Shown here: positions 1 to 64,000 of the stretch, in pieces | How the letters are laid out: each line of letters opens with the position of its first letter | How positions within the stretch are numbered: position 1 is the stretch's first letter | DNA from: Candidatus Daviesbacteria bacterium | GTDB taxonomy: Bacteria; Patescibacteriota; Microgenomatia; Daviesbacterales; UBA10151 | Length of the DNA stretch: 64,000 nucleotides | Assembly (NCBI GenBank): GCA_016176335.1 | Contig: JACOXI010000005.1 | Span: 63,391-127,390 of the forward strand | Reading direction: 5' to 3' | Made by a program: the position numbers and the translations under genes | The notes under the pieces: model-generated | Database searches by the model: none | What the model was told of the DNA's origin: nothing | What the model saw: only the letters and a program-made list of their open reading frames with translations

Positions 1-119
1 TCGGATTTTGGTAAATCCCTGACATGTCCCATTGAGGCTTCTATTTGATACTGGTCGCCCAAAAATTTCTGTAGTGTCCTAGCTTTAGTGGGTGATTCCA
101 CAATAACCAAATTATTCAT
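1..119 (-). CDS. topA: DNA topoisomerase I, N-terminal fragment (runs off window start)
   Basis: Reverse-strand translation from ATG at 119: [39 protein letters not shown]. This matches the Toprim N-terminus of bacterial topoisomerase I. Confidence 0.6.
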
Positions 120-156
120 AATATAAACTTTGGGTTAATTGTATATTGCTTGTCAA

Positions 157-414
157 CTACTCAAAATCAGAGTCTAAAACTTGAGGATTAATTTTTTCCA
201 GTTCTTGTTTTAAATCTGTAGAGGAGTCAAACTTAAAAGTTTTTGGAGCTTGTGGTGGAAGTGGAGTTGGGGTGGGAGAGACAGAAACGTTCTTCAGTCT
301 TCCTAGATTGGGACTGGTAAGACTTTGCACTGCTTCCTTATTTAATTTGACATAAACTAACACGATTGTTACAGATAATGTCAATAATATGATCAAAAGC
401 AGTTTACGGCTCAT
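157..414 (-). CDS. small hypothetical membrane protein (TM then Pro-rich tail)
   Basis: 85 aa ORF with N-terminal hydrophobic helix. Last gene of a same-strand operon with the Clp-like ATPase. Confidence 0.35.
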   Translation of the reverse strand: MSRKLLLIILLTLSVTIVLVYVKLNKEAVQSLTSPNLGRLKNVSVSPTPTPLPPQAPKTFKFDSSTDLKQELEKINPQVLDSDFE

Positions 415-778
415 CCTCTAATACCTTTCCCACCTCATTTTTAGCTCTTAAAACTTTATTCTTCAAAACCTCTAAACTGTATCTTAACTCATTTTTAGAA
501 GAATACTTCTGTGCTCGCTGATAAGCTATTGCTTCTGCAGCATAAGTTATCCAATAATCAGCTGATTTTATGGGTGTATCCACTCCCCCAAAAGCCACCC
601 TGGTTTCTGTAATTCCCTGTCTTCTTCTTACTTCCTCCATAATTGCAGCCAGTCGGGAAACATCATCCTCAAGCCTGCTACAAATTTTTTGATTTACTTC
701 ATCCAAGGTAAACGCATAAACTGGAGACATTGGCAACAACAATAAAAATAAAATAATTACAGGATAAATAATTTTCAT
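404..778 (-). CDS. hypothetical secreted protein (signal peptide)
   Basis: 124 aa ORF with N-terminal signal-like hydrophobic segment. Overlaps start and stop codons with its neighbours (operon). Confidence 0.4.
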   Translation of the reverse strand: MKIIYPVIILFLLLLPMSPVYAFTLDEVNQKICSRLEDDVSRLAAIMEEVRRRQGITETRVAFGGVDTPIKSADYWITYAAEAIAYQRAQKYSSKNELRYSLEVLKNKVLRAKNEVGKVLEDEP

Positions 779-3282
779 CAGGCTAACATCTCCGCGCCTA
801 CTTTAATAACTTGCCCTTTAACCATTTTTTCTTGCAAAATTAACTTGGAAAGTTTGCCCTCTAGGGTATCTTGGATTAAACGGCGTAAGGGCCGGGCTCC
901 TAGCACTGGATCAAAACCGCGCCTGCCAAGTTCAGCAACCAAGCTTTGATCAAATTGAACCAAATATCCTTTTGTTTTTAGATTATTTTGCAAAGCGGAA
1001 AGTTTTAGTGTAACAATTTTTTCCAAATCTATTTGTGACAAAGGCTTAAATAACACCACCTCATCAAACCTGTTTATAAGCTCGGGTTTGAAAGTTTTTA
1101 AAAGTTCATCGTTAACCTGCCTGTCTATTTCATCCAGAGTGCGACCTTGTTGTAACCCTTGAGCAATGATCAGCGAAGCCACGTTTGATGTGGCAATAAT
1201 AATGGTATTTTCAAAATCAATCAGTTTTCCTGCTCCATCAGTTAATCTTCCATCATCCAAAACCTGCAAAAAAAGAGTTAAAACCTTATCATTGGCTTTC
1301 TCAAATTCATCCAAAAGTAATAAAGCATATGGCCTATTCTTTACAGCCTCCGTCAACAATCCACCCTCACTTGGCCCACCTATTAACCTTACTACAGACT
1401 CCGGATTTTGGTACTCGGACATATCAAATCTTAAAAATGCTCCGGCAGTTTTAAAGTATACATCTGCCAAAGTTTTGGCCAGCTCGGTTTTACCAACTCC
1501 TGTCGGTCCTACAAATAAAAATGAACCAATTGGTCTGCCGTCCTCGTTCATGCCGGTTGCAGATCTCCTTAAAGCATCAGACACCCCCTTGACTGCTTGC
1601 TCCTGACCAATCAACCTGTGATGAAGTTCTTGCTCAAAATGCAAAAGCCGAAGTTTATCCACTGTCCCGACTTCCCAAATCGGCACTTTGACCCTGGATG
1701 ACACAACTTTCCTGACAATATCTCCTGTTACCCAGCCGTTCACAGATTTTGTCATGGCTTCTTTCAAAACCGAAATTGCGGAATCCGGCAAAACCCGATC
1801 ATGTACCAATTTTTTAGCTAAATCTATGGCAGTTTTTATGGCAATAAAAGAAATTTTGAGTTTATCCGTTCTCTCGGCATTAATACTTCTATATTCCAAA
1901 ACTTCCAGAGTTTCCTCATCCGTTGCGGCAGGCATTTCAATTTTTCTAAAAATTCTGGCAAATGAACCATTTTTCTCTAAAATTCTGGAATAATTTTCCG
2001 GCTCTGTTGTGCCTACAAATTGGAAAGTATCGGATTCAAGGTAGGGCTGAAGCAGAGAATATAGATTTAAACTGCTACCAACCTCCCCTACTCCCAACTG
2101 GTGAATTTCATCAATAACAATAATGATATTTTGGGCAAAAGACACTTCTTCAAAGATATTTTTAATCCTGTCTGCCAGATCGCCTTGGGTGCGCATTCCT
2201 GATAAGAGTTTTGTTAAATCCAAACTGACCACCCTTTTTGTGGCAAGTGATAAAGGTGCATCACCGGCAATGATCATCTTGGCCAAATGCCTTATCAGTG
2301 TGGATTTGCCGCAACCTGCGGGGCCAACCAAAATAACATTCCGACCGGAGGTCTGCGATAAAATATTTACCACCTCGGAAACAACAGACGAAGATCTGAC
2401 AAATCTGGCGCTTGTTTCTTTGCTGACCAACTTTGTCAAATCATCTCCCACCACATCCAAAGCAGGAGTAGGCACCCCAAGCCAGCCCCTGTTCACCCCT
2501 TTTAAGTGACGTACGCTGAAATCATCATCCCAAATCCACACTTTTCTCCAAAATTCCCTCTTTCTTTCCAAATAATATAGGGCTCCCAAAAAATCTGCCG
2601 GTTTTAGATCAAGTTTTAAAAGGGCATTTTCAATATTGGGAACATCTAAAATAGCCGCTACAAAAAAATGTCTTGGGCCAATATGTGCGCTGCCAATCTT
2701 TTTTGCATACTCAAATGCACTTCTGCCTGTTTTCTCCGGGTTACTGATCTCAAATTGTGGAAGGCTCTGAAGTTGCAGCTCTAAATTTGCCAGAAGATCC
2801 AAAACTTCTCTTCGAGCTAACAGCTTTTTTAATGTTAGGTCCTGACTTTTAACTGATGCCGCATCCCAAAAACTATCATTTGCGATCTGCCAGACTTTTT
2901 TATGTGGTAGAGAACTGATCTGAATTATAAAAAGACCTACTCCCGATAAAAAAATAATTCTGCTTAAAAATGGCGGCGTATCCAAAATGGCCAAAACCGG
3001 CAAGGACAACCAATATCCGGCTATGGCCAAAAGAACGATAGTTGCGATGATAAATGCAAATAAACCTATTAGAATCCGCAGAGTGCGGAAGAGAAAACTT
3101 AAGAATCTACCCACAAAGGTGGAATCATGAAAAAGAGGAACAAACAAGAGCCGCATCATGAGCTTTACCGCCAAATCTTCTTCCAGATAAAGCATCAAAT
3201 TCTTCCATGTCCGAACAAAAAACTGTATACCTTCAGGATACCAAAACTCGATTAAATATACGGGCAGTTTCAAGTATTTCAT
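778..3282 (-). CDS. membrane-anchored Clp-family double AAA+ ATPase (ClpA/B/C-like)
   Basis: 834 aa. Two Walker A motifs (GPAGCGKST, GPTGVGKTELAKT). Clp D2 signature (LLLDEFEKA...IIATSN). One Clp_N-like repeat (HIGPRHFFVAAILD). N-terminal about 130 aa hold two predicted TM helices. Confidence 0.8.
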   Translation of the reverse strand: MKYLKLPVYLIEFWYPEGIQFFVRTWKNLMLYLEEDLAVKLMMRLLFVPLFHDSTFVGRFLSFLFRTLRILIGLFAFIIATIVLLAIAGYWLSLPVLAILDTPPFLSRIIFLSGVGLFIIQISSLPHKKVWQIANDSFWDAASVKSQDLTLKKLLARREVLDLLANLELQLQSLPQFEISNPEKTGRSAFEYAKKIGSAHIGPRHFFVAAILDVPNIENALLKLDLKPADFLGALYYLERKREFWRKVWIWDDDFSVRHLKGVNRGWLGVPTPALDVVGDDLTKLVSKETSARFVRSSSVVSEVVNILSQTSGRNVILVGPAGCGKSTLIRHLAKMIIAGDAPLSLATKRVVSLDLTKLLSGMRTQGDLADRIKNIFEEVSFAQNIIIVIDEIHQLGVGEVGSSLNLYSLLQPYLESDTFQFVGTTEPENYSRILEKNGSFARIFRKIEMPAATDEETLEVLEYRSINAERTDKLKISFIAIKTAIDLAKKLVHDRVLPDSAISVLKEAMTKSVNGWVTGDIVRKVVSSRVKVPIWEVGTVDKLRLLHFEQELHHRLIGQEQAVKGVSDALRRSATGMNEDGRPIGSFLFVGPTGVGKTELAKTLADVYFKTAGAFLRFDMSEYQNPESVVRLIGGPSEGGLLTEAVKNRPYALLLLDEFEKANDKVLTLFLQVLDDGRLTDGAGKLIDFENTIIIATSNVASLIIAQGLQQGRTLDEIDRQVNDELLKTFKPELINRFDEVVLFKPLSQIDLEKIVTLKLSALQNNLKTKGYLVQFDQSLVAELGRRGFDPVLGARPLRRLIQDTLEGKLSKLILQEKMVKGQVIKVGAEMLA

Positions 3283-3288
3283 ACTCCA

Positions 3289-3648
3289 CTACTTCGCTCT
3301 CACAAAATTACCATCAATATCAAGTTCCACAAAATGCTTTGCACTGCCTTCAACATATGCGGAGCATTGATTTTCCAAAAGATCATCAATCGCTTTTCGG
3401 GGCCGGTGTACAATATCAACTACCCAACCGGGCATTAAGGCATTAGACAAACAAGGACCGTTTGAAAAATCCTCCCCTCTCATTTTTTTCTGATTATAAA
3501 AGTATTTTGCCTGATTTATGGCGGTATCAAGTTCCCTCTTTGGGACCACCTCCGAAGAGCCGATATTAAATACCAAAGTGAGATAGGCTGTCAGCAGGAT
3601 CACTATTAAAGCCAGGATAAAGACAATTCTTTTGGGCATCAACTTCAT
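3289..3648 (-). CDS. hypothetical membrane protein
   Basis: ORF with TM helix (IVFILALIVILLTAYLTLVF). Start trimmed to internal Met to avoid overlap with dprA. Confidence 0.35.
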   Translation of the reverse strand: MKLMPKRIVFILALIVILLTAYLTLVFNIGSSEVVPKRELDTAINQAKYFYNQKKMRGEDFSNGPCLSNALMPGWVVDIVHRPRKAIDDLLENQCSAYVEGSAKHFVELDIDGNFVRAK

Positions 3649-3652
3649 TATC

Positions 3653-4735
3653 TCATATTCTGCAATATGTCCCGTTACCCAAGTTTTGCACCAAACCCGC
3701 AATCTCCATTTTTAATAGTGTGCCGGAAACTTGCGCAGCAGACATTTTTAAATTTCTGCAAATCTCATCCATATGCAATTGTTCATTTCCCAAATACTCC
3801 AAAATCTTCTTCTCCTCTTCTGAAAGATTAACATCATTTGTATTTTTGATATTTGAATTTTGATTTTGTTTGAAACCCATTTCCTCCAAAATCTCTTGAG
3901 GGTCAAAAATGGGCCTTGCCCCTTCTTTCATTAAATCTACCGGGCCGCGGGATAAAGTGGATGTGACAGGACCCGGCACTGCAAAAACTTCCCTTCCTTG
4001 CTCCAAAGCTATACGAGCCGTAATTAACGAACCGGAATCTTCTGCTGCCTCAACCACTAAAACTCCCAAAGACAGTCCTGAAATAATTCTGTTTCTTGCG
4101 GGAAAATTGCCAGGCATTGACGGGTAATCAGGCGGAAATTCGGATAGTACTAATCCCCCTCTATCAATGATTCTCTCCGCCAGAGACCTGTTTTCCGGAG
4201 GGTAGATATTTTTCAACCCTCCCCCCAAAACAGCGATAGTCCTGCCTCCAGCTCTGATTGTTGATAAATGTGCTTCCGCATCTATCCCTCTTGCCAGTCC
4301 CGAAACAATAGTTAGCCCCCCGTCAACCAACCTTTTAACAAACTGCTCTGTCACTGCCCGGCCATAGCCTGTGATCTTTCTTGTTCCCACAACAGCGATA
4401 GCTTTTTCATCCTTTTTAATCTGCCCTTTATAATAAATCACGACCGGCGGATCATAAATTTGTTTTAATAGGTACGGATAGTGTTCATCAAAAATAGTCA
4501 ACCAGGAAATGCCTGCTTTCTTAATAGACTCTGCATAAAGGGCAGGGTCAAGTTTCCTCCTCTCTGCTGCCAGAAGATCCGCTACATTTTGCGGTATTCC
4601 AATTTCCCTAATCACTCCAATATTTGCCTCCCAGGCAAGGCGCGGATCTTTAAAATAATTTAAAATAGCCTTAAGCCTGATTGGCCCCAGCCCATCTATG
4701 GAATGAAGAGCCAGAAGATACGGAATGTTTCCCAT
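3653..4735 (-). CDS. dprA: DNA processing protein DprA/Smf
   Basis: 360 aa. Rossmann-fold DprA core (GLARGIDAEAHLSTIRAGGRTIAVLGGGL), N-terminal HhH/SAM-like part and C-terminal winged-helix-like tail. Confidence 0.85.
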   Translation of the reverse strand: MGNIPYLLALHSIDGLGPIRLKAILNYFKDPRLAWEANIGVIREIGIPQNVADLLAAERRKLDPALYAESIKKAGISWLTIFDEHYPYLLKQIYDPPVVIYYKGQIKKDEKAIAVVGTRKITGYGRAVTEQFVKRLVDGGLTIVSGLARGIDAEAHLSTIRAGGRTIAVLGGGLKNIYPPENRSLAERIIDRGGLVLSEFPPDYPSMPGNFPARNRIISGLSLGVLVVEAAEDSGSLITARIALEQGREVFAVPGPVTSTLSRGPVDLMKEGARPIFDPQEILEEMGFKQNQNSNIKNTNDVNLSEEEKKILEYLGNEQLHMDEICRNLKMSAAQVSGTLLKMEIAGLVQNLGNGTYCRI

Positions 4736-4763
4736 GATAATTACCTCTATGGTAACATAACAG

Positions 4764-6683
4764 TTATTCCCCTAAAGTGTGACCTGAATTAGTTGCTTGG
4801 GTATATACATCCTGGATCAGTTTATTTTTATCAGGAGAAAAATACCAGCGGAAAGTTTCTTTAACAACAGGTGCGGCAACAGATGAACCCTCCCCTCCTC
4901 CTTCTATTAAAACCGTCATTGCTATTTTGGGGTTATCGGAGGGGCCGTATCCTGTATACCATGCATGAACCCTATTTTTTGGGTCGCCAAACTCCGCTGT
5001 GCCAGTTTTTCCCGCGGTGGGAATGGGAAAAGTAAAAAACGGCCATGCTGTTCCCCCATTTCTTGTAACCAGATTTAATCCTTGTCGAATAAGTTCAATT
5101 TTATCCGAAGATATAATATCCGAAACCAACACTTTTGGTTTATATTCAAAAACAACTTGCTCGCCCTTGACAATTTTTTCCACCAGTTGCGGTTTGTATA
5201 AGATCCCGTCTGAAGCAACAAAAGATGTGATCCCTAAAATTTGCAAAGGAGTTGTCAGCACAAATCCCTGCCCTATTGCCATATGTAAGGTATCCCCGGG
5301 ATACCAAACTTCTCCAATAGTTTGCCTTTTCCAGGCATCTTCAGGCACTAAACCTGTTTCTTCGGAAGGAAGATCTATGTCCAGTCTTCCACCCAATCTC
5401 AATTTCTTGGACCAATCAACCAAAGCTTTCTCTCCAATTAACCTTCCCACCTCATAAAAGTAAGTATCATTTGACCTTTGCAGAGCTTTAATAAGATTGA
5501 CCGGCCCTTCTGTTCTGCCGTATTGATTGAAGTACCAGTTGGTAAATCTAAAAGTCCCCAAATACAAAACACCGTTGTCTACAAATATTGTTTGGGGAGT
5601 AATTTTGGAAGATGCGAGGGCGGCAAGAGATGACACAATCTTGTATGTTGAGCCCGGCGGATAAGTTCCAGCAATGCTTCTGTTTAGAACCGGTGAATCT
5701 TTTTGGTTTAAAATCTGGAGAATACTGCTTTCGTCTGTGGGGTTGGTAAAATTATTAGGATCAAAGGTGGGGAAAGAAACCAAGGATAAGATTTTGCCAC
5801 TTTTCGGATCCTCTGCCAAAGCTGCAGCACAACAACTACCCACCTTTGCCAGTGTGTTTTTGGTTAACTCAAAAACTTGATCCTGTAACTGCGCATCAAT
5901 TGTCAGATAAACGTTTTGTCCGGGGGTAGGAAGTTCTATACGCAGCGTCCGCAATTTCGATCCCCTAGATTCAACCTCAACAATCTCTCCGCCATCTACT
6001 CCTTTTAAAACTTTTTCATATTGCGCTTCAATCCCGCTTTTTCCAATTCTATCTCCCAATTTGTAACCTTGAAACTGATCACTTGTTAATTGCTCCTGGG
6101 AAATTTCACCCACATAACCTAGAACGTGAGCCATTCTTTCACCCTGCGGGTAGGTTCTAACATTATCTATTTCCAAATTTTGCGCCCTCGGGTCGTTTTT
6201 AACCTCCAATTCCAAAGCCTGCTCTCTTGTGATCAGCCTTGTTTTCTTACTCTGTTCATCAAACAGCCTAAAAGCAGGGGAGTTGGCTGCCAAAACTCTG
6301 CCTTCCCTATCAAAGATCACTCCTCTGGGCGCGTGAATTATGCGGATTTGAATCCTGTTACCGTCTGCCAAACTTCTATTGGCTTCGCCCTTCACAATTT
6401 GTAAATTAAACATTTTCAAAAAAAGGGTAAAAAATATTACCAGACTGATTGCGGCAAGTACCGCAACACGCCAACCGCTGTTCGAATTTAAACCTACCCC
6501 TTTATATTCAAAATTAGGTATTAGTGAATCTATCCAGTCCGCCCCAGTGTGGTTATTTTTAGAATAGGTGCGTTTGCCGGCTATTTTGGAAATCTCATCT
6601 GAAAATCCCAAGCCCAAGCTTTTCCTTTTTTTGATCATACCTTCAGCTTGATATCTGCTCTTACGATAAATCTTTCCTCCCAA
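4764..6683 (-). CDS. mrdA: penicillin-binding protein 2 (class B transpeptidase)
   Basis: 639 aa. N-terminal TM. SxxK (STYK), SxN (SND) and KTG (KTGTA) motifs. Located next to mreC and mreD. Confidence 0.85.
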   Translation of the reverse strand: MGGKIYRKSRYQAEGMIKKRKSLGLGFSDEISKIAGKRTYSKNNHTGADWIDSLIPNFEYKGVGLNSNSGWRVAVLAAISLVIFFTLFLKMFNLQIVKGEANRSLADGNRIQIRIIHAPRGVIFDREGRVLAANSPAFRLFDEQSKKTRLITREQALELEVKNDPRAQNLEIDNVRTYPQGERMAHVLGYVGEISQEQLTSDQFQGYKLGDRIGKSGIEAQYEKVLKGVDGGEIVEVESRGSKLRTLRIELPTPGQNVYLTIDAQLQDQVFELTKNTLAKVGSCCAAALAEDPKSGKILSLVSFPTFDPNNFTNPTDESSILQILNQKDSPVLNRSIAGTYPPGSTYKIVSSLAALASSKITPQTIFVDNGVLYLGTFRFTNWYFNQYGRTEGPVNLIKALQRSNDTYFYEVGRLIGEKALVDWSKKLRLGGRLDIDLPSEETGLVPEDAWKRQTIGEVWYPGDTLHMAIGQGFVLTTPLQILGITSFVASDGILYKPQLVEKIVKGEQVVFEYKPKVLVSDIISSDKIELIRQGLNLVTRNGGTAWPFFTFPIPTAGKTGTAEFGDPKNRVHAWYTGYGPSDNPKIAMTVLIEGGGEGSSVAAPVVKETFRWYFSPDKNKLIQDVYTQATNSGHTLGE

Positions 6684-7081
6684 AGTCGAATTAAATATAA
6701 AATCGGCAAAGATATAATACTTTCAATCAAAATTCTGGGGAAAATTTGGATAGTTTGTTGCAAAAGAAAGACATTGGTAATTTGGTTTGCGGAAAGCAGT
6801 ACAAACACAAGCGGAATTAAACTTACTGAATTTCCTGCCAGTCTGGATTTGGAAAGCACTTGAGTGATCTGAATAAGAATTAAATATAAGACACTTTTAA
6901 CACCGATCAAAGTAAGGGTCAGGTGCGATATTAAAAGACCAAATAAAAAAGCAAGGTATAAATTTTCCTTGCCGGTTTTAATATAAGCTCTGCAGATTAA
7001 AATTATTAAAAGCAAATCTAAAGGCAGAAGAGTAGTCTGAATAAATGCGGCAATAATTAAAACAATAATTAAAGTCTTCAT
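6635..7081 (-). CDS. mreD: rod shape-determining protein MreD-like
   Basis: 148 aa polytopic membrane protein immediately downstream of mreC and upstream of PBP2. Confidence 0.5.
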   Translation of the reverse strand: MKTLIIVLIIAAFIQTTLLPLDLLLIILICRAYIKTGKENLYLAFLFGLLISHLTLTLIGVKSVLYLILIQITQVLSKSRLAGNSVSLIPLVFVLLSANQITNVFLLQQTIQIFPRILIESIISLPILYLIRLWEERFIVRADIKLKV

Positions 7082-7082
7082 G

Positions 7083-7871
7083 TTACTCCCCTATTACAAA
7101 CACTAACTCCAGATCCCTGATATCAAAAATCTGTTCTACTTTTGCCTGTTTGAAGATCTCATTCTCTCTGCTTAAAACTTCTTTTACCCTGCCTAAAATT
7201 AATCCTCTTGGTAAAAATCCTTCCGTTCCTTCGGAATAAACCAAATCCCCCACAGTAATTTCTTCCTCATGCAAAATTTTATCCATCAAGAGGTCTGTTC
7301 CAAACTGGCCCAACAAAACACCTTTAGCCCGTCTTTCTTTCCCGATGGAAAAAGCGGATACTTTTGAATCCGGATCTGTCAGCAGTTGAATTAAACTGGC
7401 CTTTTCCGAAACCTGAATTATTTTGCCTACATAGTTGTCGTTTACCACCACCGCCTGGTTTTGTGCGACTTTGGAGATTTGCCCTTGATCGATTTTTAAA
7501 TACCTGCCTAAACCAATAGGCCTTGCTGCTATCAGATTATAAGTTCCTGCATCAATATACTTTTCCTGTGAGATTTGAGCTTCTGTCTCTGACAGTCTTT
7601 TGCGCAAAGTGGCGTTTTCTGAAAGTAACTCCCCTAATTGTGCCTTTAACGCCTTGTTTTCTTGGGCAGCGAAGCGGGCCAAGAAAACAAAATTTAATTG
7701 GCTGATGGATTTGTTTGATGACTTATATAAGCCGAAAGATACCGGATTAGTGATATAAAAAGCCCATTGCTTTGGCAAACTTAAAAGATTTAAACTATCA
7801 AGTAGTATTAATGCCAAAGAGGCAAAAAACAAAATAAGAAAAATTTGTAAGTTGGGGACAGCCTTTATCAT
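7083..7871 (-). CDS. mreC: rod shape-determining protein MreC
   Basis: 262 aa. N-terminal TM, coiled-coil segment and beta-rich C-terminal domain. Conserved position between mreD and PBP2. Confidence 0.7.
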   Translation of the reverse strand: MIKAVPNLQIFLILFFASLALILLDSLNLLSLPKQWAFYITNPVSFGLYKSSNKSISQLNFVFLARFAAQENKALKAQLGELLSENATLRKRLSETEAQISQEKYIDAGTYNLIAARPIGLGRYLKIDQGQISKVAQNQAVVVNDNYVGKIIQVSEKASLIQLLTDPDSKVSAFSIGKERRAKGVLLGQFGTDLLMDKILHEEEITVGDLVYSEGTEGFLPRGLILGRVKEVLSRENEIFKQAKVEQIFDIRDLELVFVIGE

Positions 7872-7959
7872 AAGACTGGCTTAATATAACATAATTTTCC
7901 CAGGGTGTCTTTTGGACTTGCAAAGATTTTTGCAACAGGTTATAGTTTTTTTAAATTGA

Positions 7960-8727
7960 ATGACAAATACATCTTTTTCCGACAAACTGGCTACAAAATG
8001 GAATGAGGGTAAATTTGTCTGTGTTGGTCTGGATTCTTCCAATTATTCACTTATCCAAAAAGTTGTTGATCAAACTCACGATATAGTCTGTACTTATAAA
8101 ACAAACAGCGCTTTTTTTGAGGCAGATTCTGCTGCAGGGTGGGAATCTCTAAAAAGGATTATTCAACATATTAAAACAAATTATCCTGATATTCCAATTA
8201 TTTTAGATGCCAAAAGAGGTGATATTGGCAATACTAATGAGGCTTATGCAAAAGCTATCTTTGATGAGTTAGGAGTAGATGCTGTTACAGTTTCCCCATA
8301 TTTAGGTAAAGAATCTTTAGCTCCATTTTTAGAAAGAGCAGATAAAGGTATTTTTGTTTTAGTTAAAACTTCAAATGAGGGGGCAGGAGAATTCCAAGAT
8401 CTAACAACTGAAGGCAAACCACTTTATCAGGTTGTAGCAGAACATGTAAAAGAATGGAATACCAATAATCATTTAGCAGTGGTGGTTGGAGCAACTTATC
8501 CAGAAGAATTATCCAAAGTCAGGAGAATTGTCGGAGATATGCCTATTTTGGTTCCGGGGATTGGGGCACAGGGTGGAGATTTGGAACAAACTATAAAAAA
8601 TGGTTTGGATAGTAATAAACAGGGTTTGATAATCTCCTCTTCCAGAAGCATTATTTTTGCCCCCAATCCCAAAGAAGCTGCTCTAACTTTACATTCCCGA
8701 ATTCAGGAGATTTTGAAAAATGTCTAA
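7960..8727 (+). CDS. pyrF: orotidine 5'-phosphate decarboxylase
   Basis: 255 aa. Motifs VGLDSS and ILDAKRGDIGNT. Sits in a pyr gene cluster. Confidence 0.8.
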   Translation: MTNTSFSDKLATKWNEGKFVCVGLDSSNYSLIQKVVDQTHDIVCTYKTNSAFFEADSAAGWESLKRIIQHIKTNYPDIPIILDAKRGDIGNTNEAYAKAIFDELGVDAVTVSPYLGKESLAPFLERADKGIFVLVKTSNEGAGEFQDLTTEGKPLYQVVAEHVKEWNTNNHLAVVVGATYPEELSKVRRIVGDMPILVPGIGAQGGDLEQTIKNGLDSNKQGLIISSSRSIIFAPNPKEAALTLHSRIQEILKNV

Positions 8728-9445
8728 CCTCACCAAATCTCAAGAGGAACTGGCAGATTTACTTTTAAATACTCGCACCCACGCCAAGGTTAGAAGACGA
8801 AAACACACCAACGGAAAAGTAGAATTTTATTATGTAATCCGTGATACCAGTCCTGTTGATTTTAGAGTTGATCCTTCTGAATTTGCCTTTGTCCATCATG
8901 AAAAACATCCTGATGCGCCACTTTCTCCAATTATTGTTAATCTAAGAAACCTCCCTGAAAGTCTAAATAAAAAGATTGCAAAGTGCATGGCTGAAGTCCC
9001 TTTAAAACAGGTTCCAGATTTTTGTACGGGGATACCAAATGCTGCTATCCCTTATGCTCAAGAATTTTCCCATATCACAAATATTCCCTATGTGACAATT
9101 TTTGAAAAGGATGATAACCCCGCAAGTCCCAGGATTGTACCTGCCAAAGATGCGCCAAATGGAGATGGGAAAACTTTATTAATAGTTGATGATGTTATCA
9201 CAAAAGGTGAGTCAAAATTTAGGGCTTTTAAAGTTGCTGAAGAGTTGAGTTATAAAGTAATTGGTTTAGTTGTTTTAGTGGATAGAGGAGAAGGAGGCAA
9301 AGAAATAATTGAACAGGCAGGTTATCAGTTTTATGCTCCTTTATCCTTAAAAGGGCTGCTGGATTATTACCTTGAAAAGAACAGTATAAATAAAGATCAA
9401 TATGATGAAGTAATAGAATATATAAAGCAGTCACAAGATGTCTAA
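8720..9445 (+). CDS. pyrE: orotate phosphoribosyltransferase-like type I PRTase
   Basis: 241 aa. PRPP-binding motif LLIVDDVITKGES. Lies between pyrF and pyrC. Confidence 0.6.
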   Translation: MSNLTKSQEELADLLLNTRTHAKVRRRKHTNGKVEFYYVIRDTSPVDFRVDPSEFAFVHHEKHPDAPLSPIIVNLRNLPESLNKKIAKCMAEVPLKQVPDFCTGIPNAAIPYAQEFSHITNIPYVTIFEKDDNPASPRIVPAKDAPNGDGKTLLIVDDVITKGESKFRAFKVAEELSYKVIGLVVLVDRGEGGKEIIEQAGYQFYAPLSLKGLLDYYLEKNSINKDQYDEVIEYIKQSQDV

Positions 9446-10502
9446 TCTTAAACTTCCAGGACTAATTGATATACACGTACATCTTAGAACTCCGGGACAG
9501 GAACATAAAGAGGATTTCACAACTGGCACCTCTGCTGCAATAGCCGGAGGCTTTACCACTGTTTTGGATATGCCCAATAACGAAGTTCCTATCACCACTT
9601 TGGGGAAACTTCGGGCCAAAATAGAGCTGGCTAGACAAAATGCAGTTTGCGATGTAGGTTTTTATTTTGGATCTTTGGGAGATAACTTCCAAGAATTTGA
9701 CAAAATCAAGCAGTTGGTTTTTGGAATTAAGCTTTATTTAAATGTCACCACCGGCAATTTCTTAATTGATGAAGTAAAACTGGCAGCCATCTACTCTGCC
9801 TGGCCAGGCCATCAGCCCATACTGTTGCATTGCGAGGGGGAAACTTTACCAATGGCTTTAAAGATCATCAGGCAAACTAATAAAAAAACTCACATCTGTC
9901 ATGTGTCCGGCAAAGATGAACTATCACAGATCATCCGGGCCAAACAAGCTGGTTTACCGATAACTTGCGGAGTTACCCCTCACCATTTATTTTTAACCGA
10001 AGAGGATGCTAAAAAATTAGGGCCATATGGCAGAATGAAACCATTTTTAAAAACTAAAACTGATCAGAACTTTTTATGGGAAAATCTGAAATGGATTGAC
10101 GCAGTAGAATCAGATCACGCGCCTCATACTACAGTGGAAAAAGAATTTGCTAAAAACCCTCCTTTTGGAGTACCGGGACTGGAAACTACCCTGCCGCTAC
10201 TGTTAACAGCAGTTTTTGAAGGTAAACTAACGCTTGATGATGTCATCCGCCTATGCCACACAAACCCTACCAAAATCTTTAATATACCAACAGATGAACA
10301 AACTTATGTAGAAATTGATCCCGATGAACAATATACGATAAACAATAAACATTTATTTACCAAATGCGGCTGGAGCCCGTTTAAAGGGAAAAGCGTAAAG
10401 GGTAAAGTAAAAAAGGTCTTTTTAAGGGGAGAGAAAGTTTTTGACAATGGTCAAATTTTAACTCAACCAGGATCTGGAAAAGTTATTTACCCATCTTTCT
10501 AA
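9438..10502 (+). CDS. pyrC: dihydroorotase
   Basis: 354 aa. Amidohydrolase metal-binding start (IDIHVHLR), GGFTTVLDMPN, HHLFLTEED. Confidence 0.8.
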   Translation: MSNLKLPGLIDIHVHLRTPGQEHKEDFTTGTSAAIAGGFTTVLDMPNNEVPITTLGKLRAKIELARQNAVCDVGFYFGSLGDNFQEFDKIKQLVFGIKLYLNVTTGNFLIDEVKLAAIYSAWPGHQPILLHCEGETLPMALKIIRQTNKKTHICHVSGKDELSQIIRAKQAGLPITCGVTPHHLFLTEEDAKKLGPYGRMKPFLKTKTDQNFLWENLKWIDAVESDHAPHTTVEKEFAKNPPFGVPGLETTLPLLLTAVFEGKLTLDDVIRLCHTNPTKIFNIPTDEQTYVEIDPDEQYTINNKHLFTKCGWSPFKGKSVKGKVKKVFLRGEKVFDNGQILTQPGSGKVIYPSF

Positions 10503-11598
10503 TCTCTTGGGCCAGCAAAGGCTCCCACATAGCACCTGTGGCGCTCATTACACAATCTGCCCCAGCATCCTTATATTCAAAATAATCTTCTGCTTTGGTA
10601 ACTCCTCCCACACCAATTACGTTTATCGTAAATCGTAAATCGTTTATCGTTTTTCGCAGTCTCTTCACCATATCCAAGCCTGCCCATTTTATTGATGCTC
10701 CGCAAACCCCAGAGCGGGCTCTGTTTTTGCCGAGCAGCGCCTGATTTCCATCTTTATCAACAATCTCCGCTTGAATGGTATTGATGGAAGCAATAGCCTG
10801 GGCATATTGTTCACCAATTTCCACTAACTTCTTCAGATCTTCATCGCTTTGGTAATACCCCACTTTCAAAATTAAAGGAGTGACCCCAATTTCTTCTCTT
10901 ATAGCCTGACAAACCCTCTCTGTCGTCTCCAGGTTGTAACAAACCAACCCTTCATTTCCGATATTAGGACAGGACAAATTCACTTCCAAGATTTTTGCGT
11001 TTGTTTGCATCGATTGTTTTGCGGCTAAAGCATAATCCCTAACAAACTCATCCGTTGTTTGATTCTCCCTGACAGTTCCCATAAAACTTAAAACCAGAAC
11101 TTGTCCTCTTCCCGCATAAGAAATTGCCTTCTTAACATCCTCCTGCCAAACTGCCGGTTCCTTGGAAGGCACTCCAAAAGAATTAGTTATGGAAATCGGC
11201 TGCGAGTAATTATTGTCTGCCAAAAGAGGATTTTGGGCCTTCTCCAAAGTCAAATCTCCCTCAACTTTTACAGCTAAAACATTGGGGAAAGGATGGCAGG
11301 GAAAAACATCTGACCTGACTGTTTTATAGACACAAATATCAAAGCCTTTTTCAAAAGCAGCTTTACAGAATTTAGAATTGATTAAAGGCCCAGCTGGAAT
11401 ACCAAATGGCAGATGCACTTTTTGTCCTAAGAAATTGAACCTTGGTTCACCCTGAGCGAAGTCGAAGGGCTTCCCATTTGCAAATGCCCCAAACGGCCCC
11501 TGATCATAATTATCTTCATAGGATTTATTTGGATCGTAGAAAGGATCTTTAAGCATTAGGGGTATTTTAACACAAAAGTTAGACTTTCTTCTTTGCAT
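10483..11598 (-). CDS. pyrD: dihydroorotate dehydrogenase
   Basis: 371 aa. Motifs GIPAGP, LSCPN, IGVGGV. Convergent with pyrC and overlaps it by 20 nt. Carries an in-frame heptamer-repeat insert (KTINDLRFTINV). Confidence 0.75.
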   Translation of the reverse strand: MQRRKSNFCVKIPLMLKDPFYDPNKSYEDNYDQGPFGAFANGKPFDFAQGEPRFNFLGQKVHLPFGIPAGPLINSKFCKAAFEKGFDICVYKTVRSDVFPCHPFPNVLAVKVEGDLTLEKAQNPLLADNNYSQPISITNSFGVPSKEPAVWQEDVKKAISYAGRGQVLVLSFMGTVRENQTTDEFVRDYALAAKQSMQTNAKILEVNLSCPNIGNEGLVCYNLETTERVCQAIREEIGVTPLILKVGYYQSDEDLKKLVEIGEQYAQAIASINTIQAEIVDKDGNQALLGKNRARSGVCGASIKWAGLDMVKRLRKTINDLRFTINVIGVGGVTKAEDYFEYKDAGADCVMSATGAMWEPLLAQEIRKMGK

Positions 11599-11998
11599 GC
11601 TCTTTCAACCACTTGGCAATTTTTTCAACAGATAATTTTTCATTTTCGAGCTTGTGAGAAAATAGTCCACGTCTATTTTCTACTTTTAAAGCAAACTTGA
11701 CTACTTCTTTTTGCCTTGCATTGAAGAGATATCCATTTAATTCTAAAAATGTCATGGCCGAAAACATCGAGGTACGTTTATTCCCATCCACAAATGGATG
11801 ATTCCTCAATAGTACATGGATTAAAGCTCCTGTTTTTAAAAAAATATCAGGATATAAATCTTCTCCTCCAAATGAAGCTTGAGGCCTGGCCACAGCTGAT
11901 TCTAGAAGACCCAAATCACGGAGTCCGTGAGAGCCACCACTCTCATCAACTGCCATATTATGCAAAAGTAATACATCTTTGACAGATAAGTACTTCAT
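11579..11998 (-). CDS. doc: Doc (Fic-family) toxin
   Basis: 139 aa with the Fic/Doc motif HPFVDGNKRT. Confidence 0.8.
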   Translation of the reverse strand: MKYLSVKDVLLLHNMAVDESGGSHGLRDLGLLESAVARPQASFGGEDLYPDIFLKTGALIHVLLRNHPFVDGNKRTSMFSAMTFLELNGYLFNARQKEVVKFALKVENRRGLFSHKLENEKLSVEKIAKWLKEHAKKKV

Positions 11999-12011
11999 CA
12001 GTCATCCCGAA

Positions 12012-12260
12012 TTATTTTTTTGCAAGCTCTTTGAAAGCAGGCAAATATCTTTTGAGGAGTTTTTTTGCTACCATATAAACTTCAGTGTCCACAATTTCAT
12101 CTGTTGAGTCTTCGGTTACAAAGCTAATAACTACTCTCTTCTTTTTAGGCTCCTCGTAAAGATTGACAAATTTTTCCTTTGCCACACCATACGCTTCAAT
12201 AATACTTTTAGGAATAGTCACCGCATATGAGTTGCCTACCTGAATAATTTTTTGTAACAT
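12012..12260 (-). CDS. AbrB/MazE-fold antitoxin of the Doc toxin
   Basis: 82 aa. Swapped-hairpin motif VGNSYAVTIPKSI. Directly upstream of doc on the same strand. Confidence 0.55.
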   Translation of the reverse strand: MLQKIIQVGNSYAVTIPKSIIEAYGVAKEKFVNLYEEPKKKRVVISFVTEDSTDEIVDTEVYMVAKKLLKRYLPAFKELAKK

Positions 12261-12310
12261 AGTTCACCTCCTTTTTCGCGTTATAACATAATTATAACAT
12301 AATAGTCGGT

Positions 12311-13375
12311 CTAACGGAGTCCCCCGGTTACCCTGACCTTGGAAAGCAAATCTAAATTTTCCAGCACTTCACCGCAGCCCCTGACAACTGAAGTTAGGGG
12401 ATCATCCGCAATATAAACCGGCAATTTTGTTTCCTCCGCAATTTTTTTATCCAATCCACGAATGAGCGCTCCTCCCCCTGCCAAGTAGACTCCGCGTTCC
12501 ACAATATCAGTGAGCAGCTCCGGAGGAGTTTCTTCTAAAACTTCTTGGATGGCGGAAACTATTTGAGAAATTGTCGGAGTTAAGGCTTCTCTTATTTCTG
12601 AAGCTGTAATCTTTAAAGATTTAGGCAGACCTGATGCTAAATCCCGGCCGCGGACAACAGTTGCCAAATCATCTTTACCCAAAGGGTATGCTGAACCAAT
12701 CTCAATCTTGGCCTCCTCTGCACTCTTCTCACCAATCAGCATGCCATATCTTATCCTCATGTAATTTACAATTGCCTCATCCAACTCATCTCCTGCCACC
12801 CGCAAAGATTTATTTATCACCATCCCTCCAAGTGAGATTACAGCGATCTCTGCAGTGCCCCCCCCAATATCCACCATCATCACTCCTTCCGGTTCTTCAA
12901 CCGGCAGTTTTGCTCCAATTGCTGCTGCCATAGGCTCTTCTATCAAATATGCTTCTCTTGCTCCGGCCGAAAGACATGCATCTTGTACTGCCCTTCTTTC
13001 CACTTCTGTCACGCCTGAAGGAATTCCTACAACAATTCTTGGTTTGGGAATTTTAGGCAAAGAAAAAAAGCCGCCTTTTCCAGGGGTTTGGTGAACCTTA
13101 TGGATAAAATAACGGAGCATTGCCTCGGTGGTATCAAAGTCAGAGATTACTCCATCCCGTAACGGGCGTACTGTCTCAATAGCCGCAGGAGTTCTCCCCA
13201 GCATTCTTTTAGCCTCCACCCCAATTGCCAAAACCTGCCTGGTCTTTTTGTGCAGCGCCACCACAGTGGGCTCGCGGATTAAAATCCCTTTGCCTTTAAC
13301 TAAAACTAAAGTATTAACTGTGCCTAAATCAATGCCGATATCATGGGAAAAAAATTGCCAAAACTTATCTAACAT
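12311..13375 (-). CDS. mreB: rod shape-determining protein MreB
   Basis: 354 aa. Actin-fold motifs (IGIDLGT, DIGGGTAEIAV). Confidence 0.9.
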   Translation of the reverse strand: MLDKFWQFFSHDIGIDLGTVNTLVLVKGKGILIREPTVVALHKKTRQVLAIGVEAKRMLGRTPAAIETVRPLRDGVISDFDTTEAMLRYFIHKVHQTPGKGGFFSLPKIPKPRIVVGIPSGVTEVERRAVQDACLSAGAREAYLIEEPMAAAIGAKLPVEEPEGVMMVDIGGGTAEIAVISLGGMVINKSLRVAGDELDEAIVNYMRIRYGMLIGEKSAEEAKIEIGSAYPLGKDDLATVVRGRDLASGLPKSLKITASEIREALTPTISQIVSAIQEVLEETPPELLTDIVERGVYLAGGGALIRGLDKKIAEETKLPVYIADDPLTSVVRGCGEVLENLDLLSKVRVTGGLR

Positions 13376-13434
13376 GAGGGGAGTTTAACACATGACGTTG
13401 AATTCTCACAACAATTTCTGTTAGCATAACTTTA

Positions 13435-14139
13435 ATGATTAATTACCTTGAGCCACATCTGGCTAACACCACAGCAAAATTAAATTGGCTTAGGGCTTCT
13501 GTTTTAGGAGCCAACGATGGCATTGTTTCTATTGCTGGTTTAGTATTAGGTATTGCTGGTGCAACAGATTCACCGGGCATTATTTTTACAGCAGGGATGA
13601 CAGGAATTATTGCTGGGGCAATTTCTATGGCAGCCGGTGAATATGTCTCTGTTTCAAGCTCAAGGGATACGGAAAGAGCTCTAATTAAAAAAGAACGTAA
13701 GGAACTTAGGGAACACCCGGAGCAAGAACTGGAGGAACTGATATTAATCTATGAGAGAAAAGGACTCAGCAAAAAAACAGCCACAACTGTGGCAAATGAA
13801 TTAACTAAACATGATCCGATTGCTGCCCATTTAGATGCAGAGTTAAATCTTGATCCTGAAAATCTGACAAATCCCTGGCATGCAGCATTTGCTTCAGCTT
13901 CATCTTTTCTAATAGGCGGTATTATACCTCTGATGACTATTTCTACGCCCCCTCTTCCACTTCGAATCCCTGCTACTGTTATATCTGTAGTACTGGCTTT
14001 AGCAATAACAGGATCAATCAGTGCTAGCATAGGCGGTGCAAGTATCCCAAGAGCTACAGCAAGAGTTGTTTTGGGAGGAATATTCGCTATGGCCATTACC
14101 TATAGCATAGGAAGGTTCTTTGGAATATCAGGCATATGA
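13435..14139 (+). CDS. VIT1/CCC1-family membrane iron/manganese transporter
   Basis: 234 aa. LRASVLGANDGIVSIAGLVLG motif and TM-rich C-terminus. Confidence 0.65.
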   Translation: MINYLEPHLANTTAKLNWLRASVLGANDGIVSIAGLVLGIAGATDSPGIIFTAGMTGIIAGAISMAAGEYVSVSSSRDTERALIKKERKELREHPEQELEELILIYERKGLSKKTATTVANELTKHDPIAAHLDAELNLDPENLTNPWHAAFASASSFLIGGIIPLMTISTPPLPLRIPATVISVVLALAITGSISASIGGASIPRATARVVLGGIFAMAITYSIGRFFGISGI

Positions 14140-16217
14140 TAGATCAAATTATCACTTACTCCTTTTACTTACTCTTTTTCCTAACCCCCCTTTTTTGGAC
14201 TTCTCAAAACTTTGAGCTTTTTGAATACAACAAAATGATTTTGACTTATGGAATCACAGTAATCATTGTCGGAGCCTGGATCCTTAAAGCCATAAACGAC
14301 AAACGATTAACGATCAAACGTACACCTTTAGATATACCGCTTCTTTTATTCCTAACAGCCAACATTTTATCAACTATTTTCTCCATAGACCCCCACACCT
14401 CCATTTGGGGCTATTATTCCCGCTCAAATGGCGGGCTTTTATCCATAATATCCTACCTATTATTATATTGGGCTTTTGTTTCCAATATAACTTCCGATCA
14501 AATTAAACCATTACTAAAAATTGGGCTTGTATCAGGTTTAATAATTTCCATCTGGGGTATTTCGGAACATTTTGGAGTCTCTCCCTCCTGTGTAATTTTA
14601 CGGGGACAATTTAGTGCCAATTGTTGGGTGCAAGATGTCCAAGCCAGGGTGTTTGCCACCTTGGGTCAGCCAAACTGGCTGGCAGCATATCTTGCCATGC
14701 TCATTTTCCCGGCCCTTTATTTCTTTTTGACTGCCACCACAAGATTAACCCGTACTACTTACTACTTACTACTTACTACTTACTACCTGGCCTTCACTTT
14801 TACCTATTCCAGAGGACCAACTTTGGGGCTAATTGGGGGATTTGTAGTATTTCTGTCGTTCTGGCTTGTCCAGAATCGATTCTGGAGTCGTCGCTCCGCT
14901 CCTCCCCAGAATGACACTGCTAAATTATTTGGTATTATCATTACTTCCTTCCTGGCTATTAACCTTCTCTTTGGCTCTGCCCTAACCAGCTTTAGATTAG
15001 TTTCCAAATTTGCTCCGCCTCCAAGACCTACCCTAACACTGCCTACCACCTCTGCTACCCAACTTGAGACCGGAGGCACGGAATCCGGAAAAATCAGATT
15101 AATTGTTTGGCAGGGAGCTTTGGATATTTTTAAAAACTATCCGATATTCGGCTCAGGAGTTGAGACTTTTGCTTATTCCTACTATCAATATCGTCCCTCC
15201 TCACATAACTTGACCAGTGAATGGGACTTTTTATACAACAAAGCTCATAATGAGTACTTAAATTACCTAGCAACAACTGGTTTAACAGGCTTTATTATAT
15301 ACATGGGAATAATTTTTACTTTTGTTTTTTGGAGTCTTTCAAGAATTTTAAATTTTAAATTTTCAATTTTCAATAAAAATTTTAAATTAGAAATTAAAAA
15401 TTACAAAAACGATAATTCAATAAATCTTTTATTAATAGCTCTGCTTGCATCCTATATCAGCTATCTTGTCTACAACTTTTTCTTATTCTCTGTTGTCATT
15501 ATTGCCATCTTTTTCTACCTCTTTCCCGCTCTTGCTTTTGTGGCAACAGAATCAACTAAGGTTTTTAAATGGCCTAAAAAACTATACCCTATACCCTATA
15601 CTCTATACTCTATACTTTACCGCCGTCCCATCTATACCAAAATGGTCAAAGGTATCGTGATTTTTTCTGTGCTCTTCTTTCTATATTCTATTTTCCAGCT
15701 CTGGTATGCCGACACGATTTTCAACCGTGGGCAACAAGCATCCGAGGCAGGCAATCCGGGCAGAGCTTATAATCTTTTAACAACCGCCTCGCAGTTAAAT
15801 CAGGCCGAGCCTTTTTATAGATCAGAGCTGGCTTTTTCAGCAGCTCAAGCTGCAGCTGCTTTAAAAGATACTGACGCCTCTCTTTCTGCCAAGCTTTCGG
15901 ATCAGGCCATATCTGATATGGACAGAGTTTTGCAGCAAAGTCCCCACAATGTTTCATATCTTCGAACCGCAATAAGAACCTATTTTGAGCTGGGTAGTAC
16001 TGACAAAGTCTATATAGAGAAAGCGTTGGAAGCTTTGGATAAAGCAATTTATTTGGCTCCCACCGATCCAAAACTGTATTATAACAAGGCATTAATTTTA
16101 CAATCCATGGATAAACACGATGAGGCCATAAAAGCCTTTGGGAAAGCTTTGGAATTAAAGCCTAATTATATTCAGGTTGAGGAACAACTTAAGGAAACAA
16201 CTGGATCTGCAAAATAG
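14136..16217 (+). CDS. O-antigen ligase/polymerase-like membrane protein with C-terminal TPR repeats
   Basis: 693 aa polytopic protein. Wzy_C-like segment (YNKAHNEYLNYLATTGLTGFIIY). C-terminal TPR (AIKAFGKALELKPNY). Contains three in-frame heptamer-repeat tracts. Confidence 0.6.
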   Translation: MIDQIITYSFYLLFFLTPLFWTSQNFELFEYNKMILTYGITVIIVGAWILKAINDKRLTIKRTPLDIPLLLFLTANILSTIFSIDPHTSIWGYYSRSNGGLLSIISYLLLYWAFVSNITSDQIKPLLKIGLVSGLIISIWGISEHFGVSPSCVILRGQFSANCWVQDVQARVFATLGQPNWLAAYLAMLIFPALYFFLTATTRLTRTTYYLLLTTYYLAFTFTYSRGPTLGLIGGFVVFLSFWLVQNRFWSRRSAPPQNDTAKLFGIIITSFLAINLLFGSALTSFRLVSKFAPPPRPTLTLPTTSATQLETGGTESGKIRLIVWQGALDIFKNYPIFGSGVETFAYSYYQYRPSSHNLTSEWDFLYNKAHNEYLNYLATTGLTGFIIYMGIIFTFVFWSLSRILNFKFSIFNKNFKLEIKNYKNDNSINLLLIALLASYISYLVYNFFLFSVVIIAIFFYLFPALAFVATESTKVFKWPKKLYPIPYTLYSILYRRPIYTKMVKGIVIFSVLFFLYSIFQLWYADTIFNRGQQASEAGNPGRAYNLLTTASQLNQAEPFYRSELAFSAAQAAAALKDTDASLSAKLSDQAISDMDRVLQQSPHNVSYLRTAIRTYFELGSTDKVYIEKALEALDKAIYLAPTDPKLYYNKALILQSMDKHDEAIKAFGKALELKPNYIQVEEQLKETTGSAK

Positions 16218-16251
16218 CTTTCAGCTATCAGCTTTCAGACTGACGACTACT

Positions 16252-16512
16252 ATGAAATCCATTAACAAAATTATCGGAGAAACAAAGTTTAAAGATAGAC
16301 CCAAGAATATCTCAAAAGAATTCCAAATGTACGGAGTATACCTTGCTGAAACCCTGGGCGATACTAAACATTATTCTTTATATATTAAACTTGCAAAGGA
16401 GGTTGACAGAAAACTTTTGGAAGAAGCGCTAAATTTTACCAAAGGTTACTATGGGGCCAAGTCCAAAGCCAAAATCTTTATGTGGAAACTGACAGAACTT
16501 AGAAAAATTTAA
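16252..16512 (+). CDS. hypothetical protein
   Basis: ORF 16177..16512 trimmed to the internal Met, because the 5' part is repeat DNA. Confidence 0.3.
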   Translation: MKSINKIIGETKFKDRPKNISKEFQMYGVYLAETLGDTKHYSLYIKLAKEVDRKLLEEALNFTKGYYGAKSKAKIFMWKLTELRKI

Positions 16513-16526
16513 CCTTTTTTGGTACA

Positions 16527-17051
16527 ATGTCACCCATGGAAGTAGTCAAAGCACCGGATCCAAGATTGAGAGTTAAAACTAAACCAGTCAAAAAGATTAA
16601 CCAGGCTCTAAAAAATATCTTAAAACAAATGATTAAGCTTACTCAAACCTTTAAAGACCCTGAAGGAGTAGGTTTGGCTGCAACCCAGATAGGGCTGGAT
16701 GGCCGTTTTTTTGTGGCCAAAAATGAACAGCAATTTATTTCTGTGGTAGATCCGAGGATATTATCTTTGGGCAAGCGGACCAAAAAATATTTTGAAGGTT
16801 GTTTGTCTATCCCCAATATGTGGGGTGAAGTCAGAAGGCATACCAATATTAAGGTACAATATCAGGATCAAACAGGAAAAAATATCATACTGTCTTTAAA
16901 AGGGGTACTGGCTTGGATTTTCCAACATGAAATAGATCATTTAAACGGAATTTTATTTTCAGATCGAGTTTTGCAACAAAAAGGCCAGTTCTATAAATAT
17001 ACCGGCAAAGATAAAACAGGCACAGATACATTCGAGCTCGTTGAGCTCTAA
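16527..17051 (+). CDS. def: peptide deformylase
   Basis: 174 aa. Motifs GVGLAATQIG, EGCLSIP, QHEIDHLNG. Confidence 0.9.
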   Translation: MSPMEVVKAPDPRLRVKTKPVKKINQALKNILKQMIKLTQTFKDPEGVGLAATQIGLDGRFFVAKNEQQFISVVDPRILSLGKRTKKYFEGCLSIPNMWGEVRRHTNIKVQYQDQTGKNIILSLKGVLAWIFQHEIDHLNGILFSDRVLQQKGQFYKYTGKDKTGTDTFELVEL

Positions 17052-17064
17052 ACTTAAAAGTCAA

Positions 17065-17790
17065 ATGTCAAAAGTCAAAATTATTTTTTTAGGAACTCCG
17101 CTTTTTGTTAAACTTATTAAAGATACACTGGCTAAGCATTTTACATTGGTAAAGTCACTAAAGGAGGCTGATTTAGCAGTGGTGGCGGCTTATGGCAGGA
17201 TTTTAACAAAAGATGAACTGGATATCCCTCAATATGGTTTTTTAAACATCCACCCCTCCCTTTTACCAAAATACCGGGGGCCGTCCCCAATTCAACAAGC
17301 CATCTTAAATGGAGACAAAGTATCCGGCATCACCATCATTAAAATGGATGAAGATGTGGACCATGGACCGATAATTTATCAAGAAAAATTAGAGCTTTCC
17401 GATAATGATAACTTTGATACTTTGAGTAAAAAGATGTTTCAGCTTGCAGCTCAAGTTTCACCCAAAATTATTGAAGATTTTGTATCCGGAAGAATACAAC
17501 CTACTCCACAAAATCATGATCAGGCCACCTACTGTGTTCGTCTCACCAGAGAAAGTGGGTATTTTCCTATTGATAATCCCCTCTCTGCTGAAAAATTGGA
17601 CAGGATGATTCGCGCCTATCATCCTTGGCCAGGGGTGTGGACTGTATGGGAAATCAAAAATCAAAAATCAAAAATCAAAAAGATTGTAAAGTTTCTCCCT
17701 GATGGAAGGATCCAAATGGAAGGGAAAAAAGCTATGCCGATGCGGGATTTTCTAAACGGCTACCCAGATTTTCCTTTAAAGGAACTTTAA
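17065..17790 (+). CDS. fmt: methionyl-tRNA formyltransferase (short form)
   Basis: Motifs HPSLLPKYRGPSPIQ and formyltransferase core. ATG at 17065 gives MSKVKIIFLGTP. Contains an in-frame (aatcaaa)4 tract. Confidence 0.8.
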   Translation: MSKVKIIFLGTPLFVKLIKDTLAKHFTLVKSLKEADLAVVAAYGRILTKDELDIPQYGFLNIHPSLLPKYRGPSPIQQAILNGDKVSGITIIKMDEDVDHGPIIYQEKLELSDNDNFDTLSKKMFQLAAQVSPKIIEDFVSGRIQPTPQNHDQATYCVRLTRESGYFPIDNPLSAEKLDRMIRAYHPWPGVWTVWEIKNQKSKIKKIVKFLPDGRIQMEGKKAMPMRDFLNGYPDFPLKEL

Positions 17791-17971
17791 CTACTCTTAA
17801 ACATTTAGTGCAGTATTTTTTGCCTTTGTAAACATGCAGATTGGGCTTTTGTACTCTTTTGTGAATGGGGGCGCGCAAAGCCCAAACACCTCCTGCTCCG
17901 GAGGAACCTTTCTTATGACGGGAATATGACAGAGTATTTTTACCTTTTCCACACCTAATACATGCTAACAT
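17732..17971 (-). CDS. rpmB: 50S ribosomal protein L28 (zinc-ribbon form)
   Basis: CIRCGKG...SYSRHKK...KRVQKPNLH...CTKCLR resembles L28 conserved segments. Start trimmed to internal Met. Confidence 0.5.
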   Translation of the reverse strand: MLACIRCGKGKNTLSYSRHKKGSSGAGGVWALRAPIHKRVQKPNLHVYKGKKYCTKCLRVVKVPLKENLGSRLENPASA

Positions 17972-18022
17972 GTGGTAAACTATAACATGAGTTGATTTAT
18001 GATTCAAGATTCTTAAATCTAT

Positions 18023-18664
18023 TTGATCATGCCAGAATTCTTCGCCTTATCTATAATAGTTCTTTTATTTTCCGTCATAGTCCATGAAGTGATGCACGGA
18101 GTAGTGGCTTTAAAATTTGGTGATACAACTGCCCAAAAAGCAGGCAGATTAACCTTAAATCCCCTCCCTCATATTGATCTTTTTGGCACAATTCTTTTAC
18201 CTGCTCTGTTGATGTTTACCGGCTCCCCCATTCTTTTTGGCTGGGCCAAGCCCGTTCCTGTTAACCCCTTGAATTTTTCCAATTTAAGGCGCGGCGAGCT
18301 TCTGGTATCAGCTGCAGGCATCTTGGCCAATTTTTCTTTGGCAATAGCTGCAGCAATCATCTACCATATCCTAAATGCCCTCCCTCAAACTTTTCCAGCT
18401 ATTTTAGGAGAATTGCTTCGTTTTACAGTCCTAATTAATCTTGTTTTGGGAATTTTTAATCTGTTTCCCATCCCGCCATTGGACGGGTCAAAAATTTTAA
18501 TATCTCAATTGCCATATAATTTGGCCAAACAATATCAAAAAATTGAACCTTACGGTATGCTGATTCTCTTGATTCTTTTGATGATTCCATTTGGCAAAAC
18601 TTCTCTGCTACAGGGAGTGTTGGGATTTTTGATCAGGTTACTTAGCCGGTTTTTGGGATTTTAA
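18023..18664 (+). CDS. site-2 protease family (peptidase M50) membrane metalloprotease
   Basis: 213 aa. HEVMHG zinc motif in first TM and a second motif region (LNPLPHIDLFGT). Confidence 0.7.
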   Translation: MIMPEFFALSIIVLLFSVIVHEVMHGVVALKFGDTTAQKAGRLTLNPLPHIDLFGTILLPALLMFTGSPILFGWAKPVPVNPLNFSNLRRGELLVSAAGILANFSLAIAAAIIYHILNALPQTFPAILGELLRFTVLINLVLGIFNLFPIPPLDGSKILISQLPYNLAKQYQKIEPYGMLILLILLMIPFGKTSLLQGVLGFLIRLLSRFLGF

Positions 18665-18675
18665 ATTAAATCTTT

Positions 18676-19191
18676 TTAAGGTTTTCCTGTAACCTCTGTC
18701 ATCCGGGCCGCCAGTAGGCATTCAAAAGCTCCGAAAAGAAGTTTCTTTTGTTGATCCGGCGTTCCTTCCGTAAAAAATCTTTCATGTCCTTCAGGCATAG
18801 GTTCTTTCAGTTCGAGACCTGTTACCCTAGAACCGTCTACCGTTCCATTAACCTGCTCACAGGATCCAAAGAAGCGAAATACTCCATTTGTAATATCAAA
18901 AACTCCCCTACTTGATATCCTAGTGATTTCTCTTGTCCTGGTATCTACGGCAGACAGCCTATATGTTCCCGACAATTCAATTCCTTGTATCCACTGCTGG
19001 CTTTCTCCAAGATAAAATAGGCTTAGTTTTTTAATCTTCCTTGCTTCTTTTAACACCACACTGAGTGCATCTTCTGTCTCCCCTCGATCAACTAATTCAG
19101 TTATTCTGATCTTCCGTAACTCTAAAACCTGTTTGTATAGGTTTGTTACTATTTCGGTCATATATTCCTCTGGGCAGTTGCGGGAAGACAT
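18676..19191 (-). CDS. hypothetical protein
   Basis: 171 aa ORF with no recognisable motif. Confidence 0.3.
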   Translation of the reverse strand: MSSRNCPEEYMTEIVTNLYKQVLELRKIRITELVDRGETEDALSVVLKEARKIKKLSLFYLGESQQWIQGIELSGTYRLSAVDTRTREITRISSRGVFDITNGVFRFFGSCEQVNGTVDGSRVTGLELKEPMPEGHERFFTEGTPDQQKKLLFGAFECLLAARMTEVTGKP

Positions 19192-19206
19192 AATCTAACA
19201 TATTTC

Positions 19207-20418
19207 TTATGGTTTAACAAGAAGACTCTTTACTTCCGGTTTCAAAAACTTCTTTTTAAAAACCACATAAATGAGCATTGCGGCAATAGAAATTACCACC
19301 ATTAAAAATGCCGCATGGTATCCGAAGGAATAAAAAACCAATCCGCCCGAAATTGGCCCAATTATCCTCCCCATACTTTCAAAAGAGGCGGCAATCCCCA
19401 TGGTGGTGCCCTGACCTTCGTGAGTTTTTTTGGAGATTAGGGTTTGAACTGTGGGCCTGGTTATGGCGGAGCCAAAACTGGCAATCATCATTAGGGCAGC
19501 TAATACCAAAGCTGAAGGGGAGAAAGGCATTAAAAACAAACTCAAAGCCATAATTGAAAGACCCAAAACAGCAGTGTGGTGCTCTCCGATCTTTTGGGCA
19601 ATTTTAGAAAGAAAAAACCACTGGACCAATGCTGATGCAGCACCCTGTAAAGAGAAAAATATACCAATAAGTGTGGCCGAGGTAAGTAAAACTTCCGCCC
19701 CAAAAAGAGGAATTGTCACCTGATTATTTGACATTCCATATGACCAAAGGAAAATTAGAATAAAAAGAGCCGCCAATTCTCCTCTTAAACCATGATACAT
19801 TTGCCTAATATTCAAAAAACCTTCTTTAATAACCAAAATTTCTGCCTTTTTGCTTAAAGATTCGGGTAAAAATGCCAAAACCAAAATAAAATTGAGGAAA
19901 GCCAAAGCAGATGCAGCGAAAAAGGGCATTTGATGATTTACGGAAGAAAGAGTTCCCCCAATTGCCGGCCCGAATATAAAGCCTAAAGCAACAGATGCTC
20001 CAAGCCTACTCATACCCTTAATCCTGTCATTTCTTCCTGTGACATCTGCAACATATGCCGAAGCGGAAGTGAAGGTGGCGGAGGAAAATACCCCCTGTAA
20101 AAACCTGGAGATAAAAAGCCACAACAGATTATTGGCTAGAGCAAAAGATAAAAAGGCCAAGCTGACCCCGATTAAAGCCAAAAGAATAATTGGTTTTCTG
20201 CCAAATCTGTCGGAAAGTCTTCCCCAAAAAGGGGCAAAGAAAAACTCGCCTATGGCAAAGGAGGCTGCCAAAAGTCCGATTGTTAACTCCGAGGCTTGAA
20301 ATTCCCTGGCATAAAAAGGCAAAAGCGGGAAAACCATGCCAAAGCCAATGATAGTGACAAAAGTGGCAAAATAAATAAAAAGTAGCCTGGGCTTTTTCTT
20401 GGCATGATTTTTCATCAA
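19207..20418 (-). CDS. MFS transporter
   Basis: 403 aa. About 12 TM. MFS signature-like GRLSDRFGRK between TM2 and TM3. Confidence 0.8.
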   Translation of the reverse strand: MMKNHAKKKPRLLFIYFATFVTIIGFGMVFPLLPFYAREFQASELTIGLLAASFAIGEFFFAPFWGRLSDRFGRKPIILLALIGVSLAFLSFALANNLLWLFISRFLQGVFSSATFTSASAYVADVTGRNDRIKGMSRLGASVALGFIFGPAIGGTLSSVNHQMPFFAASALAFLNFILVLAFLPESLSKKAEILVIKEGFLNIRQMYHGLRGELAALFILIFLWSYGMSNNQVTIPLFGAEVLLTSATLIGIFFSLQGAASALVQWFFLSKIAQKIGEHHTAVLGLSIMALSLFLMPFSPSALVLAALMMIASFGSAITRPTVQTLISKKTHEGQGTTMGIAASFESMGRIIGPISGGLVFYSFGYHAAFLMVVISIAAMLIYVVFKKKFLKPEVKSLLVKP

Positions 20419-20798
20419 AACAGTATAGCACAGGCAAAGAACGACACTACCCCTCTTGACAAAACAAGTCTATTAGTTTTATGATTAATGAGTCTAAAGG
20501 ACATTTAGTAGATGGCCCAAAGACACTGCCCTTAACAGGCATCCCTGCGTAGCACGTTTAAAGTCGGAATATTTTTCTTCACTGTTTTGTAACTTTACGG
20601 GAGTCTGGAGTCCATGCACCATTACGGTACACGGCAGGACACCCACCTCAAATTACTGAGGAGAAATCCGACTAACGGCTATTGTAGGGAGAACTTATTT
20701 TTTGGATAAGTATCCGCAGTAATGCGGAATTATCCATTTTCCACCCCACTCTCGTAAATACCTTTAATTTTTTGATAGAATATACTATGTATGCTTAA

Positions 20799-20872
20799 GC
20801 CCTCTTAGCTTAGTGGTAAAGCAGCGGTTTTGTAAACCGTCGACGACAGTTCAATTCTGTCAGAGGGCTCCA
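20799..20872 (+). tRNA. tRNA-Thr (anticodon UGU)
   Basis: Cloverleaf folded by hand. Acceptor gccctct/agagggc, anticodon loop tttgtaa, T-arm gacag-ttcaatt-ctgtc, encoded CCA. Confidence 0.7.
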
Positions 20873-20876
20873 TTTC

Positions 20877-20948
20877 GCCGAAGTGGCTCAGTGGTAGAGC
20901 ACGTTCTTGGTAAGAACGGGGTCACGGGTCCGATTCCCGTCTTCGGCT
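20877..20948 (+). tRNA. tRNA-Thr (anticodon GGU)
   Basis: Acceptor gccgaag/cttcggc, anticodon stem cgttc/gaacg with loop ttggtaa. 4 nt after the first tRNA. Confidence 0.7.
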
Positions 20949-21133
20949 CACGAGCAAAGCGAGTGAGACAAGATGGGAACAAGATCTTCGAGTGAAACGA
21001 GAAGTAGACTTATTCCCGTCTTCGGCTCCAAGGCCGCGGGTTCAGCAATTTCGAGCATTTGCGAGAAATTGGGCGTATTATCCACCACCTGCTCCTCCCT
21101 AAATTTGCTTACCATAAGATGTATAATTAGTTT

Positions 21134-21826
21134 ATGACCTTTAAAATAAAGAATCTTAAATATATTTTCCCTGTTTTACTTATTATTTTATTTATAGTTT
21201 TAGTAAAAGTTCAGAATCGGGTGGCTACCTGTACGATTACACCAGCTGTTTTAAATACATCTGATGTTGATGGTTCAACTGTTAATCTGACTTGGGCAAA
21301 TGGTCAAAACAGCAAAATAACTTATTTAAATGTCTCTACTTCCAGAACTCTAAATCCTGACGGATCTTTAGAAACGCCAGATATTGTAAATGATGTTGTT
21401 ACAAACAAAAATTCATATTCAAAGAGTGATTTTAGATCAGGAACATATTACTGGAATATTGTAAGTGATGGCTGTAGGCAAAGAAAAGTTTCAAATCAGG
21501 AAACATTTACTGTCTATTCAAAGGTTAAAGCCGATTGCGAACTTAAATCAGCAGTTTTAGGTACACCAGTTGTAAAAGGCGCAAACGTTACCTTTAACTG
21601 GACAAATGATCAAAACACAGAAGCCACTTATATAAATGTCTCCAGCTCAAATACCGTAAATGCTAATGGAGTGTTAGAGAAAGTAGATATTGCAAATGAT
21701 GTTGTTACCAGTAAAACCTATTCTATGAAAGAGATTTCATCTCCTGGAACTTATTATTGGAATATTGCAAGTGATGGTTGCGGACAAAGAAAAATGTCTG
21801 ACCTTGGCGCCTTTACTGTCCAATAG
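21134..21826 (+). CDS. secreted protein with two tandem ~95-aa repeat domains
   Basis: 230 aa with signal/TM. Two internal copies of ...VNLTWANGQN..TYLNVS...GTYYWNI.SDGC.QRK... Confidence 0.5.
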   Translation: MTFKIKNLKYIFPVLLIILFIVLVKVQNRVATCTITPAVLNTSDVDGSTVNLTWANGQNSKITYLNVSTSRTLNPDGSLETPDIVNDVVTNKNSYSKSDFRSGTYYWNIVSDGCRQRKVSNQETFTVYSKVKADCELKSAVLGTPVVKGANVTFNWTNDQNTEATYINVSSSNTVNANGVLEKVDIANDVVTSKTYSMKEISSPGTYYWNIASDGCGQRKMSDLGAFTVQ

Positions 21827-21881
21827 TCCGCGAGTCCAACTCTAACACCGACTCCCGCTCCATTATGCTATACTATCGCCT

Positions 21882-22055
21882 ATGGCAAAAAAAGGTAACA
21901 GACAATTATTTCAACTTCAATGCTCTGTTTGTAAAAACAGGAATTATACCCAATCCAAAAATACCGTAAATATTAAGGATAAACTTACTTTGAGTAAATT
22001 TTGTAAACATTGTAAGAAACACACCCCGCATAACGAAGTAAAAATCGGGAAATAA
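21882..22055 (+). CDS. rpmG: 50S ribosomal protein L33
   Basis: 57 aa found by manual translation (below the ORF-track cutoff): MAKKGNRQLFQLQCSVCKNRNYTQSKNT...LTLSKFCKHCKKHTPHNEVKIGK. L33 zinc-ribbon pattern. Confidence 0.75.
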   Translation: MAKKGNRQLFQLQCSVCKNRNYTQSKNTVNIKDKLTLSKFCKHCKKHTPHNEVKIGK

Positions 22056-22341
22056 TTATTTCTTACTGCGTTTGGAGCGCTTCCACAATGTGGGAGCTAC
22101 CACAATAGAAATGGCAAGAACCAGAATTGAAACTGTTAAATAGAATGCTTGCAATTCAGTCATAGATTTTTTTCAAACCAGCTGTTTATTGTTTAGTTCA
22201 GGAATGAACAAGTTCTTGCTTCGCAATAATATCCATCCTTGTTATATAATACATCATGTTTAGGGATGTGATGAAATGGTATCATGGGGGTCTCCAAAAC
22301 CCCTCTTCCAGGTCCGAATCCTGGCATCCCTGCTTGGATGG

Positions 22342-22614
22342 TTATTGTACCTGAATAATTAATTTGGAGCCTAGGGCTTGGGTTAGCTTATCTAAGAAGT
22401 CTACCGAAGGGTTTGAATTACCTGATTCTAATCTTGCGATAGCAGACTGTTTTGTACCTACTTTTTTGGCAAGATCTGCTTGAGTTAATCCCCTTTTATT
22501 CCTTGTCTCAATTAGTTGCGAGATCAAAGCATAACGAGGTTTGAGTCTTTCGTACTCTCTTTTAACCTCTTCATTCTTTAATAATTCCTTCTTAACTGTT
22601 TTCCAATTTTCCAT
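22342..22614 (-). CDS. higA: XRE-family HTH antitoxin (HigA-like)
   Basis: 90 aa. HTH segment LTQADLAKKVGTKQSAIARLESG. Downstream of the toxin gene. Confidence 0.7.
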   Translation of the reverse strand: MENWKTVKKELLKNEEVKREYERLKPRYALISQLIETRNKRGLTQADLAKKVGTKQSAIARLESGNSNPSVDFLDKLTQALGSKLIIQVQ

Positions 22615-22651
22615 AAACTTATTATATCATATACGTTATACTGTTTGCGTA

Positions 22652-22984
22652 TTATTTATTTAAACTATTAAAACGCTGCTCTGCTGTTTTTATTTCTTTA
22701 GAAGGTGTTTTCTCAGTTTTCTTCAAAAATACATGCAATAAATATATATTTTTCTTCACGAATCCATAAATTATCCGTACTTCTTGCCTACCTCTAATTC
22801 TCAATTCATAAAAATCCTGAGTTATCTTCTTACTGTGAGGCATGCCCAAAAATGGACCATGTGTTTCTAATAGATCAATTTCATTAGAAATTTTGGAAAC
22901 TGTTGAGTCATCAAGAGTTTTAATAAATTCTTTAACAACTTTCTCACCTCTGGCTGTTTCAAAGAAAAGTATTTCCCAATTCAT
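22652..22984 (-). CDS. higB: RelE/HigB-family (Gp49-like) toxin
   Basis: 110 aa. Conserved ELRIRGRQEVRIIY and LLHVFLKKTEKTP segments. Toxin gene precedes the antitoxin gene, as in higBA. Confidence 0.65.
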   Translation of the reverse strand: MNWEILFFETARGEKVVKEFIKTLDDSTVSKISNEIDLLETHGPFLGMPHSKKITQDFYELRIRGRQEVRIIYGFVKKNIYLLHVFLKKTEKTPSKEIKTAEQRFNSLNK

Positions 22985-23166
22985 AAGTTGATGATACCAG
23001 ATTATTTTCTTTTATACTTAGTAATTTAACTGATTTTTGATATACTAACTCTGGGTATTTGATATTCTGGGCCCAATTAAAGGTTCTGAAATCATTTACT
23101 AATCCCTGCATTTTTTTATCCTTAAGAGATGAGATGTAAATAAACTACAATGATATAATCTGATTA

Positions 23167-23469
23167 ATGATTAAGGATATTTCTGCAATACTTATCTGGT
23201 CTGAAAATTATAGAAAACTAGCTGATTGGTATATTGAAAAACTTGGTTTGGAAGTATTAGAAGAGTTAAACCATTCTGAAGACACAGGAGTTGGATTTCA
23301 GGTTGGTCATGTTTATCTCTGGATAGGACAACATTCAAAAGTAAAAGGGAAAAATGAAGATATTCATAGACATATGTTTAACTTTGTTTATGAGGAATTG
23401 AAATCTAAAGGAGTAAGATTTTTAGCCAAACCTTTTAAAGCTCCAACATTTGACAAAGTGTATATTTAA
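23167..23469 (+). CDS. VOC/glyoxalase-family fragment
   Basis: 100 aa. Start resembles a VOC beta-alpha-beta-beta-beta module. Too short for a full enzyme, so possibly a remnant. Confidence 0.3.
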   Translation: MIKDISAILIWSENYRKLADWYIEKLGLEVLEELNHSEDTGVGFQVGHVYLWIGQHSKVKGKNEDIHRHMFNFVYEELKSKGVRFLAKPFKAPTFDKVYI

Positions 23470-23487
23470 GTGTACATTTAAGTATAT

Positions 23488-23763
23488 ATGGAATATATTA
23501 CAACAACCCATTTAAGGACGAGATCTTCTCAACTTGTTGCTACCCTTCAAAAAGGTGGTTCGGTTTCGCTCATTCACCGATCAAAAGTGATTGGAAAAAT
23601 TGAGCCAGCTCAAAAAAGCCCTATTACAATAACCGATATTAAGGCGTTTGAAAAAGCTCTTGCAGGAATAAAACCAAAAAAGCTTATTCCCAGAAAAGAC
23701 AGGGACAAGGTGTATAGGCAACGCCTTATGGAAAAATATGGCAAAAATATTTCTAGACACTAA
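23488..23763 (+). CDS. Phd/YefM-like antitoxin
   Basis: 91 aa. N-terminus ITTTHLRTRSSQLVATLQKGGSVSLIHRSKVIGKIEP fits the Phd/YefM pattern. Overlaps the downstream PIN gene. Confidence 0.5.
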   Translation: MEYITTTHLRTRSSQLVATLQKGGSVSLIHRSKVIGKIEPAQKSPITITDIKAFEKALAGIKPKKLIPRKDRDKVYRQRLMEKYGKNISRH

Positions 23764-24106
23764 TGTCTTTGTTGATCTGGCAGAAAAAAGAAAACAAATA
23801 ACTCTAGCTGATTTTCTGGAACATGAGTTATATATTTCTCCTCTATCAATTCATATTCTAATCTATTTATATAAATATCAGATTCCTAGTAAGAAATTGA
23901 CTAATTTATTAAAAAAATTCATCAACCTTGTTCCTTTTGATAAAGGAATTACAGAATCTTCTTCTCAAGGCCCTACGGAAGACTTTGAGGATAATGTACA
24001 ACTGCATAGTGCTGCAGAAGCAGAATGTGATCTTTTCTTAACCAGTGATACAAAGTTATTAAGTTTGAAATTTTTTGGCAAGGCCCGGCTTGTCTCTACC
24101 CTATAA
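23738..24106 (+). CDS. vapC: PIN-domain toxin (VapC-like)
   Basis: 122 aa. N-terminal IFLDTNVF acidic motif and C-terminal LTSD. Confidence 0.7.
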   Translation: MAKIFLDTNVFVDLAEKRKQITLADFLEHELYISPLSIHILIYLYKYQIPSKKLTNLLKKFINLVPFDKGITESSSQGPTEDFEDNVQLHSAAEAECDLFLTSDTKLLSLKFFGKARLVSTL

Positions 24107-24158
24107 ACCCCTGCCTGATTGATTTCTCAAGCTTAACCAGTGTATAATCCCACCTACC

Positions 24159-24560
24159 ATGAGTGCTGAACAAACAGAGCTTAAAAGACATGTTCATCAG
24201 TTAGCATGGGATAATTTACAAGCTAGTGCCTTCCCCAATTTAACTGCGGCTAAGGTTTTGGCCGACCCACGACGCATACACCGAGAGCTATTTGGTGAGA
24301 GGTTTGAAAGTTGGAGGGAAGAACATGGTCAAGGGGAAGGAAACAAAGTAGGTATTCGACTGAGCTGGCAGGATTCGAATCAAGTTAGACGCATTGTTGA
24401 GATCATCTCTGAACCAAACGGGGGATTTATGGTTCGTGGAGGTATCCTTGGTTCCACTCAAATAATGCCACGTTCAACAGCAGAGTATCAAAGACAAGCC
24501 CTTGAAAAGGCTTGTACACATCCCATCAGAGTTCTCCTATCTCCACCATCTCCTCAGTAA
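24159..24560 (+). CDS. hypothetical protein (locally GC-richer)
   Basis: 133 aa ORF. Noticeably higher GC than its neighbours. Confidence 0.3.
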   Translation: MSAEQTELKRHVHQLAWDNLQASAFPNLTAAKVLADPRRIHRELFGERFESWREEHGQGEGNKVGIRLSWQDSNQVRRIVEIISEPNGGFMVRGGILGSTQIMPRSTAEYQRQALEKACTHPIRVLLSPPSPQ

Positions 24561-24580
24561 ATAGGGACACAGCTTTGGGG

Positions 24581-25303
24581 TTAAAAATTCACCTTGATTC
24601 TGGCAAATTGGATATACAGATTGGTGCCTTGAGAGCTTTTGACTTGTAATTTGTAGGTTTTGCTACCTTGGGGTAAGGTAAAGGAGGAAGATGTTTTCAA
24701 ACTAAAAGAGGTGGAGGTGGTGTCTAGTTGTGCTGAAACAGCAGATGAATCTGTCACATTATACAGTCTGACCGAACCTGTGCCTGCAGCTTCCACTAAC
24801 CTAAACGTCACCTCCAAAATCATGCCTTTATAGCCCGGGTAATTGGCCGTATCTAAAGCAATTTCATATTCAGCAGTGGTATACCAATCTTTATCCCCCC
24901 AAGGTCCTCCGCCTGAACCTAAAGGGATATAAACTGTGGGCTTTGATGATGTAGCAGTTGTGGTAGGTTGTCCTAAAGAAGCAACCTGCACTTTAAGATC
25001 AGTAATGGAGGCCTCAATTGAGTTCAACCTGGAATTGATGGAGCTGTCGCCTGCATCTTTACCGCTTAATCCATTTACTTTTTTTACAACTTCAATTAAA
25101 GCATCCTCCAAAACTTTAACCCTGGCCTCCAGCGTGGCATTTGGCAAGGTTTTTGGTACCTCAACAGGACCTTGAGTTTCGCTCACTTTCGACCCGATCA
25201 AATTGCTGCTACTGCCGCTTGATTTGATGGCAAAAAATCTCCAGTAAATAAGACCTGTACCTATTAAAATTATTAGTAAAACTGCGGGCAGGATTCTAAT
25301 CAC
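24581..25303 (-). CDS. hypothetical membrane-anchored protein with coiled coil
   Basis: 240 aa. N-terminal TM, coiled-coil segment, Ser/Thr-rich beta C-terminus. Confidence 0.4.
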   Translation of the reverse strand: MIRILPAVLLIILIGTGLIYWRFFAIKSSGSSSNLIGSKVSETQGPVEVPKTLPNATLEARVKVLEDALIEVVKKVNGLSGKDAGDSSINSRLNSIEASITDLKVQVASLGQPTTTATSSKPTVYIPLGSGGGPWGDKDWYTTAEYEIALDTANYPGYKGMILEVTFRLVEAAGTGSVRLYNVTDSSAVSAQLDTTSTSFSLKTSSSFTLPQGSKTYKLQVKSSQGTNLYIQFARIKVNF

Positions 25304-25327
25304 ACACTAATAATACACCATTCCATT

Positions 25328-26014
25328 TTGCTTGCAAAACAACCCATAGTGTGCTATACTACCCAGTTCATGTCAAACATACGTAAAAACATACAATTTT
25401 TGGCATTTCTTCCAATCCCCTTCTCCGTGATTTTTGGTAACACAGAGAAAGTTTTGGCTGAATACGAAATGTCTTTGGATAACCGTTATCCGGAAAAATT
25501 CGTCAACGAGGTTTTTAAAAATAATATTTTGCTCAATCTGGCATATCTGGATGGCAAAGTCACTTCCCCTAAAGATATAAAATGGGATGAGGTGACAAAA
25601 CCTTTCAAATATGAATTCAAGCTGGACCCAAACAAGACCTTTGCCTTTCATGAAGATGTGGAAGAGAAATATAAAGATAGCCTAGTCAAAACTACCAATG
25701 CTCACTTTAATGCTCAAGAAGGCTTTAAAACCGATGGCTACTTATTCGGGGATGGAGTTTGTCATTTGGCCTCACTGATAAACATTGTCGCCCAAAAAGC
25801 CGGCCTGGATGTGAAGGCTCCAACTTCCCATGATTTTGCCCAAATTCCTGATATCCCCAAAGAATATGGAGTGTCTATTTATAGTAATCCATATGCCAAA
25901 GGATCCAATGCCCAACAGAATTTGTATATTAGAAACAACAAAGGCAAACCAGTAACCTTTAGGTTTGAATACCAAGATAACAAAGTAAAAGTTTCCATAT
26001 TGGAATCAATCTAA
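25328..26014 (+). CDS. hypothetical protein, possibly VanW-like
   Basis: 228 aa. GDGVCHLASLINIVAQKAGL weakly resembles the VanW core. Confidence 0.3.
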   Translation: MLAKQPIVCYTTQFMSNIRKNIQFLAFLPIPFSVIFGNTEKVLAEYEMSLDNRYPEKFVNEVFKNNILLNLAYLDGKVTSPKDIKWDEVTKPFKYEFKLDPNKTFAFHEDVEEKYKDSLVKTTNAHFNAQEGFKTDGYLFGDGVCHLASLINIVAQKAGLDVKAPTSHDFAQIPDIPKEYGVSIYSNPYAKGSNAQQNLYIRNNKGKPVTFRFEYQDNKVKVSILESI

Positions 26015-26064
26015 CCTCTCAAGGAGCCTTTACATAAGCTCCTAAATTATCCTACTATGTAGGT

Positions 26065-27375
26065 ATGCACAAAACTCATCTTAAGGAAAAGCATGACCAC
26101 CAAACTTTAAAATTTCCACAAGGTTTCTTATGGGGTGCTGCAACGAGTGCCCACCAGGTTGAGGGCGGAAATATTTACAATGACTGGTGGAAGTGGGAAC
26201 AGGATAGGCCCCCCCATCTTCGTTCAGGAGCAGCCTGTGATCAATATAACCGCTACAGGGAAGATTTTGAGATGGCCAAGGATCTAAACCACAACGCCCA
26301 CAGGCTGTCAATTGAATGGTCCAGAATTGAGCCTCGCGAGGGTGAATTTAACCTTGCCGAGATTGAGCATTATGTTAAGTTACTTAAGCACCTTAAGTCA
26401 CTTAATATGACAGTCATGTTAACCCTATGGCACTTTACACTGCCTGGCTGGTTAGCGGACTGCGGCGGGTGGGAGAACTTTAAAGCCCCTTTTTACTTTG
26501 AGCGTTTTGTTAAAAAAATTGCGCCTGAACTGGGAGAATACGTAGATTTCTGGGTGACCATCAACGAGCCGGGAGTTTATATTTACGAAACTTACATTGA
26601 AAGGGTTTGGCCGCATTCCAAAAAAAGCCTGATTGGCCAGATTAAAACTTATTTAAACCTTGCCTCCGCTCATAGAAAGACTTACAGATTTCTACATTCC
26701 AAAAATGCTTTGGGCAAACCAGTCGGCATGGCCCAAAACATCATGTCATTTGAACCTTACCACAAACATTCAATCATGGAGCAGCTGGCTGTTGTTGTAA
26801 ACGATATATTCACCAATCATCTTTTTTATTTTTTAACCCGAGGCACGCACGATTTCCTGGGAATAAATTACTATTTTCATGCCCGTTTAAAACACCAAGG
26901 TTTAATACCCCAAAAGGTAGACTTTTCTCCTCCAACGCACGAGGTGTCCGATTTAGGCTGGGAAATATACCCCGAGGGTCTTTTTGATGTTTTGAGTGAC
27001 CTTTCCGATGATGTGCCTATTTATATCACCGAGTGCGGCATTGCCTCAACCAACGACGATCGGAGAAACCGCTTTCTTGTAGCCTACTTACAAGAGGTTG
27101 TGAGGGCCATAAAATCAGGTGTAAATGTCAGAGGATTTTTCTATTGGTCTTTAATTGATAATTTTGAGTGGCATTTGGGATTTACACCTAGATTTGGTCT
27201 TATTGAAGTAGATTATGAAACCCAAAAAAGGCACATTCGGCCATCCGCATTAACCTTTGCGGAAATTATTGCTGCAAACGGCATTCCTCACACTTTGATG
27301 AGGTTTTTGGGACACACAGTCACATCAGAAGAGGTTTTAAAAAGATTTCAGAAAATGGAACCACAGCATAAATAA
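26065..27375 (+). CDS. glycoside hydrolase family 1 (beta-glucosidase-like)
   Basis: 436 aa. Acid/base TINEP and nucleophile ITECGIA (ITENG-type) motifs. N-terminal FLWGAATSAHQVEG. Confidence 0.8.
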   Translation: MHKTHLKEKHDHQTLKFPQGFLWGAATSAHQVEGGNIYNDWWKWEQDRPPHLRSGAACDQYNRYREDFEMAKDLNHNAHRLSIEWSRIEPREGEFNLAEIEHYVKLLKHLKSLNMTVMLTLWHFTLPGWLADCGGWENFKAPFYFERFVKKIAPELGEYVDFWVTINEPGVYIYETYIERVWPHSKKSLIGQIKTYLNLASAHRKTYRFLHSKNALGKPVGMAQNIMSFEPYHKHSIMEQLAVVVNDIFTNHLFYFLTRGTHDFLGINYYFHARLKHQGLIPQKVDFSPPTHEVSDLGWEIYPEGLFDVLSDLSDDVPIYITECGIASTNDDRRNRFLVAYLQEVVRAIKSGVNVRGFFYWSLIDNFEWHLGFTPRFGLIEVDYETQKRHIRPSALTFAEIIAANGIPHTLMRFLGHTVTSEEVLKRFQKMEPQHK

Positions 27376-27489
27376 TGCCAAAACTCAAATGTCAAAACTT
27401 AAAACTTAAAGATTTTAGCGCGTAGCGCGAACTTGTTCAGATTTGAGTTGTAGATTTGCGATTTGAGATCTAAGATTTAAGATAAACAA
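27376..27489. repeat. same heptamer-repeat palindromic element family, centre gcgcgtagcgcg
   Basis: aaactcaaatgtcaaaacttaaaacttaaag ... tagcgcgtagcgcga ... agatttgagttgtagatttgcgatttgagatctaagatttaagat. Confidence 0.75.
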
Positions 27490-28386
27490 ATGTACTTACC
27501 AATTTCTATTCTGGCCTTCATTTTAAACGGCATTGCCGTAACAACAGATAAATTCCTGCTTGTAAAAGTTATTCCGGATCCCTTATTTTATGTTTTTTAT
27601 TTCAGCCTGGTAAGTTTTTTGGCTGTATTGCTTCTGCCTTTTACCCATATCCCCACGAGGGAAGTACTTCTTCTTTCATCCGCATCAACCGTGCTTTGGA
27701 CACTCGGTGCCCATTTTATGTTCAAAGCCTTAAAGGTTGGTCAGATTGAAAGAGTGATCCCTGTTATTGGCAGTGTAAATCCCCTGATACTTTTCCTGAT
27801 TGCTTTAGCTAGTGGGACAATATTAACCAATGAGATTTGGGGGATTTTAGTACTCATATTAGGGTTCATATTTTTAACTCTCTCTGCGTGGAAAGGCAAA
27901 ATCCAAAAGGATGAGCTGTTGTTTGAAGGGTTATCCGCCACCCTTTTGGCTTTGTCATATCTGATTTTGAGGCAGGCATATTTAAGAGAAAATTTTATCA
28001 CTGTTTTGGTTTGGTCCAGATTTATCCTGATTCCTGTTGCAATAGTTTTTCTTATGGTACCCCTTCTGCGAAGCAAGGTTATACCCAGTCAATCCCAAGG
28101 TGTCTCACTAATTAAAAAAGGCGGATTGCTTTTTATCATTGGACAAGTTTCGGCAGGAATTTCTCAACTCCTTATCTTTTTTGCCATATCTTTGGCAAAT
28201 CCGGCTTTGGTAAATTCCCTTCAGGGAATTCAATATGTCTTTCTGTTTATAGCGGCACTGCTGCTTTCCAAAAAATTCCCGTTTATTTTCAAAGAGACCT
28301 ATTCAAAAAAAGTTTTGCTGTTTAAAATTTTTGGGATTTTACTGATTGGTTTAGGGCTTTATACATTAGCTTTCTCTTCAGGATAA
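27490..28386 (+). CDS. DMT/EamA-like polytopic membrane protein
   Basis: 298 aa, about 10 TM helices. Confidence 0.45.
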   Translation: MYLPISILAFILNGIAVTTDKFLLVKVIPDPLFYVFYFSLVSFLAVLLLPFTHIPTREVLLLSSASTVLWTLGAHFMFKALKVGQIERVIPVIGSVNPLILFLIALASGTILTNEIWGILVLILGFIFLTLSAWKGKIQKDELLFEGLSATLLALSYLILRQAYLRENFITVLVWSRFILIPVAIVFLMVPLLRSKVIPSQSQGVSLIKKGGLLFIIGQVSAGISQLLIFFAISLANPALVNSLQGIQYVFLFIAALLLSKKFPFIFKETYSKKVLLFKIFGILLIGLGLYTLAFSSG

Positions 28387-28460
28387 ATTTGCCTCTTGCA
28401 GGCTATACAAGGATTCATTTAGAATGGCCGCATAATCTTTCTGTCCTAACATAATCTAAC

Positions 28461-30854
28461 ATGCCAAAAGGACAAAGAAAAACCAATTTTAAAAACAACC
28501 CTTCTTCTCTTATCCTCCTTTTGGTTCAATTTATCCTGATAAAAATAGGCCAGGCACCTATCTGGGTGATCAAATTATTATTATCTATAGCTGTGGGAGG
28601 CTACCTCCGAGCGCGGCGAGCCCTAGACAAGCCACGTCTGACGTGGCGAGCGTATCCGAGCCATGCACCAAGCGGTGCGTGGCGCAGGACGCTAGCGTTG
28701 GCGAGCAAGAGAGTGTGGTTGCCGACCGAAGCCACAAAGAGGCAGTATCTATTCAATCAATTCTTTCATCGTCGTCGTGGCCGGCCCAGAAAATCTTCAT
28801 TTATTCCCTACTATTTAAATAAATTTAAGTTGTTTGTCAAAAGAAGGGTGCCCAAAAAAACTAAAATAGCCGTAGTTTTTGGAGTGGGTTTAATCATACT
28901 TACTCTTTACACTCAATTCATTCTTAATGCCGCAGATACCCTGCCAAACCCTGATAAACTCATCTCTCCCAGACCTGCCACCACAGAAATATTTGACAGA
29001 AATGGCAAACTTTTATACAGAATTTATGAGGGTACAAATAGAAGTCTTGTCAGAATGGATGAATTACCAAAACATTTAATTTTGGCAACTCTTGCCTCCG
29101 AAGATAAAAATTTTTACAACCATCCGGGAGTGGATCCTGTTGCCATATTCAGGGCTTTCTATCACAATTTAAGGTTTGGCAGGACCGAGGGAGCCTCCAC
29201 CATCACCCAACAACTGATCAAAAACTCTTTTCTTACTCCGGAAAAAACTTACAGTAGAAAAATCAAAGAGGTAATTTTATCTCTGTGGACAGAAACCAGA
29301 TATTCAAAAGAGGAGATTCTTAAAATGTATTTTAATGAAGCTCCATACGGAGGGCCCAACTGGGGAATTAAGGCTGCGGCCAGATCCTACTTTGGCAAGA
29401 AACCCGTAGATTTAACTCTTGCGGAAGCAGCTTTTTTGGCAGGACTTCCCGCCTCCCCCAGCCAATTTTCCCCATATGGCGTCAGAGCCGATTTGGGAAT
29501 AGCGCGTCAAAAACAGGTTTTAAAAAGGATGTTAGATGAACATTACATCACTGACGGGGAGTATACTCAAGCAATATCGGAAAAACTGACATTCAGACCC
29601 CAAAATCAAGACATCAATGCCCCTCATTTTGTGTTCTATATCAGAGATATTCTCGCTCAACGTTACGGAGAGAAAACTGTTTCCCAGGGAGGATTAAAGG
29701 TGATCACCACTTTAGATTTGGGATTGCAAAAGGAAGTTGAAAAAATTATTTCAGATGAAATTGCAAACCTTGCCGGACTTGATGTTAAAAACGGAGCAAG
29801 CATGGTTTTGGATGCAAAAGAGGGCCAGATTTTAGCCATGGTAGGATCGCGGGATTATTCTTACCCGGAATTTGGAAATTTCAATGCCACGCTCGCCCTT
29901 CGTCAACCAGGCTCTTCAATAAAACCCATAACTTATGCCACGGCTTTCAAAGAAGGTTACTTTCCGGGAAATACTATCTTGGATTCTCCTGTCACATTCC
30001 CAGATGGAGCCAGAAATTATTCACCGATAAATTATGACGGGGTGTTTCATGGACCTGTCTCCATCCGCACTGCTTTGGGTTCATCCTTAAATGTCCCTGC
30101 TGTTAAGCTTTTGGCCAGTGTGGGTATTCCCGATATGATCAAAACCGCCCAGGATTTAGGTATCACCACCTTTGATGATCCTAAACGATTTGGTCTGTCT
30201 TTAACATTGGGTGGAGGGGAAGTAAAAATGATGGAGATGATGGGAGTTTATCAAGCTTTTTCCCAGATGGGGCTTGCTCAAAAACCTACCGGCATCTTAA
30301 AAGTGACGGATTCTGTGGGCAATATATTGGAAGAATATGAATCCCAACCCAAACAGGTACTGCAACCGGAGGTGGCATATCTTATTACCAGTATACTTTC
30401 CGATAATACGGCAAGAACTCCGGCTTTCGGACCTAATTCCCTGCTACTTATCAGAGGCAATGAAGTGGCTGTAAAAACAGGCACCTCGGATAATAAAAGG
30501 GATAATTGGACTTTTGGATACACTCCTGATTTTGTGGTTGGGGTTTGGGTGGGCAATAATGACAATACTCCCATGAACCCGCAATTAACATCAGGAATAA
30601 CCGGTGCTACCCCAATTTGGAATAAGATCATAAGAGGGCTTTTGGCACAAAAACCCAGCCTCGGATTCATCAAACCCAGTGGCATCATTGAGGCGCAAAT
30701 TGACGGCAGGAGGGATCTGGCCATTTCAGGCTTCATCCCCAAAGGATTGGTCAAGGTCCGAACCCAAGATGTTCAAACCATCTATTTTGACTCTTTTTCA
30801 TCTTATGCCACTCAATCTGCCCAGGCTGCATTGGAAAGTGGAACTAGGAACTAG
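28461..30854 (+). CDS. penicillin-binding protein 1A (bifunctional GT51 glycosyltransferase / transpeptidase)
   Basis: 797 aa. GT51 motifs (ASEDKNFYNHPGVD, TITQQL). Transpeptidase SxxK (SSIK) and KTGTS. The N-terminal cytoplasmic region contains a GC-rich in-frame element. Confidence 0.85.
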   Translation: MPKGQRKTNFKNNPSSLILLLVQFILIKIGQAPIWVIKLLLSIAVGGYLRARRALDKPRLTWRAYPSHAPSGAWRRTLALASKRVWLPTEATKRQYLFNQFFHRRRGRPRKSSFIPYYLNKFKLFVKRRVPKKTKIAVVFGVGLIILTLYTQFILNAADTLPNPDKLISPRPATTEIFDRNGKLLYRIYEGTNRSLVRMDELPKHLILATLASEDKNFYNHPGVDPVAIFRAFYHNLRFGRTEGASTITQQLIKNSFLTPEKTYSRKIKEVILSLWTETRYSKEEILKMYFNEAPYGGPNWGIKAAARSYFGKKPVDLTLAEAAFLAGLPASPSQFSPYGVRADLGIARQKQVLKRMLDEHYITDGEYTQAISEKLTFRPQNQDINAPHFVFYIRDILAQRYGEKTVSQGGLKVITTLDLGLQKEVEKIISDEIANLAGLDVKNGASMVLDAKEGQILAMVGSRDYSYPEFGNFNATLALRQPGSSIKPITYATAFKEGYFPGNTILDSPVTFPDGARNYSPINYDGVFHGPVSIRTALGSSLNVPAVKLLASVGIPDMIKTAQDLGITTFDDPKRFGLSLTLGGGEVKMMEMMGVYQAFSQMGLAQKPTGILKVTDSVGNILEEYESQPKQVLQPEVAYLITSILSDNTARTPAFGPNSLLLIRGNEVAVKTGTSDNKRDNWTFGYTPDFVVGVWVGNNDNTPMNPQLTSGITGATPIWNKIIRGLLAQKPSLGFIKPSGIIEAQIDGRRDLAISGFIPKGLVKVRTQDVQTIYFDSFSSYATQSAQAALESGTRN
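28596..28735. repeat. GC-rich ~140-bp hairpin-containing element inserted in-frame in the PBP1A N-terminal coding region (homologous to 31640..31775 in nusG)
   Basis: ggaggctacctccgagcgcggcgagccctagacaagccacgtctgacgtggc...gttggcgagcaagagagtgtggttgccgaccgaagcc. Shared blocks with the nusG copy. Internal palindrome gccacgtctgacgtggc. Confidence 0.7.
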
Positions 30855-31242
30855 TTCCTTCCAACACCACCCAGCCTCTTAAATCTTTCTTGGGAAATTT
30901 TATGGGTGAGGTGATAAAGGGATCAACCTCGCCTATAAAGATTAAAGTGCCATATCTTGAGTCCTGCTTTTGCTGCCAGTAGCCTTCTCCTGCGGCTAGC
31001 TGTCTGCCATATCGTTTTCTTAAGTTACTTAAATCACTTAAGTCTAACCCGTCATAAAAGATCACTTTTTTTACTCTAAATTGTCCGATTATGTCTTCCC
31101 CTGAAGGTTTTATATAAACCAAATCCCCTGTTGCAATCTGCCCGAAAGGAGGGTTACGCCTTTTGGAAAAGCGGCTTTCTATTGTTTTTTTGCCGGACAG
31201 AATTTTTTTTGCCCCGTCTCCCTTAAAAATTGCCAGGTGTTT
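30844..31242 (-). CDS. ASCH/PUA-like domain protein
   Basis: About 130 aa. ASCH-like N-terminus (LAIFKGDGAKKILSGKKTIESR). Confidence 0.4.
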   Translation of the reverse strand, partial: KHLAIFKGDGAKKILSGKKTIESRFSKRRNPPFGQIATGDLVYIKPSGEDIIGQFRVKKVIFYDGLDLSDLSNLRKRYGRQLAAGEGYWQQKQDSRYGTLIFIGEVDPFITSPIKFPKKDLRGWVVLEGTSS

Positions 31243-31359
31243 CATAACTCTGGCCAGATTATACACCATCCAGTGGGGAAAACAGATAGTTGCCAACTAA
31301 TAATTAATCTGTTATACTTGACAAATTGCCTCCAATAATATGGAGGATTTTTTAGACCC

Positions 31360-31554
31360 ATGAAAAAAGGAGTTAGTTTTATTAAGGAAGTTTACGAAGA
31401 GTTAGTAAAAGTGGCCTGGCCCACCAGAGAACAAACTATCCGCTACACTGTTTTGGTAATCATTGTCACTTTGGTTGTGGGAGTTTTTTTGGGAGGATTT
31501 GATTATATTTTGACAGCAATAACAGCATTTATACTAGAACACTATGGACGATGA
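31360..31554 (+). CDS. secE: preprotein translocase subunit SecE
   Basis: 64 aa. VKVAWPTREQT motif followed by a single TM. Immediately upstream of nusG. Confidence 0.7.
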   Translation: MKKGVSFIKEVYEELVKVAWPTREQTIRYTVLVIIVTLVVGVFLGGFDYILTAITAFILEHYGR

Positions 31555-32308
31555 TTTAAAACTCAAAACTCAAATGTCAAATGTCAAAGCTGGAGAGGAT
31601 CAGACAGCAAAATCTGAACCAGTTAATGATATAAGCGAAGGGAGACTGCCTCCGAACGCAGCGAGCCCTAGAGTCGCCGAAGGCGACCGTACCCGAGGCG
31701 AAGCCGAAGGCGAGCCGCAGGGCGTAAGTACCGAAGGTACAGTTGGCGAGCAAGAGAGCGGGGCGGTCGACCGATCAGGCAATCCTAACGCCAAATGGTA
31801 TGTTGTTCATACTTATTCCGGTCATGAAAACAAAGTGGCGCACACTTTAAAGCAGCGGATTGAATCCGAACATTTGGAAGAGAAAATTTTAGATGTTTTG
31901 GTGCCTATGCAGGATAAAATTGAAATAAAAGGCGGCAAAAAAGTAAGCATTAAAGAAAAAATCTTCCCCGGCTATATTTTGGTAAAAATGGTTTTGGAAG
32001 ATAGTTCCTGGCTGGCTGTCAGAACAACTCAAGGTGTCACCTCCTTTGTGGGTATGGGTAATAAACCCACCCCGATCTCCGATGCGGAGGTGGCCACCAT
32101 AGTCAAATTTACCCAAGAGGAGGCTCCTGTTTATAAGCAGGTTTTCTCTGTTTCGGATACTATCAAAATTGTGGACGGGCCTTTTGCAGATTTTATTGGT
32201 AAAGTGGATAATGTGGATGAGGAAAAAGGCAAGGTTAAGGTTTTGGTATCAATATTCGGGCGTGAAACACCAGTGGAGTTGGATTTTCTGCAGGTGCAGA
32301 AGATATGA
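31544..32308 (+). CDS. nusG: transcription termination/antitermination factor NusG with ~75-aa repeat-derived N-terminal extension
   Basis: NGN start KWYVVHTYSGHENKV and KOW C-terminus. No in-frame start codon near the NGN domain, so the extension (heptamer tract plus GC-rich element) appears to be translated. Confidence 0.85.
   Translation: MDDDLKLKTQMSNVKAGEDQTAKSEPVNDISEGRLPPNAASPRVAEGDRTRGEAEGEPQGVSTEGTVGEQESGAVDRSGNPNAKWYVVHTYSGHENKVAHTLKQRIESEHLEEKILDVLVPMQDKIEIKGGKKVSIKEKIFPGYILVKMVLEDSSWLAVRTTQGVTSFVGMGNKPTPISDAEVATIVKFTQEEAPVYKQVFSVSDTIKIVDGPFADFIGKVDNVDEEKGKVKVLVSIFGRETPVELDFLQVQKI
31640..31775. repeat. GC-rich element copy inside the nusG N-terminal extension
   Basis: gggagactgcctccgaacgcagcgagccctagagtcgccgaaggcgac...gttggcgagcaagagagcggggcggtcgaccgatcagg. 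Palindrome gtcgccgaaggcgac. Read in a different frame than the PBP1A copy. Confidence 0.7.
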
Positions 32309-32368
32309 TCGGCTCTTCGTATATCGAATATTGGTCATCCGATAAACGATAAACGATATTCCAAACAA

Positions 32369-32794
32369 ATGGCTAAAAAAGTTAAAACCTATATTAAACT
32401 AACTATCCCTGCAGGAGTAGCAACTGCAGCTCCTCCAGTGGGAACAGCCTTAGGCCCGCACGGTTTACCTATCATGGAGTTTGTCAAGGCATTTAATGAA
32501 AGAACCAAAGATAAACAGGGTACTGTTTTACCTGTGGTGATCACAGTTTATGAGGATAGAACCTTTTCTTTTATTACCAAAGAGCCTCCTGTTGCTGAAA
32601 TGATTAAAAAAGCCCTCAAGCTGGAGAAAGGCTCTGGCCAAGCCTTAAAAGAACCTGTTGGAACCCTGACAGCAACCCAAGTTGAAGAAATTGCCAAAGC
32701 CAAAATGCCTGATTTGAATGCAAATTCGGTAGAGGCTGCTATAAAAATTGTTGAAGGAACAGCCAAAAGTATGGGAGTAAAAATTAGTAGTTAG
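32369..32794 (+). CDS. rplK: 50S ribosomal protein L11
   Basis: 141 aa. Motif [19 protein letters not shown]. Confidence 0.9.
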
Positions 32795-32805
32795 TATTAA
32801 GTATT

Positions 32806-33723
32806 ATGGGCAAGACAAAAGTAGCCATCATTGATGATTCAGCGCAAGAAGAGAATAGAGAATCAAGAATAAAGAATAAAGCCTCTAAGAAAAGGGCTAA
32901 AGCGACCGAAGTGAAGTCTGATGCAGCTTCTCGACTGTTTGAGCCAGGCGAGGATGGCCAAAAGGCTCAAGCTTTGACGAGCGTGACGCCATCCGAGCCG
33001 ATTCCGCCAAAGGCGGAAGGCGAGTTGGAGAAGCAAATTCAGACGAACGAGAGAGTACAACCTAAAAAACCTCAAAAACCAGGCAAAGCTAAGCCCCGCT
33101 CCAAGAAATACCAAGAGGTCGTAAAAGATTTGGATAGAACTAAATCCTACCCTTTAGGTGAGGCTATAGAACTTAGTAAAAAACTGTCCTATTCTAAATT
33201 CACAGGTACACTTGAAGCACATATCAATACCACTCAAACAGGAATCCGTGGTTTAGCCTCCCTTCCCTATTCTTCAGGTAAAAAATTACGCATCCTGGTC
33301 TTTGGAAAAGGTGCCAAAGACGCAGGTGCAGATCTGGTGGGTGATGATTCCACCATTGAGGCTATCTCCCAGGGCAAAATTGATTTTGACCTTCTGATAA
33401 GCACTCCTGAATGGATGCCAAAGCTTGCCAAAGTGGCAAGGGTTTTGGGACCTAAGGGGCTCATGCCCAATCCCAAAAATGGCACCATCACAGACGACCT
33501 CAAAAAAGCAGTGGAAGGATTTCAAGCCGGAAAAACAGAATACAAAACAGAGGCCAAAGCAGCAGTAATCCACCTTGGGCTGGGAAAGTTGAATCAACCT
33601 ACCGAGGAGTTATCTGCCAATGTTCAAACTTTGCTTCAAACTTTAGGCAAAACCAGAGTTAAAAAAGTCACTCTTTCCCCCACCATGGGACCATCAGTTA
33701 AAGTTGATCTAGCTTCCATGTAA
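32806..33723 (+). CDS. rplA: 50S ribosomal protein L1 with ~90-aa N-terminal extension
   Basis: L1 core starts near KKYQEVVK...EAIELSKK. N-terminal Lys/Glu-rich extension carries a GC-rich stretch. Confidence 0.85.
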   Translation: MGKTKVAIIDDSAQEENRESRIKNKASKKRAKATEVKSDAASRLFEPGEDGQKAQALTSVTPSEPIPPKAEGELEKQIQTNERVQPKKPQKPGKAKPRSKKYQEVVKDLDRTKSYPLGEAIELSKKLSYSKFTGTLEAHINTTQTGIRGLASLPYSSGKKLRILVFGKGAKDAGADLVGDDSTIEAISQGKIDFDLLISTPEWMPKLAKVARVLGPKGLMPNPKNGTITDDLKKAVEGFQAGKTEYKTEAKAAVIHLGLGKLNQPTEELSANVQTLLQTLGKTRVKKVTLSPTMGPSVKVDLASM

Positions 33724-33729
33724 AATAGT

Positions 33730-34317
33730 TTACCCTTGCGAATGAGTTTTGGCTATTTTCTCTATAGCTTCCTCTACATATTCTTCTATCTGTCTTGCTA
33801 ACCTTATGTGAACTTTAAGCACTGCCTGCTCGTCAGTCGGATGAACATAACCAGTTATGCCATAAAAAGGCGGTTTTAACAAAGGGGGCAAACTGTTAAT
33901 AACCCCAGAAAGCCAGGTGGCTCTGATCAAGCTATGCGGATCAGGAATCTCCTGCTCTGGGAAACCAACGTACTCCGGCAAGGTATAAACATTACCGGCC
34001 TCTCCTATTCCTGTTAAAGCTCTGACTTGCCTTACCTGGTCACGCTCAAAACATAACACCAGATCGGAATTTCCTAAAAGTTCGGCTGTTGCCCTTGTCG
34101 GTATATGGTGCTTGGGAGGTTGATATCCCAGTCTCTCCAAAGCAGAACGCATTTCATAGCTTAGATCCATAAAAGGAGGTTCAATTAAACCGGCCGACGC
34201 ACACTTAACACCAAGAAGACCTTTTTCTTCAGCCATAGCTTTAGCAATGCATTCGGCAACCGGACTTCTGCTTATATTGGCCCAGCAGACAAAGGTCACG
34301 CTGTTGATCTGTTCCAT
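33730..34317 (-). CDS. low-molecular-weight protein tyrosine phosphatase / ArsC-fold
   Basis: 195 aa. P-loop CX5R(S) motif VCWANISRSP at the N-terminus. Confidence 0.55.
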   Translation of the reverse strand: MEQINSVTFVCWANISRSPVAECIAKAMAEEKGLLGVKCASAGLIEPPFMDLSYEMRSALERLGYQPPKHHIPTRATAELLGNSDLVLCFERDQVRQVRALTGIGEAGNVYTLPEYVGFPEQEIPDPHSLIRATWLSGVINSLPPLLKPPFYGITGYVHPTDEQAVLKVHIRLARQIEEYVEEAIEKIAKTHSQG

Positions 34318-34339
34318 AAGTCCAAGTATTATAGCAGTT

Positions 34340-35323
34340 CTATTTTCTACGTAAGGCCTTCTTCAGTATCAGGTTCAAATCCAACTTTAGATTAAATATA
34401 GATATCAAACCAAGTATTATCACAAATATAGCTGTTGTTATATGCGATAAAACTACCATGGATGAAGCTACATTTACTTCAAATCCAAACACTCCGGACA
34501 AAATTAAACTTCCTGATACCTCCGCAGACCCCACATAACCTGGAGCTGCCGGAATAAGATAAGTTAAGGCAGAAAGCATCTGACCAAAATACATCGTGAG
34601 ATATCCCGGGTTAACCCCCAGTGATTGAAAGGTAAAAAACCAAATCCCCGCATCAGCCACATAAGCCAACAATGTTAAAACAATTAAAGTCATCAGATCT
34701 TTTTTGCTTCTTTTTAAAATAGAAAAAGACTCTAAAATAAATGACGTAAACCTAACAAAAGGTATCTTAATAAGATTAAATATAAATAGTGGTGTCAAAA
34801 AAACGACCAATTTTTTAGAAAAATCTAATCTGAATATTGCCAAATATGTGACCAGCAGGAATAAACAGAATACACTCGATATAATAATGATAAAATTTTT
34901 AGGCAAAGTTGTGGGGATAACAAGCAAAAAAATTGACGATGCAGCCAAAACAGTTAAAAAATCAATAAACCTGTCCATAAACACCCAAATTATTGATTTT
35001 CCAAAGCTTAACTCATATTTTGTATTAAGATATACACCTTTGCCAAAATCCCCTGCTCTAATCGGAATAAAAAAATTCAACAGTATTGCCGCACCATTTA
35101 AAAACACCAAATTCCAAAGGGGAATTTGTTTGATTTCCGAAAGGAAAACCTTCAGTCTTATTGCCCGAATGAACGGCGAGGCAAACATACAAAAAAATGC
35201 AGGAAGAAGAAAAATAAGATTGGCCTCGGATAATTTTTGCCATATTTGAGTAAGGTCAACAAATCGAGACCAAATAAAAATTAAGACTAATCCCACAATT
35301 GTATTGAAAATAATCTTTATCAT
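34340..35323 (-). CDS. polytopic membrane protein (UPF0104 / lysyl-PG-synthase-TM-like)
   Basis: 327 aa, 8 or more TM helices. Confidence 0.35.
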   Translation of the reverse strand: MIKIIFNTIVGLVLIFIWSRFVDLTQIWQKLSEANLIFLLPAFFCMFASPFIRAIRLKVFLSEIKQIPLWNLVFLNGAAILLNFFIPIRAGDFGKGVYLNTKYELSFGKSIIWVFMDRFIDFLTVLAASSIFLLVIPTTLPKNFIIIISSVFCLFLLVTYLAIFRLDFSKKLVVFLTPLFIFNLIKIPFVRFTSFILESFSILKRSKKDLMTLIVLTLLAYVADAGIWFFTFQSLGVNPGYLTMYFGQMLSALTYLIPAAPGYVGSAEVSGSLILSGVFGFEVNVASSMVVLSHITTAIFVIILGLISIFNLKLDLNLILKKALRRK

Positions 35324-35362
35324 TAGTTGCCAAACTCTCCCTTTTAAATATACACTATTAAT

Positions 35363-35436
35363 AGCTATCAGTCTTCAGCTATCAGCTTTCAGACTGAAAA
35401 ATTGTCTGACGACTGATGACTGACAGCTGACGACTA
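35363..35436. repeat. palindromic heptamer-repeat element of the ctgatag/gctatca family
   Basis: agctatcagtcttcagctatcagctttcagactgaaaaattgtctgacgactgatgactgacagctgacgac. Lies between the divergent starts of the membrane-protein and dockerin genes. Confidence 0.75.
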
Positions 35437-35442
35437 ATTACC

Positions 35443-36339
35443 ATGTTTTCTACCTTTAAGCAAAGAGTGCTTCTTATAATATATACTATTGTTATACTGT
35501 CCATCCCTGTGGGCACGTATCTTATTTCTCAATATCAAACTATCCGAAGCAGGGCGGAAGAAGCCAAGCCAACCACACCACCTGTGGAAAGAATTACACC
35601 TGTACCTGAAAGCTCTTCCAGCAGTAATCTTACCAATCTATCCGAAGCGGATTCCACTTTGGAAGATCTGTTAAAGATCACTCCCACTCCCTCACCCCAA
35701 GCAACCATAAGCCCGACAATTGCCACATCTTTCGGCCCCACTCTATCATTTAAAATCACCATTGAAGGAAGGCCAAAAGAAAAACAGGCAGGGAAAGTTT
35801 TTGTAGGGGTTTTGGAAGGTGATTTGGTGACAAACCCCAAGTTTTTATTAACCTTTTTGGCTGATGTCCCCGCGAGCGGTGAATACGGCAATCTGTCAAT
35901 TGCAGGATTAAACCCCGGCAGCAAATACACGGCGCTTTTGAAGGGCAGAGGACAAATTGCCAAAGCTTCCACATTTATTATGTCTCCTGCAGAATCTAAA
36001 TTAAACGGAGGTCAAGCCTTAAATCTTGTTTCAGGAGATTTAAATGAAGATAACATCATCAATACAGCGGATTATTCTATTGCTCAAAAAGCCTTCAACT
36101 CAACTCCAACTCAATCAAACTGGAATAAAAATGCCGATATAAATGATGATGGAGTTGTCAATATATTTGATATCTCTGTAATCATTAAAAATTTGGGCCA
36201 AGTTGGAGATTCCGGAGTTTGGGTTTCACCTATTCCAACCGCCACATCATCGGGAGCGCTGACAGAAGATTCAAATAATCTTCCTGTTGGTTCTTCTGGA
36301 GGATCAAACAATGGCTACTGGCTATGGATACCCAAGTGA
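35443..36339 (+). CDS. secreted dockerin-domain protein
   Basis: 298 aa. N-terminal TM/signal and Pro/Thr linker. C-terminal paired dockerin type-I calcium-binding repeats (DLNEDNIINTADYS... DINDDGVVNIFDIS). Confidence 0.6.
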   Translation: MFSTFKQRVLLIIYTIVILSIPVGTYLISQYQTIRSRAEEAKPTTPPVERITPVPESSSSSNLTNLSEADSTLEDLLKITPTPSPQATISPTIATSFGPTLSFKITIEGRPKEKQAGKVFVGVLEGDLVTNPKFLLTFLADVPASGEYGNLSIAGLNPGSKYTALLKGRGQIAKASTFIMSPAESKLNGGQALNLVSGDLNEDNIINTADYSIAQKAFNSTPTQSNWNKNADINDDGVVNIFDISVIIKNLGQVGDSGVWVSPIPTATSSGALTEDSNNLPVGSSGGSNNGYWLWIPK

Positions 36340-36403
36340 TATTGCAACCACACAACGCTAATTGACAAATGCAAGCCCATAGTTTATACTTATTCATTAT
36401 CAT

Positions 36404-37045
36404 ATGAGTGTTTTAGAAAAACTTGCCCGAGTCGGTCTTAGCTCCGCAATGCTTTTAACTGCATGTGATTCCGGACCTAGTACGTAAGAATCATCAATCC
36501 AACCACCGGTCAAACCGAACGCAACCGTAATAAGTCAAGCTCAAGCTACGCCAACCCCGCCATCAAAGCCTGGAGAAAGAGTTGTTTTTGAAACCCCTGA
36601 ACCAACACCTCCTTCCCTAAGACTTCCAGACCTTCACGCTTACCTTGGATATCCAACCATTATATCTATCAACGGAGAAAGCTATACAAGCTTTATGGAG
36701 AAAAGAGGATATAAAATTAATATATATGAGTCACAAATCCCATATAAAGGAACGGTTGTACCACAAGAAGGGCTAATCACTCATCTTCTACCAACAACCG
36801 ATAGTAAGATCAGCAGCTTAGGTGGAGAATATTCTCTAAAACAGGGTCATATCCAGGTTGGATTAAAATATTTTGTGGAAATTAAAAAAAGAGATGGGAC
36901 AAGAAAGGAACTTTGGGTGGCCCGATTCCTAATGGTCAGAATGGGTAATAACCCACCAGTTCTTACCTTAGGATTTAACGCCGTTGAATTTAAAGAGGGT
37001 GAAAGTGGAAAAACCAACACATATATCAACCTCCTTCCAGGATGA
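36404..37045 (+). pseudogene. lipoprotein gene interrupted by in-frame TAA (signal peptide MSVLEKLARVGLSSAMLLTAC then stop at 36485..36487, frame continues to 37045)
   Basis: Lipobox LLTAC. The same frame stays open through a Pro/Thr linker into the 116-aa ORF 36695..37045. Confidence 0.35.
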
Positions 37046-37136
37046 CTACCGGGAAATACTGAATAGTTACATGATTGGCCTATTGACAAGGAGGAAAAAG
37101 TTATTTTAAACTGAAAGTAGCAGACGGGCAAACCAA

Positions 37137-40100
37137 ATGGTTAGCCCAAAAAAATCTCTGGTGGCCATTATTGGCCTGATAGCAGTTTCCCTGTGGATTT
37201 TAATTCCCCAGTCTGCTTTTGCCACTTCAAGTAAATATTATGATTTTGGCCCATATTATGGCGGTTCTTCTGTTTTAGGTTTTTCCTTCTCCAACTTGGA
37301 AAACCTGCCTGTCCCTCAAATTGCGGATAGCCTGATGCCACCTAAAGCAGGCGGTATTTTGCCTGACAATCCTTTTTATGCTTTGGAAAAGGTGGTGGAG
37401 AATGTCCAACTTACTTTTACATTTGATCCTGTAAAAAAAGAGCAGTTGAGGCTTGATATTGCTAGCGAAAGATTATCTGAAGCTAAAACTTTAATGGATC
37501 AAGGTAAAACCCAAGCAGCCTCTCAAGCCCTGGATGATTACGGCCAGACCTTAACTGCCCTCAGCCAAAATCTAGCGGCCATTGCTCAAAGAACCGATCC
37601 TGCTGCCCAAGCTTTAGTCAACAAAGCAGAGGAGGTATCTGCTACCCAGGCAGTGGTTACTCAAGCCTTAAGTTTAACTTCTTCTCCTGCTCAAGCTGAA
37701 AGCTGGACCCAAGCCACCAACATCACCAGATACTCTCTTGACAAGGTAGCCGAGGCCAAAGGCGAACCTGCTATACCTACGGAGTTTTCTTCCAGTATCC
37801 AACAACTCAAAGAACAGGGGCTGATTTCGGAAGAAGAAAGTAATAAGTTATACAGTTTCAAAAACCGAAGCGAAGTCAGGGACGAGCTTAACAAACTCTC
37901 TTCCTCGGGCCAATTTCCTATTTCGGAAGCTGTTAGATTAGACGATGCTGTCACCAAATATTTCCCGGATGTACAGAAACAGTACCTAACTAATTTACAG
38001 GTTGTAGAATTAAAATCCTATCAAACTTTACCCCAGCCTGACAGCAAAACGGCAGAAGAGCTGAAAAAGTGGCAAGCTAATCCAGCTACCCCCCCATCAA
38101 ATGATATCAAACCATATTTGTGGTATAACCGAGCCCAGGATTTAGCCCGCGATGTTGACCTGTCGAACTTTTCACCAACCCAGCAGGGAGACTTAGTCAA
38201 ATTCTACCCTCAAGCTGTTCAAACTAACCCAACTTATTCCCCTCCGCCCAGCCCTTCTCCTGTACCAGCTGACGCCTCGCCTGCCCCCTCACCCACCTCT
38301 GCTGTTCCTGCCTCACCTACACCTTCCCCCACACCTCCTGCTGCCGAACCTTATCTGCAAGGTACAGGTGGAGCTTTGCCTGGTGAGCCTTTCTATTTTA
38401 TAAAGCAGTGGGGAGAGGGTTTAACCTATACCTTTACTTTTGATCCGGCCCAGAAAGCCAGACTGAGGATGCAGGAGGCTGAACGCCGTCTGGCTGAAGC
38501 CGAAGCACTGGCCAATGATCCCAAGAAAGCCACCTTATATGAATCTACCCTCAAAAGTTACCAGCAAACTCTCGCTGATGCTTCAAACATCGTCAAAAAT
38601 CTGAAAGATACCAAAGCATCTGAAGAGGCGGCAGCCAGATTAGAAGCTCAGGCAGCCAGACATGAGGTGGTTTTTGAAAAAGGGCTCTTGCCTCCTCCTC
38701 CTCAAAATCCCACACTGACCTCTGATGTTATCAGGACAGCGGAGGATGCCATGGACAGAAGCGCTGATGTTTTGGACCGACCGGCGCTGCCGCCTGTCTT
38801 GGCCTCTCGTCTGCAAGATCTCAAAGCCCAGGGCCTGATCCTGCCTGAAGAAGCAGAAGATTTAACCCGATCTGCTTCGCGAGAAGAGGCGCGGGAAAAA
38901 ATTAGAAAATTGGTTGAGCTTAACACTTTTCCCCCGGCTGATGCCAAAAAACTGGATGAAGCCCAAGCTGTAGTTTCCCCTGCAGACTACAATCAGCTGG
39001 TGGAGGTCAGGAAAGTTGAGGAGTTGCAAAGTTTGAGATCAGTCCAAACTGATCTGGCTCAAACTCCCACCTTAAGATCCACAGCCACCACTTTAGCCCA
39101 AAAGGAGGTGGCTTTAACTAACTCTTTTGATCCTACACTGATCAAACCAGAAGATCTAGGAGGTAAAGAAAACTTAATTAAAGCCTATGAAAGACTGACA
39201 GCGGTTCCTCGTCCTATTAATGGCGGGCAATTTGGTCCCGAAGTCACACCTGGCGCTCAACCATCAGCTACTCCCAGACCTCAAGATGCGGTTTTGTCTG
39301 CTTGTCCTGAGGGGGCTACCTTCAAACAATCTGAAGGCTGTATTTGGGCAGATAATGGCAAGCGGATTAATGATTATGACCAGTATAAATGTGAAGGCCC
39401 AAGACAATATTATTCTTTTGCTGTTAAGAAATGTGTGGCTTCTGACTCAACTCGCGGTTATCAAGAAGATGCCCAGCCAATCTGTCCAGTAGGTTATTCC
39501 TGGAACTGGCAGGCTCAAAGCTGTCAGACAGCAACAGGCGGGATTCTTCCTTTCCCCAGCCCCTCGCCTGTAGTAGACCCTATTAATGATGAGGAACGAG
39601 AGGCCAGGTCAAAGAGTTGTCCTGAGGGAGCCTCCTATCAACCGCCCAATGGCTGTGTTTGGGATAAAACTGGCAAATCAGTTTATGATCCTGAGCAATA
39701 TAGATGCGGTCGAGGTCAATACTATTCATTTGAGGAAGGGAAATGTGTTGCCTCGCCAAAAGAGGGAGAACCTTATCCCAAAAATACCACTCCAGTTTGT
39801 AAAGAAGATGGAGCTTATTGGAGTTGGAACGAAGGAAAATGTATTCAAGCTGTTTTTCCATCAGAGCAAAAAGGAGGACCGGGGGCAATTATAATTGATG
39901 AGTTTAGACCTCCTTTTATCGCTCCCAACAGTCCATTCTATATTATTAAACAAGCAGCGGAAAGAGTACAACTTGCTATAGCATTTACTGCCCCAGCCAG
40001 AGAACGAGTCAGCTTGTCTCAAGCTAAAGAAAGATTAATTGAAGCTGCGGACGCTCTAAAAAGAAATGATGAAGGAGCTGTTAAAAAAGCTTTAGACACT

Positions 40101-41801
40101 TATACTTCTATGATGCAGGATATTGTATCTGACGTATCTAAGGAACAGCTGACAGAGGGGGCCAAAATCGAAATCGGGAAGCTGTTAGCCGAGAAATCAG
40201 TTGAGCAAAACCTGCTATTGCAGAAGCTTCAAGCTTTGGCCCCAAGTGCACAAGATACGGCCATCAGTGCTGCGGTATCAGCCACCATCTTAGGGGTGGA
40301 TAAAGCAGCAGATGTTGCTGGCGAGCCGCCAATTCCAGATGAACTCAGAAGCAAAATTGAAGCTTTGCCGGAAAAGATGATCTCAGAAGAAGACAAAAAG
40401 AAACTTTTGGAGATGAAGTCTCGAGTTGAAGCCAGACTCCAAATAGGAGGCTTGGTAGCAAACGGGGCTTTAACCCAAACTGACACCAGCTTCTTAAATG
40501 AGGATTTTGATGCTGTTGATCAAAACGCCAGAATCAAGGTGGAGGAACTCAAAAAACTAGAGGAGATTGCCGATGCTGCCGAGACCAAAGATAAACTGGA
40601 AGAAAAGATAGGTAAGAACGAAGAAATTGCCCAAAAACTCCAAGACTTTGAGAAAACCTTTGAGCCGGGCAAAGAGGTACCAGCTGAAATCCGTCCTTAT
40701 ATCCGGCTAACCCGCATTAACGAGATAGCCCAAACCGTCAGACCCGATACTATCAACCTTGAAGACTTCTCAAACCGCAAGGATCTTATGTTGGCAGTAG
40801 CCACTCTACAGGAAGAATACAGGCCCACCATAGATGCTTTAAGACAAGTAGAAGACTTTAGAAGAAGAAATCCCAATGCTGCCTTGCCGCTTACTTTGGC
40901 CCGGGTTGCGGCTTTATCCGTAAGCCTTGGGGTAAGAGAAAAAGCCGGACCATGTTATCTACCAACACCCCTCTTCCCGGCCAACACCCCTTGTCCGGCG
41001 CCGGGAGCAGCCATCCCCATTAGTTCCTTTACCGGGATCGGGCCTACCATTGTTGATGAGTTTCGCCCCGGCTGGCCAGGTTCAGCATATCCGTCAGCCT
41101 ATCAAACAGGTCCTACTACCGATAAAGATGGCAATCCCTTAGTCTATGGCCAAGGGCCTCAACCAACCAGCGCCGGGGTTTGTCCTTCAGGTTCTCACTG
41201 GATGTATGATAGTGGTGGCTGGTGTATGTCAAACAGTGGCAACTACAGTTCCTCCTATTCCTACACGCCTTCTGGCACTGGTTCCGGTTACACCCCTTAT
41301 AGTCCTTATTACACTGCCCCGGGAGCGCCTCCGGCAAGCTATGGCTACCCAGGATCCGGTTCTTATTCTAACTTCATAAACACTTACTCGCCTCCAAATT
41401 ACTGGAGTCCTGCCCCCACCAATTACACTACCACCCCACCTACTGGCACGGTGCCAGGATCTGGACCCAGGCCAACTGCTCCTGGTCAGTGTCCATCAGG
41501 GTATCATTGGATGTCTGATTCCGGTGGCTGGTGTATGGCTGACGGACCAACCTATGTACCCAGCGGCTCACCATACAATTATCCGGCGGGTACAACTACC
41601 AGTGGCGTGCCGTCAGGAAGCTTGAATTGCGGCTCCCAGAGCTTTAATCCGGCTACCGGAAGGTGCAATGATGGCGCCTGCCCCGGAGGCTTTAACTGGG
41701 ACGGCTCAAGATGTGTAGCCAGCAGTCCCAGTTACTATTCTCCTAACTTAAACCGGATATTACTGGGATGGCAGAGGCTGTATTCGCACAAGCCCTACTG
41801 A
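37137..41801 (+). CDS. giant secreted modular cysteine-rich protein (N-terminal 1554 aa before frameshift)
   Basis: Signal peptide. Three ~55-aa modules (P.NPFY.L/IK...TFTFDP...A.ERL.EA). Four Cys-rich ~45-aa modules (CPEG...C.W...GK..YD...Y.C....YYSF...KCVAS). G/S/Y/T-rich tail with CPSG[SY]HWM.DSGGWCM repeats. Confidence 0.7.
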   Translation: MVSPKKSLVAIIGLIAVSLWILIPQSAFATSSKYYDFGPYYGGSSVLGFSFSNLENLPVPQIADSLMPPKAGGILPDNPFYALEKVVENVQLTFTFDPVKKEQLRLDIASERLSEAKTLMDQGKTQAASQALDDYGQTLTALSQNLAAIAQRTDPAAQALVNKAEEVSATQAVVTQALSLTSSPAQAESWTQATNITRYSLDKVAEAKGEPAIPTEFSSSIQQLKEQGLISEEESNKLYSFKNRSEVRDELNKLSSSGQFPISEAVRLDDAVTKYFPDVQKQYLTNLQVVELKSYQTLPQPDSKTAEELKKWQANPATPPSNDIKPYLWYNRAQDLARDVDLSNFSPTQQGDLVKFYPQAVQTNPTYSPPPSPSPVPADASPAPSPTSAVPASPTPSPTPPAAEPYLQGTGGALPGEPFYFIKQWGEGLTYTFTFDPAQKARLRMQEAERRLAEAEALANDPKKATLYESTLKSYQQTLADASNIVKNLKDTKASEEAAARLEAQAARHEVVFEKGLLPPPPQNPTLTSDVIRTAEDAMDRSADVLDRPALPPVLASRLQDLKAQGLILPEEAEDLTRSASREEAREKIRKLVELNTFPPADAKKLDEAQAVVSPADYNQLVEVRKVEELQSLRSVQTDLAQTPTLRSTATTLAQKEVALTNSFDPTLIKPEDLGGKENLIKAYERLTAVPRPINGGQFGPEVTPGAQPSATPRPQDAVLSACPEGATFKQSEGCIWADNGKRINDYDQYKCEGPRQYYSFAVKKCVASDSTRGYQEDAQPICPVGYSWNWQAQSCQTATGGILPFPSPSPVVDPINDEEREARSKSCPEGASYQPPNGCVWDKTGKSVYDPEQYRCGRGQYYSFEEGKCVASPKEGEPYPKNTTPVCKEDGAYWSWNEGKCIQAVFPSEQKGGPGAIIIDEFRPPFIAPNSPFYIIKQAAERVQLAIAFTAPARERVSLSQAKERLIEAADALKRNDEGAVKKALDTYTSMMQDIVSDVSKEQLTEGAKIEIGKLLAEKSVEQNLLLQKLQALAPSAQDTAISAAVSATILGVDKAADVAGEPPIPDELRSKIEALPEKMISEEDKKKLLEMKSRVEARLQIGGLVANGALTQTDTSFLNEDFDAVDQNARIKVEELKKLEEIADAAETKDKLEEKIGKNEEIAQKLQDFEKTFEPGKEVPAEIRPYIRLTRINEIAQTVRPDTINLEDFSNRKDLMLAVATLQEEYRPTIDALRQVEDFRRRNPNAALPLTLARVAALSVSLGVREKAGPCYLPTPLFPANTPCPAPGAAIPISSFTGIGPTIVDEFRPGWPGSAYPSAYQTGPTTDKDGNPLVYGQGPQPTSAGVCPSGSHWMYDSGGWCMSNSGNYSSSYSYTPSGTGSGYTPYSPYYTAPGAPPASYGYPGSGSYSNFINTYSPPNYWSPAPTNYTTTPPTGTVPGSGPRPTAPGQCPSGYHWMSDSGGWCMADGPTYVPSGSPYNYPAGTTTSGVPSGSLNCGSQSFNPATGRCNDGACPGGFNWDGSRCVASSPSYYSPNLNRILLGWQRLYSHKPY

Positions 41802-42588
41802 TACTTCTTACTATTCTCCCAGCTCGTACTCGCAAGGTTGCACTCCAGGTTATTACTGGAATGGCAGTAAATGTGTGGCAGGTAGCAATGAAGGTTCAGG
41901 GTGGTCAGATACAGCTGCCAGATCCCAATCCTGGTGTCAACCTCCCTCAAACGGCTGTGGCTCTAATTCTTATTGGGATTATGGTAGCTGTTACTGCAGC
42001 AGCTCAACCACTTATTATGGAGGTAGTGGTCCCTCACCCAGCAATCAATGCCAGGGTCTAAGCTGCGGTGGAGGCGCATGGTTAGATTACTCAACCTGTA
42101 GTTGTAAGTATTCAGGTGGTTCTGGAACTAGTTCTACAGGATCTACCATCACTTGTTATCCTCCTTCCGCAGGTTGTCCAGGCGGCTGGTATGATTATGG
42201 CACTTGCAGCTGCAAAACCAGCTACTCCGGCACAAGTTCCGGCTCAGGAGGAACAACTACCACCGGTTCTTGTCCTTCAGGCTCCCATTGGATGAGTGAT
42301 AATGGTGGTTACTGCATGTCTGATACCGGAGGAGGCACATCCTCTTCCGGCTCTACCACCACTTCATCCGGAGGATCAACATCAAGCGGATCCTGTCCTT
42401 CGGGATATCATTGGATGAGCGATAATGGTGGCTGGTGCATGCAAGACGGCGGAGGCTCGACCTCAAGTAGCGGCTCAACAACTACTACCAGTGAACCGGC
42501 TCCGACCACTACCACCACTACCACATCTGAACCGGCCCCCACACCTACCAGTTCCGAACCTGCGCCAACACCTGCTCCCAGCCCTTAG
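41752..42588 (+). CDS. C-terminal continuation of the giant protein in the +1 frame (frameshift near 41745..41760)
   Basis: The frame holding ORF 41875..42588 encodes TGYYWDGRGC...CTPGYYWNGSKC, then CPSGSHWMSDNGGYCM and CPSGYHWMSDNGGWCM repeats identical in type to the upstream ORF. Ends in a T/P-rich tail. Confidence 0.55.
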   Translation, partial: TGYYWDGRGCIRTSPTDTSYYSPSSYSQGCTPGYYWNGSKCVAGSNEGSGWSDTAARSQSWCQPPSNGCGSNSYWDYGSCYCSSSTTYYGGSGPSPSNQCQGLSCGGGAWLDYSTCSCKYSGGSGTSSTGSTITCYPPSAGCPGGWYDYGTCSCKTSYSGTSSGSGGTTTTGSCPSGSHWMSDNGGYCMSDTGGGTSSSGSTTTSSGGSTSSGSCPSGYHWMSDNGGWCMQDGGGSTSSSGSTTTTSEPAPTTTTTTTSEPAPTPTSSEPAPTPAPSP

Positions 42589-42801
42589 TCCTTAATGTCA
42601 GTCAATACGACACATTGACAAACATGACATCATAAGTTAAAATAATTTGGCTTAAGACAGTGAGTGGAGCGAAGCGACATCCTGAGCATAGTCGAAGGAT
42701 GCTTTACACCATAAATCTCACCGAGGCAGTTTAGTATATCGTAAGATTGAATATCGTATATCGGAAAACCGATAAACAATAAACGATTAACGATAAACCA
42801 A

Positions 42802-42826
42802 AAACGCCTCAGAAAGGCGTTTTTTA
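42802..42826 (+). terminator. rho-independent terminator-like hairpin plus T-run abutting the rplJ start codon
   Basis: aaacgcc-tcagaaa-ggcgttttttaa, then ATG of rplJ 2 nt later. A-run on the 5' side makes it bidirectional in form. Confidence 0.5.
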
Positions 42827-42827
42827 A

Positions 42828-43364
42828 ATGGCTAAAACTAAACAACAAAAAGAGCAAGCAGTACAACAAATACAAGAAAAGCTGGGCAAGGCCAAAGCTA
42901 TAGTTTTTGCTGACTATAAAGGCTTGACCATGAAGCATTTATCCGATTTAAGAAATAAATTGCGTGATGTTAATGGCGAATTCAGTATAACCAAAAATAG
43001 CTTACTTGAACGTGCTCTTCCCGCCTCCAACTTTGAAGGTCCAACAGCCACTCTTTTTGCGTATGATGATCAAATTACCCCTATTAAAATTTTGGTCAAA
43101 GCGCTAAAGGATGCTGCCATTGGTAAAGTTAAGGCGGGGTTTTTAGGAGTTGATGTCCTGGATGAAAACAAGATTCTTACACTGGCCAGTCTGCCCTCTA
43201 AAGATGAACTGAAAGGTCAAGTTGTGGGACTATTGGCAGCTCCACTTCAAGGTATGGTATCAGTACTACAAGGAAATCTAAGAAATTTAGTGCACGTAGT
43301 GCGCGAACTTCGTTCAGTATATACATTATCAGAAATTCAAAAAGCGAAAGGAGGTGAAAGTTAG
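42828..43364 (+). CDS. rplJ: 50S ribosomal protein L10
   Basis: 178 aa. Start MAKTKQQKEQAVQQIQEKLGKAKAIVFADYKGLTMKHLSDLR. Confidence 0.85.
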   Translation: MAKTKQQKEQAVQQIQEKLGKAKAIVFADYKGLTMKHLSDLRNKLRDVNGEFSITKNSLLERALPASNFEGPTATLFAYDDQITPIKILVKALKDAAIGKVKAGFLGVDVLDENKILTLASLPSKDELKGQVVGLLAAPLQGMVSVLQGNLRNLVHVVRELRSVYTLSEIQKAKGGES

Positions 43365-43440
43365 TATATCGTAAATCGGTTATCGTATATCGGAAACACA
43401 CAAACCATAAACGATAAACCATAGACGATCAAACAACCAT

Positions 43441-44088
43441 ATGGCAGATGATCAACAAAAACAAGATCAACAATCAGAACAGCCTAAAACTGAAGAATCA
43501 ACAGAGGGAGCGAAGGCTGCCGCAGATTCTCAACTGTCAGAGGCAGGCGAGATCAGCAGCGAGAGCACAAGTTCTGACGTGCACGAGCCTGGTCGAGCTG
43601 GTGGCGAACCGCCAGCTGGCGGTGAGCCAGCCGAGTTGGAGAATCAAGGCCAGCCGAGCGACCAAAGCGCACCAGCCAAGAAAAAACCTGCTCCTAAACC
43701 AGTTTCAGCAAACTTAGAAAAGATAATTGAACAAATTGAAAAATTATCAGTTCTAGAACTGGCTGATTTAGTACATGCTTTAGAGGATAGATTTGGGGTT
43801 TCAGCATCCGCACCAGTTATGGCAGCAGGACCAGCAGCCGCCTCGCCTTCGGCGGGCGAGCCAACGGAGGAAAAAACTACTTTCAATGTGGTTTTAACAG
43901 CAGCAGGTGCCAATAAAATTGCAGTGATAAAAGCTGTCAGGGAATTAGTCCAGACTTTAGGGTTAAAAGAGGCAAAAGATTTGGTGGAGTCAGCTCCAAA
44001 ACCTGTTTTGGAATCAGTTAATAAGCAGACTGCTGAAGAGGCAAAACAGAAGCTTACGGCAGCAGGAGCGACAGTAGAACTTCAATAA
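43441..44088 (+). CDS. rplL: 50S ribosomal protein L7/L12 with ~90-aa GC-rich N-terminal extension
   Basis: L12 core from [28 protein letters not shown] to ...AAGATVELQ. Acidic/Pro-rich N-terminal extension. Confidence 0.85.
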
Positions 44089-44214
44089 CCCTATTGACAC
44101 CATCTGTTTTGTTGTGATATACAAAGAAATAGATCATCTTATTATTGAACCAGAATACCTCGCCAAGTCAGACTTGGCAGGGATGAATGGTTCGATAAGA
44201 ACTTGTTCGTTCGT

Positions 44215-44454
44215 ATGGCTAATAATAAATTATCACTGGAAAATCTCCCTGATTTACTAACTGTTAAAGAAGTTGCAGAAGTTTTGCGTGTTTCACCCTT
44301 AACCATTAAAAGGTGGGGCAAAAGAGGAAAATTACCTGCTATAAGAATTAATAGTAGAGGTGACAGGCGTTATAAAAAAGAGGCGGTGCTATGGCTTTTA
44401 GGTATAACCCAGAAACAAGTTTCAGGTGAATCCACTACACCTACTTCATACTAA
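44215..44454 (+). CDS. helix-turn-helix DNA-binding protein (excisionase/MerR-like HTH)
   Basis: LTVKEVAEVLRVSPLTIKRWGKRGKLPAIRI. Confidence 0.5.
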   Translation: MANNKLSLENLPDLLTVKEVAEVLRVSPLTIKRWGKRGKLPAIRINSRGDRRYKKEAVLWLLGITQKQVSGESTTPTSY

Positions 44455-44650
44455 ATATCTCAAAACTCAAATCGCAAAACATCAATGCTGCCTTCGGCAG
44501 AACAAAAATACAATTCAAATCTAAAATCTTTTAACGGTTTTGAGATTTAGGATGTAGATTTGACCCATTCGGCTTCGTTCAGGGTCATCCTGAGCATTGT
44601 CGAAGGATGCCATTTGAGATCTAAGATTTGAGATTTAGCACTTAAGTACT
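44455..44650. repeat. heptamer-repeat arms flanking a conserved core (ggtcatcctgagcattgtcgaaggatgc)
   Basis: Arms tctcaaaactcaaatcgcaaaac ... gatttgagatctaagatttgagatttag. Core has hairpin catcc/ggatg. Related cores at 42667..42702 and 61174..61220. Confidence 0.75.
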
Positions 44651-44697
44651 CTATTCTGCTAATTGCCATTGAAAAGGTTATCCGAAAAGCATAATCT

Positions 44698-45207
44698 TCA
44701 TTCTGTTGTTATTTGCGGGTGTAGTTTGTAGTGGGAATTTTGTTCAAAACCAATTTCTCCCTTTTTCTCAATAATATAGTAAGCAAGTCCCTTTTTCGTA
44801 ATGATTGGTTTAGAATCAATATTATTTGATTCCAAGTCTATATTTCCCACAACTACCAAAAATGCTTTCCCTATATTTACCAAAGACATTGCCCAACCAG
44901 CCGGTATACCAACTTGTCTTCCGGGATTTAAAGTGACAACCTTAAACTCTTTTGCCTCACCCAAAGTATCATTTCTTTGCATAAGCAAAACCCCCTGACC
45001 ATACAGGCATTGATAAACTTGCACTCCCGGATAATTACTTAAATATCCTTCGGTCTTGTTGTATTCTACCCCGTTTTGTCCTGCGGAAATTACAAAAATA
45101 ATTTGATCTTTTTCTACAATAAGATTGTAAGGTTCCTTTATAATGGGTCTGGCCCGAGGATCCATTAACACATCTTTTATATCTTTATACTTTTTTGTAA
45201 TGATCAT
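44698..45207 (-). CDS. cupin-fold hypothetical protein
   Basis: 169 aa, beta-rich. Weak resemblance to small cupin sugar isomerases, no metal-binding His seen. Confidence 0.3.
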   Translation of the reverse strand: MIITKKYKDIKDVLMDPRARPIIKEPYNLIVEKDQIIFVISAGQNGVEYNKTEGYLSNYPGVQVYQCLYGQGVLLMQRNDTLGEAKEFKVVTLNPGRQVGIPAGWAMSLVNIGKAFLVVVGNIDLESNNIDSKPIITKKGLAYYIIEKKGEIGFEQNSHYKLHPQITTE

Positions 45208-45238
45208 AATTTCAGCTTAAACGGAATAAATAGGATAG

Positions 45239-46030
45239 TCAACCCTTCAGCTGAGCTCTCAAAAGCAAATACAGGTATTGTATTAAAGCCAGCTGCCTTT
45301 TGATCCTCCATGGTTGAAGACACAACCTGAACAACCACTCAAATCCTAAATGTTGTATCCAAATTGGAGCTCTGGGAACCTTGCCGCTTATTATATCAAA
45401 TGCTCCCCCCACCCCCATAGCCACTTTAACAGGAATTTTGGGCAAATTTTTAGCAATCCATTTTTCTTGTTTTGGAGGACCAAGCGCCACAAACAAAATA
45501 CCTGTTTGTGGCAGATTTAAGATATAAGATTTAGGATTTATGATTTTCTCTCTATTCTTAAATCTTAAATCATAAATCATATCTCCATCATCATTAAAAA
45601 TCCCAACTTCACTGGCAAACGAGACTTTAAGTTTTGGATATTTCCTCTTCAAGCACTCAGCCGTTTTTTCTGCTATCTTCCCTCTCCCTCCTAAAAAGCC
45701 TGTTGTAAAACCCTTTTCTTCGGCCATCTTTACCAACCCTTCCATTACATCTATACCAGGGGTAGTCATAACTATATCACCAGTAAGTTTCAACCCTACC
45801 CCATCAGGAACTGCTAAATCCGCGTTATTTAATATCCTTTTAAATACAAGGTCTTTTTGGGCCGCGACGATAAACTCCGGATTAGGAGTTACTATGTAAT
45901 GTTTACCGGGATTCCAAATCCAATGCTCTACTATCGTAAGCGCTTCATTAAGACTTACATCATCAATTTTGATTCCCAGAACATCTACTTTCATAAATTC
46001 TCCAATACCCCAAGTGTTTCTTTTGCGCAT
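45239..46030 (-). CDS. tagA: WecB/TagA/CpsF-family glycosyltransferase
   Basis: 263 aa. Family motifs (IVTPNPEFIV, DLAVPDGVG). Contains an in-frame heptamer-repeat insert (YDLRFKNREKIINPKSYILNL). Confidence 0.75.
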   Translation of the reverse strand: MRKRNTWGIGEFMKVDVLGIKIDDVSLNEALTIVEHWIWNPGKHYIVTPNPEFIVAAQKDLVFKRILNNADLAVPDGVGLKLTGDIVMTTPGIDVMEGLVKMAEEKGFTTGFLGGRGKIAEKTAECLKRKYPKLKVSFASEVGIFNDDGDMIYDLRFKNREKIINPKSYILNLPQTGILFVALGPPKQEKWIAKNLPKIPVKVAMGVGGAFDIISGKVPRAPIWIQHLGFEWLFRLCLQPWRIKRQLALIQYLYLLLRAQLKG

Positions 46031-47160
46031 TTCTCCCAGCTAAATCTTTCTATATTATCAAGTCCCGCCTTAATAAGCTTAATTCTTAATTCTTGATTCT
46101 TTATTCTTATCATTCCCTTTACTATATCATCTACACTATATGGATTAACATAAACTGCTCCTTTACCAGCCACCTCCGGCATGGATGAAAGATTAGAAGT
46201 GATCACCGGACAACCACAAGCCTGGGCCTCCAAGATTGGCAAACCAAAACCTTCAAAAAGCGAAGGAAAAAGTAATGCTATTGCTCCGAAGTACAGTGCA
46301 GATAAATCTTTATCAGGCACATACCCCAAAAATTTTACCCTGTCCTCTATCCCTAATTTCTTTGGCAACTGATAAATTTCATCAGACAGCCAGCCTTTAG
46401 AACCTGCTATAACTAATTTCAGTGATTTATGATTTATGATTAAAGATTTATGATTTTTTATTCGTAAATCAGTATTCTTAAATCGTAAATCTTGCTCATA
46501 AATTAATTTTTCTTCAGATATAAACTTACTGAATGCAATAATTAAACGCTCGAGATTTTTACGAGGCTGTACTGTCCCCACAAACAAAAAATAACTATGA
46601 TACTTTAAATTATATTTCTTAATACTTTGAGTGTCTTTGAACTTTTCTTTATCATATCCTTCATAACTCACGCTGATTTTATCCGGTTTAATTCCCACCC
46701 TTTTGATAAGATCATCCTTAGTGGCCCGGGACACAGCAATCAAGGCAGTTGCGCTTTTTAGCTGGGAGCGGGTCATGAAATTTAAATACAACCTTTGTTT
46801 TAGCTGGTGCATGGCCGGAAGATATTCTGATCCCAAATCATGAACAGTCACCAAAGTCTTAAGTCCTGGCTTTCTAATAACCGGCAAGGTATGGGCAGGT
46901 ACAAATAACACATCAATATTGTCTTTGAAGGTCTGCAAAGCCAACCCCCCTTGAGTCCATAAAAATTTAAAATTTAAAGTTGAAAATTGAAAATTGTCAG
47001 GGAAATCTTTTTTAACAAAATTAACACCTGGCCTTAAATAAACTTGGTAAGTATTTTTCCTATCAATCCTTGCCAAAGCCTTAAGCAGTTGATAAGAATA
47101 ATTCTCTGTACCTGTTTTCTCTTTAATAAAGGCCCTGGAAGCATCAAATCCAATAATCAT
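45991..47160 (-). CDS. GT4-family glycosyltransferase
   Basis: 389 aa. EGFGLPILEAQACGCPVITS motif. Contains an in-frame heptamer-repeat insert (DLRFKNTDLRIKNHKSLIINHKSL). Confidence 0.8.
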   Translation of the reverse strand: MIIGFDASRAFIKEKTGTENYSYQLLKALARIDRKNTYQVYLRPGVNFVKKDFPDNFQFSTLNFKFLWTQGGLALQTFKDNIDVLFVPAHTLPVIRKPGLKTLVTVHDLGSEYLPAMHQLKQRLYLNFMTRSQLKSATALIAVSRATKDDLIKRVGIKPDKISVSYEGYDKEKFKDTQSIKKYNLKYHSYFLFVGTVQPRKNLERLIIAFSKFISEEKLIYEQDLRFKNTDLRIKNHKSLIINHKSLKLVIAGSKGWLSDEIYQLPKKLGIEDRVKFLGYVPDKDLSALYFGAIALLFPSLFEGFGLPILEAQACGCPVITSNLSSMPEVAGKGAVYVNPYSVDDIVKGMIRIKNQELRIKLIKAGLDNIERFSWEKCAKETLGVLENL

Positions 47161-47249
47161 ATTCCAACTATATCACAATAGAATGGAATTTCTTGACTTT
47201 AATCTGAATGAGGATAGAGTAGTTAATGTTTTTGACTTGCTGAAGTAGA

Positions 47250-47516
47250 TTAAGGTTGGTGGTTGTTGGATCCATTCTCCGTTACTCGAAACACCCTTAT
47301 TGGTCTTAGAATCTCTCTTTCCACAGCCGTTTCTTGCCCTTGCAAACCCTGATGTAGTCTACCACCTAACTCCGGATGCCAACCTCTGTAAAAGTTAACT
47401 ACTCGTTTGAATGACCCTCCATCAAAAATCACTGTGGTACCCAATAAGTCGGGTTGGTCCTTAACTATTTCTACCATCTTAATTTTAGTATGGACAAAGT
47501 TGATAGAATTTGTCAA
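47250..47516 (-). CDS. hypothetical protein
   Basis: 88 aa ORF downstream of the mreB-like gene. Confidence 0.3.
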   Translation of the reverse strand: MTNSINFVHTKIKMVEIVKDQPDLLGTTVIFDGGSFKRVVNFYRGWHPELGGRLHQGLQGQETAVEREILRPIRVFRVTENGSNNHQP

Positions 47517-47525
47517 GTAACTTAA

Positions 47526-48542
47526 TTAGCGCTTAGAAACCGACCGCTTATATAAATCCAAATTTTCCAAAGCAATGCCTGTGCCTAAGGCCACACACAG
47601 CAGTGGGTTTTCTGCCAAAGCCGCAGGTACCCCCAAAGAATCTGTTAAATGTTTATCCAAATTCCTAAGCAGCGACGTCCCGCCGCTCATCACAATTCCT
47701 TTATCAATAATGTCTGATGCCAGCTCCGGTGGAACTTGCTCTAAAACCTCTTTAACTGCCCCGATTATTTTGTGTGTTATATCGGCAATTGCCTCCGTTA
47801 CCTCATCACTGTTTATTTCAACTGTCCGAGGCAATCCTGAAAAAGCATCTCTGCCTCTCACCTCTGCTTTTTCAACTTCGGCAGGTTTAAGTTTGACTGC
47901 AGAACCAATCTTTATTTTTACATCTTCCGCCATTCTTTCCCCAATTATCAAATTATGCTTTTTGCGAACATAAGTTTGGATAGCCTCATCAATTTTATTG
48001 CCGCCAACCCGAACAGACGAGTGAACTACCACTCCTCCCAAACAAATCACCGCGGCCTCTGTGGTCCCTCCGCCAATATCCACAATCATATTGCCGGAAG
48101 GATTGGCAATGGGGATCCTGGCTCCGATTGCGGCAGCTAGAGGCTCGTCAATCAAAAAAGCTGTTTTTGCCCCAGCTGAAAGTGTGGCATCCAAAATTGC
48201 TCTTTTTTCCACAGATGTCACTCCGGCCGGTGCACAAACCATCACCTCCGGTTTAAAAATCCTGCTTGGTCCGCACACCTTGTCCAAAAAATAGCGGATC
48301 ATGGCTTCGGTGATCACATAATCCGCAATAACCCCGTCTTTCATCGGACGGGAAGCAATAATATTTCCAGGAGTTCTTCCCAACATCTCTTTGGCCTCAT
48401 TACCAACAGCCAACACCCGAGCATCATCTGTGGTGATTGCCACCACTGTCGGCTCATTGAGAACTATTCCTGTTCCCGCCAAGTAAACTAAGGAGTTTGC
48501 AGTACCTAAATCAATACCAACTCTTTTGGATAAGCCAAACAT
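47526..48542 (-). CDS. MreB/Mbl-family actin-like protein (second paralog)
   Basis: 338 aa. Motifs GIDLGTANSLVY and DIGGGTTEAAVI. Confidence 0.85.
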   Translation of the reverse strand: MFGLSKRVGIDLGTANSLVYLAGTGIVLNEPTVVAITTDDARVLAVGNEAKEMLGRTPGNIIASRPMKDGVIADYVITEAMIRYFLDKVCGPSRIFKPEVMVCAPAGVTSVEKRAILDATLSAGAKTAFLIDEPLAAAIGARIPIANPSGNMIVDIGGGTTEAAVICLGGVVVHSSVRVGGNKIDEAIQTYVRKKHNLIIGERMAEDVKIKIGSAVKLKPAEVEKAEVRGRDAFSGLPRTVEINSDEVTEAIADITHKIIGAVKEVLEQVPPELASDIIDKGIVMSGGTSLLRNLDKHLTDSLGVPAALAENPLLCVALGTGIALENLDLYKRSVSKR

Positions 48543-48600
48543 TGCGCCAACATTTTAACAGTCAAGGAAATCAGTCACAAGATATACTAAATGGAGCAAA

Positions 48601-48672
48601 AGCTATCAGTCGTCAGTCGTCAGACAGAAAATTGTATAAGTCTGATAGCTGAAAGCTGAAGTCTGATGACTA
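48601..48672. repeat. palindromic heptamer-repeat element of the ctgatag family
   Basis: agctatcagtcgtcagtcgtcagacagaaaattgtataagtctgatagctgaaagctgaagtctgatgac. A half copy lies at 16216..16250. Confidence 0.75.
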
Positions 48673-49836
48673 CCTTAAATTAATCCCATACAAATTAGGT
48701 TCTGAAGCTGTTGGTGTTGGGGATGAGGAAACTATCACGAGTTTCGATGAATCCGGCCAGGGGAAAACAAAATTATCTTCAAAATTACCTGCATAAATTA
48801 CAGACCTATTTTTGCCATCGAACTCCACCAGTGAGATGGTATCTTTTTCTACCAGAATTATATGAGTGGAGTTGGGAAGCCACATAAATGATTTAGCTTC
48901 AGGCAGTACATACTGAATGTTTCCCTCCAAGTCATAAACTTTAACATCCCCAATCAATTCTTTTTCCTGACCTGAAATCGGTTTTTCTCTTGCCATGAAT
49001 TTTGTTTCGTCCGGCGACCATCTTAAAAAGGCCGAATCCGATGCTGTTTTTCTCAAACTTATATCTTTAATATTTTTAATAAGCAGCGCATCAGAGGCTC
49101 TCGTGCTTTCTTCCCAATCATTTAAGGTTGCCGAAAGTATCGGAGTTATATCCCTTGGATCCGAATTTGTGGTATCCGCATTTAAAAGATAGTTGTTGTT
49201 TGAAATAGTTGCCATGATTTGTTTTGAATCGGAAGACCAACGAAGAGTGGCATTTGAAAAATCTATACTTAACGAGGTTATTATTTGATGAGGCTCGGAA
49301 GATCTGGCAAAAGCAATTGGTTGATTTTTAATCATCGTCCAAACCCAAATTCCGCCTTTTTTATTATCACCTGCAGCACTACTCCTGGGAACAATAAAGG
49401 CCAGCTTTGAACTATCCGCAGAAAGAGTGGGATTTTTAATCCCGCTAAATGTCAGCGGATAAATGGTGGGTATGGCAGGAAATAGCGTTATTTTTACCTC
49501 TGTCACTAAACCCTCTTTAACATTAATCGATTTCTCCCAGGGAATAAAGCCTTCTTTGATAACCCTGACAGAGTAAGTTTTTGGTGTTAAAGACGCCACC
49601 GTGGCGTTAGTGGCAGTGGTTAGGTGTCCGTCAATAAAAACAGAGGCTGCATCAGGCTCTGATGAAATATTAATTATGCCCGTGCCTACAATCCTTTTTT
49701 CTCCGGGTGAAAATCTGTAGCCCCTGGCCAAAAATATGGCCAGGCCAGCAACAATACCAATTACTGCTAATGTGCTGATGGTAATAATAAATCGTTTGCT
49801 CATGTTCTTAATTGTACACCAATTTTGCCCTGACAA
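48670..49836 (-). CDS. membrane-anchored PEGA-domain / beta-propeller (TolB-like) protein
   Basis: 388 aa. N-terminal TM, PEGA-like segment (YSVRVIKEGFIPWEKSINVKEG), repeated beta-propeller-like blades. Confidence 0.45.
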   Translation of the reverse strand: MSGQNWCTIKNMSKRFIITISTLAVIGIVAGLAIFLARGYRFSPGEKRIVGTGIINISSEPDAASVFIDGHLTTATNATVASLTPKTYSVRVIKEGFIPWEKSINVKEGLVTEVKITLFPAIPTIYPLTFSGIKNPTLSADSSKLAFIVPRSSAAGDNKKGGIWVWTMIKNQPIAFARSSEPHQIITSLSIDFSNATLRWSSDSKQIMATISNNNYLLNADTTNSDPRDITPILSATLNDWEESTRASDALLIKNIKDISLRKTASDSAFLRWSPDETKFMAREKPISGQEKELIGDVKVYDLEGNIQYVLPEAKSFMWLPNSTHIILVEKDTISLVEFDGKNRSVIYAGNFEDNFVFPWPDSSKLVIVSSSPTPTASEPNLYGINLR

Positions 49837-50485
49837 CCAACCTTCTTAAAAGCGTTCCGGGCGGATCGCAGGTTTGCAAAGTCAAGACCGGTTGATCGTA
49901 GCGGTTTGTTAAATATGAAGTATCACTGGGACTCACTATATTTTTATCAAAAACCACATAATCGAATCTTTTATTATCGCGGAATATCACTACCCTATCC
50001 CCAACTTCCAGCTCTTTGAGAAGATAAAAGATGGCATTAAAGCGGATTATATTCCATGGCGCATCTGTTGAGTGGGAAAAAAGATATAAATTCCCAGGTT
50101 GCCCCGGAGAGGTTGAACCCCTTGCCTCGGCCACACCTTGAGTTAGTGCCGCAACATATGCTTTTTCATCAGATGGGTCCACATTTGGCACAATCTTGGC
50201 ATTAGCATTAATTTTTTCAATCACAATGCCGTAGTCTGTGGAAACAGGAGTAATAATATTTTCAGCAGTTGAAACATTACCGAAACTGCTTGGACCCCCC
50301 GTTCCCTGGGAAGTGACGATATTGCCGGATAAGGTTCTTTTGATACCCAAGATTTTATCTGTCCTGTAATTTAGTTCGGCTTGGACCAAAGGTCCCAAAA
50401 TAAATATAAAACCAATCAGGCCAATAAAGAAAATCAAGTATCCTAAAAATCTTATAAAAAGAACTATTTTGTAATATTTTGACAT
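49808..50485 (-). CDS. sortase-family transpeptidase
   Basis: 225 aa. N-terminal TM. Catalytic TLxTC motif (VLTLQTCDPPG) and upstream His. Confidence 0.7.
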   Translation of the reverse strand: MSKYYKIVLFIRFLGYLIFFIGLIGFIFILGPLVQAELNYRTDKILGIKRTLSGNIVTSQGTGGPSSFGNVSTAENIITPVSTDYGIVIEKINANAKIVPNVDPSDEKAYVAALTQGVAEARGSTSPGQPGNLYLFSHSTDAPWNIIRFNAIFYLLKELEVGDRVVIFRDNKRFDYVVFDKNIVSPSDTSYLTNRYDQPVLTLQTCDPPGTLLRRLVVRAKLVYN

Positions 50486-50493
50486 AATAAAAG

Positions 50494-50566
50494 CGCCGTT
50501 GAGAGGAATCGAACCCCCAACCTATCCCTTAGGACGGGATTGCTCTGTCCATTGAGCTACAACGGC
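50494..50566 (-). tRNA. tRNA-Arg (anticodon CCU)
   Basis: Reverse complement folds as a cloverleaf: acceptor gccgttg/caacggc, D-stem gctc/gagc, anticodon stem atccc/gggat with loop gtcctaa. Confidence 0.65.
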
Positions 50567-50667
50567 AAAATGGTCCAATAGATATTTTAGCACTTCAGGA
50601 GGTATAATGCTTTAAACGGGGTGTAGTGAATCGGTATCACGCTGCGTTCGGCCTGCCCGCCAGAACT

Positions 50668-50739
50668 ACGGAGACTAGGTCATCGGTAGACCGCTCGGTT
50701 CGGGTCCGAGAGGTACGGGGTTCAATTCCCCGGTCTCCG
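50668..50739 (+). tRNA. tRNA-Pro (anticodon CGG)
   Basis: Acceptor cggagac/gtctccg (C1:G72, A73 as in bacterial tRNA-Pro), D-stem ggtc/gacc, anticodon stem ctcgg/ccgag with loop ttcgggt, T-arm cgggg-ttcaatt-ccccg. Confidence 0.6.
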
Positions 50740-50819
50740 ACAGGCAAGTGCAGGCGGGGTCGCAGAAACAAGTAAGTTAGATAGAAGAGTTAATAGACAT
50801 AAATCAGGAGACGGAGAAA

Positions 50820-51755
50820 TTAAGCTGCAGGTACAAGTGTACTATTAACTAAGGCTTTTACAAAATACTCGGGTCTTTGCTGATTTCCAGGATCAATTAT
50901 AGCCTGAATTTCTCTACAAATTGCATTTGATACAACTGGTTGCCAGTAAGCGTAATTTCTGGGCCATCGTAAATTAGGAGTAACCATTGTTATATCTTGT
51001 ATAGGAGTTACATCTCCCTTTGGATCAAATGCTAATCCTTCTTTCCATAAAAATGGATATCTAGTTGGAAATTCTGAAGCTATCATCCTTTCCCAAGTGG
51101 TTAAATAAACTGTTAATGGTCTTTTTCCTGAAAGAGGTATACTAGTCGAAGTCATATCATCAGCCAAATGAATTATTTTCTCAGCCATCTTGTTCGGTAC
51201 TAAAGATGGAATACCATCAGATAATGTTAAAAAGTCTCCAATACTTAAATGCGCCGTTTCTTTTCCAGCTCCAGCCATATAATTAACTAGTTCTGGATCT
51301 ATTCCCTGGGCTGTCAGTATAGGTCTAATAGTTTCATATGCTTGAGGGGTATATGCTTCTCTGACAGCACCCTCCCTAACTGCATTTCTTCGCATAATTT
51401 CAATTCTCTTGTTGGCATCATGAACTAAAGCACGGCTTGTAACTAATCCTGCTTCTTCCATTGATAAAACTCCTTTTTCATACAGTCTAAAAGCTAACGT
51501 GTTGGCTAAAGATGCAACTGCTAGACAGTGTTCACCAATATTAGTAAATGATTCATCATGAGGTTTACCAGTATATGGATTATCTATTCTTGCATCTTCC
51601 GTAGGGTGAACTCCGCCTATCCGTAAAATTTGAATGGCAAAGGGGAATCCTTCTGTAAATTCTGTTAGACGGGTCAGAGGGTCAAATGGTCTAGCCTCTG
51701 CTAAGATAGTTTCTCTTTCTAAAATGGGCATTACTTCACTTGCTTCTGCTAACAT
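50820..51755 (-). CDS. hypothetical protein (possible HD-domain hydrolase)
   Basis: 311 aa. H...HD-like residues (EHCLAVA, LVHDANK). Weak. Confidence 0.3.
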   Translation of the reverse strand: MLAEASEVMPILERETILAEARPFDPLTRLTEFTEGFPFAIQILRIGGVHPTEDARIDNPYTGKPHDESFTNIGEHCLAVASLANTLAFRLYEKGVLSMEEAGLVTSRALVHDANKRIEIMRRNAVREGAVREAYTPQAYETIRPILTAQGIDPELVNYMAGAGKETAHLSIGDFLTLSDGIPSLVPNKMAEKIIHLADDMTSTSIPLSGKRPLTVYLTTWERMIASEFPTRYPFLWKEGLAFDPKGDVTPIQDITMVTPNLRWPRNYAYWQPVVSNAICREIQAIIDPGNQQRPEYFVKALVNSTLVPAA

Positions 51756-51907
51756 ATTTCAAGAATTATATATGATTATAGGATAAAAATCAAATTCAGG
51801 TTGTTTTTCTGCTGGTTAAATCCTAACAGTTTACTCTTTCTTCTTAAACGCACTGCTGTAAGTTAACCCCTTTATGTTATGATTAAACCGGAACATTCAT
51901 TTTACTT

Positions 51908-53035
51908 ATGGATCAAAAGGATCAGGAAAACCTCCCTTCGCCTCCACCCTTAACCAGGCGGGAACTTTTTGCAAACCTTGCCCACTTTCAAAGGTCATTT
52001 GAAATAAGTGACCAAACCCAAGCTCAACGTCAACAATCCCCTCCCGAACCTTCTCCCACCCAAGAAACATTAAGTAGAAGATCCTTCTTAACAGGGGTGG
52101 CATCATTGTTAGTTGTTGCCCTGGCCGGATTTCTGGGTAAAAAAATGGGTGAAACTAACCCCTCTCCTTCCACATCACCCACCCCGGCTGTCATCCCTCC
52201 GCTCCCTGATAAGGATACCTCTTCAGGGAAACCGCTTGAGGATGAATTAACTTTAAAAAGCGAGCAGCCTACTCCAATAGCAGAGACTCCTCTATCGTCT
52301 TGGGAAAAGTCACTCAAAAACCATCCTCTTTTCTCCAAAAACACTCCCCAAGAACTAAAAACAGCAGCAGATTTGGTAAGTAAATTCTTCCAATATTATC
52401 AAAGCGAGCCCGGTGTAGAGAAAAAAATTAATAACACCATGGCTTACCGGGACAAAGCTTCCGGTCTGGCTAACCTGCTGGGTTTCTACCCTGACTCCTT
52501 TGCCAGAAAGATTATCTTACCGCTGATTTTTGCTGAAAGCAGCGGCAAGGCAGACGAAATCAGTCCTGCCGGCGCAGTGGGATTGTGCCAGCTGATGCAA
52601 GATGCTTTAGATTATGTCAGGAAGTTTGCTAAAGCATCAGATATTAAAAAATTAGGCATAACAAGTAATACTACCTTAGAAGCTTTAAGAGGAGACCTAA
52701 ATAAAAATATTGGCACAGCTCTGCTCTATCTACATTTACTCAATAATATTTTCGAAGATCCCAGTTTGGTAGTACTGGCTTACAACCGGGGTGGCGGGGA
52801 TCTGATAAAAATAATCAAACAGGAGTTATTGAGTGACAATTGGAACAAAGACCAAAAAGCAGAAGTAACCGGCATTACACCCGACCATCCTGGCCGGCTT
52901 GGCTACTTCATCCGACTCACCGGTATAAATGCTACCAGGCTTATTCAAAAACACCCTCGAAGCTTTGTCCCCGAGGCAAGGAACTATATTTTCAAGATTG
53001 CTGCCGCTGAAAAGATTCTCCAAACCACAGCTTAA
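51908..53035 (+). CDS. membrane-anchored lytic transglycosylase (SLT domain)
   Basis: 375 aa. SLT catalytic region (AESSGK...AGAVGLCQLMQDA, AYNRGGG). Confidence 0.7.
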   Translation: MDQKDQENLPSPPPLTRRELFANLAHFQRSFEISDQTQAQRQQSPPEPSPTQETLSRRSFLTGVASLLVVALAGFLGKKMGETNPSPSTSPTPAVIPPLPDKDTSSGKPLEDELTLKSEQPTPIAETPLSSWEKSLKNHPLFSKNTPQELKTAADLVSKFFQYYQSEPGVEKKINNTMAYRDKASGLANLLGFYPDSFARKIILPLIFAESSGKADEISPAGAVGLCQLMQDALDYVRKFAKASDIKKLGITSNTTLEALRGDLNKNIGTALLYLHLLNNIFEDPSLVVLAYNRGGGDLIKIIKQELLSDNWNKDQKAEVTGITPDHPGRLGYFIRLTGINATRLIQKHPRSFVPEARNYIFKIAAAEKILQTTA

Positions 53036-53516
53036 TCTCTTTTTTTGCTTCTTCTTCTGATCCTGATGCATGAATCAAATTATAAACAGGTCTTTCTTCC
53101 ATATTTGCCTTAAGAATTGAATCTGTCCCTAAATCACCCCTGATAGTGCCTTTTTCAGCACTTGATGGATCGGTAAAACCAGTCACCTCACGAGCAACAG
53201 ACACTGCATTTTTTCCTTCCAAAAGCAAAGCCACAATTGGACCGGAAGTGATAAATTTCCGAAGCCATGTCACTACTTTTCTGCCCTGATCCTGGGCGCT
53301 TTTAACTTTTTGACCGGCAGCAATAGTTTTCTCACCAATTGATCGCAAATACGAAGGCTCCATGGGATAATGCTTTTCTACCAAATCATGCGGAGCCATC
53401 AGATCACGCCTCTTGACCACCTTCAAACCTGCTTGCTCATATCTTTCTATTATTTCCTCGGTAAAACCACCCTGCACTCCATCCGGCTTAATTATTATCA
53501 AAGTCTGCTGTAGCAT
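52992..53516 (-). CDS. ndk: nucleoside diphosphate kinase
   Basis: 174 aa. Start TLIIIKPDGVQ, active site NLIHASGS. Confidence 0.85.
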   Translation of the reverse strand: MLQQTLIIIKPDGVQGGFTEEIIERYEQAGLKVVKRRDLMAPHDLVEKHYPMEPSYLRSIGEKTIAAGQKVKSAQDQGRKVVTWLRKFITSGPIVALLLEGKNAVSVAREVTGFTDPSSAEKGTIRGDLGTDSILKANMEERPVYNLIHASGSEEEAKKEIKLWFGESFQRQQS

Positions 53517-53519
53517 ATC

Positions 53520-53601
53520 AAAGTATTATACATAAAAAATCTCAAATGGTAAATCTCAAATGTCAAAACTAGATTTGCGTTTTGCGATTTGAGTTTTGAG
53601 A
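53520..53601. repeat. same heptamer-repeat palindromic element family
   Basis: aaatctcaaatggtaaatctcaaatgtcaaaactagatttgcgttttgcgatttgagttttgagatt. Confidence 0.75.
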
Positions 53602-54585
53602 TTACTTAATCTCCACATCGTCAACCATAGTTGACCCGTCCTCAAATACCGTGACTACTGCAAACCTTGGTAATTGCGGGTTTCGCTCGGTTCCAACCGC
53701 TCCGATTGTGACCATAGACAGGTTGGTTTCCGGTTCGTTGTATTGGCTGAAATAGTGGGTATCGCCTGCAAAGACTTTTTTCACCCCTACAAGCGCAAAA
53801 ATTAAACTTCTTGCCTGATTTTTTAACTCCTTTTCTACCCTCCCCATTATATGGTCGGATGAGGGGTGAAAAAGCGGTTCATGGACAAACACAAATATAG
53901 CCTTAACTTGCTCATCTTTTGATCTTTCCAGCTCACCTGCAACCCACTTAAGTTGTACCTCATCTATCCCTAGATAATTATCACTGTTGTCAAGCAGTAT
54001 AAATTTAAAGTTATGTAAACTGAAAGATTGATAAGTAGGACCAAAAATTTGTCTGAAATTTGTCAGCGGAGGTTGATTTTTATCTCTTGAGTCCCACAGA
54101 TCATGATCTCCGGGAATCAGAAAGTAACGCAAGTTTGCCTCATCAAACTCTTTTTTGGCTTTTTGCATCTCATCCAAAGTACCTACTTCTGTATAATCCC
54201 CCAACCCGATAACAAATTGAATATCCGGAAAGATCTGTTTGGCTTGAGAGATTGCTTTTTGCAGGTTGTTATTGTCACTGTGTGAATCCGCTACCAGCAA
54301 AAATTTAAAGACGCTCTTGGGACTTGTTTTGGGAACGGGGGTGGAAGCAGTTAGATTTTGGGGCAATAATTTTTGATCTCCAATTTTAACCTTGGAAAGC
54401 AAGGTTAATGCCTCATTCGCGACTGATTTTGGATCAAGCTTTAAAGGATCCAAACCGGAAAAGTGCTTGTACGCGGAATATACCCCGCCTAAAAGTATAG
54501 TAAATATAATAAGGCTTAATATAAACCTGAATAAAATAAATATGGGATTGGCAGATTTTCTACCGCTGTGTTTTCTAAACATCAC
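53602..54585 (-). CDS. calcineurin-like metallophosphoesterase (membrane-anchored)
   Basis: 327 aa. Motifs LVADSHSD, GLGDYTEVG, IPGDHDLW. Confidence 0.7.
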   Translation of the reverse strand: MMFRKHSGRKSANPIFILFRFILSLIIFTILLGGVYSAYKHFSGLDPLKLDPKSVANEALTLLSKVKIGDQKLLPQNLTASTPVPKTSPKSVFKFLLVADSHSDNNNLQKAISQAKQIFPDIQFVIGLGDYTEVGTLDEMQKAKKEFDEANLRYFLIPGDHDLWDSRDKNQPPLTNFRQIFGPTYQSFSLHNFKFILLDNSDNYLGIDEVQLKWVAGELERSKDEQVKAIFVFVHEPLFHPSSDHIMGRVEKELKNQARSLIFALVGVKKVFAGDTHYFSQYNEPETNLSMVTIGAVGTERNPQLPRFAVVTVFEDGSTMVDDVEIK

Positions 54586-56201
54586 ATCCTTTCTGGTGCC
54601 GAAACTCCCAAAAGTTTTAAAGTATTTGCTAAAGTGATTTTGCAGGATTTAACCAAAGCAAGCCTTGCTTTCACTAATCCTGAAGTTTCTGCAGATAGAA
54701 CCGGACAGGTTTCATAAAACTTATGGAAAAAGTCAGCTAGAGATATGGCATACTCTGTTAGCTGATGAACTTGGAGATTAATAGCTAATTCTGACACTAA
54801 ATCAGGAAAATATAAAAGATGTTTTATCAAATTAAGCTCATATTCGGTCTGTAATTGTCCAAAATCCACATTTTGGAATTTGGAATTTGTGATTTGAGAT
54901 TTGAGCAATATATTACTCATCCTGGCATGAGCATACTGAACATAGAAAACCGGATTCTTGCTTGATTGTTCTTTTACAAGCTCAAGATCAAAATCCATGT
55001 GAGTTTGAGGGGCAAACCGCAGAAGATAAAATCTGAAAGCATCCACCCCTACCTCATCCAACACCTCTCTGGCCGTAATAAAATTACCAGCTCTTTTACT
55101 CATTTTAACGATATCAGAACCCCTCTTTACTCGAACATACTGATACAAAATTACTTTTAATCTTTTGGGGTCAAACCCTAAAGCAGAAGCTGCAGCTTGT
55201 AATCTTGACACATGACCATGATGGTTACTCCCAAATACATCAATAATTGGATCTGCTCCAGATTCAAATTTGATTTTGTGATAAACAATGTCCGCAGTAA
55301 AATATGTATATCCTCCATCGGATTTTTGAATAACTGTCTCACGATCTTTTAAAAACTCATCTTTGGGTGCCAGCCACAAAGCACCCTCTTTTTCCTTTAA
55401 TACTCCTGCCTTTTTAAGTTGTGCCAAAACTTGGGCAGCCTCTTTTCTCAAATCGGATTCATGTACAACAAGATCAAATTTAATTCCCATTGAGTGACAG
55501 TCTGCCAAAATTTCCTGATGCAAAAGAGCAACTGCCATCATGCCTGTTTCCTCATCACTCTTTCCTTCCATATCAGCACCCAAATTTTTTACCAGATCAT
55601 CTATATACCCGCCTTTGTATTGTTTTTCCTCCGGCAAATCTTTGTGGTATTTTGCCCTGATAGTTGCCCCCAAAGCCTTAATTTGTTCACCAACATCATT
55701 ATTAAGAAATTCCCTAATCACCTCATACCCTTGAGATAATAAAACATTGGCAATCACATCACCTAAAGGCCCGCCTCGGGCATTACCCATATGCAAGGGA
55801 CCGGTGGGGTTGGCGGAAACATATTCCACTCTTGCTTTCTTATCTTCTCCCAAACTAGAGCTACCAAAGTTCTTGTCTTTTTCTAAGATTTCTTTTAAAT
55901 CTTGGGCTAATTTTTCAGCTTTTACAAAAAAATTTATAAAACCGCTACCGGCAATTTTAATTTCAGAGAAATTATCCTGAGCGGAGTCGAAGGACTTCAA
56001 CTTTTCAATAATTTCATTAGCAATTTCTGTTGGAGACTGCTTATTGGAAACTCCTTCCAGTTTAGCAAGCTGCAAAGCCAAATTCGTAGTATAATCTCCA
56101 AATTGGGGATTTTTAGGAATAGATAAAACTATATCAATGGCTAGAAAGCCTAAATCCCCAATTACCTTTTTTAAATCAGCTAAAATTTGATCCTTCACCA
56201 T
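54582..56201 (-). CDS. argS: arginyl-tRNA synthetase
   Basis: 539 aa. Class I motifs (SANPTGPLHMGNARGG, KMSKRAGN). Confidence 0.9.
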   Translation of the reverse strand: MVKDQILADLKKVIGDLGFLAIDIVLSIPKNPQFGDYTTNLALQLAKLEGVSNKQSPTEIANEIIEKLKSFDSAQDNFSEIKIAGSGFINFFVKAEKLAQDLKEILEKDKNFGSSSLGEDKKARVEYVSANPTGPLHMGNARGGPLGDVIANVLLSQGYEVIREFLNNDVGEQIKALGATIRAKYHKDLPEEKQYKGGYIDDLVKNLGADMEGKSDEETGMMAVALLHQEILADCHSMGIKFDLVVHESDLRKEAAQVLAQLKKAGVLKEKEGALWLAPKDEFLKDRETVIQKSDGGYTYFTADIVYHKIKFESGADPIIDVFGSNHHGHVSRLQAAASALGFDPKRLKVILYQYVRVKRGSDIVKMSKRAGNFITAREVLDEVGVDAFRFYLLRFAPQTHMDFDLELVKEQSSKNPVFYVQYAHARMSNILLKSQITNSKFQNVDFGQLQTEYELNLIKHLLYFPDLVSELAINLQVHQLTEYAISLADFFHKFYETCPVLSAETSGLVKARLALVKSCKITLANTLKLLGVSAPERM

Positions 56202-56340
56202 AAGTTAATAATAGCATATCTCAAATGTCAAAACTCAAATGTCAAATCTGAATCTTAAAACTTAAAACTAGACTAAAACAGTTTTGAGATTTAAGTTTTA
56301 GTTTTGAGTTTTGCGATTTGCGTTTTGAGTTAACATTAGC
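56202..56340. repeat. palindromic composite intergenic element built from degenerate heptamer repeats (tcaaatg arm / cattttga arm)
   Basis: Left arm tctcaaatgtcaaaactcaaatgtcaaatctgaatcttaaaacttaaaac, centre tagactaaaacag, right arm ttttgagatttaagttttagttttgagttttgcgatttgcgttttgag. The arms are reverse complements of each other. Confidence 0.8.
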
Positions 56341-57296
56341 AATACTCCACCCAATACCATATAATACCCCACCCAAACTACCCAAATTTGTTCCCCCACA
56401 TATTCCCAGGCAAAGGGCATGGAGGCAATGAATTGAACAATGTAAACAAAATAAGTTAATAAAATATTTAAGATCAGGGCCACAACTGTTCCTAAAATCT
56501 GCGAGATTGAACCTAAAATTAGCATAACTGCCCCCCCGATCATAATAAAAGGCACTGTCCAACCTACCAGTAAATTTGTTATAACCGCAACCAATGACAG
56601 CTGGTGAAAGTGTTGGATGATAATTGGCATAACCGCAATCTGTGCACCCATTGTAATTGCCAGATCCTGGCCGATCAGCGGCAAATATTTAAAATATTTA
56701 AGCAAGATCGGGGCTATTATAATAAGTCCCATGGTTGCCATAAATGAGAGTTGAAATGACAAATCAAAAAGCCATTGGGGATTTAGAAGCAACATAAAAG
56801 CTCCTGTTACAACCAAAGTCCAAAAACCACTGTTTTGTCTGCCAAAGATTTGAGCCAAAAAGGAAAGAGAAACCATAATAGTTGCACGGAGTACAGGCAC
56901 TTGGGCTCCGGTGAGTAGTGTATAAAAAATAATTGCCCCAAAAGCTAAAATAATGGCTGCTTTTCTTTTGATAAGGCCGGCAAGTGCCAGAAAAAACCCG
57001 GCCACCATGCTTAAATTTTGGCCGGACACAACAACAATATGTAATGTTGAGGTATCTCTTAAAGCAAGTTGGAATTTTGGCGGCAAACTCTTTTTCTCAC
57101 CTAAGACAATACCTGATAAAAGTTGAGCTTGGGGCGAGGGTAAAAATTTGGTTATAGTCTCATCTAGAGCTTGACGCTGATTTTGAAAGAGATCTGTCTT
57201 TATCTCCCAACCTCCCTGTAAAAATCTTAACCAAAATAGCAATAAATATAAAATAACAGATAAAATTAAAGGGAGATTTCTATTTAAAAAATACAT
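56298..57296 (-). CDS. comEC: ComEC/Rec2 competence-domain membrane protein (no beta-lactamase domain)
   Basis: 332 aa polytopic protein. Competence-domain core (LRDTSTLHIVVVSGQNLSMVAGFFLAL). Confidence 0.65.
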   Translation of the reverse strand: MYFLNRNLPLILSVILYLLLFWLRFLQGGWEIKTDLFQNQRQALDETITKFLPSPQAQLLSGIVLGEKKSLPPKFQLALRDTSTLHIVVVSGQNLSMVAGFFLALAGLIKRKAAIILAFGAIIFYTLLTGAQVPVLRATIMVSLSFLAQIFGRQNSGFWTLVVTGAFMLLLNPQWLFDLSFQLSFMATMGLIIIAPILLKYFKYLPLIGQDLAITMGAQIAVMPIIIQHFHQLSLVAVITNLLVGWTVPFIMIGGAVMLILGSISQILGTVVALILNILLTYFVYIVQFIASMPFAWEYVGEQIWVVWVGYYMVLGGVLLMLTQNANRKTQN

Positions 57297-57314
57297 TTGT
57301 TACACGATAAGTGG

Positions 57315-57899
57315 CTAGTAGATTGTTATAGAATCCTTAATTTGTTCAAATACAGACTTGCCGACTATTTTTTTATCTAGCAGGTCCTCTATTTTTTGAT
57401 ATGGCCTGTCCGAAATAATTTTTGATGCCCTACCAGAACCTATTCCCGAAAGAGATTCAAGTTCTGACTGGGAAGCAGTATTAATGTTTATTTTGGATTG
57501 AACTCCTGCTACTGCTTGGCTACTTTGAGACCCTGTTGTTTCCCCTTCAAATGGGACATAAACTTTACTTCCATCTGACAGTTTTTGTGCCATATTTAAA
57601 TACTTTGATATATATTCTCCGTTAGCTGTTTGGGCAAATCCTCCAGCTACTGCAATAGCCTCCTCTATTCTAGAACCTGTCATTAACTGGTACACGCCTG
57701 GTTTATTAACTGCCCCGGATACATCCACAGAAATCATTTTTTGGCTTTCTTCGACTAAACTTTCTTTTGGAAACTGGACCTGACGCGTCTGATTTAAACC
57801 GGAGGCAAATATTCCTCCCACAATCAACACCATACCTAAAATACTTAAGGCTATTGGCAGTTTGAATTTTTCAAGTTTTTCAAAAGAATTACCATCCAT
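57315..57899 (-). CDS. comEA: ComEA (SLBB plus tandem helix-hairpin-helix DNA-binding domain)
   Basis: 194 aa. N-terminal TM. C-terminal ININTASQSELESLSGIGSGRASKII. Confidence 0.75.
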   Translation of the reverse strand: MDGNSFEKLEKFKLPIALSILGMVLIVGGIFASGLNQTRQVQFPKESLVEESQKMISVDVSGAVNKPGVYQLMTGSRIEEAIAVAGGFAQTANGEYISKYLNMAQKLSDGSKVYVPFEGETTGSQSSQAVAGVQSKININTASQSELESLSGIGSGRASKIISDRPYQKIEDLLDKKIVGKSVFEQIKDSITIY

Positions 57900-58323
57900 G
57901 AGTAATCCTTACAGTTTGCCGATAACTTTTAATCCATTTTTTATAAGACTCATACAAATATCCCATTCCCCGCTCTGCCATCTCTTTTTTTACCACCCCT
58001 CCGGCATGAGGGTATTTGTGTAATCTTGGGTGTACTGATGAAAAACCATGGGCATAATGGACTAATTCATGACCAATGGTATGATCCACAACTTCCGGCG
58101 GAATGTTTGGATCTTTAAACATTGAAGTAATGGTAATGAAACTGATCTTTGTTTTTTTATCCAACCTGATAGATCCCAATCTATATTTGGCAAACCTGCC
58201 AAATTTTATAAAGACCTTGTTAGTCTGTAGGATATTGGGAAAGTATTGATCCCATATATGATCCAGCCTTGATAGTAACCATCTGTCATCCCTATTTATG
58301 GCAGTTTTTGATTTGCTTGTCAT
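57889..58323 (-). CDS. HExxH zinc metalloprotease (SprT/YgjP-like)
   Basis: 144 aa. TIGHELVHYAH motif. Confidence 0.5.
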   Translation of the reverse strand: MTSKSKTAINRDDRWLLSRLDHIWDQYFPNILQTNKVFIKFGRFAKYRLGSIRLDKKTKISFITITSMFKDPNIPPEVVDHTIGHELVHYAHGFSSVHPRLHKYPHAGGVVKKEMAERGMGYLYESYKKWIKSYRQTVRITHGW

Positions 58324-58367
58324 AACAATCCAAATTACTAACGAGTTTCTATTAGCAATATTAATTA

Positions 58368-60791
58368 TTAACTGCTAGTAACAAAGCTGATAATTTTTCC
58401 TGGAACGTATATGGTTTTTTTCACGGACTTTTCAGCCAAAAATTTCTGGGCTTTTTTACTGGCAATGGCCAAATTTTGCACTATCTCTTTATTATTTATT
58501 ATATCCTTTTGTATCAAGATTGTATCCCGAACTTTACCATTAACTTGTACTACCACCAAAGTTTCTTCCTCCTCCAAATATTTATTATCAAACTTGGGCC
58601 AAGACTGCTGATGGATTGAATATTTCCCTCGCAGCATCTCCCATAATTCTTCCGTAATATGCGGTGCAAAAGGTGCTAAGACTATTAAGAGTCTTCTCTT
58701 TTGATCGTTTGTTAATTTTGAATGAAACACTAAATTGATAAACTCCATCATGGAGGCCACAGCTGTATTGAATTTCATAACCTCAATGTCTTTTGCAACT
58801 TTAACAATAAGTTTGTTCAAAGCTGTTTCAACTTTTATCTCGGTTTCATTGCTCTCTTCTTTATTTATCACTTCCCACACTCTATTTAGGAATTTATAGA
58901 CTCCATTAATACTTGTTGGATCCCAAGAAATGGTATTTTCAAAAGGGCCCATGAATGCCTCGTACAGCCTTAAGGTATCTGCGCCATATTCTTTGACAAT
59001 CTCATTGGGAGTAATCACATTGTCCAGACTTTTGCTCATCTTCCTTCCATCGGCTGCCAAAACCAGACCCACGCTGGATAACTTTTGAAACGGCTCTTTG
59101 GTTGAAATAACGCCGATATCAAATAAGACTTTATGCCAAAAACGAGCGTAAAGTAGATGCAAAACAGCATGCTCTGCTCCGCCGATATACCAATCAACTG
59201 GCATCCAATACTTTTCTTTGTCTTTATCAACCAATACCTTGTCGTTTTTAGGATCAATAAAGCGCAGGTAATACCAACAAGAACCTGCCCATTGAGGCAT
59301 GGTATTACTTTCTCTTCTGGCCGGGCCGTCGCATTTTGGACAAGTTGTGTTAACCCACTCCGGAATTGCAGCCAAAGGTGATTCTCCGGTCCCGGTAGGC
59401 TCATATTTTTCAACGTCCGGCAATTTTAAAGGTAATTGATCTTCTGGTATAGCAACTACACCACACTTCTCACAATGCACCAGCGGAATAGGCTCTCCCC
59501 AATACCTTTGCCTGGAAAAAATCCAATCACGAAGATGATATGTAGTAACTCTTTCTCCCCATCCCTTTTCTTCTAAATAATTCATTATTTTGATGGTTGC
59601 TTCGTGAATATCCATCCCGTCTAGAAACTCAGAGTTAACCATTGTTCCTTCTTTTTCTTGCACTTGTTCAGCTCGAGTGATAGCAGATGTATCACCATCT
59701 TTGCCAACTACAACTCTGACGATTGACAGTTTAAATTCCCTAGCAAATTCAAAATCACGGATATCATGACCTGGTACCCCTACCACTGCTCCGGTCCCTA
59801 CATTACCCAATACAAAATCACTGACCCAGATTGGTAATTTTTTACCATTGAGATTATTAATGGCGTAGGAACCAATAAACTCACCTGTTTTCTTCCTGCC
59901 TTCCGCTATCCGGTCTAATTCAGACTTTTTCGTGGCTTGTTCAATATATCTGTTAACCCTGGATAAATGTTCCTTTTTTGTAATCTTCTTTATTAAAGGG
60001 TGTTCTGGGCCTAAAACAATAAAAGTAGCCCCAAAGTTAGTATCAGGTCTTGTAGTAAAACAAACAATTTTCTCTTTACTACCTTCTACTTCATAACTGA
60101 TATTGATACCTTCTTTTTTACCAATCCAGTTAACCTGCATCTCTTTAATAAACGGCGGCCAGTCTAAACTTTCTAAATCCTCCAACAGTTTTTCTGCGTA
60201 TTTAGTAATTTTTAAAATCCATTGCCTGATCTTTTTTTGTTCTACTTTTGTACCACAGCGTACACATTTACCATCTAGCACTTCTTCATTAGCCAAACCT
60301 GTTTTATCTTTGGGACACCAGTTGATAGGAGCATCATCTTCATATGCCAACCCTTCTTCAAATAATTTAATAAAAATCCATTGAGTCCATTTATAATAAT
60401 TTAGATCAGTAGTATTGATTTCTCTATTCCAGTCATAAGAAAGACTAACCATCTGCATCTGATTTTTGATATTGGCTATATTTTTAGCAGTGGTAATACT
60501 TGGGTGAATACCCATCTTGATGGCATAATTTTCTGCCGGCAGACCAAAAGCATCCCATCCCATGGGATGAAGTACATTATAGCCTTTAAACCTAAAGTAC
60601 CTGGAAATCACATCTGAGGCTACATAGCCTTTAAAATGACCAACATGCAACCCATCTCCCGAAGGGTATGGAAACATATCTAAAACATATTTCTTAGGCT
60701 TATCAGAGATATCAGGAGTCTCATGAATTCCACCTTTTTCCCACTTTTTTTGCCACTTGGGCTCAATTTGAGAAGGAATATATTTGTGCAT
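58368..60791 (-). CDS. leuS: leucyl-tRNA synthetase
   Basis: 807 aa. HIGH-type (HVGHFKGY) and KMSKS motifs. Confidence 0.9.
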   Translation of the reverse strand: MHKYIPSQIEPKWQKKWEKGGIHETPDISDKPKKYVLDMFPYPSGDGLHVGHFKGYVASDVISRYFRFKGYNVLHPMGWDAFGLPAENYAIKMGIHPSITTAKNIANIKNQMQMVSLSYDWNREINTTDLNYYKWTQWIFIKLFEEGLAYEDDAPINWCPKDKTGLANEEVLDGKCVRCGTKVEQKKIRQWILKITKYAEKLLEDLESLDWPPFIKEMQVNWIGKKEGINISYEVEGSKEKIVCFTTRPDTNFGATFIVLGPEHPLIKKITKKEHLSRVNRYIEQATKKSELDRIAEGRKKTGEFIGSYAINNLNGKKLPIWVSDFVLGNVGTGAVVGVPGHDIRDFEFAREFKLSIVRVVVGKDGDTSAITRAEQVQEKEGTMVNSEFLDGMDIHEATIKIMNYLEEKGWGERVTTYHLRDWIFSRQRYWGEPIPLVHCEKCGVVAIPEDQLPLKLPDVEKYEPTGTGESPLAAIPEWVNTTCPKCDGPARRESNTMPQWAGSCWYYLRFIDPKNDKVLVDKDKEKYWMPVDWYIGGAEHAVLHLLYARFWHKVLFDIGVISTKEPFQKLSSVGLVLAADGRKMSKSLDNVITPNEIVKEYGADTLRLYEAFMGPFENTISWDPTSINGVYKFLNRVWEVINKEESNETEIKVETALNKLIVKVAKDIEVMKFNTAVASMMEFINLVFHSKLTNDQKRRLLIVLAPFAPHITEELWEMLRGKYSIHQQSWPKFDNKYLEEEETLVVVQVNGKVRDTILIQKDIINNKEIVQNLAIASKKAQKFLAEKSVKKTIYVPGKIISFVTSS

Positions 60792-62084
<1,293 letters not shown>

Positions 62085-62138
62085 ATATAATCTTGTTTGC
62101 CTTTTGACCTTTGACTTTTAACTTGATATGATCGACTC

Positions 62139-62792
62139 ATGCCCATTCTGCCTGCAAATTTTGTTATTTTCATAATCGGTGCTATAGCAGTAATTACTAT
62201 TTTGCTTTATCTGCGAGAGTATTTTTTAAGAAAAAAAATCTTGCATGAACAACAAATAATCTCCCAACAAACCAGACAAAAAAGCGTGCAGCTTTTGGGA
62301 GCGGCAGAGCAGGCTGAAACTCAATTACTTTCCAGTAATATTTATTTTGCCCAAAAATTGGAATCTGAATTTAGAGCAAAGCTTGATAAGATGCTCCAAA
62401 ATTCCCAGGCAACAATTGATACCCAAACAAACGCATTAACAAAGTTTTTATCCAATTTACAAACAAAGAGTGTCGAATCGGAAGAGATGCAAAGGAAAAC
62501 CATTGAACAAACAATCAATCAGATGTTTGCCAACCTTGAGCAAAGGCTGTCCGATTTCCTTACCTCAACAGAACAAAAAACTACCCAATCTATTGAACTT
62601 GAATTAAAGGGGGCGAGGAATCTGATTGAATCCTACAAGGCACAACAATTAAAGCTTATTGACGAAAATATCATTGCCATGATGGAACAAACCTTAAACA
62701 TAGTTTTAGCAAAAAAACTGACCTTAAAAGACCAACTGGAACTTGTTTATGAAGCTTTGGAAAAAGCCAAAGTGGATAAATTCGTTGTATAA
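62139..62792 (+). CDS. atpF: ATP synthase F0 subunit b-like (N-terminal TM plus long coiled coil)
   Basis: 217 aa. Single N-terminal TM then Gln/Glu/Lys-rich helix. Position before delta and alpha. Confidence 0.5.
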   Translation: MPILPANFVIFIIGAIAVITILLYLREYFLRKKILHEQQIISQQTRQKSVQLLGAAEQAETQLLSSNIYFAQKLESEFRAKLDKMLQNSQATIDTQTNALTKFLSNLQTKSVESEEMQRKTIEQTINQMFANLEQRLSDFLTSTEQKTTQSIELELKGARNLIESYKAQQLKLIDENIIAMMEQTLNIVLAKKLTLKDQLELVYEALEKAKVDKFVV

Positions 62793-62802
62793 ATTAAAAA
62801 TT

Positions 62803-63276
62803 ATGGATGACCTATTAAACATTTTACTAAAAGATATTTATACTCTTTCCTTACTTAAACATCGGATTAGGGTGTTAAGGAGCTATTTTTCCAAGATTTT
62901 TTATGGCACGGCAGATCTAATCTTAAAAGAGAACGATATAGCTTGGATAAATGCCCTGCCAAAAGATTTTTTGGAAAAATTTGACAAAAACAATATCACC
63001 CAAAAAATCGCCGAACTGGAACAAACAATAAGTCAATTGCAACCTCTGACTGTCTACTTACCTTTCGAGGCCAATGATGAAGCTGTCAAGTCAATTGGAG
63101 GAATGGCCAGAAAACTATTTAATCCCAAACTATTTTTGGATATAAAATATGATCCCAAGCTTTTGGCAGGCTGCGCTCTGTCTTGGAAAGGAATATATAA
63201 AGATTATTCCCTACACGAAAAGATTACGGAAAAAAAACTGGCAATTTCACTGTCGTTTAATAAATTCTTAAGATGA
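62803..63276 (+). CDS. atpH: ATP synthase subunit delta (OSCP)-like
   Basis: Helical N-domain. C-terminal DPKLLAGCALSWKGIYKDYSL resembles the delta C-terminus. Stop overlaps the atpA ATG (ATGA). Confidence 0.45.
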   Translation: MDDLLNILLKDIYTLSLLKHRIRVLRSYFSKIFYGTADLILKENDIAWINALPKDFLEKFDKNNITQKIAELEQTISQLQPLTVYLPFEANDEAVKSIGGMARKLFNPKLFLDIKYDPKLLAGCALSWKGIYKDYSLHEKITEKKLAISLSFNKFLR

Positions 63277-64000
63277 ATCCTAAACCTCAAAACGAACAAA
63301 AAGAAATCGGTTATGTCACGAAAGTACGGGATTTTTTGACACGCCTTGACGGACTTCCCACCGTGAGAATTAACGACATGGTGGAATCGGATACAGGGCT
63401 GCGGGGCTGGATCAGCACCTTGGGTTTGGATTTTGCTGACGTTTTGATGCTGGATGAGGGCCAAATTACGCCCAGGCAAATGTTTAAAAGGACAAATTCC
63501 CGCTTAGGTGTTGGGACCGGAGATTTTCTGCTGGGACGGGCCATAAACCCTTTGGGAATACCTATTGACGGCAAAGGCATGTTAACAAAAACATCTCGCG
63601 AGACAATTTTAGATTTGGAACAAGGGGCACCAGGTATCGAAAGCAGAGAATATATTACCCGACAATTCTTAACAGGTATCACATTAATTGATACCCTAAT
63701 TCCTCTAGGACAGGGGCAGCGGGAACTGGTGATGGGTGATGCCCACTCCGGCAAAACCCAATTTTTGGTTGATACAATCGTCAATCAAAAAGGCACTGGT
63801 GTTATTTGCATATACGCATCAATCGGCAAACCGGCCGTGTCTGTTAGGGGGTTGATTAATATCTTAAGAGCCAACAAAGCATTAGATTATACTGTTGTTA
63901 TCGCCACCTCCTCCTCCGAACCTGCTCCTCTTATTTTTTTAACTCCAAAAACAGCTGTAACTGTGGCGGAGTATTTTCAAAAGCAGGGACGCGATGTACT
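63273..64000 (+). CDS. atpA: ATP synthase subunit alpha, N-terminal part (runs off window end)
   Basis: Manual translation MNPKPQNEQKEIGYVTKV...GRAINPLGIPIDGKG...GQRELVMGDAHSGKTQ (P-loop)... Confidence 0.8.
   Translation, partial: MNPKPQNEQKEIGYVTKVRDFLTRLDGLPTVRINDMVESDTGLRGWISTLGLDFADVLMLDEGQITPRQMFKRTNSRLGVGTGDFLLGRAINPLGIPIDGKGMLTKTSRETILDLEQGAPGIESREYITRQFLTGITLIDTLIPLGQGQRELVMGDAHSGKTQFLVDTIVNQKGTGVICIYASIGKPAVSVRGLINILRANKALDYTVVIATSSSEPAPLIFLTPKTAVTVAEYFQKQGRDV

What the first reader, a model, noticed from the sequence alone, without database searches (positions are those of the whole stretch)
17048..17682. Heptamer repeats inserted in-frame in fmt (N-terminus and an internal (aatcaaa)4 tract)
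The tcaaaagtcaaatgtcaaaagtcaaaa tract spans the def-fmt junction and supplies the fmt start region (MSKVK...). A second tract, ggaaatcaaaaatcaaaaatcaaaaatcaaaaag at 17650..17682, encodes EIKNQKSKIKK inside the formyltransferase C-terminal region. A 7-nt unit is not a multiple of 3, so gaining or losing one unit shifts the frame. These tracts could therefore act as slip-strand switches in an essential gene, or they have been tolerated only in multiples of three units.
Basis: partly seen in the sequence, partly recalled or inferred. Interest (0 to 1): 0.6.

Follow-up and report, generated by a model that had tools for sequence, protein, structure and literature searches.

The report
In-frame heptamer microsatellites in fmt
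Two short runs of a 7-base repeat, one at the start of and one inside the methionyl-tRNA formyltransferase gene of a Candidatus Daviesbacteria genome, are real and part of a genome-wide excess of 7-base repeats, and they look like old insertions kept in frame in tolerant parts of the protein rather than an on/off switch.

Summary
Both tracts exist as described. Tract 1 (17054-17081) is four heptamers at the def/fmt junction and supplies the fmt ATG and codons M-S-K-V. Tract 2 (17651-17681) is a perfect (AAATCAA)4.4 array encoding E196-K206.

They are not chance. The window holds 18 period-7 arrays and none of period 5, 6 or 8-11; shuffles give 0.04.

Tract 2 is an insertion relative to the basal Daviesbacteria Fmt: 67 of the 120 closest homologs have a 2-residue turn there. 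It lengthens a confidently modelled beta-hairpin in the C-terminal domain, at a loop that carries some insert in about 40% of homologs.

Seven other homologs carry a heptamer-derived insert at the same codon. Six of the eight array-type homologs, this genome included, have exactly 10 codons there, but the units differ (AAAATCA, AGAGTCA, AAAGTAA, AAAGTGC, AAAGGGG). The array is therefore old, fixed in length and homogenised in place. An O-antigen-ligase transmembrane site shows the same pattern across more than 100 homologs.

A change of one or two units would truncate Fmt. No length variant was seen, but no same-species sequence was available. The best reading is slippage-born heptanucleotide microsatellites held in frame by selection. 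The "tolerated only in threes" alternative is supported; the "switch" alternative is unsupported and untested.

The parts
16527..17051 (+). def (peptide deformylase) CDS; the stop codon TAA is at 17049-17051, immediately upstream of tract 1
   Evidence: Pfam Pep_deformylase 6.4e-44. Synteny Wzy-small ORF-def-fmt-M50 is conserved in relatives.
17054..17081 (+). Tract 1: four heptamers, TTAAAAG TCAAATG TCAAAAG TCAAAAT, of the NTCAAAW class. They fill the def-fmt spacer, carry the fmt ATG (17065-17067) and encode M-S-K-V.
   Evidence: Four relatives (L081, L087, L153, L157) instead have a 4-nt ATGA def/fmt overlap (sequences). L084-L086 have the same array with one base different. L158 has GTTCAAA ATGCAAA GTTCAAA ATTCAAA at the same junction.
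17065..17790 (+). fmt CDS, 241 aa, a reduced methionyl-tRNA formyltransferase. The catalytic residues N61, H63 and D99 (E. coli N108/H110/D146) are present.
   Evidence: P0001 100% identical; invariant columns; alignment to 1FMT.
17651..17681 (+). Tract 2: a perfect (AAATCAA)4.4 array. Codons 17650-17682 encode E196-K206 (EIKNQKSKIKK), the distal half of a beta-hairpin in the C-terminal domain.
   Evidence: AF2 model: strands 191-198 and 203-211, turn N199-S202, pLDDT about 89. The site is orthologous to heptamer-derived 10-codon inserts in L081, L087, L155, L156, L157 and L158.
17992..18014 (+). Degenerate reverse-oriented heptamer run (TTGATTT ATGATTC AAGATTC), 78% complementary to tract 2 and 313 nt downstream, in the spacer before the M50 peptidase gene. 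It may be a partner arm or a coincidence.
   Evidence: Inverted repeat I1. Not followed up.
14753..14786 (+). Context: a perfect (TACTACT)4.9 array inside the O-antigen-ligase (Wzy_C/TPR) gene, encoding the transmembrane segment TTYYLLLTTYYL. It shows the same behaviour as tract 2: length fixed, unit sequence variable between species.
15344..15616 (+). Context: further in-frame heptamer arrays in the same gene, (AATTTTA)n at 15344-15407 and (CTATACY)5 at 15582-15616. Here they are length-variable insertions relative to L081 and L087.
10620..10656 (-). Context: an in-frame heptamer array (ACGATTT-type) in the dihydroorotate dehydrogenase gene, with no length change relative to L081.

Best explanation
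The two fmt tracts are heptanucleotide microsatellites. They belong to a genome-wide population of period-7 arrays in this Candidatus Daviesbacteria (candidate phyla radiation, CPR) genome. The arrays are most likely produced and kept homogeneous by replication slippage or out-of-register pairing between 7-nt units (inferred).

Tract 2 is an old insertion of about 3 units plus one codon into the turn of a beta-hairpin in the reduced C-terminal domain of Fmt. It lengthens that hairpin by 8 residues, mostly Lys. The protein tolerates it because this loop tolerates almost any insert. Selection removes every variant that is not in frame, so the array is fixed at about 4 units (10 codons), while its unit sequence is repeatedly homogenised in place (concerted evolution).

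Tract 1 is an array of the same NTCAAAW class. It replaced what is inferred to be the ancestral ATGA def/fmt overlap and now supplies the start codon and three extra N-terminal residues.

Neither tract is a regulated switch. Out-of-frame slippage products, if they arise, are simply loss-of-function alleles that selection removes.

Shown: the arrays, their genome-wide excess, the insertion site, the hairpin model, and the same-length arrays with different units in other species. Inferred: slippage as the generator, selection as the length lock, and the absence of a switching function.
For: 1. Genome-wide excess of period 7 only. There are 48 of 98 TRF rows with period 7. Exact runs: 20 for period 7, 0 for periods 6 and 8-15. 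Imperfect arrays: 18 against 0, with 0.04 expected from shuffles. The density is 2.8 per 10 kb, against 0.23 per 10 kb in 1.14 Mb of other bacterial fmt loci.
2. Arrays with many different units lie inside intact housekeeping genes: DHO dehydrogenase, O-antigen ligase, two glycosyltransferases and ArgRS. There are no split genes.
3. Tract 2 is an insertion. 67 of 120 closest Fmt homologs have a 2-residue turn, W-NG-KIVKF. E. coli has a short EIEGQP turn there.
4. The AF2 model (mean pLDDT 91.6) puts residues 196-206 in a two-stranded hairpin with the turn at NQKS. The fold still matches solved Fmt structures, TMq about 0.8.
5. The site is orthologous across species. The window has (AAAATCA)4 and L155 has a perfect (AGAGTCA)4. 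L081 and L087 have a decayed (AAAGTAA)4, and L157 has a similar sequence whose period-7 signal is lost. L156 has (AAAGTGC)4 and L158 has (AAAGGGG)4. Six of eight have exactly 10 codons between W and K-I-V-K-F. The lag-7 signal is significant in five of them (p <= 0.004).
6. The same behaviour is seen at the O-antigen-ligase transmembrane site. The units are TACTACT (window, L153), TTTTTAC (L087) and CTATTAC/G (L155), all at one position. The segment length is identical (36 aa) in 107 of 112 homologs, and the two 7-aa repeats co-vary: TTYYLLL.., VTCYLLL.., ITYYLLT...
7. A change of 1 or 2 units gives proteins of 205-214 aa that lack the invariant QMEGKK..DFLNGYP block. A change of 3 units stays in frame.
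8. Tract 1 has the same number of units in L084-L086, which are 88.0% identical over 861 nt with no gaps.
9. Literature: heptanucleotide repeats are the most abundant long simple sequence repeats (SSRs) in most bacterial genomes, and a 7-nt polymerase footprint that favours slippage has been proposed (Mrazek et al. 2007, as summarised in PMC4679880 and PMC4692102).
Against: No population or read data exist for this genome, so the mutability of the tracts is unknown.

The insertion is +8 codons (24 nt) over the basal turn, not a clean 21 nt. An extra codon has to be assumed.

If homogenisation ran through steps of 3 units, species with 3 or 17 codons at the fmt site, or 29 or 43 aa at the Wzy site, should exist. 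None was seen among 120 homologs of each. So the homogenising mechanism is not simple expansion and contraction, and it remains unexplained.

The closest relative (P0002/L084) has a different, GC-rich insert at the same loop. Replacement, not only slippage, therefore operates there.

Arrays of the same NTCAAAW class flank a dispersed palindromic module in intergenic regions. An origin by element insertion is therefore not excluded.
Confidence: 0.72

Rival explanations
1. Contingency locus. The tracts are slip-strand switches that stochastically turn fmt off and on (or change its N-terminus), as the heptanucleotide array in neuO does. This would give a subpopulation that initiates translation without formylation.
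For: A 7-nt unit shifts the frame, and a change of 1 or 2 units gives truncated Fmt. Perfect arrays and unit-level homogenisation show that out-of-register pairing is active on evolutionary time. A coding-region heptanucleotide switch exists in neuO (PMC13001214).
Against: There are only about 4 units, whereas neuO arrays span 3-53 units and most sequenced genomes are in the OFF state. The gene is housekeeping, not a surface or restriction-modification gene. Similar arrays sit in ArgRS, DHO dehydrogenase and glycosyltransferases, all intact. Length is conserved at 10 codons in six of eight lineages. Tract 1 is unchanged across 12% nucleotide divergence. No out-of-frame allele was seen anywhere.
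Confidence: 0.07
2. Footprint of a small mobile or dispersed element. The heptamer run entered the fmt hairpin as part of a composite intergenic element (heptamer arms plus a GC-rich palindromic module), analogous to palindromic elements inserted in frame in Rickettsia genes. It did not arise by local slippage.
For: Intergenic regions of the window carry NTCAAAW/WTTTGAN arrays flanking a palindromic module at 44555-44615 and 61165-61222. The Fmt hairpin of relatives L153 and L154 contains pieces of that same module, with 20/24 and 23/26 matching bases. About 40% of homologs carry one of about six recurrent insert families at this loop. Both fmt tracts belong to the NTCAAAW class that recurs at about 10 gene boundaries.
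Against: Tract 2 contains no module sequence. Arrays elsewhere in coding regions have unrelated units (TACTACT, CTATACC, ACGATTT), which argues for a general period-7 process and not one element. No terminal repeats, target duplication or transposase were seen. The array-type insert has the same length in six of eight lineages with different units, which fits in-place evolution.
Confidence: 0.13
3. Protein-level adaptation. The Lys-rich extended hairpin (EIKNQKSKIKK) was selected because it improves binding of initiator tRNA by a C-terminal domain that has lost about 35 residues. The DNA periodicity is incidental to how the insert arose.
For: Array-type inserts in other species are also basic, for example EVKSRKEKVKK and EVQSAKGKVKR. 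The insert is modelled as an ordered hairpin. Its length is conserved. The Daviesbacteria C-terminal domain is reduced relative to E. coli.
Against: 67 of 120 homologs, with the same reduced domain, do without any insert. Others carry acidic, neutral or Gly/Ser-rich inserts at the same loop: SFDSAQDK, RQGSSGQA and RGESGKGKGG. Contact of this hairpin with tRNA was not tested.
Confidence: 0.07
4. Chance low-complexity sequence or an assembly artefact.
For: The genome is AT-rich (about 40% GC) and comes from a metagenome assembly.
Against: Shuffles give 0.04 arrays against 18 observed. Other periods give none. The arrays are 25-35 nt, shorter than any read. Orthologous arrays occur in independently assembled genomes.
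Confidence: 0.01

Closest known systems
neuO heptanucleotide (AAGACTC)n coding repeat of the E. coli K1 prophage CUS-3 (phase-variable O-acetyltransferase)
   Same: It is a 7-nt unit inside a coding region, where full-length translation requires a repeat number in the right class modulo 3 (PMC13001214).
   Different: [quoted passage not shown] It varies within cultures, and most sequenced genomes are OFF. The gene is an accessory surface-modification function. Here the arrays have about 4 units, sit in a housekeeping gene, have the same length across species, and showed no OFF allele.
Long simple sequence repeats (LSSRs) of bacteria with heptanucleotide over-representation (Mrazek, Guo and Shah 2007, as summarised in PMC4679880 and PMC4692102), including the three tandemly repeated heptanucleotides reported in the cyanobacterium Calothrix PCC7601
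   Same: There is a genome-wide excess of period 7 specifically, with other periods of 4-11 normal. Arrays are short, include inverted pairs in intergenic regions, and their length and sequence turn over between related species. The proposed cause is polymerase slippage with a 7-nt footprint.
   Different: Those repeats are described as mainly intergenic, and units divisible by 3 are the ones that dominate in coding regions. Here many arrays lie in frame inside conserved enzymes, and they are positionally orthologous across a clade with fixed length.
TAACTGA repeats of marine Beggiatoaceae and cyanobacteria, and GGGAATC / GGGGAYT repeats of Xanthomonas and Nostoc
   Same: They are heptamer direct repeats of 2-6 copies, often directly upstream of start codons, and sometimes form inverted pairs. 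Tract 1 resembles this placement.
   Different: Those genomes have one dominant unit, which suggests a sequence-specific role. This window has many unrelated units plus one recurrent NTCAAAW class.
In-frame tandem repeats of Borg elements (PMC9879509; only the abstract was seen)
   Same: They are rapidly evolving perfect tandem repeats inside ORFs that create new low-complexity protein segments.
   Different: I recall that the Borg units inside ORFs are divisible by 3, but I did not read the paper to check this. Here the unit is 7 nt, so only 21-nt steps are neutral to the frame.
Rickettsia palindromic elements inserted in frame in protein-coding genes (from my own knowledge: Ogata et al. 2000; not checked here)
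   Same: Short non-coding-type repeats are tolerated inside essential proteins at surface positions. This is relevant to the other insert families at the same Fmt hairpin in relatives.
   Different: Those are palindromic mobile elements of about 100-150 bp, not 7-nt microsatellites.

Membership tests
Heptanucleotide long simple sequence repeat (LSSR / microsatellite) | At least 3 head-to-tail copies of a 7-nt unit | tested here: met
   TRF: 17056-17080 has 3.6 copies at 88% matches; 17651-17681 has 4.4 copies at 100% matches.
Heptanucleotide long simple sequence repeat (LSSR / microsatellite) | Genome-wide over-representation of period 7 relative to neighbouring periods and to shuffled sequence | tested here: met
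   18-20 arrays for period 7, against 0 for periods 5, 6 and 8-15. Shuffles give 0.04. Only 64 kb of the genome was available.
Heptanucleotide long simple sequence repeat (LSSR / microsatellite) | Generated and changed by slipped-strand mispairing | tested here: inconclusive
   The evidence is indirect only. Units are homogenised within arrays but differ between species at orthologous sites. No copy-number polymorphism was observed.
Phase-variable contingency locus (slip-strand switch) | A repeat whose unit changes alter the reading frame or the promoter spacing of a gene | tested here: met
   A change of 1 or 2 units truncates Fmt at 205-214 aa.
Phase-variable contingency locus (slip-strand switch) | Tract-length polymorphism among close strains or within a population, including OFF alleles | not testable with these tools
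   No contig encoding the identical protein is on record. The flank pattern found nothing in the metagenome collection. The nearest relative there is 83% identical. The P0001 cluster has one member. Tract 1 is unchanged in the 88%-identical relative.
Phase-variable contingency locus (slip-strand switch) | A long, hypermutable tract in a gene for surface structures, restriction-modification or host interaction | tested here: not met
   The tract has 4 units in a translation-initiation housekeeping gene. Similar arrays lie in ArgRS, DHO dehydrogenase and glycosyltransferases.
Methionyl-tRNA formyltransferase (Fmt) | Formyl_trans_N and Formyl_trans_C domains, with the catalytic Asn/His/Asp | tested here: met
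   Pfam 112.3 and 37.6 bits, both above cut-off. N61, H63 and D99 are invariant and align to E. coli N108, H110 and D146. The top fold hits are Fmt.
Methionyl-tRNA formyltransferase (Fmt) | Score above the curated equivalog cut-off (TIGR00460) | tested here: not met
   191.5 bits against a cut-off of 201.5. The protein lacks about 45 residues of the N domain and about 35 of the C domain relative to E. coli. The shortfall reflects this lineage-wide reduction and not the repeats.
In-frame mobile palindromic element (RPE-like / MITE) | A dispersed element with a conserved sequence, inverted termini or a palindrome, present at many loci | tested here: not met
   Tract 2 has no palindromic module. 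The module occurs at 44555-44615 and 61165-61222 and in the Fmt hairpins of L153 and L154, but not in this fmt.

The most novel reading that the evidence does not exclude
Daviesbacteria carry positionally orthologous heptanucleotide microsatellites inside essential and housekeeping genes (fmt, O-antigen ligase and others). These have persisted across the clade with their length fixed by the reading frame and by protein constraints, while their unit sequence is repeatedly homogenised in place. This would be coding-region concerted evolution with a unit that is not a multiple of three. It implies a highly active, 7-nt-specific out-of-register pairing or conversion process in this CPR lineage, and a standing load (or reservoir) of frameshift alleles in core genes.
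Probability: 0.4. Interest if true: 0.6.

Novelty: new variant of a known kind. Interest (0 to 1): 0.42.

Why it matters
Heptanucleotide microsatellites are known to be over-represented in bacteria, but they are described as mainly intergenic. Coding-region examples such as neuO are long, variable switches in accessory genes.

Here short heptamer arrays sit in frame inside core genes of a reduced CPR genome. They stay the same length across species while every unit changes together. That gives a natural system in which slippage or conversion between units can be separated from copy-number change. It also shows how a non-triplet repeat can build new protein segments: an 8-residue hairpin extension in Fmt and a transmembrane segment in an O-antigen ligase. 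It identifies one Fmt hairpin as a general insertion hot spot.

For annotation, it warns that such tracts in metagenome-assembled genomes are real features and are not evidence of pseudogenes or switches.

Tried and rejected
It returned almost only non-Daviesbacteria, with one Daviesbacteria locus (L001) that has no arrays. It was useful only as a background density.
2. An exact-flank DNA pattern in metagenome contigs found nothing. The protein-guided scan found only the known 83% relative. So there are no population data for the tracts.
3. Near-identical contigs of two relatives (L081-083, L087-090) showed a single homopolymer indel and no heptamer copy-number change. They contain few arrays, so this is uninformative.
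4. I looked for genes split by frameshifts at arrays, using overlapping same-strand ORF pairs. The pairs I scanned are either different proteins or gave no family hit, and none looked like one gene split in two.
5. A search for close homologs of the array-rich O-antigen ligase, aimed at 7-aa indels, found nothing closer than 77% identity. The set instead showed strict length conservation.
6. Rfam found only tRNAs.
7. Folding the def-fmt junction RNA gave no structure beyond shuffles, z = -0.04. No riboswitch or attenuator reading is supported.
8. Programmed -1 ribosomal frameshifting on C-AAA-AAG at the end of tract 2 was considered. The motif is imperfect, the shifted frame ends after a few codons, and no stimulatory structure was sought. 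I rejected it as unsupported.
9. My guess that the antisense ORF at 17732-18007 is ribosomal protein L28 got no support from Pfam or NCBIfam.
10. I tried to test a 'copy number = 1 + 3n' rule from array lengths alone. Coding arrays cluster at 4.4-5.0 units, but array boundaries are fuzzy and the sample is small, so I treat this as suggestive only.
Full report
**What is there**

The region 16527-17790 encodes def (Pfam Pep_deformylase, 6.4e-44) followed by fmt (Formyl_trans_N 2.8e-32, Formyl_trans_C 2.6e-09). The 241-aa Fmt is 100% identical to an NCBI protein named methionyl-tRNA formyltransferase from Candidatus Daviesbacteria. This places the window in the Microgenomates, part of the candidate phyla radiation (CPR).

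Tract 1 is TTAAAAG TCAAATG TCAAAAG TCAAAAT at 17054-17081. TRF gives it as 17056-17080 with 3.6 copies. The def stop codon is 17049-17051. The fmt ATG (17065-17067) lies in the variant unit TCAAATG.

Tract 2 is a perfect (AAATCAA)4.4 array at 17651-17681. Codons 17650-17682 read EIKNQKSKIKK, residues 196-206.

**More than chance, and not special to fmt**

- TRF lists 98 arrays in the window, and 48 of them have period 7.
- Exact runs: 20 for period 7, none for periods 6 or 8-15.
- Imperfect arrays: 18 for period 7, none for periods 5, 6 or 8-11.
- Block shuffles of the window give 0.04 arrays on average, at most 1.
- The density is 2.8 per 10 kb. In 1.14 Mb of fmt loci from other bacteria it is 0.23 per 10 kb, and in other Daviesbacteria loci it is 0-1.9 per 10 kb.

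The units are diverse: TACTACT, CTATACC, ACGATTT, AATTTTA and others. One class, NTCAAAW, recurs: 20 matches of TCAAAANTCAAAA against 2.6 expected. Both fmt tracts belong to this class.

Arrays lie in frame inside DHO dehydrogenase, the O-antigen ligase, a WecG and a GT4 glycosyltransferase, and ArgRS. They also lie at many gene boundaries. None of the overlapping ORF pairs I scanned turned out to be one gene split by a frameshift.

**Where tract 2 sits in the protein**

Against E. coli Fmt (1FMT), residues 184-206 align to 226-249: WPMSWL--EIEGQPVKVWK. The tract therefore occupies the turn of the first beta-hairpin of the C-terminal domain.

Among the 120 closest homologs:

- 67 have a 2-residue turn (W-NG-KIVKF).
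- 8, including this protein, have a Lys-rich insert of 10-11 residues of the type E-V-K-S-x-K-x-K-V-K.
- About 40 carry one of five other recurrent insert families.
- The remainder are 'other' or could not be parsed.

So the residues are a lineage-restricted insertion at a hot spot, not conserved Fmt sequence.

AlphaFold2 with the 48-sequence alignment gives mean pLDDT 91.6. It has strands at 191-198 and 203-211 with a turn at N199-S202, so the tract simply lengthens the hairpin. The model's best PDB matches are Fmt structures, TMq 0.77-0.81. The catalytic residues N61, H63 and D99 are invariant.

The protein is a reduced Fmt. The Pfam N-domain match starts at profile position 78. About 35 residues of the C domain are absent. 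TIGR00460 scores 191.5 bits against a cut-off of 201.5.

**The key comparison: DNA of relatives**

At the same codon position the sequence between TGG (W) and the K-I-V-K-F codons is as follows:

| Source | Sequence or array | Codons |
|---|---|---|
| window | GAA ATC AAA AAT CAA AAA TCA AAA ATC AAA | 10 |
| L155 | AGA GTC AAG AGT CAA GAG TCA AGA GTC AAG GAA, a perfect (AGAGTCA)4.3 | 11 |
| L081, L087 | decayed (AAAGTAA)4 | 10 |
| L157 | similar sequence, period-7 signal no longer significant (p = 0.73) | 10 |
| L156 | decayed (AAAGTGC)4 | 10 |
| L158 | decayed (AAAGGGG)4 | 10 |
| L159 | shorter | 6 |

Lag-7 self-identity is 0.62-0.92, with shuffle p <= 0.004 in five of these and p = 0.043 in L087. 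It is absent in L157 and in the unrelated GC-rich insert of L084.

Thus six of eight lineages have exactly 10 codons, but each has its own unit, and that unit is spread over all four copies. This is the signature of an old array that is homogenised in place while its length is held constant.

The same pattern appears at a transmembrane segment of the neighbouring O-antigen-ligase gene. The units are (TACTACT)4.9 in the window, (TACTACT)4 in L153, (TTTTTAC)5 in L087 and (CTATTAC/G)5 in L155, with decayed versions in three others, all at one position. In 107 of 112 homologs that could be parsed the segment is exactly 36 residues. Its two 7-residue repeats co-vary: TTYYLLLTTYYL, VTCYLLLVTCYL, ITYYLLTITYYL.

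**Tract 1**

Four relatives (L081, L087, L153, L157) have def and fmt overlapping by ATGA (sequences). In the window, about 25 nt of heptamer array separate the def stop from the AAA-ATT codons. The array brings its own ATG.

Three contigs of the nearest relative (L084-086) are 88.0% identical over 861 nt without gaps. They have the same junction except for one base, which makes a fourth clean unit. L158, which sits next to the window's protein in a neighbour-joining tree of the Fmt proteins, has GTTCAAA ATGCAAA GTTCAAA ATTCAAA at the junction and starts MQSSKFKV. So tract 1 is also inherited, and it has been stable in copy number over about 12% nucleotide divergence.

The junction RNA is no more structured than shuffles, z = -0.04. 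Rfam finds nothing there.

**Switch or frame-locked repeat?**

Adding or removing one or two units of tract 2 gives proteins of 205-214 residues that lack the invariant QMEGKK...DFLNGYP block. Three units more or fewer give intact proteins of 248 or 234 residues.

The features of a contingency locus are not met, however. The tract is short and the gene is housekeeping. Equivalent tracts sit in many other core genes. Length is conserved between species. No out-of-frame allele was seen.

The comparison with neuO makes the contrast concrete. That heptanucleotide array spans 3-53 units, most genomes are OFF, and single cultures are mixed (PMC13001214).

The direct test is length variation in reads or sister strains, and I could not run it. 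The exact protein is on no other contig. The flanks match nothing in the metagenome collection. The nearest relative there is only 83% identical.

**Mechanism**

The literature already reports that heptanucleotide units are the most abundant long simple sequence repeats in most bacterial genomes. It has been proposed that about 7 nt is the stretch held by the polymerase, which would favour slippage by that step. Units divisible by three are the ones usually found in genes (summaries of Mrazek et al. 2007 in PMC4679880 and PMC4692102).

I therefore take slippage or out-of-register pairing as the generator. This is an inference.

What is unusual here is that non-triplet arrays persist inside conserved genes and are homogenised without a change in length. 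Simple expansion and contraction by three units predicts lineages with 3 or 17 codons at the fmt site, or 29 or 43 residues at the Wzy site. None was found. A conversion-like correction within misaligned heteroduplexes fits better, but it is untested.

**Alternative origin**

Intergenic regions of the window contain NTCAAAW/WTTTGAN arrays. They often occur as inverted pairs that would form long hairpins, and they sometimes flank a GC-rich palindromic module at 44555-44615 and 61165-61222.

Pieces of that module form the Fmt hairpin inserts of relatives L153 (SFDSAQDK) and L154 (SRHPE...), with 20/24 and 23/26 matching bases. The hairpin is thus a landing site for dispersed repeats in general, and tract 2 could have arrived as an arm of such an element. 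It contains no module sequence, and coding arrays elsewhere have unrelated units. I rank this below local slippage.

**Verdict**

The 'insertion' and 'only multiples of three tolerated' readings are supported. The 'switch' reading is unsupported and remains untested.

The tracts are members of the known class of heptanucleotide microsatellites. They occur in an unusual setting: in frame, in core genes, positionally conserved and evolving in concert. I score this moderate interest.

Noticed in passing
window 1-64000 (for example 10620-10656, 14753-14786, 15344-15407, 15582-15616, 45513-45581, 46078-46108, 46423-46456, 46962-46996, 54872-54905, 61304-61335): There is a genome-wide excess of period-7 tandem arrays with many different units. 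Many lie in frame inside conserved enzymes: DHO dehydrogenase, O-antigen ligase, WecG and GT4 glycosyltransferases, and ArgRS. No other period from 5 to 15 is enriched.
   Followed up: yes
window 14753-14786; L087 7821-7857; L153 7807-7834; L155 1850-1883: One transmembrane segment of the O-antigen-ligase gene is a heptamer array in several species, with different units (TACTACT, TTTTTAC, CTATTAC/G). The segment length is identical in 107 of 112 homologs, and its two 7-aa repeats co-vary. This is concerted evolution with fixed length.
   Followed up: yes
window 27375-27490, 44455-44640, 53530-53603, 56218-56331, 61140-61243, 42734-42806, 43366-43434, 32320-32358: Intergenic spacers are built from paired heptamer arrays in opposite orientation (NTCAAAW ... 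WTTTGAN, or CGATAAA/TATCGTA). They would fold into hairpins of 30-45 nt per arm, and several sit between a stop codon and the next gene. They could be terminators or regulatory hairpins. I did not fold them or compare them across species.
   Followed up: no
window 44555-44615 and 61165-61222 (the core CATCCTGAG also occurs at 42678); L153 and L154 fmt hairpin codons: A GC-rich palindromic module (TTCGACTYCGCTCAG...GTCATCCTGAGC...CGAAGGAT) is flanked by heptamer arrays. Halves of it appear, translated, as the SFDSAQDK and SPSRHPE insert families in the Fmt hairpin of other Daviesbacteria. A second hairpin (FLP..G.IQMEGKK) also hosts inserts such as ARNAS..., SPRHPE... and PTSHPALDAGS. This is reminiscent of palindromic elements inserted in frame in genes.
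   Followed up: partly
window 31544-31800 (NusG), 32806-33100 (L1), 43441-43715 (L7/L12): The ORFs for NusG, ribosomal protein L1 and L7/L12 extend about 85-125 residues upstream of where their first Pfam domain match begins (residues 84, 129 and 93). The extensions are low-complexity, acidic, and rich in Pro, Gly, Ala and Glu. They begin with or next to heptamer arrays. The true start codons were not verified.
   Followed up: no
window 17065-17790: Daviesbacteria Fmt is a reduced enzyme of about 230-240 aa. It lacks about 45 residues of the N-terminal domain and about 35 of the C-terminal beta-barrel relative to E. coli. It scores just under the TIGR00460 equivalog cut-off (191.5 against 201.5 bits) while keeping the catalytic Asn/His/Asp.
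   Followed up: partly
window 17732-18007 (- strand): A small ORF of up to 91 aa with two CxxC pairs runs convergent to fmt and overlaps its last 59 nt. ORFs of 81-102 aa are called at the same place in relatives. It has no Pfam or NCBIfam match, and my guess of ribosomal protein L28 was not supported.
   Followed up: partly
window 17992-18014 versus 17656-17678: A degenerate reverse-oriented heptamer run (TTGATTT ATGATTC AAGATTC) lies upstream of the M50 peptidase gene. It is 78% complementary to tract 2, 313 nt away, and the two bracket the small antisense ORF. This could be coincidence or a long-range pairing.
   Followed up: no
window 17642 / L084 1043-2069: Similarity to the closest relative (88% nt) stops exactly at tract 2. 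The relative has a GC-rich insert (FRQGSSGQA) at that loop, a more diverged fmt 3' end (74%), and an extra 243-aa gene between fmt and the M50 peptidase gene. The hairpin coincides with a break in similarity.
   Followed up: partly
window 17034-17048: A perfect inverted repeat, GAGCTC-GTT-GAGCTC, forms the last codons of def (ELVEL) immediately before its stop codon and tract 1. Relatives have FEEVTI/FEEISLP there instead.
   Followed up: no

What the first reader, a model, noticed from the sequence alone, without database searches (positions are those of the whole stretch)
20950..24560. Small accessory segment next to the tRNA-Thr pair, with a duplicated tRNA 3' end and two TA modules
About 60 bp after the second tRNA-Thr, a 17-bp copy of its 3' end (attcccgtcttcggctc, 21013..21029, followed by ca) reappears. 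This is the kind of att duplication left by integrase-mediated insertion or excision at a tRNA. Downstream lie a secreted tandem-repeat protein, an isolated rpmG far from its usual secE-nusG partners, higB-higA, a truncated VOC fragment, phd-vapC, and a GC-richer orphan ORF (24159..24560). This looks like a decayed integrative island or a TA-stabilised region.
Basis: partly seen in the sequence, partly recalled or inferred. Interest (0 to 1): 0.55.

Follow-up and report, generated by a model that had tools for sequence, protein, structure and literature searches.

The report
Insertion scars beside two tRNA genes
In this uncultured Daviesbacteria (CPR) chromosome, an old, conserved tRNA and ribosomal-protein gene row has picked up small accessory genes at two separate spots next to tRNA genes, one spot still carrying repeated copies of the tRNA's tail; this is an ordinary kind of genome scar, not one single island.

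Summary
It is far beyond chance, and an independent assembly reproduces it.

The segment is not one island. rpmG and tRNA-Trp belong to this backbone.

**Slot A (20949-21862)**
- It holds three tRNA-Thr 3' ends: the intact CCA-less one, an exact copy followed by CCA, and a decayed copy abutting the rpmG promoter.
- These bracket a 62-nt spacer and the rep230 gene.
- This fits two successive site-specific insertions into the tRNA's T-loop-to-3' end, now without an integrase (CIME-like).
- A metagenomic contig with the identical tRNA carries a large serine recombinase plus Prim-Pol element at this exact position.

**Slot B (22334-24110)**
- It holds higBA, a truncated VOC gene and phd-vapC, and has no att repeat.
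- phd-vapC sits after tRNA-Trp in four relatives.
- orf133 looks like backbone, not cargo.

Verdict: a new member of a known kind, of low to moderate interest.

The parts
20877..20948 (+). tRNA-Thr(GGU), intact, with no encoded CCA. Its 3' 16 nt plus one base form repeat copy 1 (20933-20949).
   Evidence: ARAGORN. Rfam tRNA model at 65.9 bits over the full length. Exact 17-mer match.
20950..21011 (+). 62-nt spacer between copies 1 and 2. It is read as the remnant of an inserted element (P' and P arms). It contains an internal sub-repeat, CGAGTGAGAC...ATCTT / CGAGTGAAAC...GACTT.
   Evidence: It is not tRNA-like (p = 0.76). It is homologous to the spacer after the same 17-mer in metagenome contig L167 (p < 0.001). 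It has no Rfam hit.
21012..21030 (+). Repeat copy 2: the 17-mer plus CA, giving a tRNA 3' end with CCA. It is read as a displaced former 3' end (attR-like).
   Evidence: Exact match. Relatives L018, L045, L142 and L178 encode CCA on this tRNA.
21134..21826 (+). rep230, a membrane-anchored or secreted protein with two ~100-aa repeats. It is the cargo of the older insertion.
   Evidence: ORF listing and Pfam show only weak or faint domain hits. There are 16 homologues, all named ones from Daviesbacteria, in at least 4 different genomic contexts. It is absent between tThr and rpmG in L018, L134, L118 and others.
21827..21862 (+). Decayed third tRNA-Thr 3' end. The core CCGACTCCCG^CTCCA lies at 21848-21862, with a 7-nt gap relative to the intact copy. 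It abuts the conserved rpmG promoter and leader (21863-21881).
   Evidence: Window 21857-21881 is 92% identical to the last 6 nt of the L018 tRNA (GCTCCA) plus its flank up to the rpmG ATG. The extended alignment runs into the T-arm. That T-arm extension is only modestly significant, p about 0.03.
21882..22055 (+). rpmG (L33). This is backbone, not cargo.
   Evidence: Pfam PF00471 at 9e-17. It lies between tRNA-Thr(GGU) and tRNA-Trp in more than 30 related loci.
22056..22163 (-). 35-aa hydrophobic small ORF (tm35) between rpmG and tRNA-Trp.
   Evidence: It is 74% identical over 35 aa in L167, at the same position downstream of rpmG.
22262..22333 (+). tRNA-Trp(CCA).
   Evidence: ARAGORN. Rfam at 56.5 bits.
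22342..22984 (-). higB (22652-22984) and higA (22342-22614), a toxin-first type II TA pair. It starts 8 nt after tRNA-Trp.
   Evidence: PF05973 Gp49 at 9e-23 over the full profile length, and PF01381 HTH_3 at 3e-15. GC is 0.297 and 0.359. Homologues in relatives lie elsewhere, after rplA.
23167..23469 (+). Truncated VOC/glyoxalase gene. It is 100 aa and lacks the C-terminal ~22 aa and an internal ~9 aa.
   Evidence: PF00903 at 3e-5. The 125-aa homologues in L070, L080 and L082 also lie downstream of tRNA-Trp.
23488..24106 (+). A phd-like 91-aa ORF (23488-23763) overlapping vapC, a PIN-domain toxin (23738-24106).
   Evidence: PF01850 PIN at 1.4e-8. Both genes have homologues as a pair downstream of tRNA-Trp in L151, L134, L034 and L079, at 34-53% identity.
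24159..24560 (+). orf133, a lineage-restricted gene of unknown function. It is a backbone-like neighbour of h240.
   Evidence: It has 3 homologues at 68-74% identity. In L099 the homologue lies beside A2M, h240 and VanW. It is invariant next to vapC and h240 in same-species contigs from 6 samples. GC is 0.453, against 0.404 +/- 0.041 for backbone genes.
24581..25303 (-). h240, the first backbone gene to the right of slot B.
   Evidence: In L018 its stop codon lies 2 nt after tRNA-Trp. The gap is 2-2247 bp across 9 loci, and the window has the largest.

Best explanation
The segment is a conserved Daviesbacteria gene row: 6S-like RNA, tRNA-Thr(UGU), tRNA-Thr(GGU), rpmG, tRNA-Trp, h240 and onward to secE-nusG. 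It is interrupted at two independent, indel-prone slots.

**Slot A (20949-21862)**
- This slot records two successive insertions into the 3' end of tRNA-Thr(GGU). The crossover was in the T-loop, and each insert brought its own copy of the T-loop-to-3' end.
- The older insertion placed rep230 between the tRNA and its original CCA-bearing tail. That tail is now the decayed remnant touching the rpmG promoter.
- The younger insertion displaced the then-current tail, which is copy 2 with CCA. That insert has since been deleted down to a 62-nt spacer. The tRNA now ends in the incoming CCA-less tail followed by ACGAGCAAAGCGAGTG.
- Nothing mobile remains: there is no recombinase. These are CIME-like relics.
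- Inferred: erosion stops at the essential tRNA on one side and at a promoter on the other, which would explain the very short spacer.
- Inferred: the recombinase was probably a large serine recombinase like the one in contig L142, or else a tyrosine integrase.

**Slot B (22334 to about 24110)**
- This slot is a separate variable interval with no att repeat.
- A phd-vapC pair and a VOC gene are long-term or recurrent tenants.
- higBA is the likeliest recent arrival.
- The VOC gene has been truncated.
For: **Shown**
- The exact 17-nt repeat is beyond chance and is reproduced in a second assembly.
- In L018, tRNA-Thr(GGU)-CCA lies 19-20 nt from rpmG. The window keeps GCTCCA plus that flank at 21857-21881, so about 908 bp are inserted between the tRNA body and an old tail.
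- Gap sizes across relatives are 19-3985 bp for tThr to rpmG (n = 21) and 2-2247 bp for tTrp to h240 (n = 9). rpmG and tTrp keep their positions throughout.
- The 17-mer plus ACGArCAAAGCGAGTG recurs in L167. There it is fused to a tRNA body whose 5' acceptor strand (AGGGGTG) cannot pair with it. Rfam gives only 42.3 bits, as a local match. About 26 nt further on comes a degenerate second copy. This shows that this tail travels with its flank.
- L142 carries an identical tRNA-Thr(GGU). It is followed at once by a convergent 559-aa large serine recombinase (Resolvase + Recombinase + Zn_ribbon_recom) and a Prim-Pol/AAA_25 gene.
- L151, L138, L129 and L208 show the same layout: an intact CCA-less tRNA, then 7-17 nt, then a decayed second tRNA-Thr 3' part. 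In L151 and L138 that part ends directly upstream of rpmG.
- The repeat geometry, from mid T-loop to the 3' end (17-19 nt), matches the 20-bp repeats of the serine-recombinase ssrA islands of Dehalococcoides, which also occur in tandem (PMC3146451).
- Decay to CIMEs and tandem accretion are a described route (PMC5704250).

**Slot B**
- Pfam assignments.
- Low GC of higB, the VOC fragment and vapC, at 0.30-0.32 against 0.404 +/- 0.041.
- phd-vapC homologues after tRNA-Trp in four loci.
- VOC homologues are 125 aa.
Against: - No recombinase gene was found among the 30 flanking window ORFs scanned, including every ORF of integrase-like size (16 others were not scanned), and none among the finding's own genes. 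The mechanism is therefore inferred from scars alone.
- The third copy is decayed. Only GCTCCA plus its flank is solid; the T-arm part has p about 0.03.
- No population variant lacking either insert could be seen, because Logan contigs break inside the tRNAs.
- rep230 lies directly before rpmG in L086 as well, without flanking tRNA remnants. It is a chromosomal gene in other contexts elsewhere, so it may not have arrived on an integrative element.
- The copy1-spacer-copy2 module is shared, in diverged form, with L167. Yet copy 2 is still perfect in the window, which needs gene conversion, constraint or a recent event.
- In L151 the displaced half does not match the intact tRNA's acceptor strand. 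At least some of these structures therefore need more than a single integration.
- No matching attP or element was found in IMG/VR.
- Slot B has no repeat of the tRNA-Trp end.
Confidence: 0.6

Rival explanations
1. One reading: a single decayed integrative island, or TA-stabilised block, spans 20950-24560. The 17-nt copy marks its left att site, and rpmG was carried along or stranded inside it.
For: - The att-like repeat is real.
- Two TA modules and a gene fragment are present.
- Several genes have low GC.
Against: - rpmG and tRNA-Trp keep the same order and orientation in more than 30 related loci, while the flanking gaps vary independently.
- No further copy of the 17-mer, even with up to 3 mismatches, occurs in the window to close such an island.
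- The distal remnant lies before rpmG.
- orf133 is syntenic with h240 elsewhere.
Confidence: 0.04
2. No mobile element was involved. The extra tRNA tails come from local tandem duplication or replication slippage of the tRNA-Thr(GGU) gene, followed by decay. rep230 was placed there by ordinary rearrangement.
For: - The spacers are very short: 62 nt here and 7-26 nt in L151, L138, L129 and L167.
- L129 and L138 carry an almost whole but decayed second tRNA copy.
- No integrase was found.
- L169 shows 144-bp tandem units each ending in a tRNA-Thr tail.
Against: - The window's spacer has no similarity to the tRNA's 5' part (p = 0.76).
- The duplication starts exactly within the T-loop.
- The intact copy lacks CCA while both displaced copies have it.
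- The same tail plus flank is joined to a non-matching tRNA body in L167.
- In L151 the displaced T-arm differs by compensatory pairs, so it comes from a different functional allele.
- An integrative element sits at this exact tRNA in L142.
Confidence: 0.17
3. The slots were remodelled by natural transformation and homologous recombination. The conserved tRNA genes served as homology anchors for DNA from other Daviesbacteria. One junction was resolved illegitimately, which left the partial tRNA copies.
For: - The window encodes DprA and ComEC.
- Identical tRNA-Thr(GGU) genes occur in contigs with unrelated flanks: L111, L114, L142, L178 and L184.
- rep230 homologues sit in at least 4 contexts.
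- The intact and displaced halves in L151 come from different alleles.
Against: - Homologous crossover within the tRNA would give a clean hybrid, not a duplication.
- The exact boundary at the T-loop and the CCA pattern fit site-specific recombination better.
- Nothing here tests this model directly.
Confidence: 0.13
4. Copy 2 and its spacer form a functional RNA element, such as a processing or termination signal or a mimic of a tRNA 3' end. On this view they are maintained by selection and are not a scar.
For: - Copy 2 is still 17/17 identical, although the homologous module in L167 has diverged.
- UUCCCGUCUU can pair with the upstream AAGAUGGGAA. The fold of 20949-21133 has a z-score of -2.2.
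Against: - The z-score is weak.
- The pairing partner is absent from the L167 spacer, so there is no covariation support.
- There is no Rfam hit.
- Most relatives lack the element altogether.
Confidence: 0.05

Closest known systems
Dehalococcoides ssrA-specific genomic islands (DsiB large serine recombinase), McMurdie et al. 2011, PMC3146451
   Same: [quoted passage not shown]
- Several repeats lie in tandem downstream of the gene.
- Some units lack integration genes.
- In the related contig L142, a ~560-aa large serine recombinase lies next to the tRNA on the opposite strand, as DsiB does next to attL.
   Different: - The target is tRNA-Thr(GGU), not ssrA.
- The window has no recombinase or integration module.
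- The units are tiny, at 62 nt and about 0.8 kb.
- The L142 recombinase is only distantly related to CcrB and XisF, at 59-69 bits, far below the family cut-offs.
- The att repeat of the L142 element could not be determined.
CIMEs (cis-mobilizable elements) and tandem accretion at tRNA genes; Pavlovic 2004 and Guedon 2017 (PMC5704250)
   Same: - The segments are bounded by att-type repeats of a tRNA 3' end and have lost their integrase and transfer genes.
- More than one such unit lies in tandem at the same tRNA.
   Different: - The right-hand att of the rep230 unit is decayed, with a 7-nt gap, so it is probably no longer recombinogenic.
- Mobilisation in cis was not shown.
- No functional partner element was found in this genome.
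Classical tRNA-targeted genomic islands and prophages with tyrosine integrases (T-loop sublocation, Williams 2002; cited from my own knowledge)
   Same: - Insertion is into the 3' part of a tRNA gene.
- The tRNA is restored by element-borne sequence.
- The original tail is displaced and remains as a direct repeat.
   Different: - There is no integrase gene adjacent to the tRNA.
- The insert sizes are far below those of any functional element.
Type II toxin-antitoxin pairs HigBA (Gp49/RelE-fold toxin with an XRE-HTH antitoxin) and VapBC (PIN toxin)
   Same: - Domain content, small gene sizes and gene order match: toxin first for HigBA, antitoxin first with an overlap for VapBC.
- They sit in a variable, AT-rich interval.
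   Different: - The antitoxin of the PIN toxin matches no Pfam or NCBIfam family.
- Activity was not tested.
- phd-vapC is positionally conserved across species, unlike typical strain-specific TA cargo.

Membership tests
tRNA-targeted integrative element / genomic island | Direct repeat of the tRNA 3' end bounding the inserted DNA | tested here: met
   An exact 17-nt repeat lies 62 nt after the tRNA. A third, decayed copy at 21848-21862 adjoins the ancestral flank.
tRNA-targeted integrative element / genomic island | Insert absent from the same site in related genomes | tested here: met
   The tThr(ggt)-to-rpmG gap is 19-102 bp in 11 relatives (for example L018, L134, L118, L144, L183, L218, L079, L045), against 932 bp in the window.
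tRNA-targeted integrative element / genomic island | Site-specific recombinase gene inside or next to the insert | tested here: not met
   The only gene between the repeats is rep230. No recombinase domain was found in 30 flanking window ORFs (16 more not scanned) or in the finding's own genes, and there is no homologue of the L142 recombinase.
tRNA-targeted integrative element / genomic island | Atypical base composition of the insert | tested here: inconclusive
   rep230 has GC 0.336, against 0.404 +/- 0.041 for backbone genes (1.7 sd). The backbone gene rpmG is lower still, at 0.299.
tRNA-targeted integrative element / genomic island | Evidence of mobility: excision, a circular junction, or presence/absence within a population | not testable with these tools
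   Same-species contigs from 6 or more samples break inside the tRNAs.
CIME / tandem accretion | att sites at both ends, no integration or transfer genes, and tandem arrangement at one target | tested here: met
   Three tRNA tails bracket two gene-poor units. The outermost att is decayed.
CIME / tandem accretion | Mobilisable in cis by a related functional element | not testable with these tools
   This needs experiments or population data.
Serine-recombinase islands of the Dehalococcoides ssrA-GI type | [quoted passage not shown] | tested here: met
   The repeat starts at T-loop base 5 (A58) and runs through the discriminator plus C(CA), which is 17-19 nt. The comparison is with PMC3146451.
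Serine-recombinase islands of the Dehalococcoides ssrA-GI type | Large serine recombinase adjacent to attL on the reverse strand | tested here: not met
   It is absent from the window. It is present at the identical tRNA in contig L142: 559 aa with Resolvase + Recombinase + Zn_ribbon_recom.
HigBA type II toxin-antitoxin | RelE-fold Gp49/HigB toxin gene directly upstream of an XRE-HTH antitoxin gene | tested here: met
   PF05973 at 8.9e-23 covers profile positions 1-89 of 90. PF01381 scores 2.8e-15. There is a 37-nt gap, the genes share a strand, and the toxin comes first.
HigBA type II toxin-antitoxin | Toxicity neutralised by the partner | not testable with these tools
   This needs an experiment.
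VapBC type II toxin-antitoxin | PIN-domain toxin preceded by a small overlapping antitoxin gene | tested here: met
   PF01850 at 1.4e-8 covers profile positions 1-116 of 120. The 91-aa upstream ORF overlaps by 26 nt, and the pair is conserved together in 4 relatives.
VapBC type II toxin-antitoxin | Antitoxin belonging to a known antitoxin family (Phd/YefM, AbrB, RHH, etc.) | tested here: not met
   The 91-aa protein has no Pfam or NCBIfam hit. The label 'phd' rests on its position only.
Third (degenerate) tRNA gene | Similarity to a tRNA 5' part and cloverleaf upstream of the 17-mer copy | tested here: not met
   There is no ARAGORN or Rfam hit. The spacer compared with the tRNA 5' part gives p = 0.76.

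The most novel reading that the evidence does not exclude
The 3' end of tRNA-Thr(GGU) may be the dedicated attachment site of a family of small integrative elements in Microgenomates (CPR) bacteria. These elements would be driven by a large serine recombinase, as in contig L142.

On this reading, their traffic repeatedly swaps the tRNA's tail, sometimes for a non-matching one as in L167. It would also leave the short 'CCA-less tRNA + spacer + CCA-bearing tail' modules seen in the window and in L151, L138, L129 and L167.

That would be a CPR counterpart of the Dehalococcoides ssrA islands. It would also be a route by which an essential tRNA gene is edited by mobile DNA.
Probability: 0.3. Interest if true: 0.45.

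Novelty: new member of a known kind. Interest (0 to 1): 0.3.

Why it matters
Practically, this corrects the annotation. The block is two tRNA-adjacent variable slots inside a conserved translation-gene row, not one island. The extra tRNA tails are relics, not genes.

More broadly, integrative elements of CPR bacteria are poorly documented. This locus, together with contig L142, points to tRNA-Thr(GGU) as a recurrent integration site. It also gives a concrete candidate for follow-up: a large serine recombinase plus Prim-Pol element.

The locus also shows how far such elements can erode. They shrink to tens of nucleotides when they are hemmed in by an essential tRNA on one side and an essential promoter on the other.

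Tried and rejected
1. **Further copies of the 17-mer.** A search of the window allowing up to 3 mismatches found none.
2. **A repeat of the tRNA-Trp 3' end in slot B.** The best scores, 16-19, fall inside the shuffle range (mean 17.3, maximum 28).
3. **An integrase in the window.** Pfam scans of 30 ORFs flanking the finding (including every integrase-sized ORF; 16 others were not scanned) and of the finding's own genes, plus tblastn with the L142 recombinase, found none.
4. **An attP or related element in IMG/VR.** I searched with the 17-mer, a longer T-arm pattern, the tail plus flank, and the L142 recombinase. All returned nothing.
5. **Population variants in same-species contigs.** These were uninformative, because Logan contigs end inside the tRNAs.
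6. **Spacer plus copy 2 as a decayed tRNA.** Rejected.
7. **Spacer plus copy 2 as a structured RNA.** Support is weak: z = -2.2 and no covariation.
8. **The 11-mer GGCATCCCTGC at 20538, identical to the tRNA-Trp tail.** It lies in a conserved helix of the 6S-like RNA, so I treat it as coincidence.
9. **The metagenome scan for the 17-mer.** Many hits are unrelated coding sequence, so the counts are not exhaustive.
10. **Promoter and terminator scan.** It found no more than chance.

Full report
**Observation**

The 17-mer ATTCCCGTCTTCGGCTC occurs exactly twice in the window, at 20933-20949 and 21012-21028. No further copies appear even with three mismatches, and the chance expectation is 0.09.

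Copy 1 is the end of tRNA-Thr(GGU), which spans 20877-20948 (ARAGORN; Rfam 65.9 bits). It begins at the fifth base of the T-loop and runs through the T-stem, the acceptor strand, the discriminator and one more base. Copy 1 is followed by ACG, so no CCA is encoded. Copy 2 is followed by CA and so reads as a tRNA end with CCA. An independent assembly (L001) reproduces both copies and the spacer exactly.

- tRNA-Trp at 22262-22333;
- a 35-aa minus-strand ORF at 22056-22163;
- a third tRNA-tail remnant before rpmG;
- secE-nusG-rplK-rplA following 9.3 kb downstream on the same strand.

**Organism and backbone**

A search with NusG retrieved 80 loci, mostly Candidatus Daviesbacteria and other Microgenomates. 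I mapped the window's proteins and tRNAs onto them and onto metagenome contigs. This gives a conserved order: M50 protease, MFS(-), tRNA-Thr(UGU), [tRNA-Tyr], tRNA-Thr(GGU), rpmG, tRNA-Trp, h240(-), VanW, GH1, h298, PBP1, ASCH(-), secE, nusG, L11, L1.

In L018, tRNA-Thr(GGU)-CCA lies 19 nt from rpmG, rpmG lies 15 nt from tRNA-Trp, and tRNA-Trp lies 2 nt from the h240 stop codon. Across loci the three gaps vary independently:
- tThr to rpmG: 19-3985 bp;
- rpmG to tTrp: 15-1371 bp;
- tTrp to h240: 2-2247 bp.

So rpmG and tRNA-Trp are backbone.

**Slot A (20949-21862)**

Window 21857-21881 is 92% identical to the last six bases of the L018 tRNA (GCTCCA) plus its flank up to the rpmG start. A gapped alignment extends this into the T-arm: CCGACTCCCG^CTCCA against CCGATTCCCGTCTTCGGCTCCA, with a 7-nt gap. 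That extension alone is only modestly significant, at p about 0.03.

The layout is therefore: intact tRNA, 62 nt, tail copy with CCA, 103 nt, rep230, decayed tail with CCA, rpmG promoter.

The 62-nt spacer is not a decayed tRNA 5' part (p = 0.76). It is homologous to the sequence after the same 17-mer in contig L167 (p < 0.001). In L167 the shared tail plus ACGAaCAAAGCGAGTG is joined to a tRNA body whose 5' acceptor strand, AGGGGTG, cannot pair with CTTCGGC. Rfam gives that tRNA only a local 42.3-bit match. This indicates that the CCA-less tail travels together with its downstream flank. By implication, the CCA-bearing copies are the displaced originals.

**Related loci**

It still found contigs with an identical tRNA-Thr(GGU): L111, L114, L142, L178 and L184. 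Their downstream DNA is unrelated from one to the next.

In L142 the tRNA, with CCA, is followed at once by a convergent 559-aa large serine recombinase and a Prim-Pol/AAA_25 gene. The recombinase is distantly related to XisF and CcrB. This is an integrative element at exactly this tRNA.

L151, L138, L129 and L208 show an intact CCA-less tRNA followed within 7-17 nt by a decayed second tRNA-Thr 3' portion. In L151 and L138 that portion abuts rpmG. In L151 the displaced T-arm differs from the intact one by compensatory pairs, so it comes from another functional allele.

**Mechanism**

Shown:
- tandem direct repeats of the tRNA tail that start in the T-loop;
- inserts that are absent in relatives;
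- a recombinase-bearing element at the same tRNA elsewhere.

Inferred:
- two successive site-specific integrations took place;
- both elements then eroded to recombinase-less relics;
- deletions were limited by the essential tRNA on one side and by promoters on the other.

The geometry and the tandem arrangement match the serine-recombinase ssrA islands of Dehalococcoides (PMC3146451). They also match the CIME and accretion route (PMC5704250).

**Weak points**

- No recombinase was found in the window.
- No attP was found in IMG/VR.
- No population polymorphism could be seen.
- rep230 homologues occur in at least four chromosomal contexts. One is directly before rpmG in L086, with no tRNA remnants. 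rep230 may therefore have arrived by another route.
- Copy 2 remains perfect although the homologous L167 module has diverged.

**Slot B (22334 to about 24110)**

higA's stop codon lies 8 nt after tRNA-Trp. No copy of the tRNA-Trp tail exists in the slot.

- HigB (PF05973) and HigA (HTH_3) look intact. Their homologues in relatives lie after rplA instead.
- The VOC gene is 100 aa against 125 aa in homologues, and it lacks the C-terminal strands. Full-length homologues also lie downstream of tRNA-Trp in L070, L080 and L082.
- The phd-like ORF and vapC have paired homologues downstream of tRNA-Trp in L151, L134, L034 and L079, at 34-53% identity.
- orf133 has three homologues at 68-74% identity. 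One lies beside h240 and VanW. orf133 is invariant in same-species contigs. Its GC of 0.453 is within the backbone range of 0.404 +/- 0.041.
- higB, the VOC fragment and vapC have GC of 0.30-0.32.

Slot B is therefore a long-lived variable interval. higBA is the likeliest recent addition. It is not part of the tRNA-Thr insert.

**Verdict**

This is a new example of a known kind: tRNA-targeted integration relics plus toxin-antitoxin modules, in a CPR genome. Interest is low to moderate. The most useful lead is the serine-recombinase element at the identical tRNA in L142.

Separately, the 230-nt conserved RNA upstream of the tRNA cluster is a divergent 6S RNA that Rfam does not call in this window.

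Noticed in passing
window 20489-20720 (+): A conserved structured RNA of about 230 nt has a promoter-like TTGACA-17-TATGAT upstream. My covariance model finds 10 copies, and every one lies 78-205 nt upstream of tRNA-Thr(UGU) on the same strand. In the alignment 90.5% of cells are paired, and 42 of 66 pairs show compensatory changes. Rfam reports nothing in the window at E up to 10. However, the L114 homologue hits the 6S/SsrS model at 37.6 bits (E = 8e-5, below the gathering score of 46.4). It is probably a divergent 6S RNA with an extra invariant 5' hairpin.
   Followed up: yes
L167 4066-4139 and 3540-5738 (Ga0209514_10021316): This tRNA-Thr(GGU)-like gene has a 5' acceptor strand that cannot pair with its 3' end, and that 3' end is the window's 17-mer plus flank. 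The contig also carries rpmG twice: 102 nt at the contig end are identical to the copy 2.1 kb upstream. This suggests a tandem duplication or an assembly cycle.
   Followed up: partly
L142 1-6423 (OBEQ010959841.1): An integrative element lies next to a tRNA-Thr(GGU) identical to the window's. It has a 559-aa large serine recombinase whose ORF runs 64 nt into the antisense of the tRNA, and a Prim-Pol/PriCT/AAA_25 protein. The contig does not reach the far end of the element.
   Followed up: partly
L169 13793-14154 and L166 (Ga0194035): A tRNA-Thr(CGU) is followed by two more 144-bp tandem units. Each unit ends in the same tRNA tail with CCA.
   Followed up: no
window 28595-28729 and 31640-31774: A GC-rich DNA repeat of about 135 bp (79-88% identical in blocks) sits inside the 5' coding parts of both the PBP1 gene and nusG, in different reading frames. 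It looks like a small insertion sequence that extends both N-termini.
   Followed up: partly
window 17046-17079, 27379-27406, 31558-31591, 53537-53573, 56220-56331, 61216-61241: A short repeated motif of the type AAAACTCAAATGTCAAA is scattered at gene starts and in intergenic sites.
   Followed up: no
window 22056-22163 (-): A 35-aa hydrophobic ORF lies between rpmG and tRNA-Trp. It is 74% identical in L167 at the same position, so it is probably a real small membrane protein.
   Followed up: partly
window 20930-20936 and 22312-22318: The T-loops of tRNA-Thr(GGU) and tRNA-Trp read UCCGAUU and UCCGAAU. They have C at position 55, where U (pseudouridine) is nearly universal. Several relatives share this.
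   Followed up: no
window 21866-21881, 21120-21133, 24143-24158: TATAAT-like boxes lie only 6-10 nt before the start codons of rpmG, rep230 and orf133, and of rpmG in many relatives. This suggests leaderless or very short-leader mRNAs.
   Followed up: no
window 3653-4735 (-) versus L083 6001-6708: In the genome behind L004 and L083, the rep230 homologue lies between PBP2 and DprA. In the window those two genes are only 28 bp apart. The family therefore relocates between genomes.
   Followed up: partly
L086 3194-3800: Between rpmG and tRNA-Trp, this relative carries a small HTH ORF and what looks, by eye, like a homing-endonuclease fragment. A GIY-YIG gene follows after tRNA-Trp. This is one more sign that these slots collect selfish DNA.
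   Followed up: no

What the first reader, a model, noticed from the sequence alone, without database searches (positions are those of the whole stretch)
28596..28735. GC-rich ~140-bp hairpin element inserted in-frame into PBP1A and NusG in two different reading frames (RPE-like intragenic element)
28596..28735 in PBP1A and 31640..31775 in nusG share long blocks: ctccga[gc/ac]gc[gg/ag]cgagccctaga...gttggcgagcaagagag...g[tc]cgacc. Each contains a perfect palindrome (gccacgtctgacgtggc, gtcgccgaaggcgac). GC content is far above the host genes. Both host ORFs stay open. The element is read in frame +0 in one gene and +1 in the other, the third frame holds TAG, and the encoded peptides (GGYLRARRALDKPRLTWRAYPSHAPSG... 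versus GRLPPNAASPRVAEGDRTRGEAEGEP...) are unrelated. This pattern was described for Rickettsia palindromic elements, where a selfish palindromic element inserts into genes and is translated as a disordered segment.
Basis: partly seen in the sequence, partly recalled or inferred. Interest (0 to 1): 0.85.

Follow-up and report, generated by a model that had tools for sequence, protein, structure and literature searches.

The report
Translated GC-rich hairpin element in Daviesbacteria
A GC-rich, hairpin-forming stretch of about 135-165 bases sits in frame inside several unrelated genes of Daviesbacteria (PBP1A, NusG, ribosomal protein L1, a UvrD-like helicase) and is conserved as a nucleic-acid fold, not as a peptide, so it looks like a new low-copy counterpart of the Rickettsia palindromic elements.

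Summary
Two ~62% GC copies lie in a 40% GC Candidatus Daviesbacteria contig, at 28595-28727 in PBP1A and 31640-31772 in nusG. They share blocks that shuffled sequence does not give. Both host ORFs stay open, and the two copies are read in different frames.

I found 13 distinct copies in independent assemblies:
- nusG: 5
- rplA N-terminal extension: 5
- PBP1A: 1, plus a partial one
- inside a UvrD-like helicase: 1
- intergenic, with stops in all frames: 1

Relatives have sites without the element in PBP1A, in rplA and in most nusG genes.

Conservation is at the nucleic-acid level. A multi-helix fold has 95% of cells paired. Nine of 23 pairs show compensatory changes. G·U pairs outnumber A·C 17 to 2 on the sense strand. 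Variable sites show no codon-position bias. Two reading frames and frame mosaics are used.

Copies do not cluster by host gene, so they move or recombine between loci.

Best reading: a low-copy, RPE-like mobile or recombining hairpin element that survives only in frame, in permissive disordered protein segments. It is not an RPE family member. High copy number, a transposition mechanism and actual translation are not shown. A functional sense-strand RNA role is not excluded.

The parts
28581..28742 (+). Element copy 1 (subtype A) inside PBP1A, as covered by the covariance model. The core, from GGGAG to CGACC, is 28595-28727 (133 nt).
   Evidence: Covariance-model hit of 138 bits, E 6e-30. Sequence. 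Lengths.
28595..28607 (+). Copy 1, 5' strand of the closing helix P1 (GG-GA-GGCTACCTC). It pairs with 28715-28727.
   Evidence: RNAalifold pairs, columns 17-29 with 188-200. Pair counts.
28616..28622 (+). Copy 1, helix P2 5' strand GCGAGCC. It pairs with GGCGAGC at 28700-28706 and has a tandem G·A in the middle.
   Evidence: Pair 44:173 covaries across copies (U-A in 8, C-G in 5).
28631..28647 (+). Copy 1, hairpin 1: perfect 7-bp stem GCCACGT/ACGTGGC with loop CTG.
28651..28689 (+). Copy 1, conserved CGTATCCGAG block plus hairpin 2. TCC at 28655-57 pairs with GGA at 28687-89. The hairpin stem is 28661-28682.
   Evidence: Pair 108:147 covaries (C-G in 7, U-A in 6).
28697..28727 (+). Copy 1, 3' conserved block GTTGGCGAGCAAGAGAG followed by the P1 3' strand GGTTGCC-GACC.
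   Evidence: (D19).
31626..31787 (+). Element copy 2 (subtype B, with an extra hairpin 3) inside the nusG N-terminal extension. The core is 31640-31772 (133 nt).
   Evidence: Covariance-model hit of 137.6 bits, E 7e-30. Sequence.
31673..31687 (+). Copy 2, hairpin 1: GTCGCC-GAA-GGCGAC.
31728..31740 (+). Copy 2, hairpin 3: GTACC-GAA-GGTAC. The subtype B copies have it (window nusG, L004, L008, L014); subtypes A and C lack it.
28461..30854 (+). Host gene 1, a class A penicillin-binding protein (797 aa). The insert encodes residues about 46-89. That lies between the conserved N-terminal block LLLVQFILIKIGQ and the conserved RGRPRK..FIPYYL block.
   Evidence: Pfam Transgly at 182-357 and Transpeptidase at 446-723. 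Orthologues P0126-P0128 and L004 share both flanking blocks and lack the insert.
31544..32308 (+). Host gene 2, nusG (254 aa). The insert encodes residues about 33-77. The NusG N-terminal (NGN) domain starts at residue 84. There is no in-frame start codon between the element and the NGN domain.
   Evidence: Pfam NusG and KOW. Sequence. Orthologues.
32806..33723 (+). rplA (ribosomal protein L1) with an N-terminal extension. This site is occupied by the element in at least 7 relatives but not here. The GC island at 32922-33035 may be a decayed relic.
   Evidence: Pfam Ribosomal_L1. No covariance-model hit. L1 proteins with the element. The relic test was not significant.

Best explanation
This is a small, non-autonomous, GC-rich structured repeat found in a subclade of Candidatus Daviesbacteria.

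One strand, the sense strand of every host gene seen, folds into:
- a long closing helix (P1) and a second helix (P2), each interrupted by tandem G·A pairs;
- two or three short hairpins, mostly capped by C-GAA-G-type triloops.

Proposed mechanism:
1. The element is copied between loci at the DNA level, by an unknown transposition-like step and/or by ectopic gene conversion between existing copies.
2. New copies persist only where they do no harm. Those places are intergenic DNA, or coding regions that tolerate about 40-55 extra disordered residues. Examples are the hypervariable N-terminal extensions of NusG and L1, the cytoplasmic N-terminal tail of PBP1A, and a surface loop of a UvrD-like helicase.
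3. Inside genes the element is transcribed and translated with its host. Selection therefore keeps it stop-free and keeps its indels in multiples of three. The frame that is used fits the local charge context: acidic in NusG and L1, strongly basic in PBP1A.
4. The fold is maintained because only structurally intact copies seed or convert other copies. Copies that lose it decay into ordinary linker sequence.

Shown:
- multi-locus distribution;
- sites without the element in relatives;
- conservation of a nucleic-acid fold with covariation;
- frame behaviour;
- a copy tree that disagrees with the host genes.

Inferred:
- translation of the insert;
- the copying mechanism;
- the reason the fold is kept.
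For: Family and distribution:
- 13 distinct copies come from NCBI, JGI, ENA and Logan assemblies.
- Hosts: nusG in 5, rplA in 5, PBP1A in 1 plus a partial copy at the start of L002, a UvrD-like helicase in 1, and an intergenic site in 1. The helicase identity is supported by Pfam UvrD-helicase and UvrD_C. The intergenic copy lies 20 nt upstream of a divergent gene and has stops in all three frames.

Sites without the element:
- PBP1A in L004 and in P0126-P0128.
- rplA in the window.
- About 26 of 30 inspected NusG orthologues.

Conservation is of the nucleic acid, not the peptide:
- Two frames are used. Two nusG copies switch frame inside the element.
- Variable sites per codon position are 13, 15 and 14.
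- Between the window and L004, the element is 84% identical. The nusG core is 79% and the upstream extension 64%.

Frame maintenance:
- The distance between the 5' and 3' blocks is 63, 69, 72, 84, 93 or 117 nt in all genic copies read in a single frame.
- It is not a multiple of three only in the two mosaics and in the intergenic copy.

Fold:
- 23 pairs, with 95% of cells paired. Sliding the partner gives 28-42%.
- 9 pairs have changes on both sides, against 0-4 in the slid controls.
- Covariation score is 0.292, against at most 0.114.
- 0/500 shuffles reach the observed percentage paired or the observed covariation score; 1/500 reaches the count of pairs changed on both sides.
- Pairs 44:173 and 108:147 switch cleanly between C-G and U-A. 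All four combinations of the two occur, so this is not a two-lineage artefact.
- Hairpin 1 keeps a stem with four different sequences.

Movement between loci:
- The neighbour-joining tree mixes host genes. L012 rplA and L013 nusG are 87% identical.
- The nusG copy of L001 is 92% identical to the window PBP1A copy but 81.5% identical to the window nusG copy. The nusG cores of those two genomes are 89.7% identical.

Permissive sites:
- The encoded peptides fall on the disordered side of the charge-hydropathy plot.
- Another Daviesbacteria nusG carries an unrelated palindromic element in frame in the same region.
Against: - Copy number is low. There are 2 copies in 64 kb. No further covariance-model hit was found in about 150 kb of flanking DNA from relatives.
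- Exact-pattern scans gave only 2 hits in 185,579 species genomes and 5 in the metagenome collection. That is unlike a proliferating selfish repeat.
- There is no consistent target-site duplication.
- No transposase or other partner gene was identified.
- No copy was found in phage, plasmid or viral collections.
- Four of the five host sites lie in or next to one gene cluster (PBP1A-ASCH-secE-nusG-rplK-rplA). Local duplication plus gene conversion could therefore explain much of the pattern without true transposition.
- All 12 genic copies are in sense orientation, and G·U outnumbers A·C 17:2 on the sense strand. An RNA-level function explains this at least as well.
- No transcript or peptide data were available.
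Confidence: 0.6

Rival explanations
1. It is a functional cis-acting RNA module. On this view the fold is kept by host-level selection because the structured sense-strand RNA does something in the mRNA. Possibilities are binding a protein (for example ribosomal protein L1, as an autoregulatory mimic of the 23S rRNA L1 stalk), slowing ribosomes, or setting mRNA stability or processing. Translation of the segment would be a tolerated side effect.
For: - Strong covariation.
- Folding z-scores of -2.7 and -2.8 for the sense strand, against -2.0 and -0.2 for the antisense strand.
- G·U outnumbers A·C 17:2 on the sense strand.
- 12/12 genic copies are in sense orientation.
- 10 of 13 copies sit in the 5' coding part of nusG or rplA, in the nusG-rplK-rplA cluster.
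- No canonical L1 leader is visible upstream of rplK here.
- The most conserved core, GG-GA-GGCU...GCC-GA-CC, equals E. coli 23S rRNA positions 2123-2130 and 2159-2165 at the H77/H78 junction. It also resembles the E. coli L11-operon L1 site GGG-GA-GCCUC..GAGGC-G.
- Rfam has no family for that leader, so Rfam silence is uninformative.
Against: - The element is dispensable. Most NusG orthologues lack it, the window rplA lacks it, and the L001 nusG copy has lost the 5' strand of P1.
- PBP1A, a UvrD-like helicase and an intergenic site are unrelated hosts.
- Known L1 sites have an asymmetric internal loop closed by a second helix (PMC3616713). Here the loop is a symmetric tandem G·A.
- The element lies 95-190 nt downstream of the start codons, not at the ribosome-binding site.
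- The match to 23S rRNA is short and was noticed after the fact.
Confidence: 0.2
2. There is no real mobility. On this view there were one or two ancient insertions in the PBP1A-secE-nusG-rplK-rplA neighbourhood. Local segmental duplication, gene conversion between neighbouring copies and repeated loss followed. The fold persists simply because GC-rich hairpins are thermodynamically self-reinforcing during conversion.
For: - Three of the four host genes lie within 5 kb.
- The same subtypes occur in nusG and rplA of different genomes, and copies are mosaics of shared modules.
- The L001 nusG copy looks converted by the PBP1A-type copy.
- Copy number is very low.
- There is no target-site duplication.
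Against: - The UvrD-like helicase copy (L007) and the intergenic copy (L011) lie in unrelated contexts. At least some long-range copying therefore took place.
- Clean compensatory changes at several pairs need selection on pairing, not only conversion.
Confidence: 0.12
3. It is an intron-like or otherwise excised RNA segment, removed from the mRNA so that it is never translated.
For: It is a compact, conserved, sense-strand fold closed by a terminal helix.
Against: - All 12 genic copies are stop-free in the host frame, and their internal length differences are multiples of three. The one intergenic copy has stops in all frames and a length that is not a multiple of three.
- There is no Rfam hit to group I or II introns or to self-cleaving ribozymes, even at E up to 10.
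- At 133-166 nt it is below the size of known self-splicing introns (general knowledge).
Confidence: 0.03
4. It is a shared protein module, a conserved peptide linker spread by recombination and selected at the protein level.
For: Most copies are read in one frame and give similar peptides, GRLxPNAASxR...VxEQESGxADR.
Against: - The PBP1A copy is read in another frame and gives an unrelated, basic peptide. Two nusG copies switch frame midway.
- There is no third-position excess of variable sites.
- An intergenic copy carries stops.
- Base-pair covariation is present.
- An exhaustive HMMER search of 1.84 billion representative proteins with the nusG-frame peptide found only one L1 fragment.
Confidence: 0.02

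Closest known systems
Rickettsia palindromic elements (RPEs; Ogata et al. 2000, as summarised in PMC10969869 and PMC1166351)
   Same: - A palindromic, hairpin-forming repeat of about 150 bp or less.
- Found both between genes and inside unrelated protein-coding genes.
- Genic copies keep the host ORF open and should add a short extra segment to the protein.
- Presence varies between related genomes.
- The mobilising mechanism is unknown.
   Different: - Unrelated host (Candidate Phyla Radiation, not Alphaproteobacteria).
- GC-rich in an AT-rich genome.
- Very low copy number so far, against 44 insertions in R. conorii and 728 copies in R. felis.
- No single conserved peptide: two frames plus mosaics are used, whereas each RPE family encodes a conserved peptide.
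- Only sense orientation has been seen.
- The fold is multi-branched, with demonstrable covariation.
Bacterial miniature inverted-repeat elements (MITEs) that form in-frame fusions (ERIC, BOX, QMITE1 and Anabaena MITEs; review PMC10969869)
   Same: A small non-autonomous repeat with complementary ends that is co-transcribed with its host genes and sometimes translated.
   Different: - No consistent target-site duplication.
- No related insertion sequence was seen.
- The terminal complementarity is a 7-10 bp imperfect helix with covarying, not fixed, sequence.
GC-rich hairpin clusters in AT-rich organelle genomes (yeast, fungal and placozoan mitochondria; from general knowledge, and PMC7813641 appeared in the literature search)
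   Same: GC-rich mini-hairpins that invade an AT-rich genome, including coding regions, evolve by gain and loss of hairpin modules, and promote recombination.
   Different: This is a bacterial chromosome. The unit here is a defined multi-helix element of about 135-165 nt with conserved blocks, not a loose cluster.
L1-binding autoregulatory mRNA sites that mimic the 23S rRNA L1 stalk (PMC3616713, PMC2175363)
   Same: - The core sequence GG-GA-GGCU...GCC-GA-CC matches the H77/H78 junction of E. coli 23S rRNA.
- Ten of 13 copies lie in nusG or rplA, within the nusG-rplK-rplA cluster.
- In Methanococcus the L1 site lies at the 5' end of the L1 message; PMC3616713 places it directly preceding rplA, and I recall (not checked here) that it sits just inside the coding region.
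   Different: - Known sites are 37-49 nt stems with an asymmetric loop. Here the loop is a symmetric tandem G·A inside a 133-nt element.
- Copies also occur in PBP1A, a helicase and intergenic DNA.
- The element is dispensable in most relatives.
- Binding is untested.

Membership tests
Rickettsia palindromic elements (RPE) | Sequence homology to one of the described RPE families of Rickettsia | not testable with these tools
   No RPE models or sequences are available in the tools. The host is Candidatus Daviesbacteria and the element is 62% GC, so homology is very unlikely. This is inference.
Rickettsia palindromic elements (RPE) | Palindromic repeat of about 100-150 bp able to form a stable fold | tested here: met
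   Core of 110-166 nt. MFE z-scores of -2.7 and -2.8. Consensus fold with 95% of cells paired.
Rickettsia palindromic elements (RPE) | Copies inside ORFs of unrelated genes that leave the host frame open, plus copies in non-coding DNA | tested here: met
   PBP1A, nusG, rplA and a UvrD-like helicase are all open across the element. The intergenic copy is L011.
Rickettsia palindromic elements (RPE) | High copy number per genome (44 insertions in R. conorii, 728 copies in R. felis; PMC10969869, PMC1166351) | tested here: inconclusive
   There are 2 copies in 64 kb. No extra copy was found in about 150 kb of DNA from relatives. Collection scans gave 2 and 5 exact-pattern hits. No complete genome could be scanned.
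Rickettsia palindromic elements (RPE) | Each family encodes one conserved peptide (single reading frame) | tested here: not met
   Two frames and two frame mosaics are used. There is no codon-position bias in variable sites.
Miniature inverted-repeat transposable element (MITE) | Terminal inverted repeats | tested here: inconclusive
   Helix P1 near the ends is 7-10 bp, imperfect and covarying rather than fixed. The exact-seed inverted-repeat search did not report it.
Miniature inverted-repeat transposable element (MITE) | Target-site duplication flanking each copy | tested here: not met
   The longest flanking direct repeats differ in length and position. Examples are TATCTAT in the PBP1A copy and TGAAGCTG in L013. 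Two copies have none of 5 nt or more.
Miniature inverted-repeat transposable element (MITE) | A related autonomous insertion sequence with the same ends | not tested
   Only 64 kb of the source genome and short flanks of relatives were available.
REP/BIME repeats mobilised by RAYT transposases | 20-40 bp extragenic palindromes with a GTAG or CGTC tag, in high copy number (PMC3733652) | tested here: not met
   The unit is 110-166 nt, mostly intragenic and low-copy, and has no terminal GTAG or CGTC tag.
L1-binding autoregulatory RNA | Stem with an asymmetric internal loop containing a G-A pair and an unpaired A, flanked by conserved G-C pairs (PMC3616713) | tested here: not met
   The G-GA-GGC and GCC-GA sequences are present. 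The predicted loop, however, is a symmetric tandem G·A closed directly by GG/CC.
L1-binding autoregulatory RNA | Located on the transcript of rplK/rplA, at or before the regulated start | tested here: inconclusive
   Five copies lie in the rplA 5' coding region and five in nusG upstream of rplK-rplA. Copies also occur in PBP1A, a UvrD-like helicase and intergenic DNA.
L1-binding autoregulatory RNA | Specific binding by ribosomal protein L1 | not testable with these tools
   This needs a gel-shift or filter-binding assay.
Self-splicing intron or self-cleaving ribozyme | Match to a known catalytic RNA family, with no constraint on reading frame | tested here: not met
   No Rfam match at E up to 10. 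Genic copies are stop-free and their length differences are multiples of three.

The most novel reading that the evidence does not exclude
The element may be a dual-use module: a sense-strand structured RNA kept by host-level selection that is translated at the same time. Its invariant core, GG-GA-GGCU...GCC-GA-CC, would mimic the 23S rRNA L1-stalk junction. The copies in rplA and nusG would then act as L1 (or other protein) binding sites that tune expression of the nusG-rplK-rplA cluster. The module would occasionally be copied to other genes. That would make it a mobile, protein-coding-compatible regulatory RNA in bacteria of the Candidate Phyla Radiation.
Probability: 0.12. Interest if true: 0.8.

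Novelty: new member of a known kind. Interest (0 to 1): 0.58.

Why it matters
In-frame, translated palindromic repeats are textbook-rare and are associated almost only with Rickettsia. A sequence-unrelated family in a Candidate Phyla Radiation lineage would show that the phenomenon recurs in small, AT-rich genomes.

It would also give a concrete source for the long, hypervariable, low-complexity N-terminal extensions of NusG, L1 and PBP1A seen in these bacteria.

The family is small and its fold is well defined by covariation. That makes it a tractable case for a question left open for RPEs: is such a fold kept for the element's own propagation or for an RNA-level function?

There is also a practical point. 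The element breaks or chimerises metagenomic assemblies (L002, P0129) and can mislead start-codon annotation.

Tried and rejected
Searches that found nothing:
- Rfam at gathering thresholds over the whole window, and at E up to 10 around both copies and over five other copies. Only tRNAs and chance hits appeared.
- An exact 24-mer of the 5' block in the genome collection gave 0 hits. The gapped two-block pattern then gave 2.
- Two viral-contig scans and BLAST against plasmids and phages gave nothing.

Searches of limited value:
- A protein search with concatenated peptides from four sense and three antisense frames recovered only NusG and L1 hosts.
- The exhaustive representative search with the nusG-frame peptide gave one true hit.
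- Extending the source genome beyond the window gave only about 4.8 kb of new sequence, with no copy in it.
- The structural papers on L1-RNA complexes were not held. The L1 comparison therefore rests on PMC3616713, PMC2175363 and the E. coli sequences I fetched.

Tests that were negative or inconclusive:
- Relic in the window rplA. Smith-Waterman z-scores reached at most 2.9 against shuffles, which is not significant. Only the position and the GC island support a relic.
- Target-site duplications were inconsistent.

Considered and rejected:
- A diversity-generating retroelement template/variable repeat pair. The differences are not adenine-specific and they covary.
- CRISPR or a tandem array. 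The copies are dispersed and single.
- An intein. The conservation is at the nucleic-acid level, in two frames.
- An assembly artefact. The same element appears in independent NCBI, JGI, ENA and Logan assemblies.


Full report
OBSERVATION

The window is a 40% GC contig of Candidatus Daviesbacteria, in the Microgenomates of the Candidate Phyla Radiation (CPR). Its NusG is 100% identical to an NCBI Daviesbacteria protein from a 160-kb contig.

- The two stretches share a 33-nt 5' block (88% identical), a CGTAYCCGAG block and a 42-nt 3' block (79% identical).
- The 24-nt and 17-nt patterns each occur exactly twice in 64 kb. Shuffles predict 0.00 and 0.10 matches.
- These are the two highest GC spikes in the window, 0.69 and 0.68 against a mean of 0.404.
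- Both quoted palindromes are perfect.

THE ELEMENT IS INSIDE CODING SEQUENCE

ORF 28461-30854 has Pfam Transgly and Transpeptidase domains. ORF 31544-32308 has NusG and KOW domains.

For PBP1A:
- The N-terminal block M..GQRK...LLLVQFILIKIGQ lies upstream of the element. The block RGRPRK..FIPYYL lies downstream.
- Both blocks are conserved, in one frame, in orthologues that lack the element (L004, P0126-P0128).

For nusG:
- The ATG overlaps the secE stop.
- No in-frame ATG, GTG or TTG lies between the element and the NusG N-terminal (NGN) domain.

For rplA in relatives, the start peptide MGKTK..IDDS is conserved upstream of the element.

The element is therefore either translated or removed in a frame-neutral way.

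The two window copies are read one base apart. PBP1A reads CTC CGA GCG and nusG reads CCT CCG AAC. The third frame carries the conserved TAG. The peptides are unrelated, with pI 12.0 and net charge +9 in PBP1A against pI 4.5 and net -4 in NusG. All fall on the disordered side of a charge-hydropathy plot.

A FAMILY WITH SEVERAL HOSTS AND WITH SITES THAT LACK IT

NusG orthologues have a hypervariable N-terminal extension; total lengths run from 178 to 316 aa. A few carry related peptides.

I fetched DNA for these orthologues, ran two gapped exact-pattern scans (2 hits in the genome collection; 5 in the metagenome collection), and ran a peptide search. Together these gave 13 distinct copies (alignment A5):

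| Host | Copies |
|---|---|
| nusG | window, L004, L013, L016, and L001 (5'-truncated) |
| rplA N-terminal extension | L008, L010, L012, L014, L015; also proteins P0122 and P0123 |
| PBP1A | window, plus a partial copy at the very start of contig L002 |
| UvrD-like helicase, internal | L007 (Pfam UvrD-helicase and UvrD_C) |
| Intergenic | L011, 20 nt upstream of a divergent gene, with stops in all three frames |

Sites that lack the element:
- PBP1A in L004 and in P0126-P0128.
- rplA in the window (no covariance-model hit).
- About 26 of 30 inspected NusG orthologues.

The copies come from independent NCBI, JGI, ENA and Logan assemblies, so this is not an assembly artefact.

CONSERVATION IS OF THE NUCLEIC ACID, NOT THE PEPTIDE

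- Most genic copies use the 'nusG frame' (GRLxPNAASxR...VxEQESGxADR). The PBP1A copy uses the +1 frame.
- The L004 and L013 nusG copies read the 5' half in the PBP1A frame and the 3' half in the nusG frame, because of an indel in hairpin 1.
- Variable sites in the conserved blocks fall 13, 15 and 14 on codon positions 1, 2 and 3. There is no sign of purifying selection on the peptide.
- Between the window and L004, the element core is 84% identical. The nusG core is 79%, and the extension upstream of the element is 64%, near noise.
- Translation still leaves a mark. The distance between the 5' and 3' blocks is 63, 69, 72, 84, 93 or 117 nt in every genic copy read in one frame. It is not a multiple of three only in the two mosaics and in the intergenic copy.

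THE FOLD

RNAalifold on A5 gives the following:
- A closing helix P1: GG-GA-GGCUGCCUC paired with GGGGCUGCC-GA-CC, containing a tandem G·A.
- A helix P2: GCGAGCY paired with RGCGAGC, again with a tandem G·A.
- A helix formed by YCC of the middle block with GGR, closing hairpin 2.
- Hairpin 1, and in subtype B a hairpin 3.

Counting the pairs:

| Measure | Observed | Partner slid by 1-3 columns |
|---|---|---|
| Cells paired | 95% | 28-42% |
| Pairs changed on both sides | 9 of 23 | 0-4 |
| Covariation score | 0.292 | at most 0.114 |

None of 500 shuffles reaches the observed percentage paired or the observed covariation score. One of 500 reaches the count of pairs changed on both sides.

Further points:
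- Pair 44:173 is U-A in 8 copies and C-G in 5. Pair 108:147 is C-G in 7 and U-A in 6.
- All four combinations of these two pairs occur. The covariation is therefore not just two lineages.
- Hairpin 1 keeps a stem with unrelated sequences: GCCACGT/ACGTGGC, GTCGCC/GGCGAC, TCCGGC/GCCGGA and CCCCGC/GCGGGG.
- Loops are mostly C-GAA-G-type triloops.
- Excluding the truncated copy, G·U cells outnumber A·C cells 17 to 2.
- Single-sequence z-scores are -2.7 and -2.8 for the + strand, against -2.0 and -0.2 for the - strand.

The folding strand is therefore the + strand, which is the sense strand of all 12 genic copies. This does not separate RNA from single-stranded DNA. From general knowledge, GNA triloops and Y-GA-R tandem mismatches are also very stable in DNA.

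COPY NUMBER AND MOVEMENT

Covariance model R1 finds only the two known copies in the window. In all fetched loci, about 150 kb of flanks, it finds nothing beyond the copies that brought those loci in. Viral, plasmid and phage collections are negative. The family is low-copy and, so far, confined to a Daviesbacteria subclade.

The copies nevertheless do not evolve as fixed orthologues.
- The neighbour-joining tree mixes host genes. L012 rplA and L013 nusG are 87% identical, and L004 nusG groups with L008 and L014 rplA.
- Modules such as the hairpin 1 type, hairpin 3 and the two covarying pairs are shuffled between copies.
- In the close relative L001 (nusG core 89.7% identical to the window), the nusG copy is 92% identical to the window PBP1A copy but 81.5% identical to the window nusG copy.
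- A contig that starts inside the PBP1A copy (L002) shows that the repeat is long and similar enough to break an assembly.
- A protein that joins the rplA 5' end, the element and PBP1A-downstream sequence (P0129) shows that it can also mis-join an assembly or recombine.

No consistent target-site duplication was found.

MOST LIKELY MECHANISM

I commit to an RPE-like reading (0.6). The element is a non-autonomous structured repeat that is copied or converted between loci at the DNA level. It survives only in permissive places and is carried through transcription and translation as a disordered insert. It keeps its fold because intact copies are the ones that propagate.

Shown: distribution, sites without the element, fold, frame behaviour, and the disagreement between copy relationships and host genes.

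Inferred: translation, the copying step, and the reason for fold maintenance.

Two observations support the 'permissive landing pad' idea:
- Another Daviesbacteria nusG (L021) carries a different palindromic element in frame in the same region, GTCATTGCGAG...CTCGCAATGAC.
- The frame used matches the local charge: acidic in the NusG and L1 extensions, basic next to the RRRGRPRK tail of PBP1A. This second point is inference.

RIVALS

(a) A functional sense-strand RNA (0.2).
- For: covariation, strand asymmetry, 12/12 sense orientation, and the concentration in nusG and rplA.
- The invariant core GG-GA-GGCU...GCC-GA-CC equals E. coli 23S rRNA positions 2123-2130 and 2159-2165 at the L1-stalk H77/H78 junction. 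It also resembles the E. coli L11-operon L1 site.
- Rfam has no family for that leader.
- Against: known L1 sites have an asymmetric loop (PMC3616713), whereas here it is a symmetric tandem G·A. The element is dispensable in most relatives and is truncated in L001. PBP1A, UvrD and intergenic hosts do not fit.

(b) Local duplication plus gene conversion, without true mobility (0.12). This fits the clustering of PBP1A, nusG and rplA within 5 kb. It does not fit the helicase and intergenic copies.

(c) An excised, intron-like segment (0.03). The stop-free, multiple-of-three behaviour contradicts it.

(d) A protein-level module (0.02). The frame data contradict it.

COMPARISON WITH KNOWN SYSTEMS

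The element behaves like the Rickettsia palindromic elements. These are about 150 bp and palindromic, occur in genes and between them, and form in-frame fusions (PMC10969869). R. felis has 728 copies, 85 of them in ORFs (PMC1166351).

It is not an RPE family member. The phylum and the sequence differ. The single-conserved-peptide feature was tested and is not met. High copy number was not found.

It lacks the target-site duplication of MITEs and the size and tag of REP/BIME repeats. It resembles the GC-rich hairpin clusters of AT-rich mitochondrial genomes in composition and in its modular gain and loss of hairpins. Literature searches found no description of such elements in the CPR or Patescibacteria.

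VERDICT

This is a real feature and a new family of a known kind: translated intragenic palindromic repeats. It is of moderate interest. The open question that would raise its value is whether the sense-strand fold has an RNA-level function.

LIMITS

- No complete genome could be scanned.
- Collection scans needed exact patterns.
- No expression or proteomic data were available.

Noticed in passing
window 27366-27490, 31551-31604, 53523-53605, 56202-56334, 61085-61246: AT-rich repeats with a 7-nt period (CTCAAAT/GTCAAAA...) recur between genes, often as inverted pairs (for example 56215-56262 with 56280-56327). One block lies inside the 5' end of the nusG ORF and would be translated as KLKTQMSNVK (D1-D3, I1-I2).
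   Followed up: no
window 42673-42702, 44581-44610, 61189-61218: A second small hairpin repeat, ATCCTGAGCATAGTCGAAGGATG, occurs three times in the window (D14).
   Followed up: no
window 38200-43900 (for example 41164-42486): A region at about 45-53% GC holds Cys-rich coding repeats of about 123 nt, with the DNA motif TGTCC.TC.GG...CA.TGGATG...GGTGG.TGGTG. It contains several further GC spikes (D4/D6/D11).
   Followed up: no
window 32900-33060 (rplA N-terminal extension): A GC island (0.61) lies at the position where relatives carry the element. It has short matches to the element such as ACGAGCGT, CGCCAAAGGCG and GAGAGAGT. It may be a decayed relic, but local alignment scores were not significant (z at most 2.9).
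   Followed up: partly
L021 6066-6172 and 6205-6245: Another Daviesbacteria MAG has a different palindromic element in frame in the nusG N-terminal extension. Its termini are GTCATTGCGAG...CTCGCAATGAC and it encodes VIASEAEGEVKQ...IASDSTSPRNDE. A tandem GTTCAGGATGACAAAAA follows. Related peptides occur in several other NusG orthologues (P0013, P0015, P0024, P0038, P0053).
   Followed up: partly
L007 5078-7999 (- strand): The UvrD-like helicase that hosts an element copy also carries an intein (Pfam Intein_splicing and Hint).
   Followed up: partly
protein P0129; contig L002 1-44: P0129 joins the rplA 5' end, an element copy and out-of-frame sequence homologous to the region downstream of the PBP1A copy. 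Contig L002 begins inside the PBP1A copy. The repeat evidently breaks or chimerises assemblies, or mediates recombination.
   Followed up: partly
L016 185-380: This nusG copy carries a nested ~39-nt insertion of one or two extra small hairpins (the GACCTT...AAGGTC stem is predicted) inside the 5' block of the element, still in frame.
   Followed up: no
L008 (CAZFZP010000034.1): A 7.9-kb contig binned as 'uncultured Gammaproteobacteria' carries a Daviesbacteria-type rplA N-terminus with the element. It is probably mis-binned.
   Followed up: no
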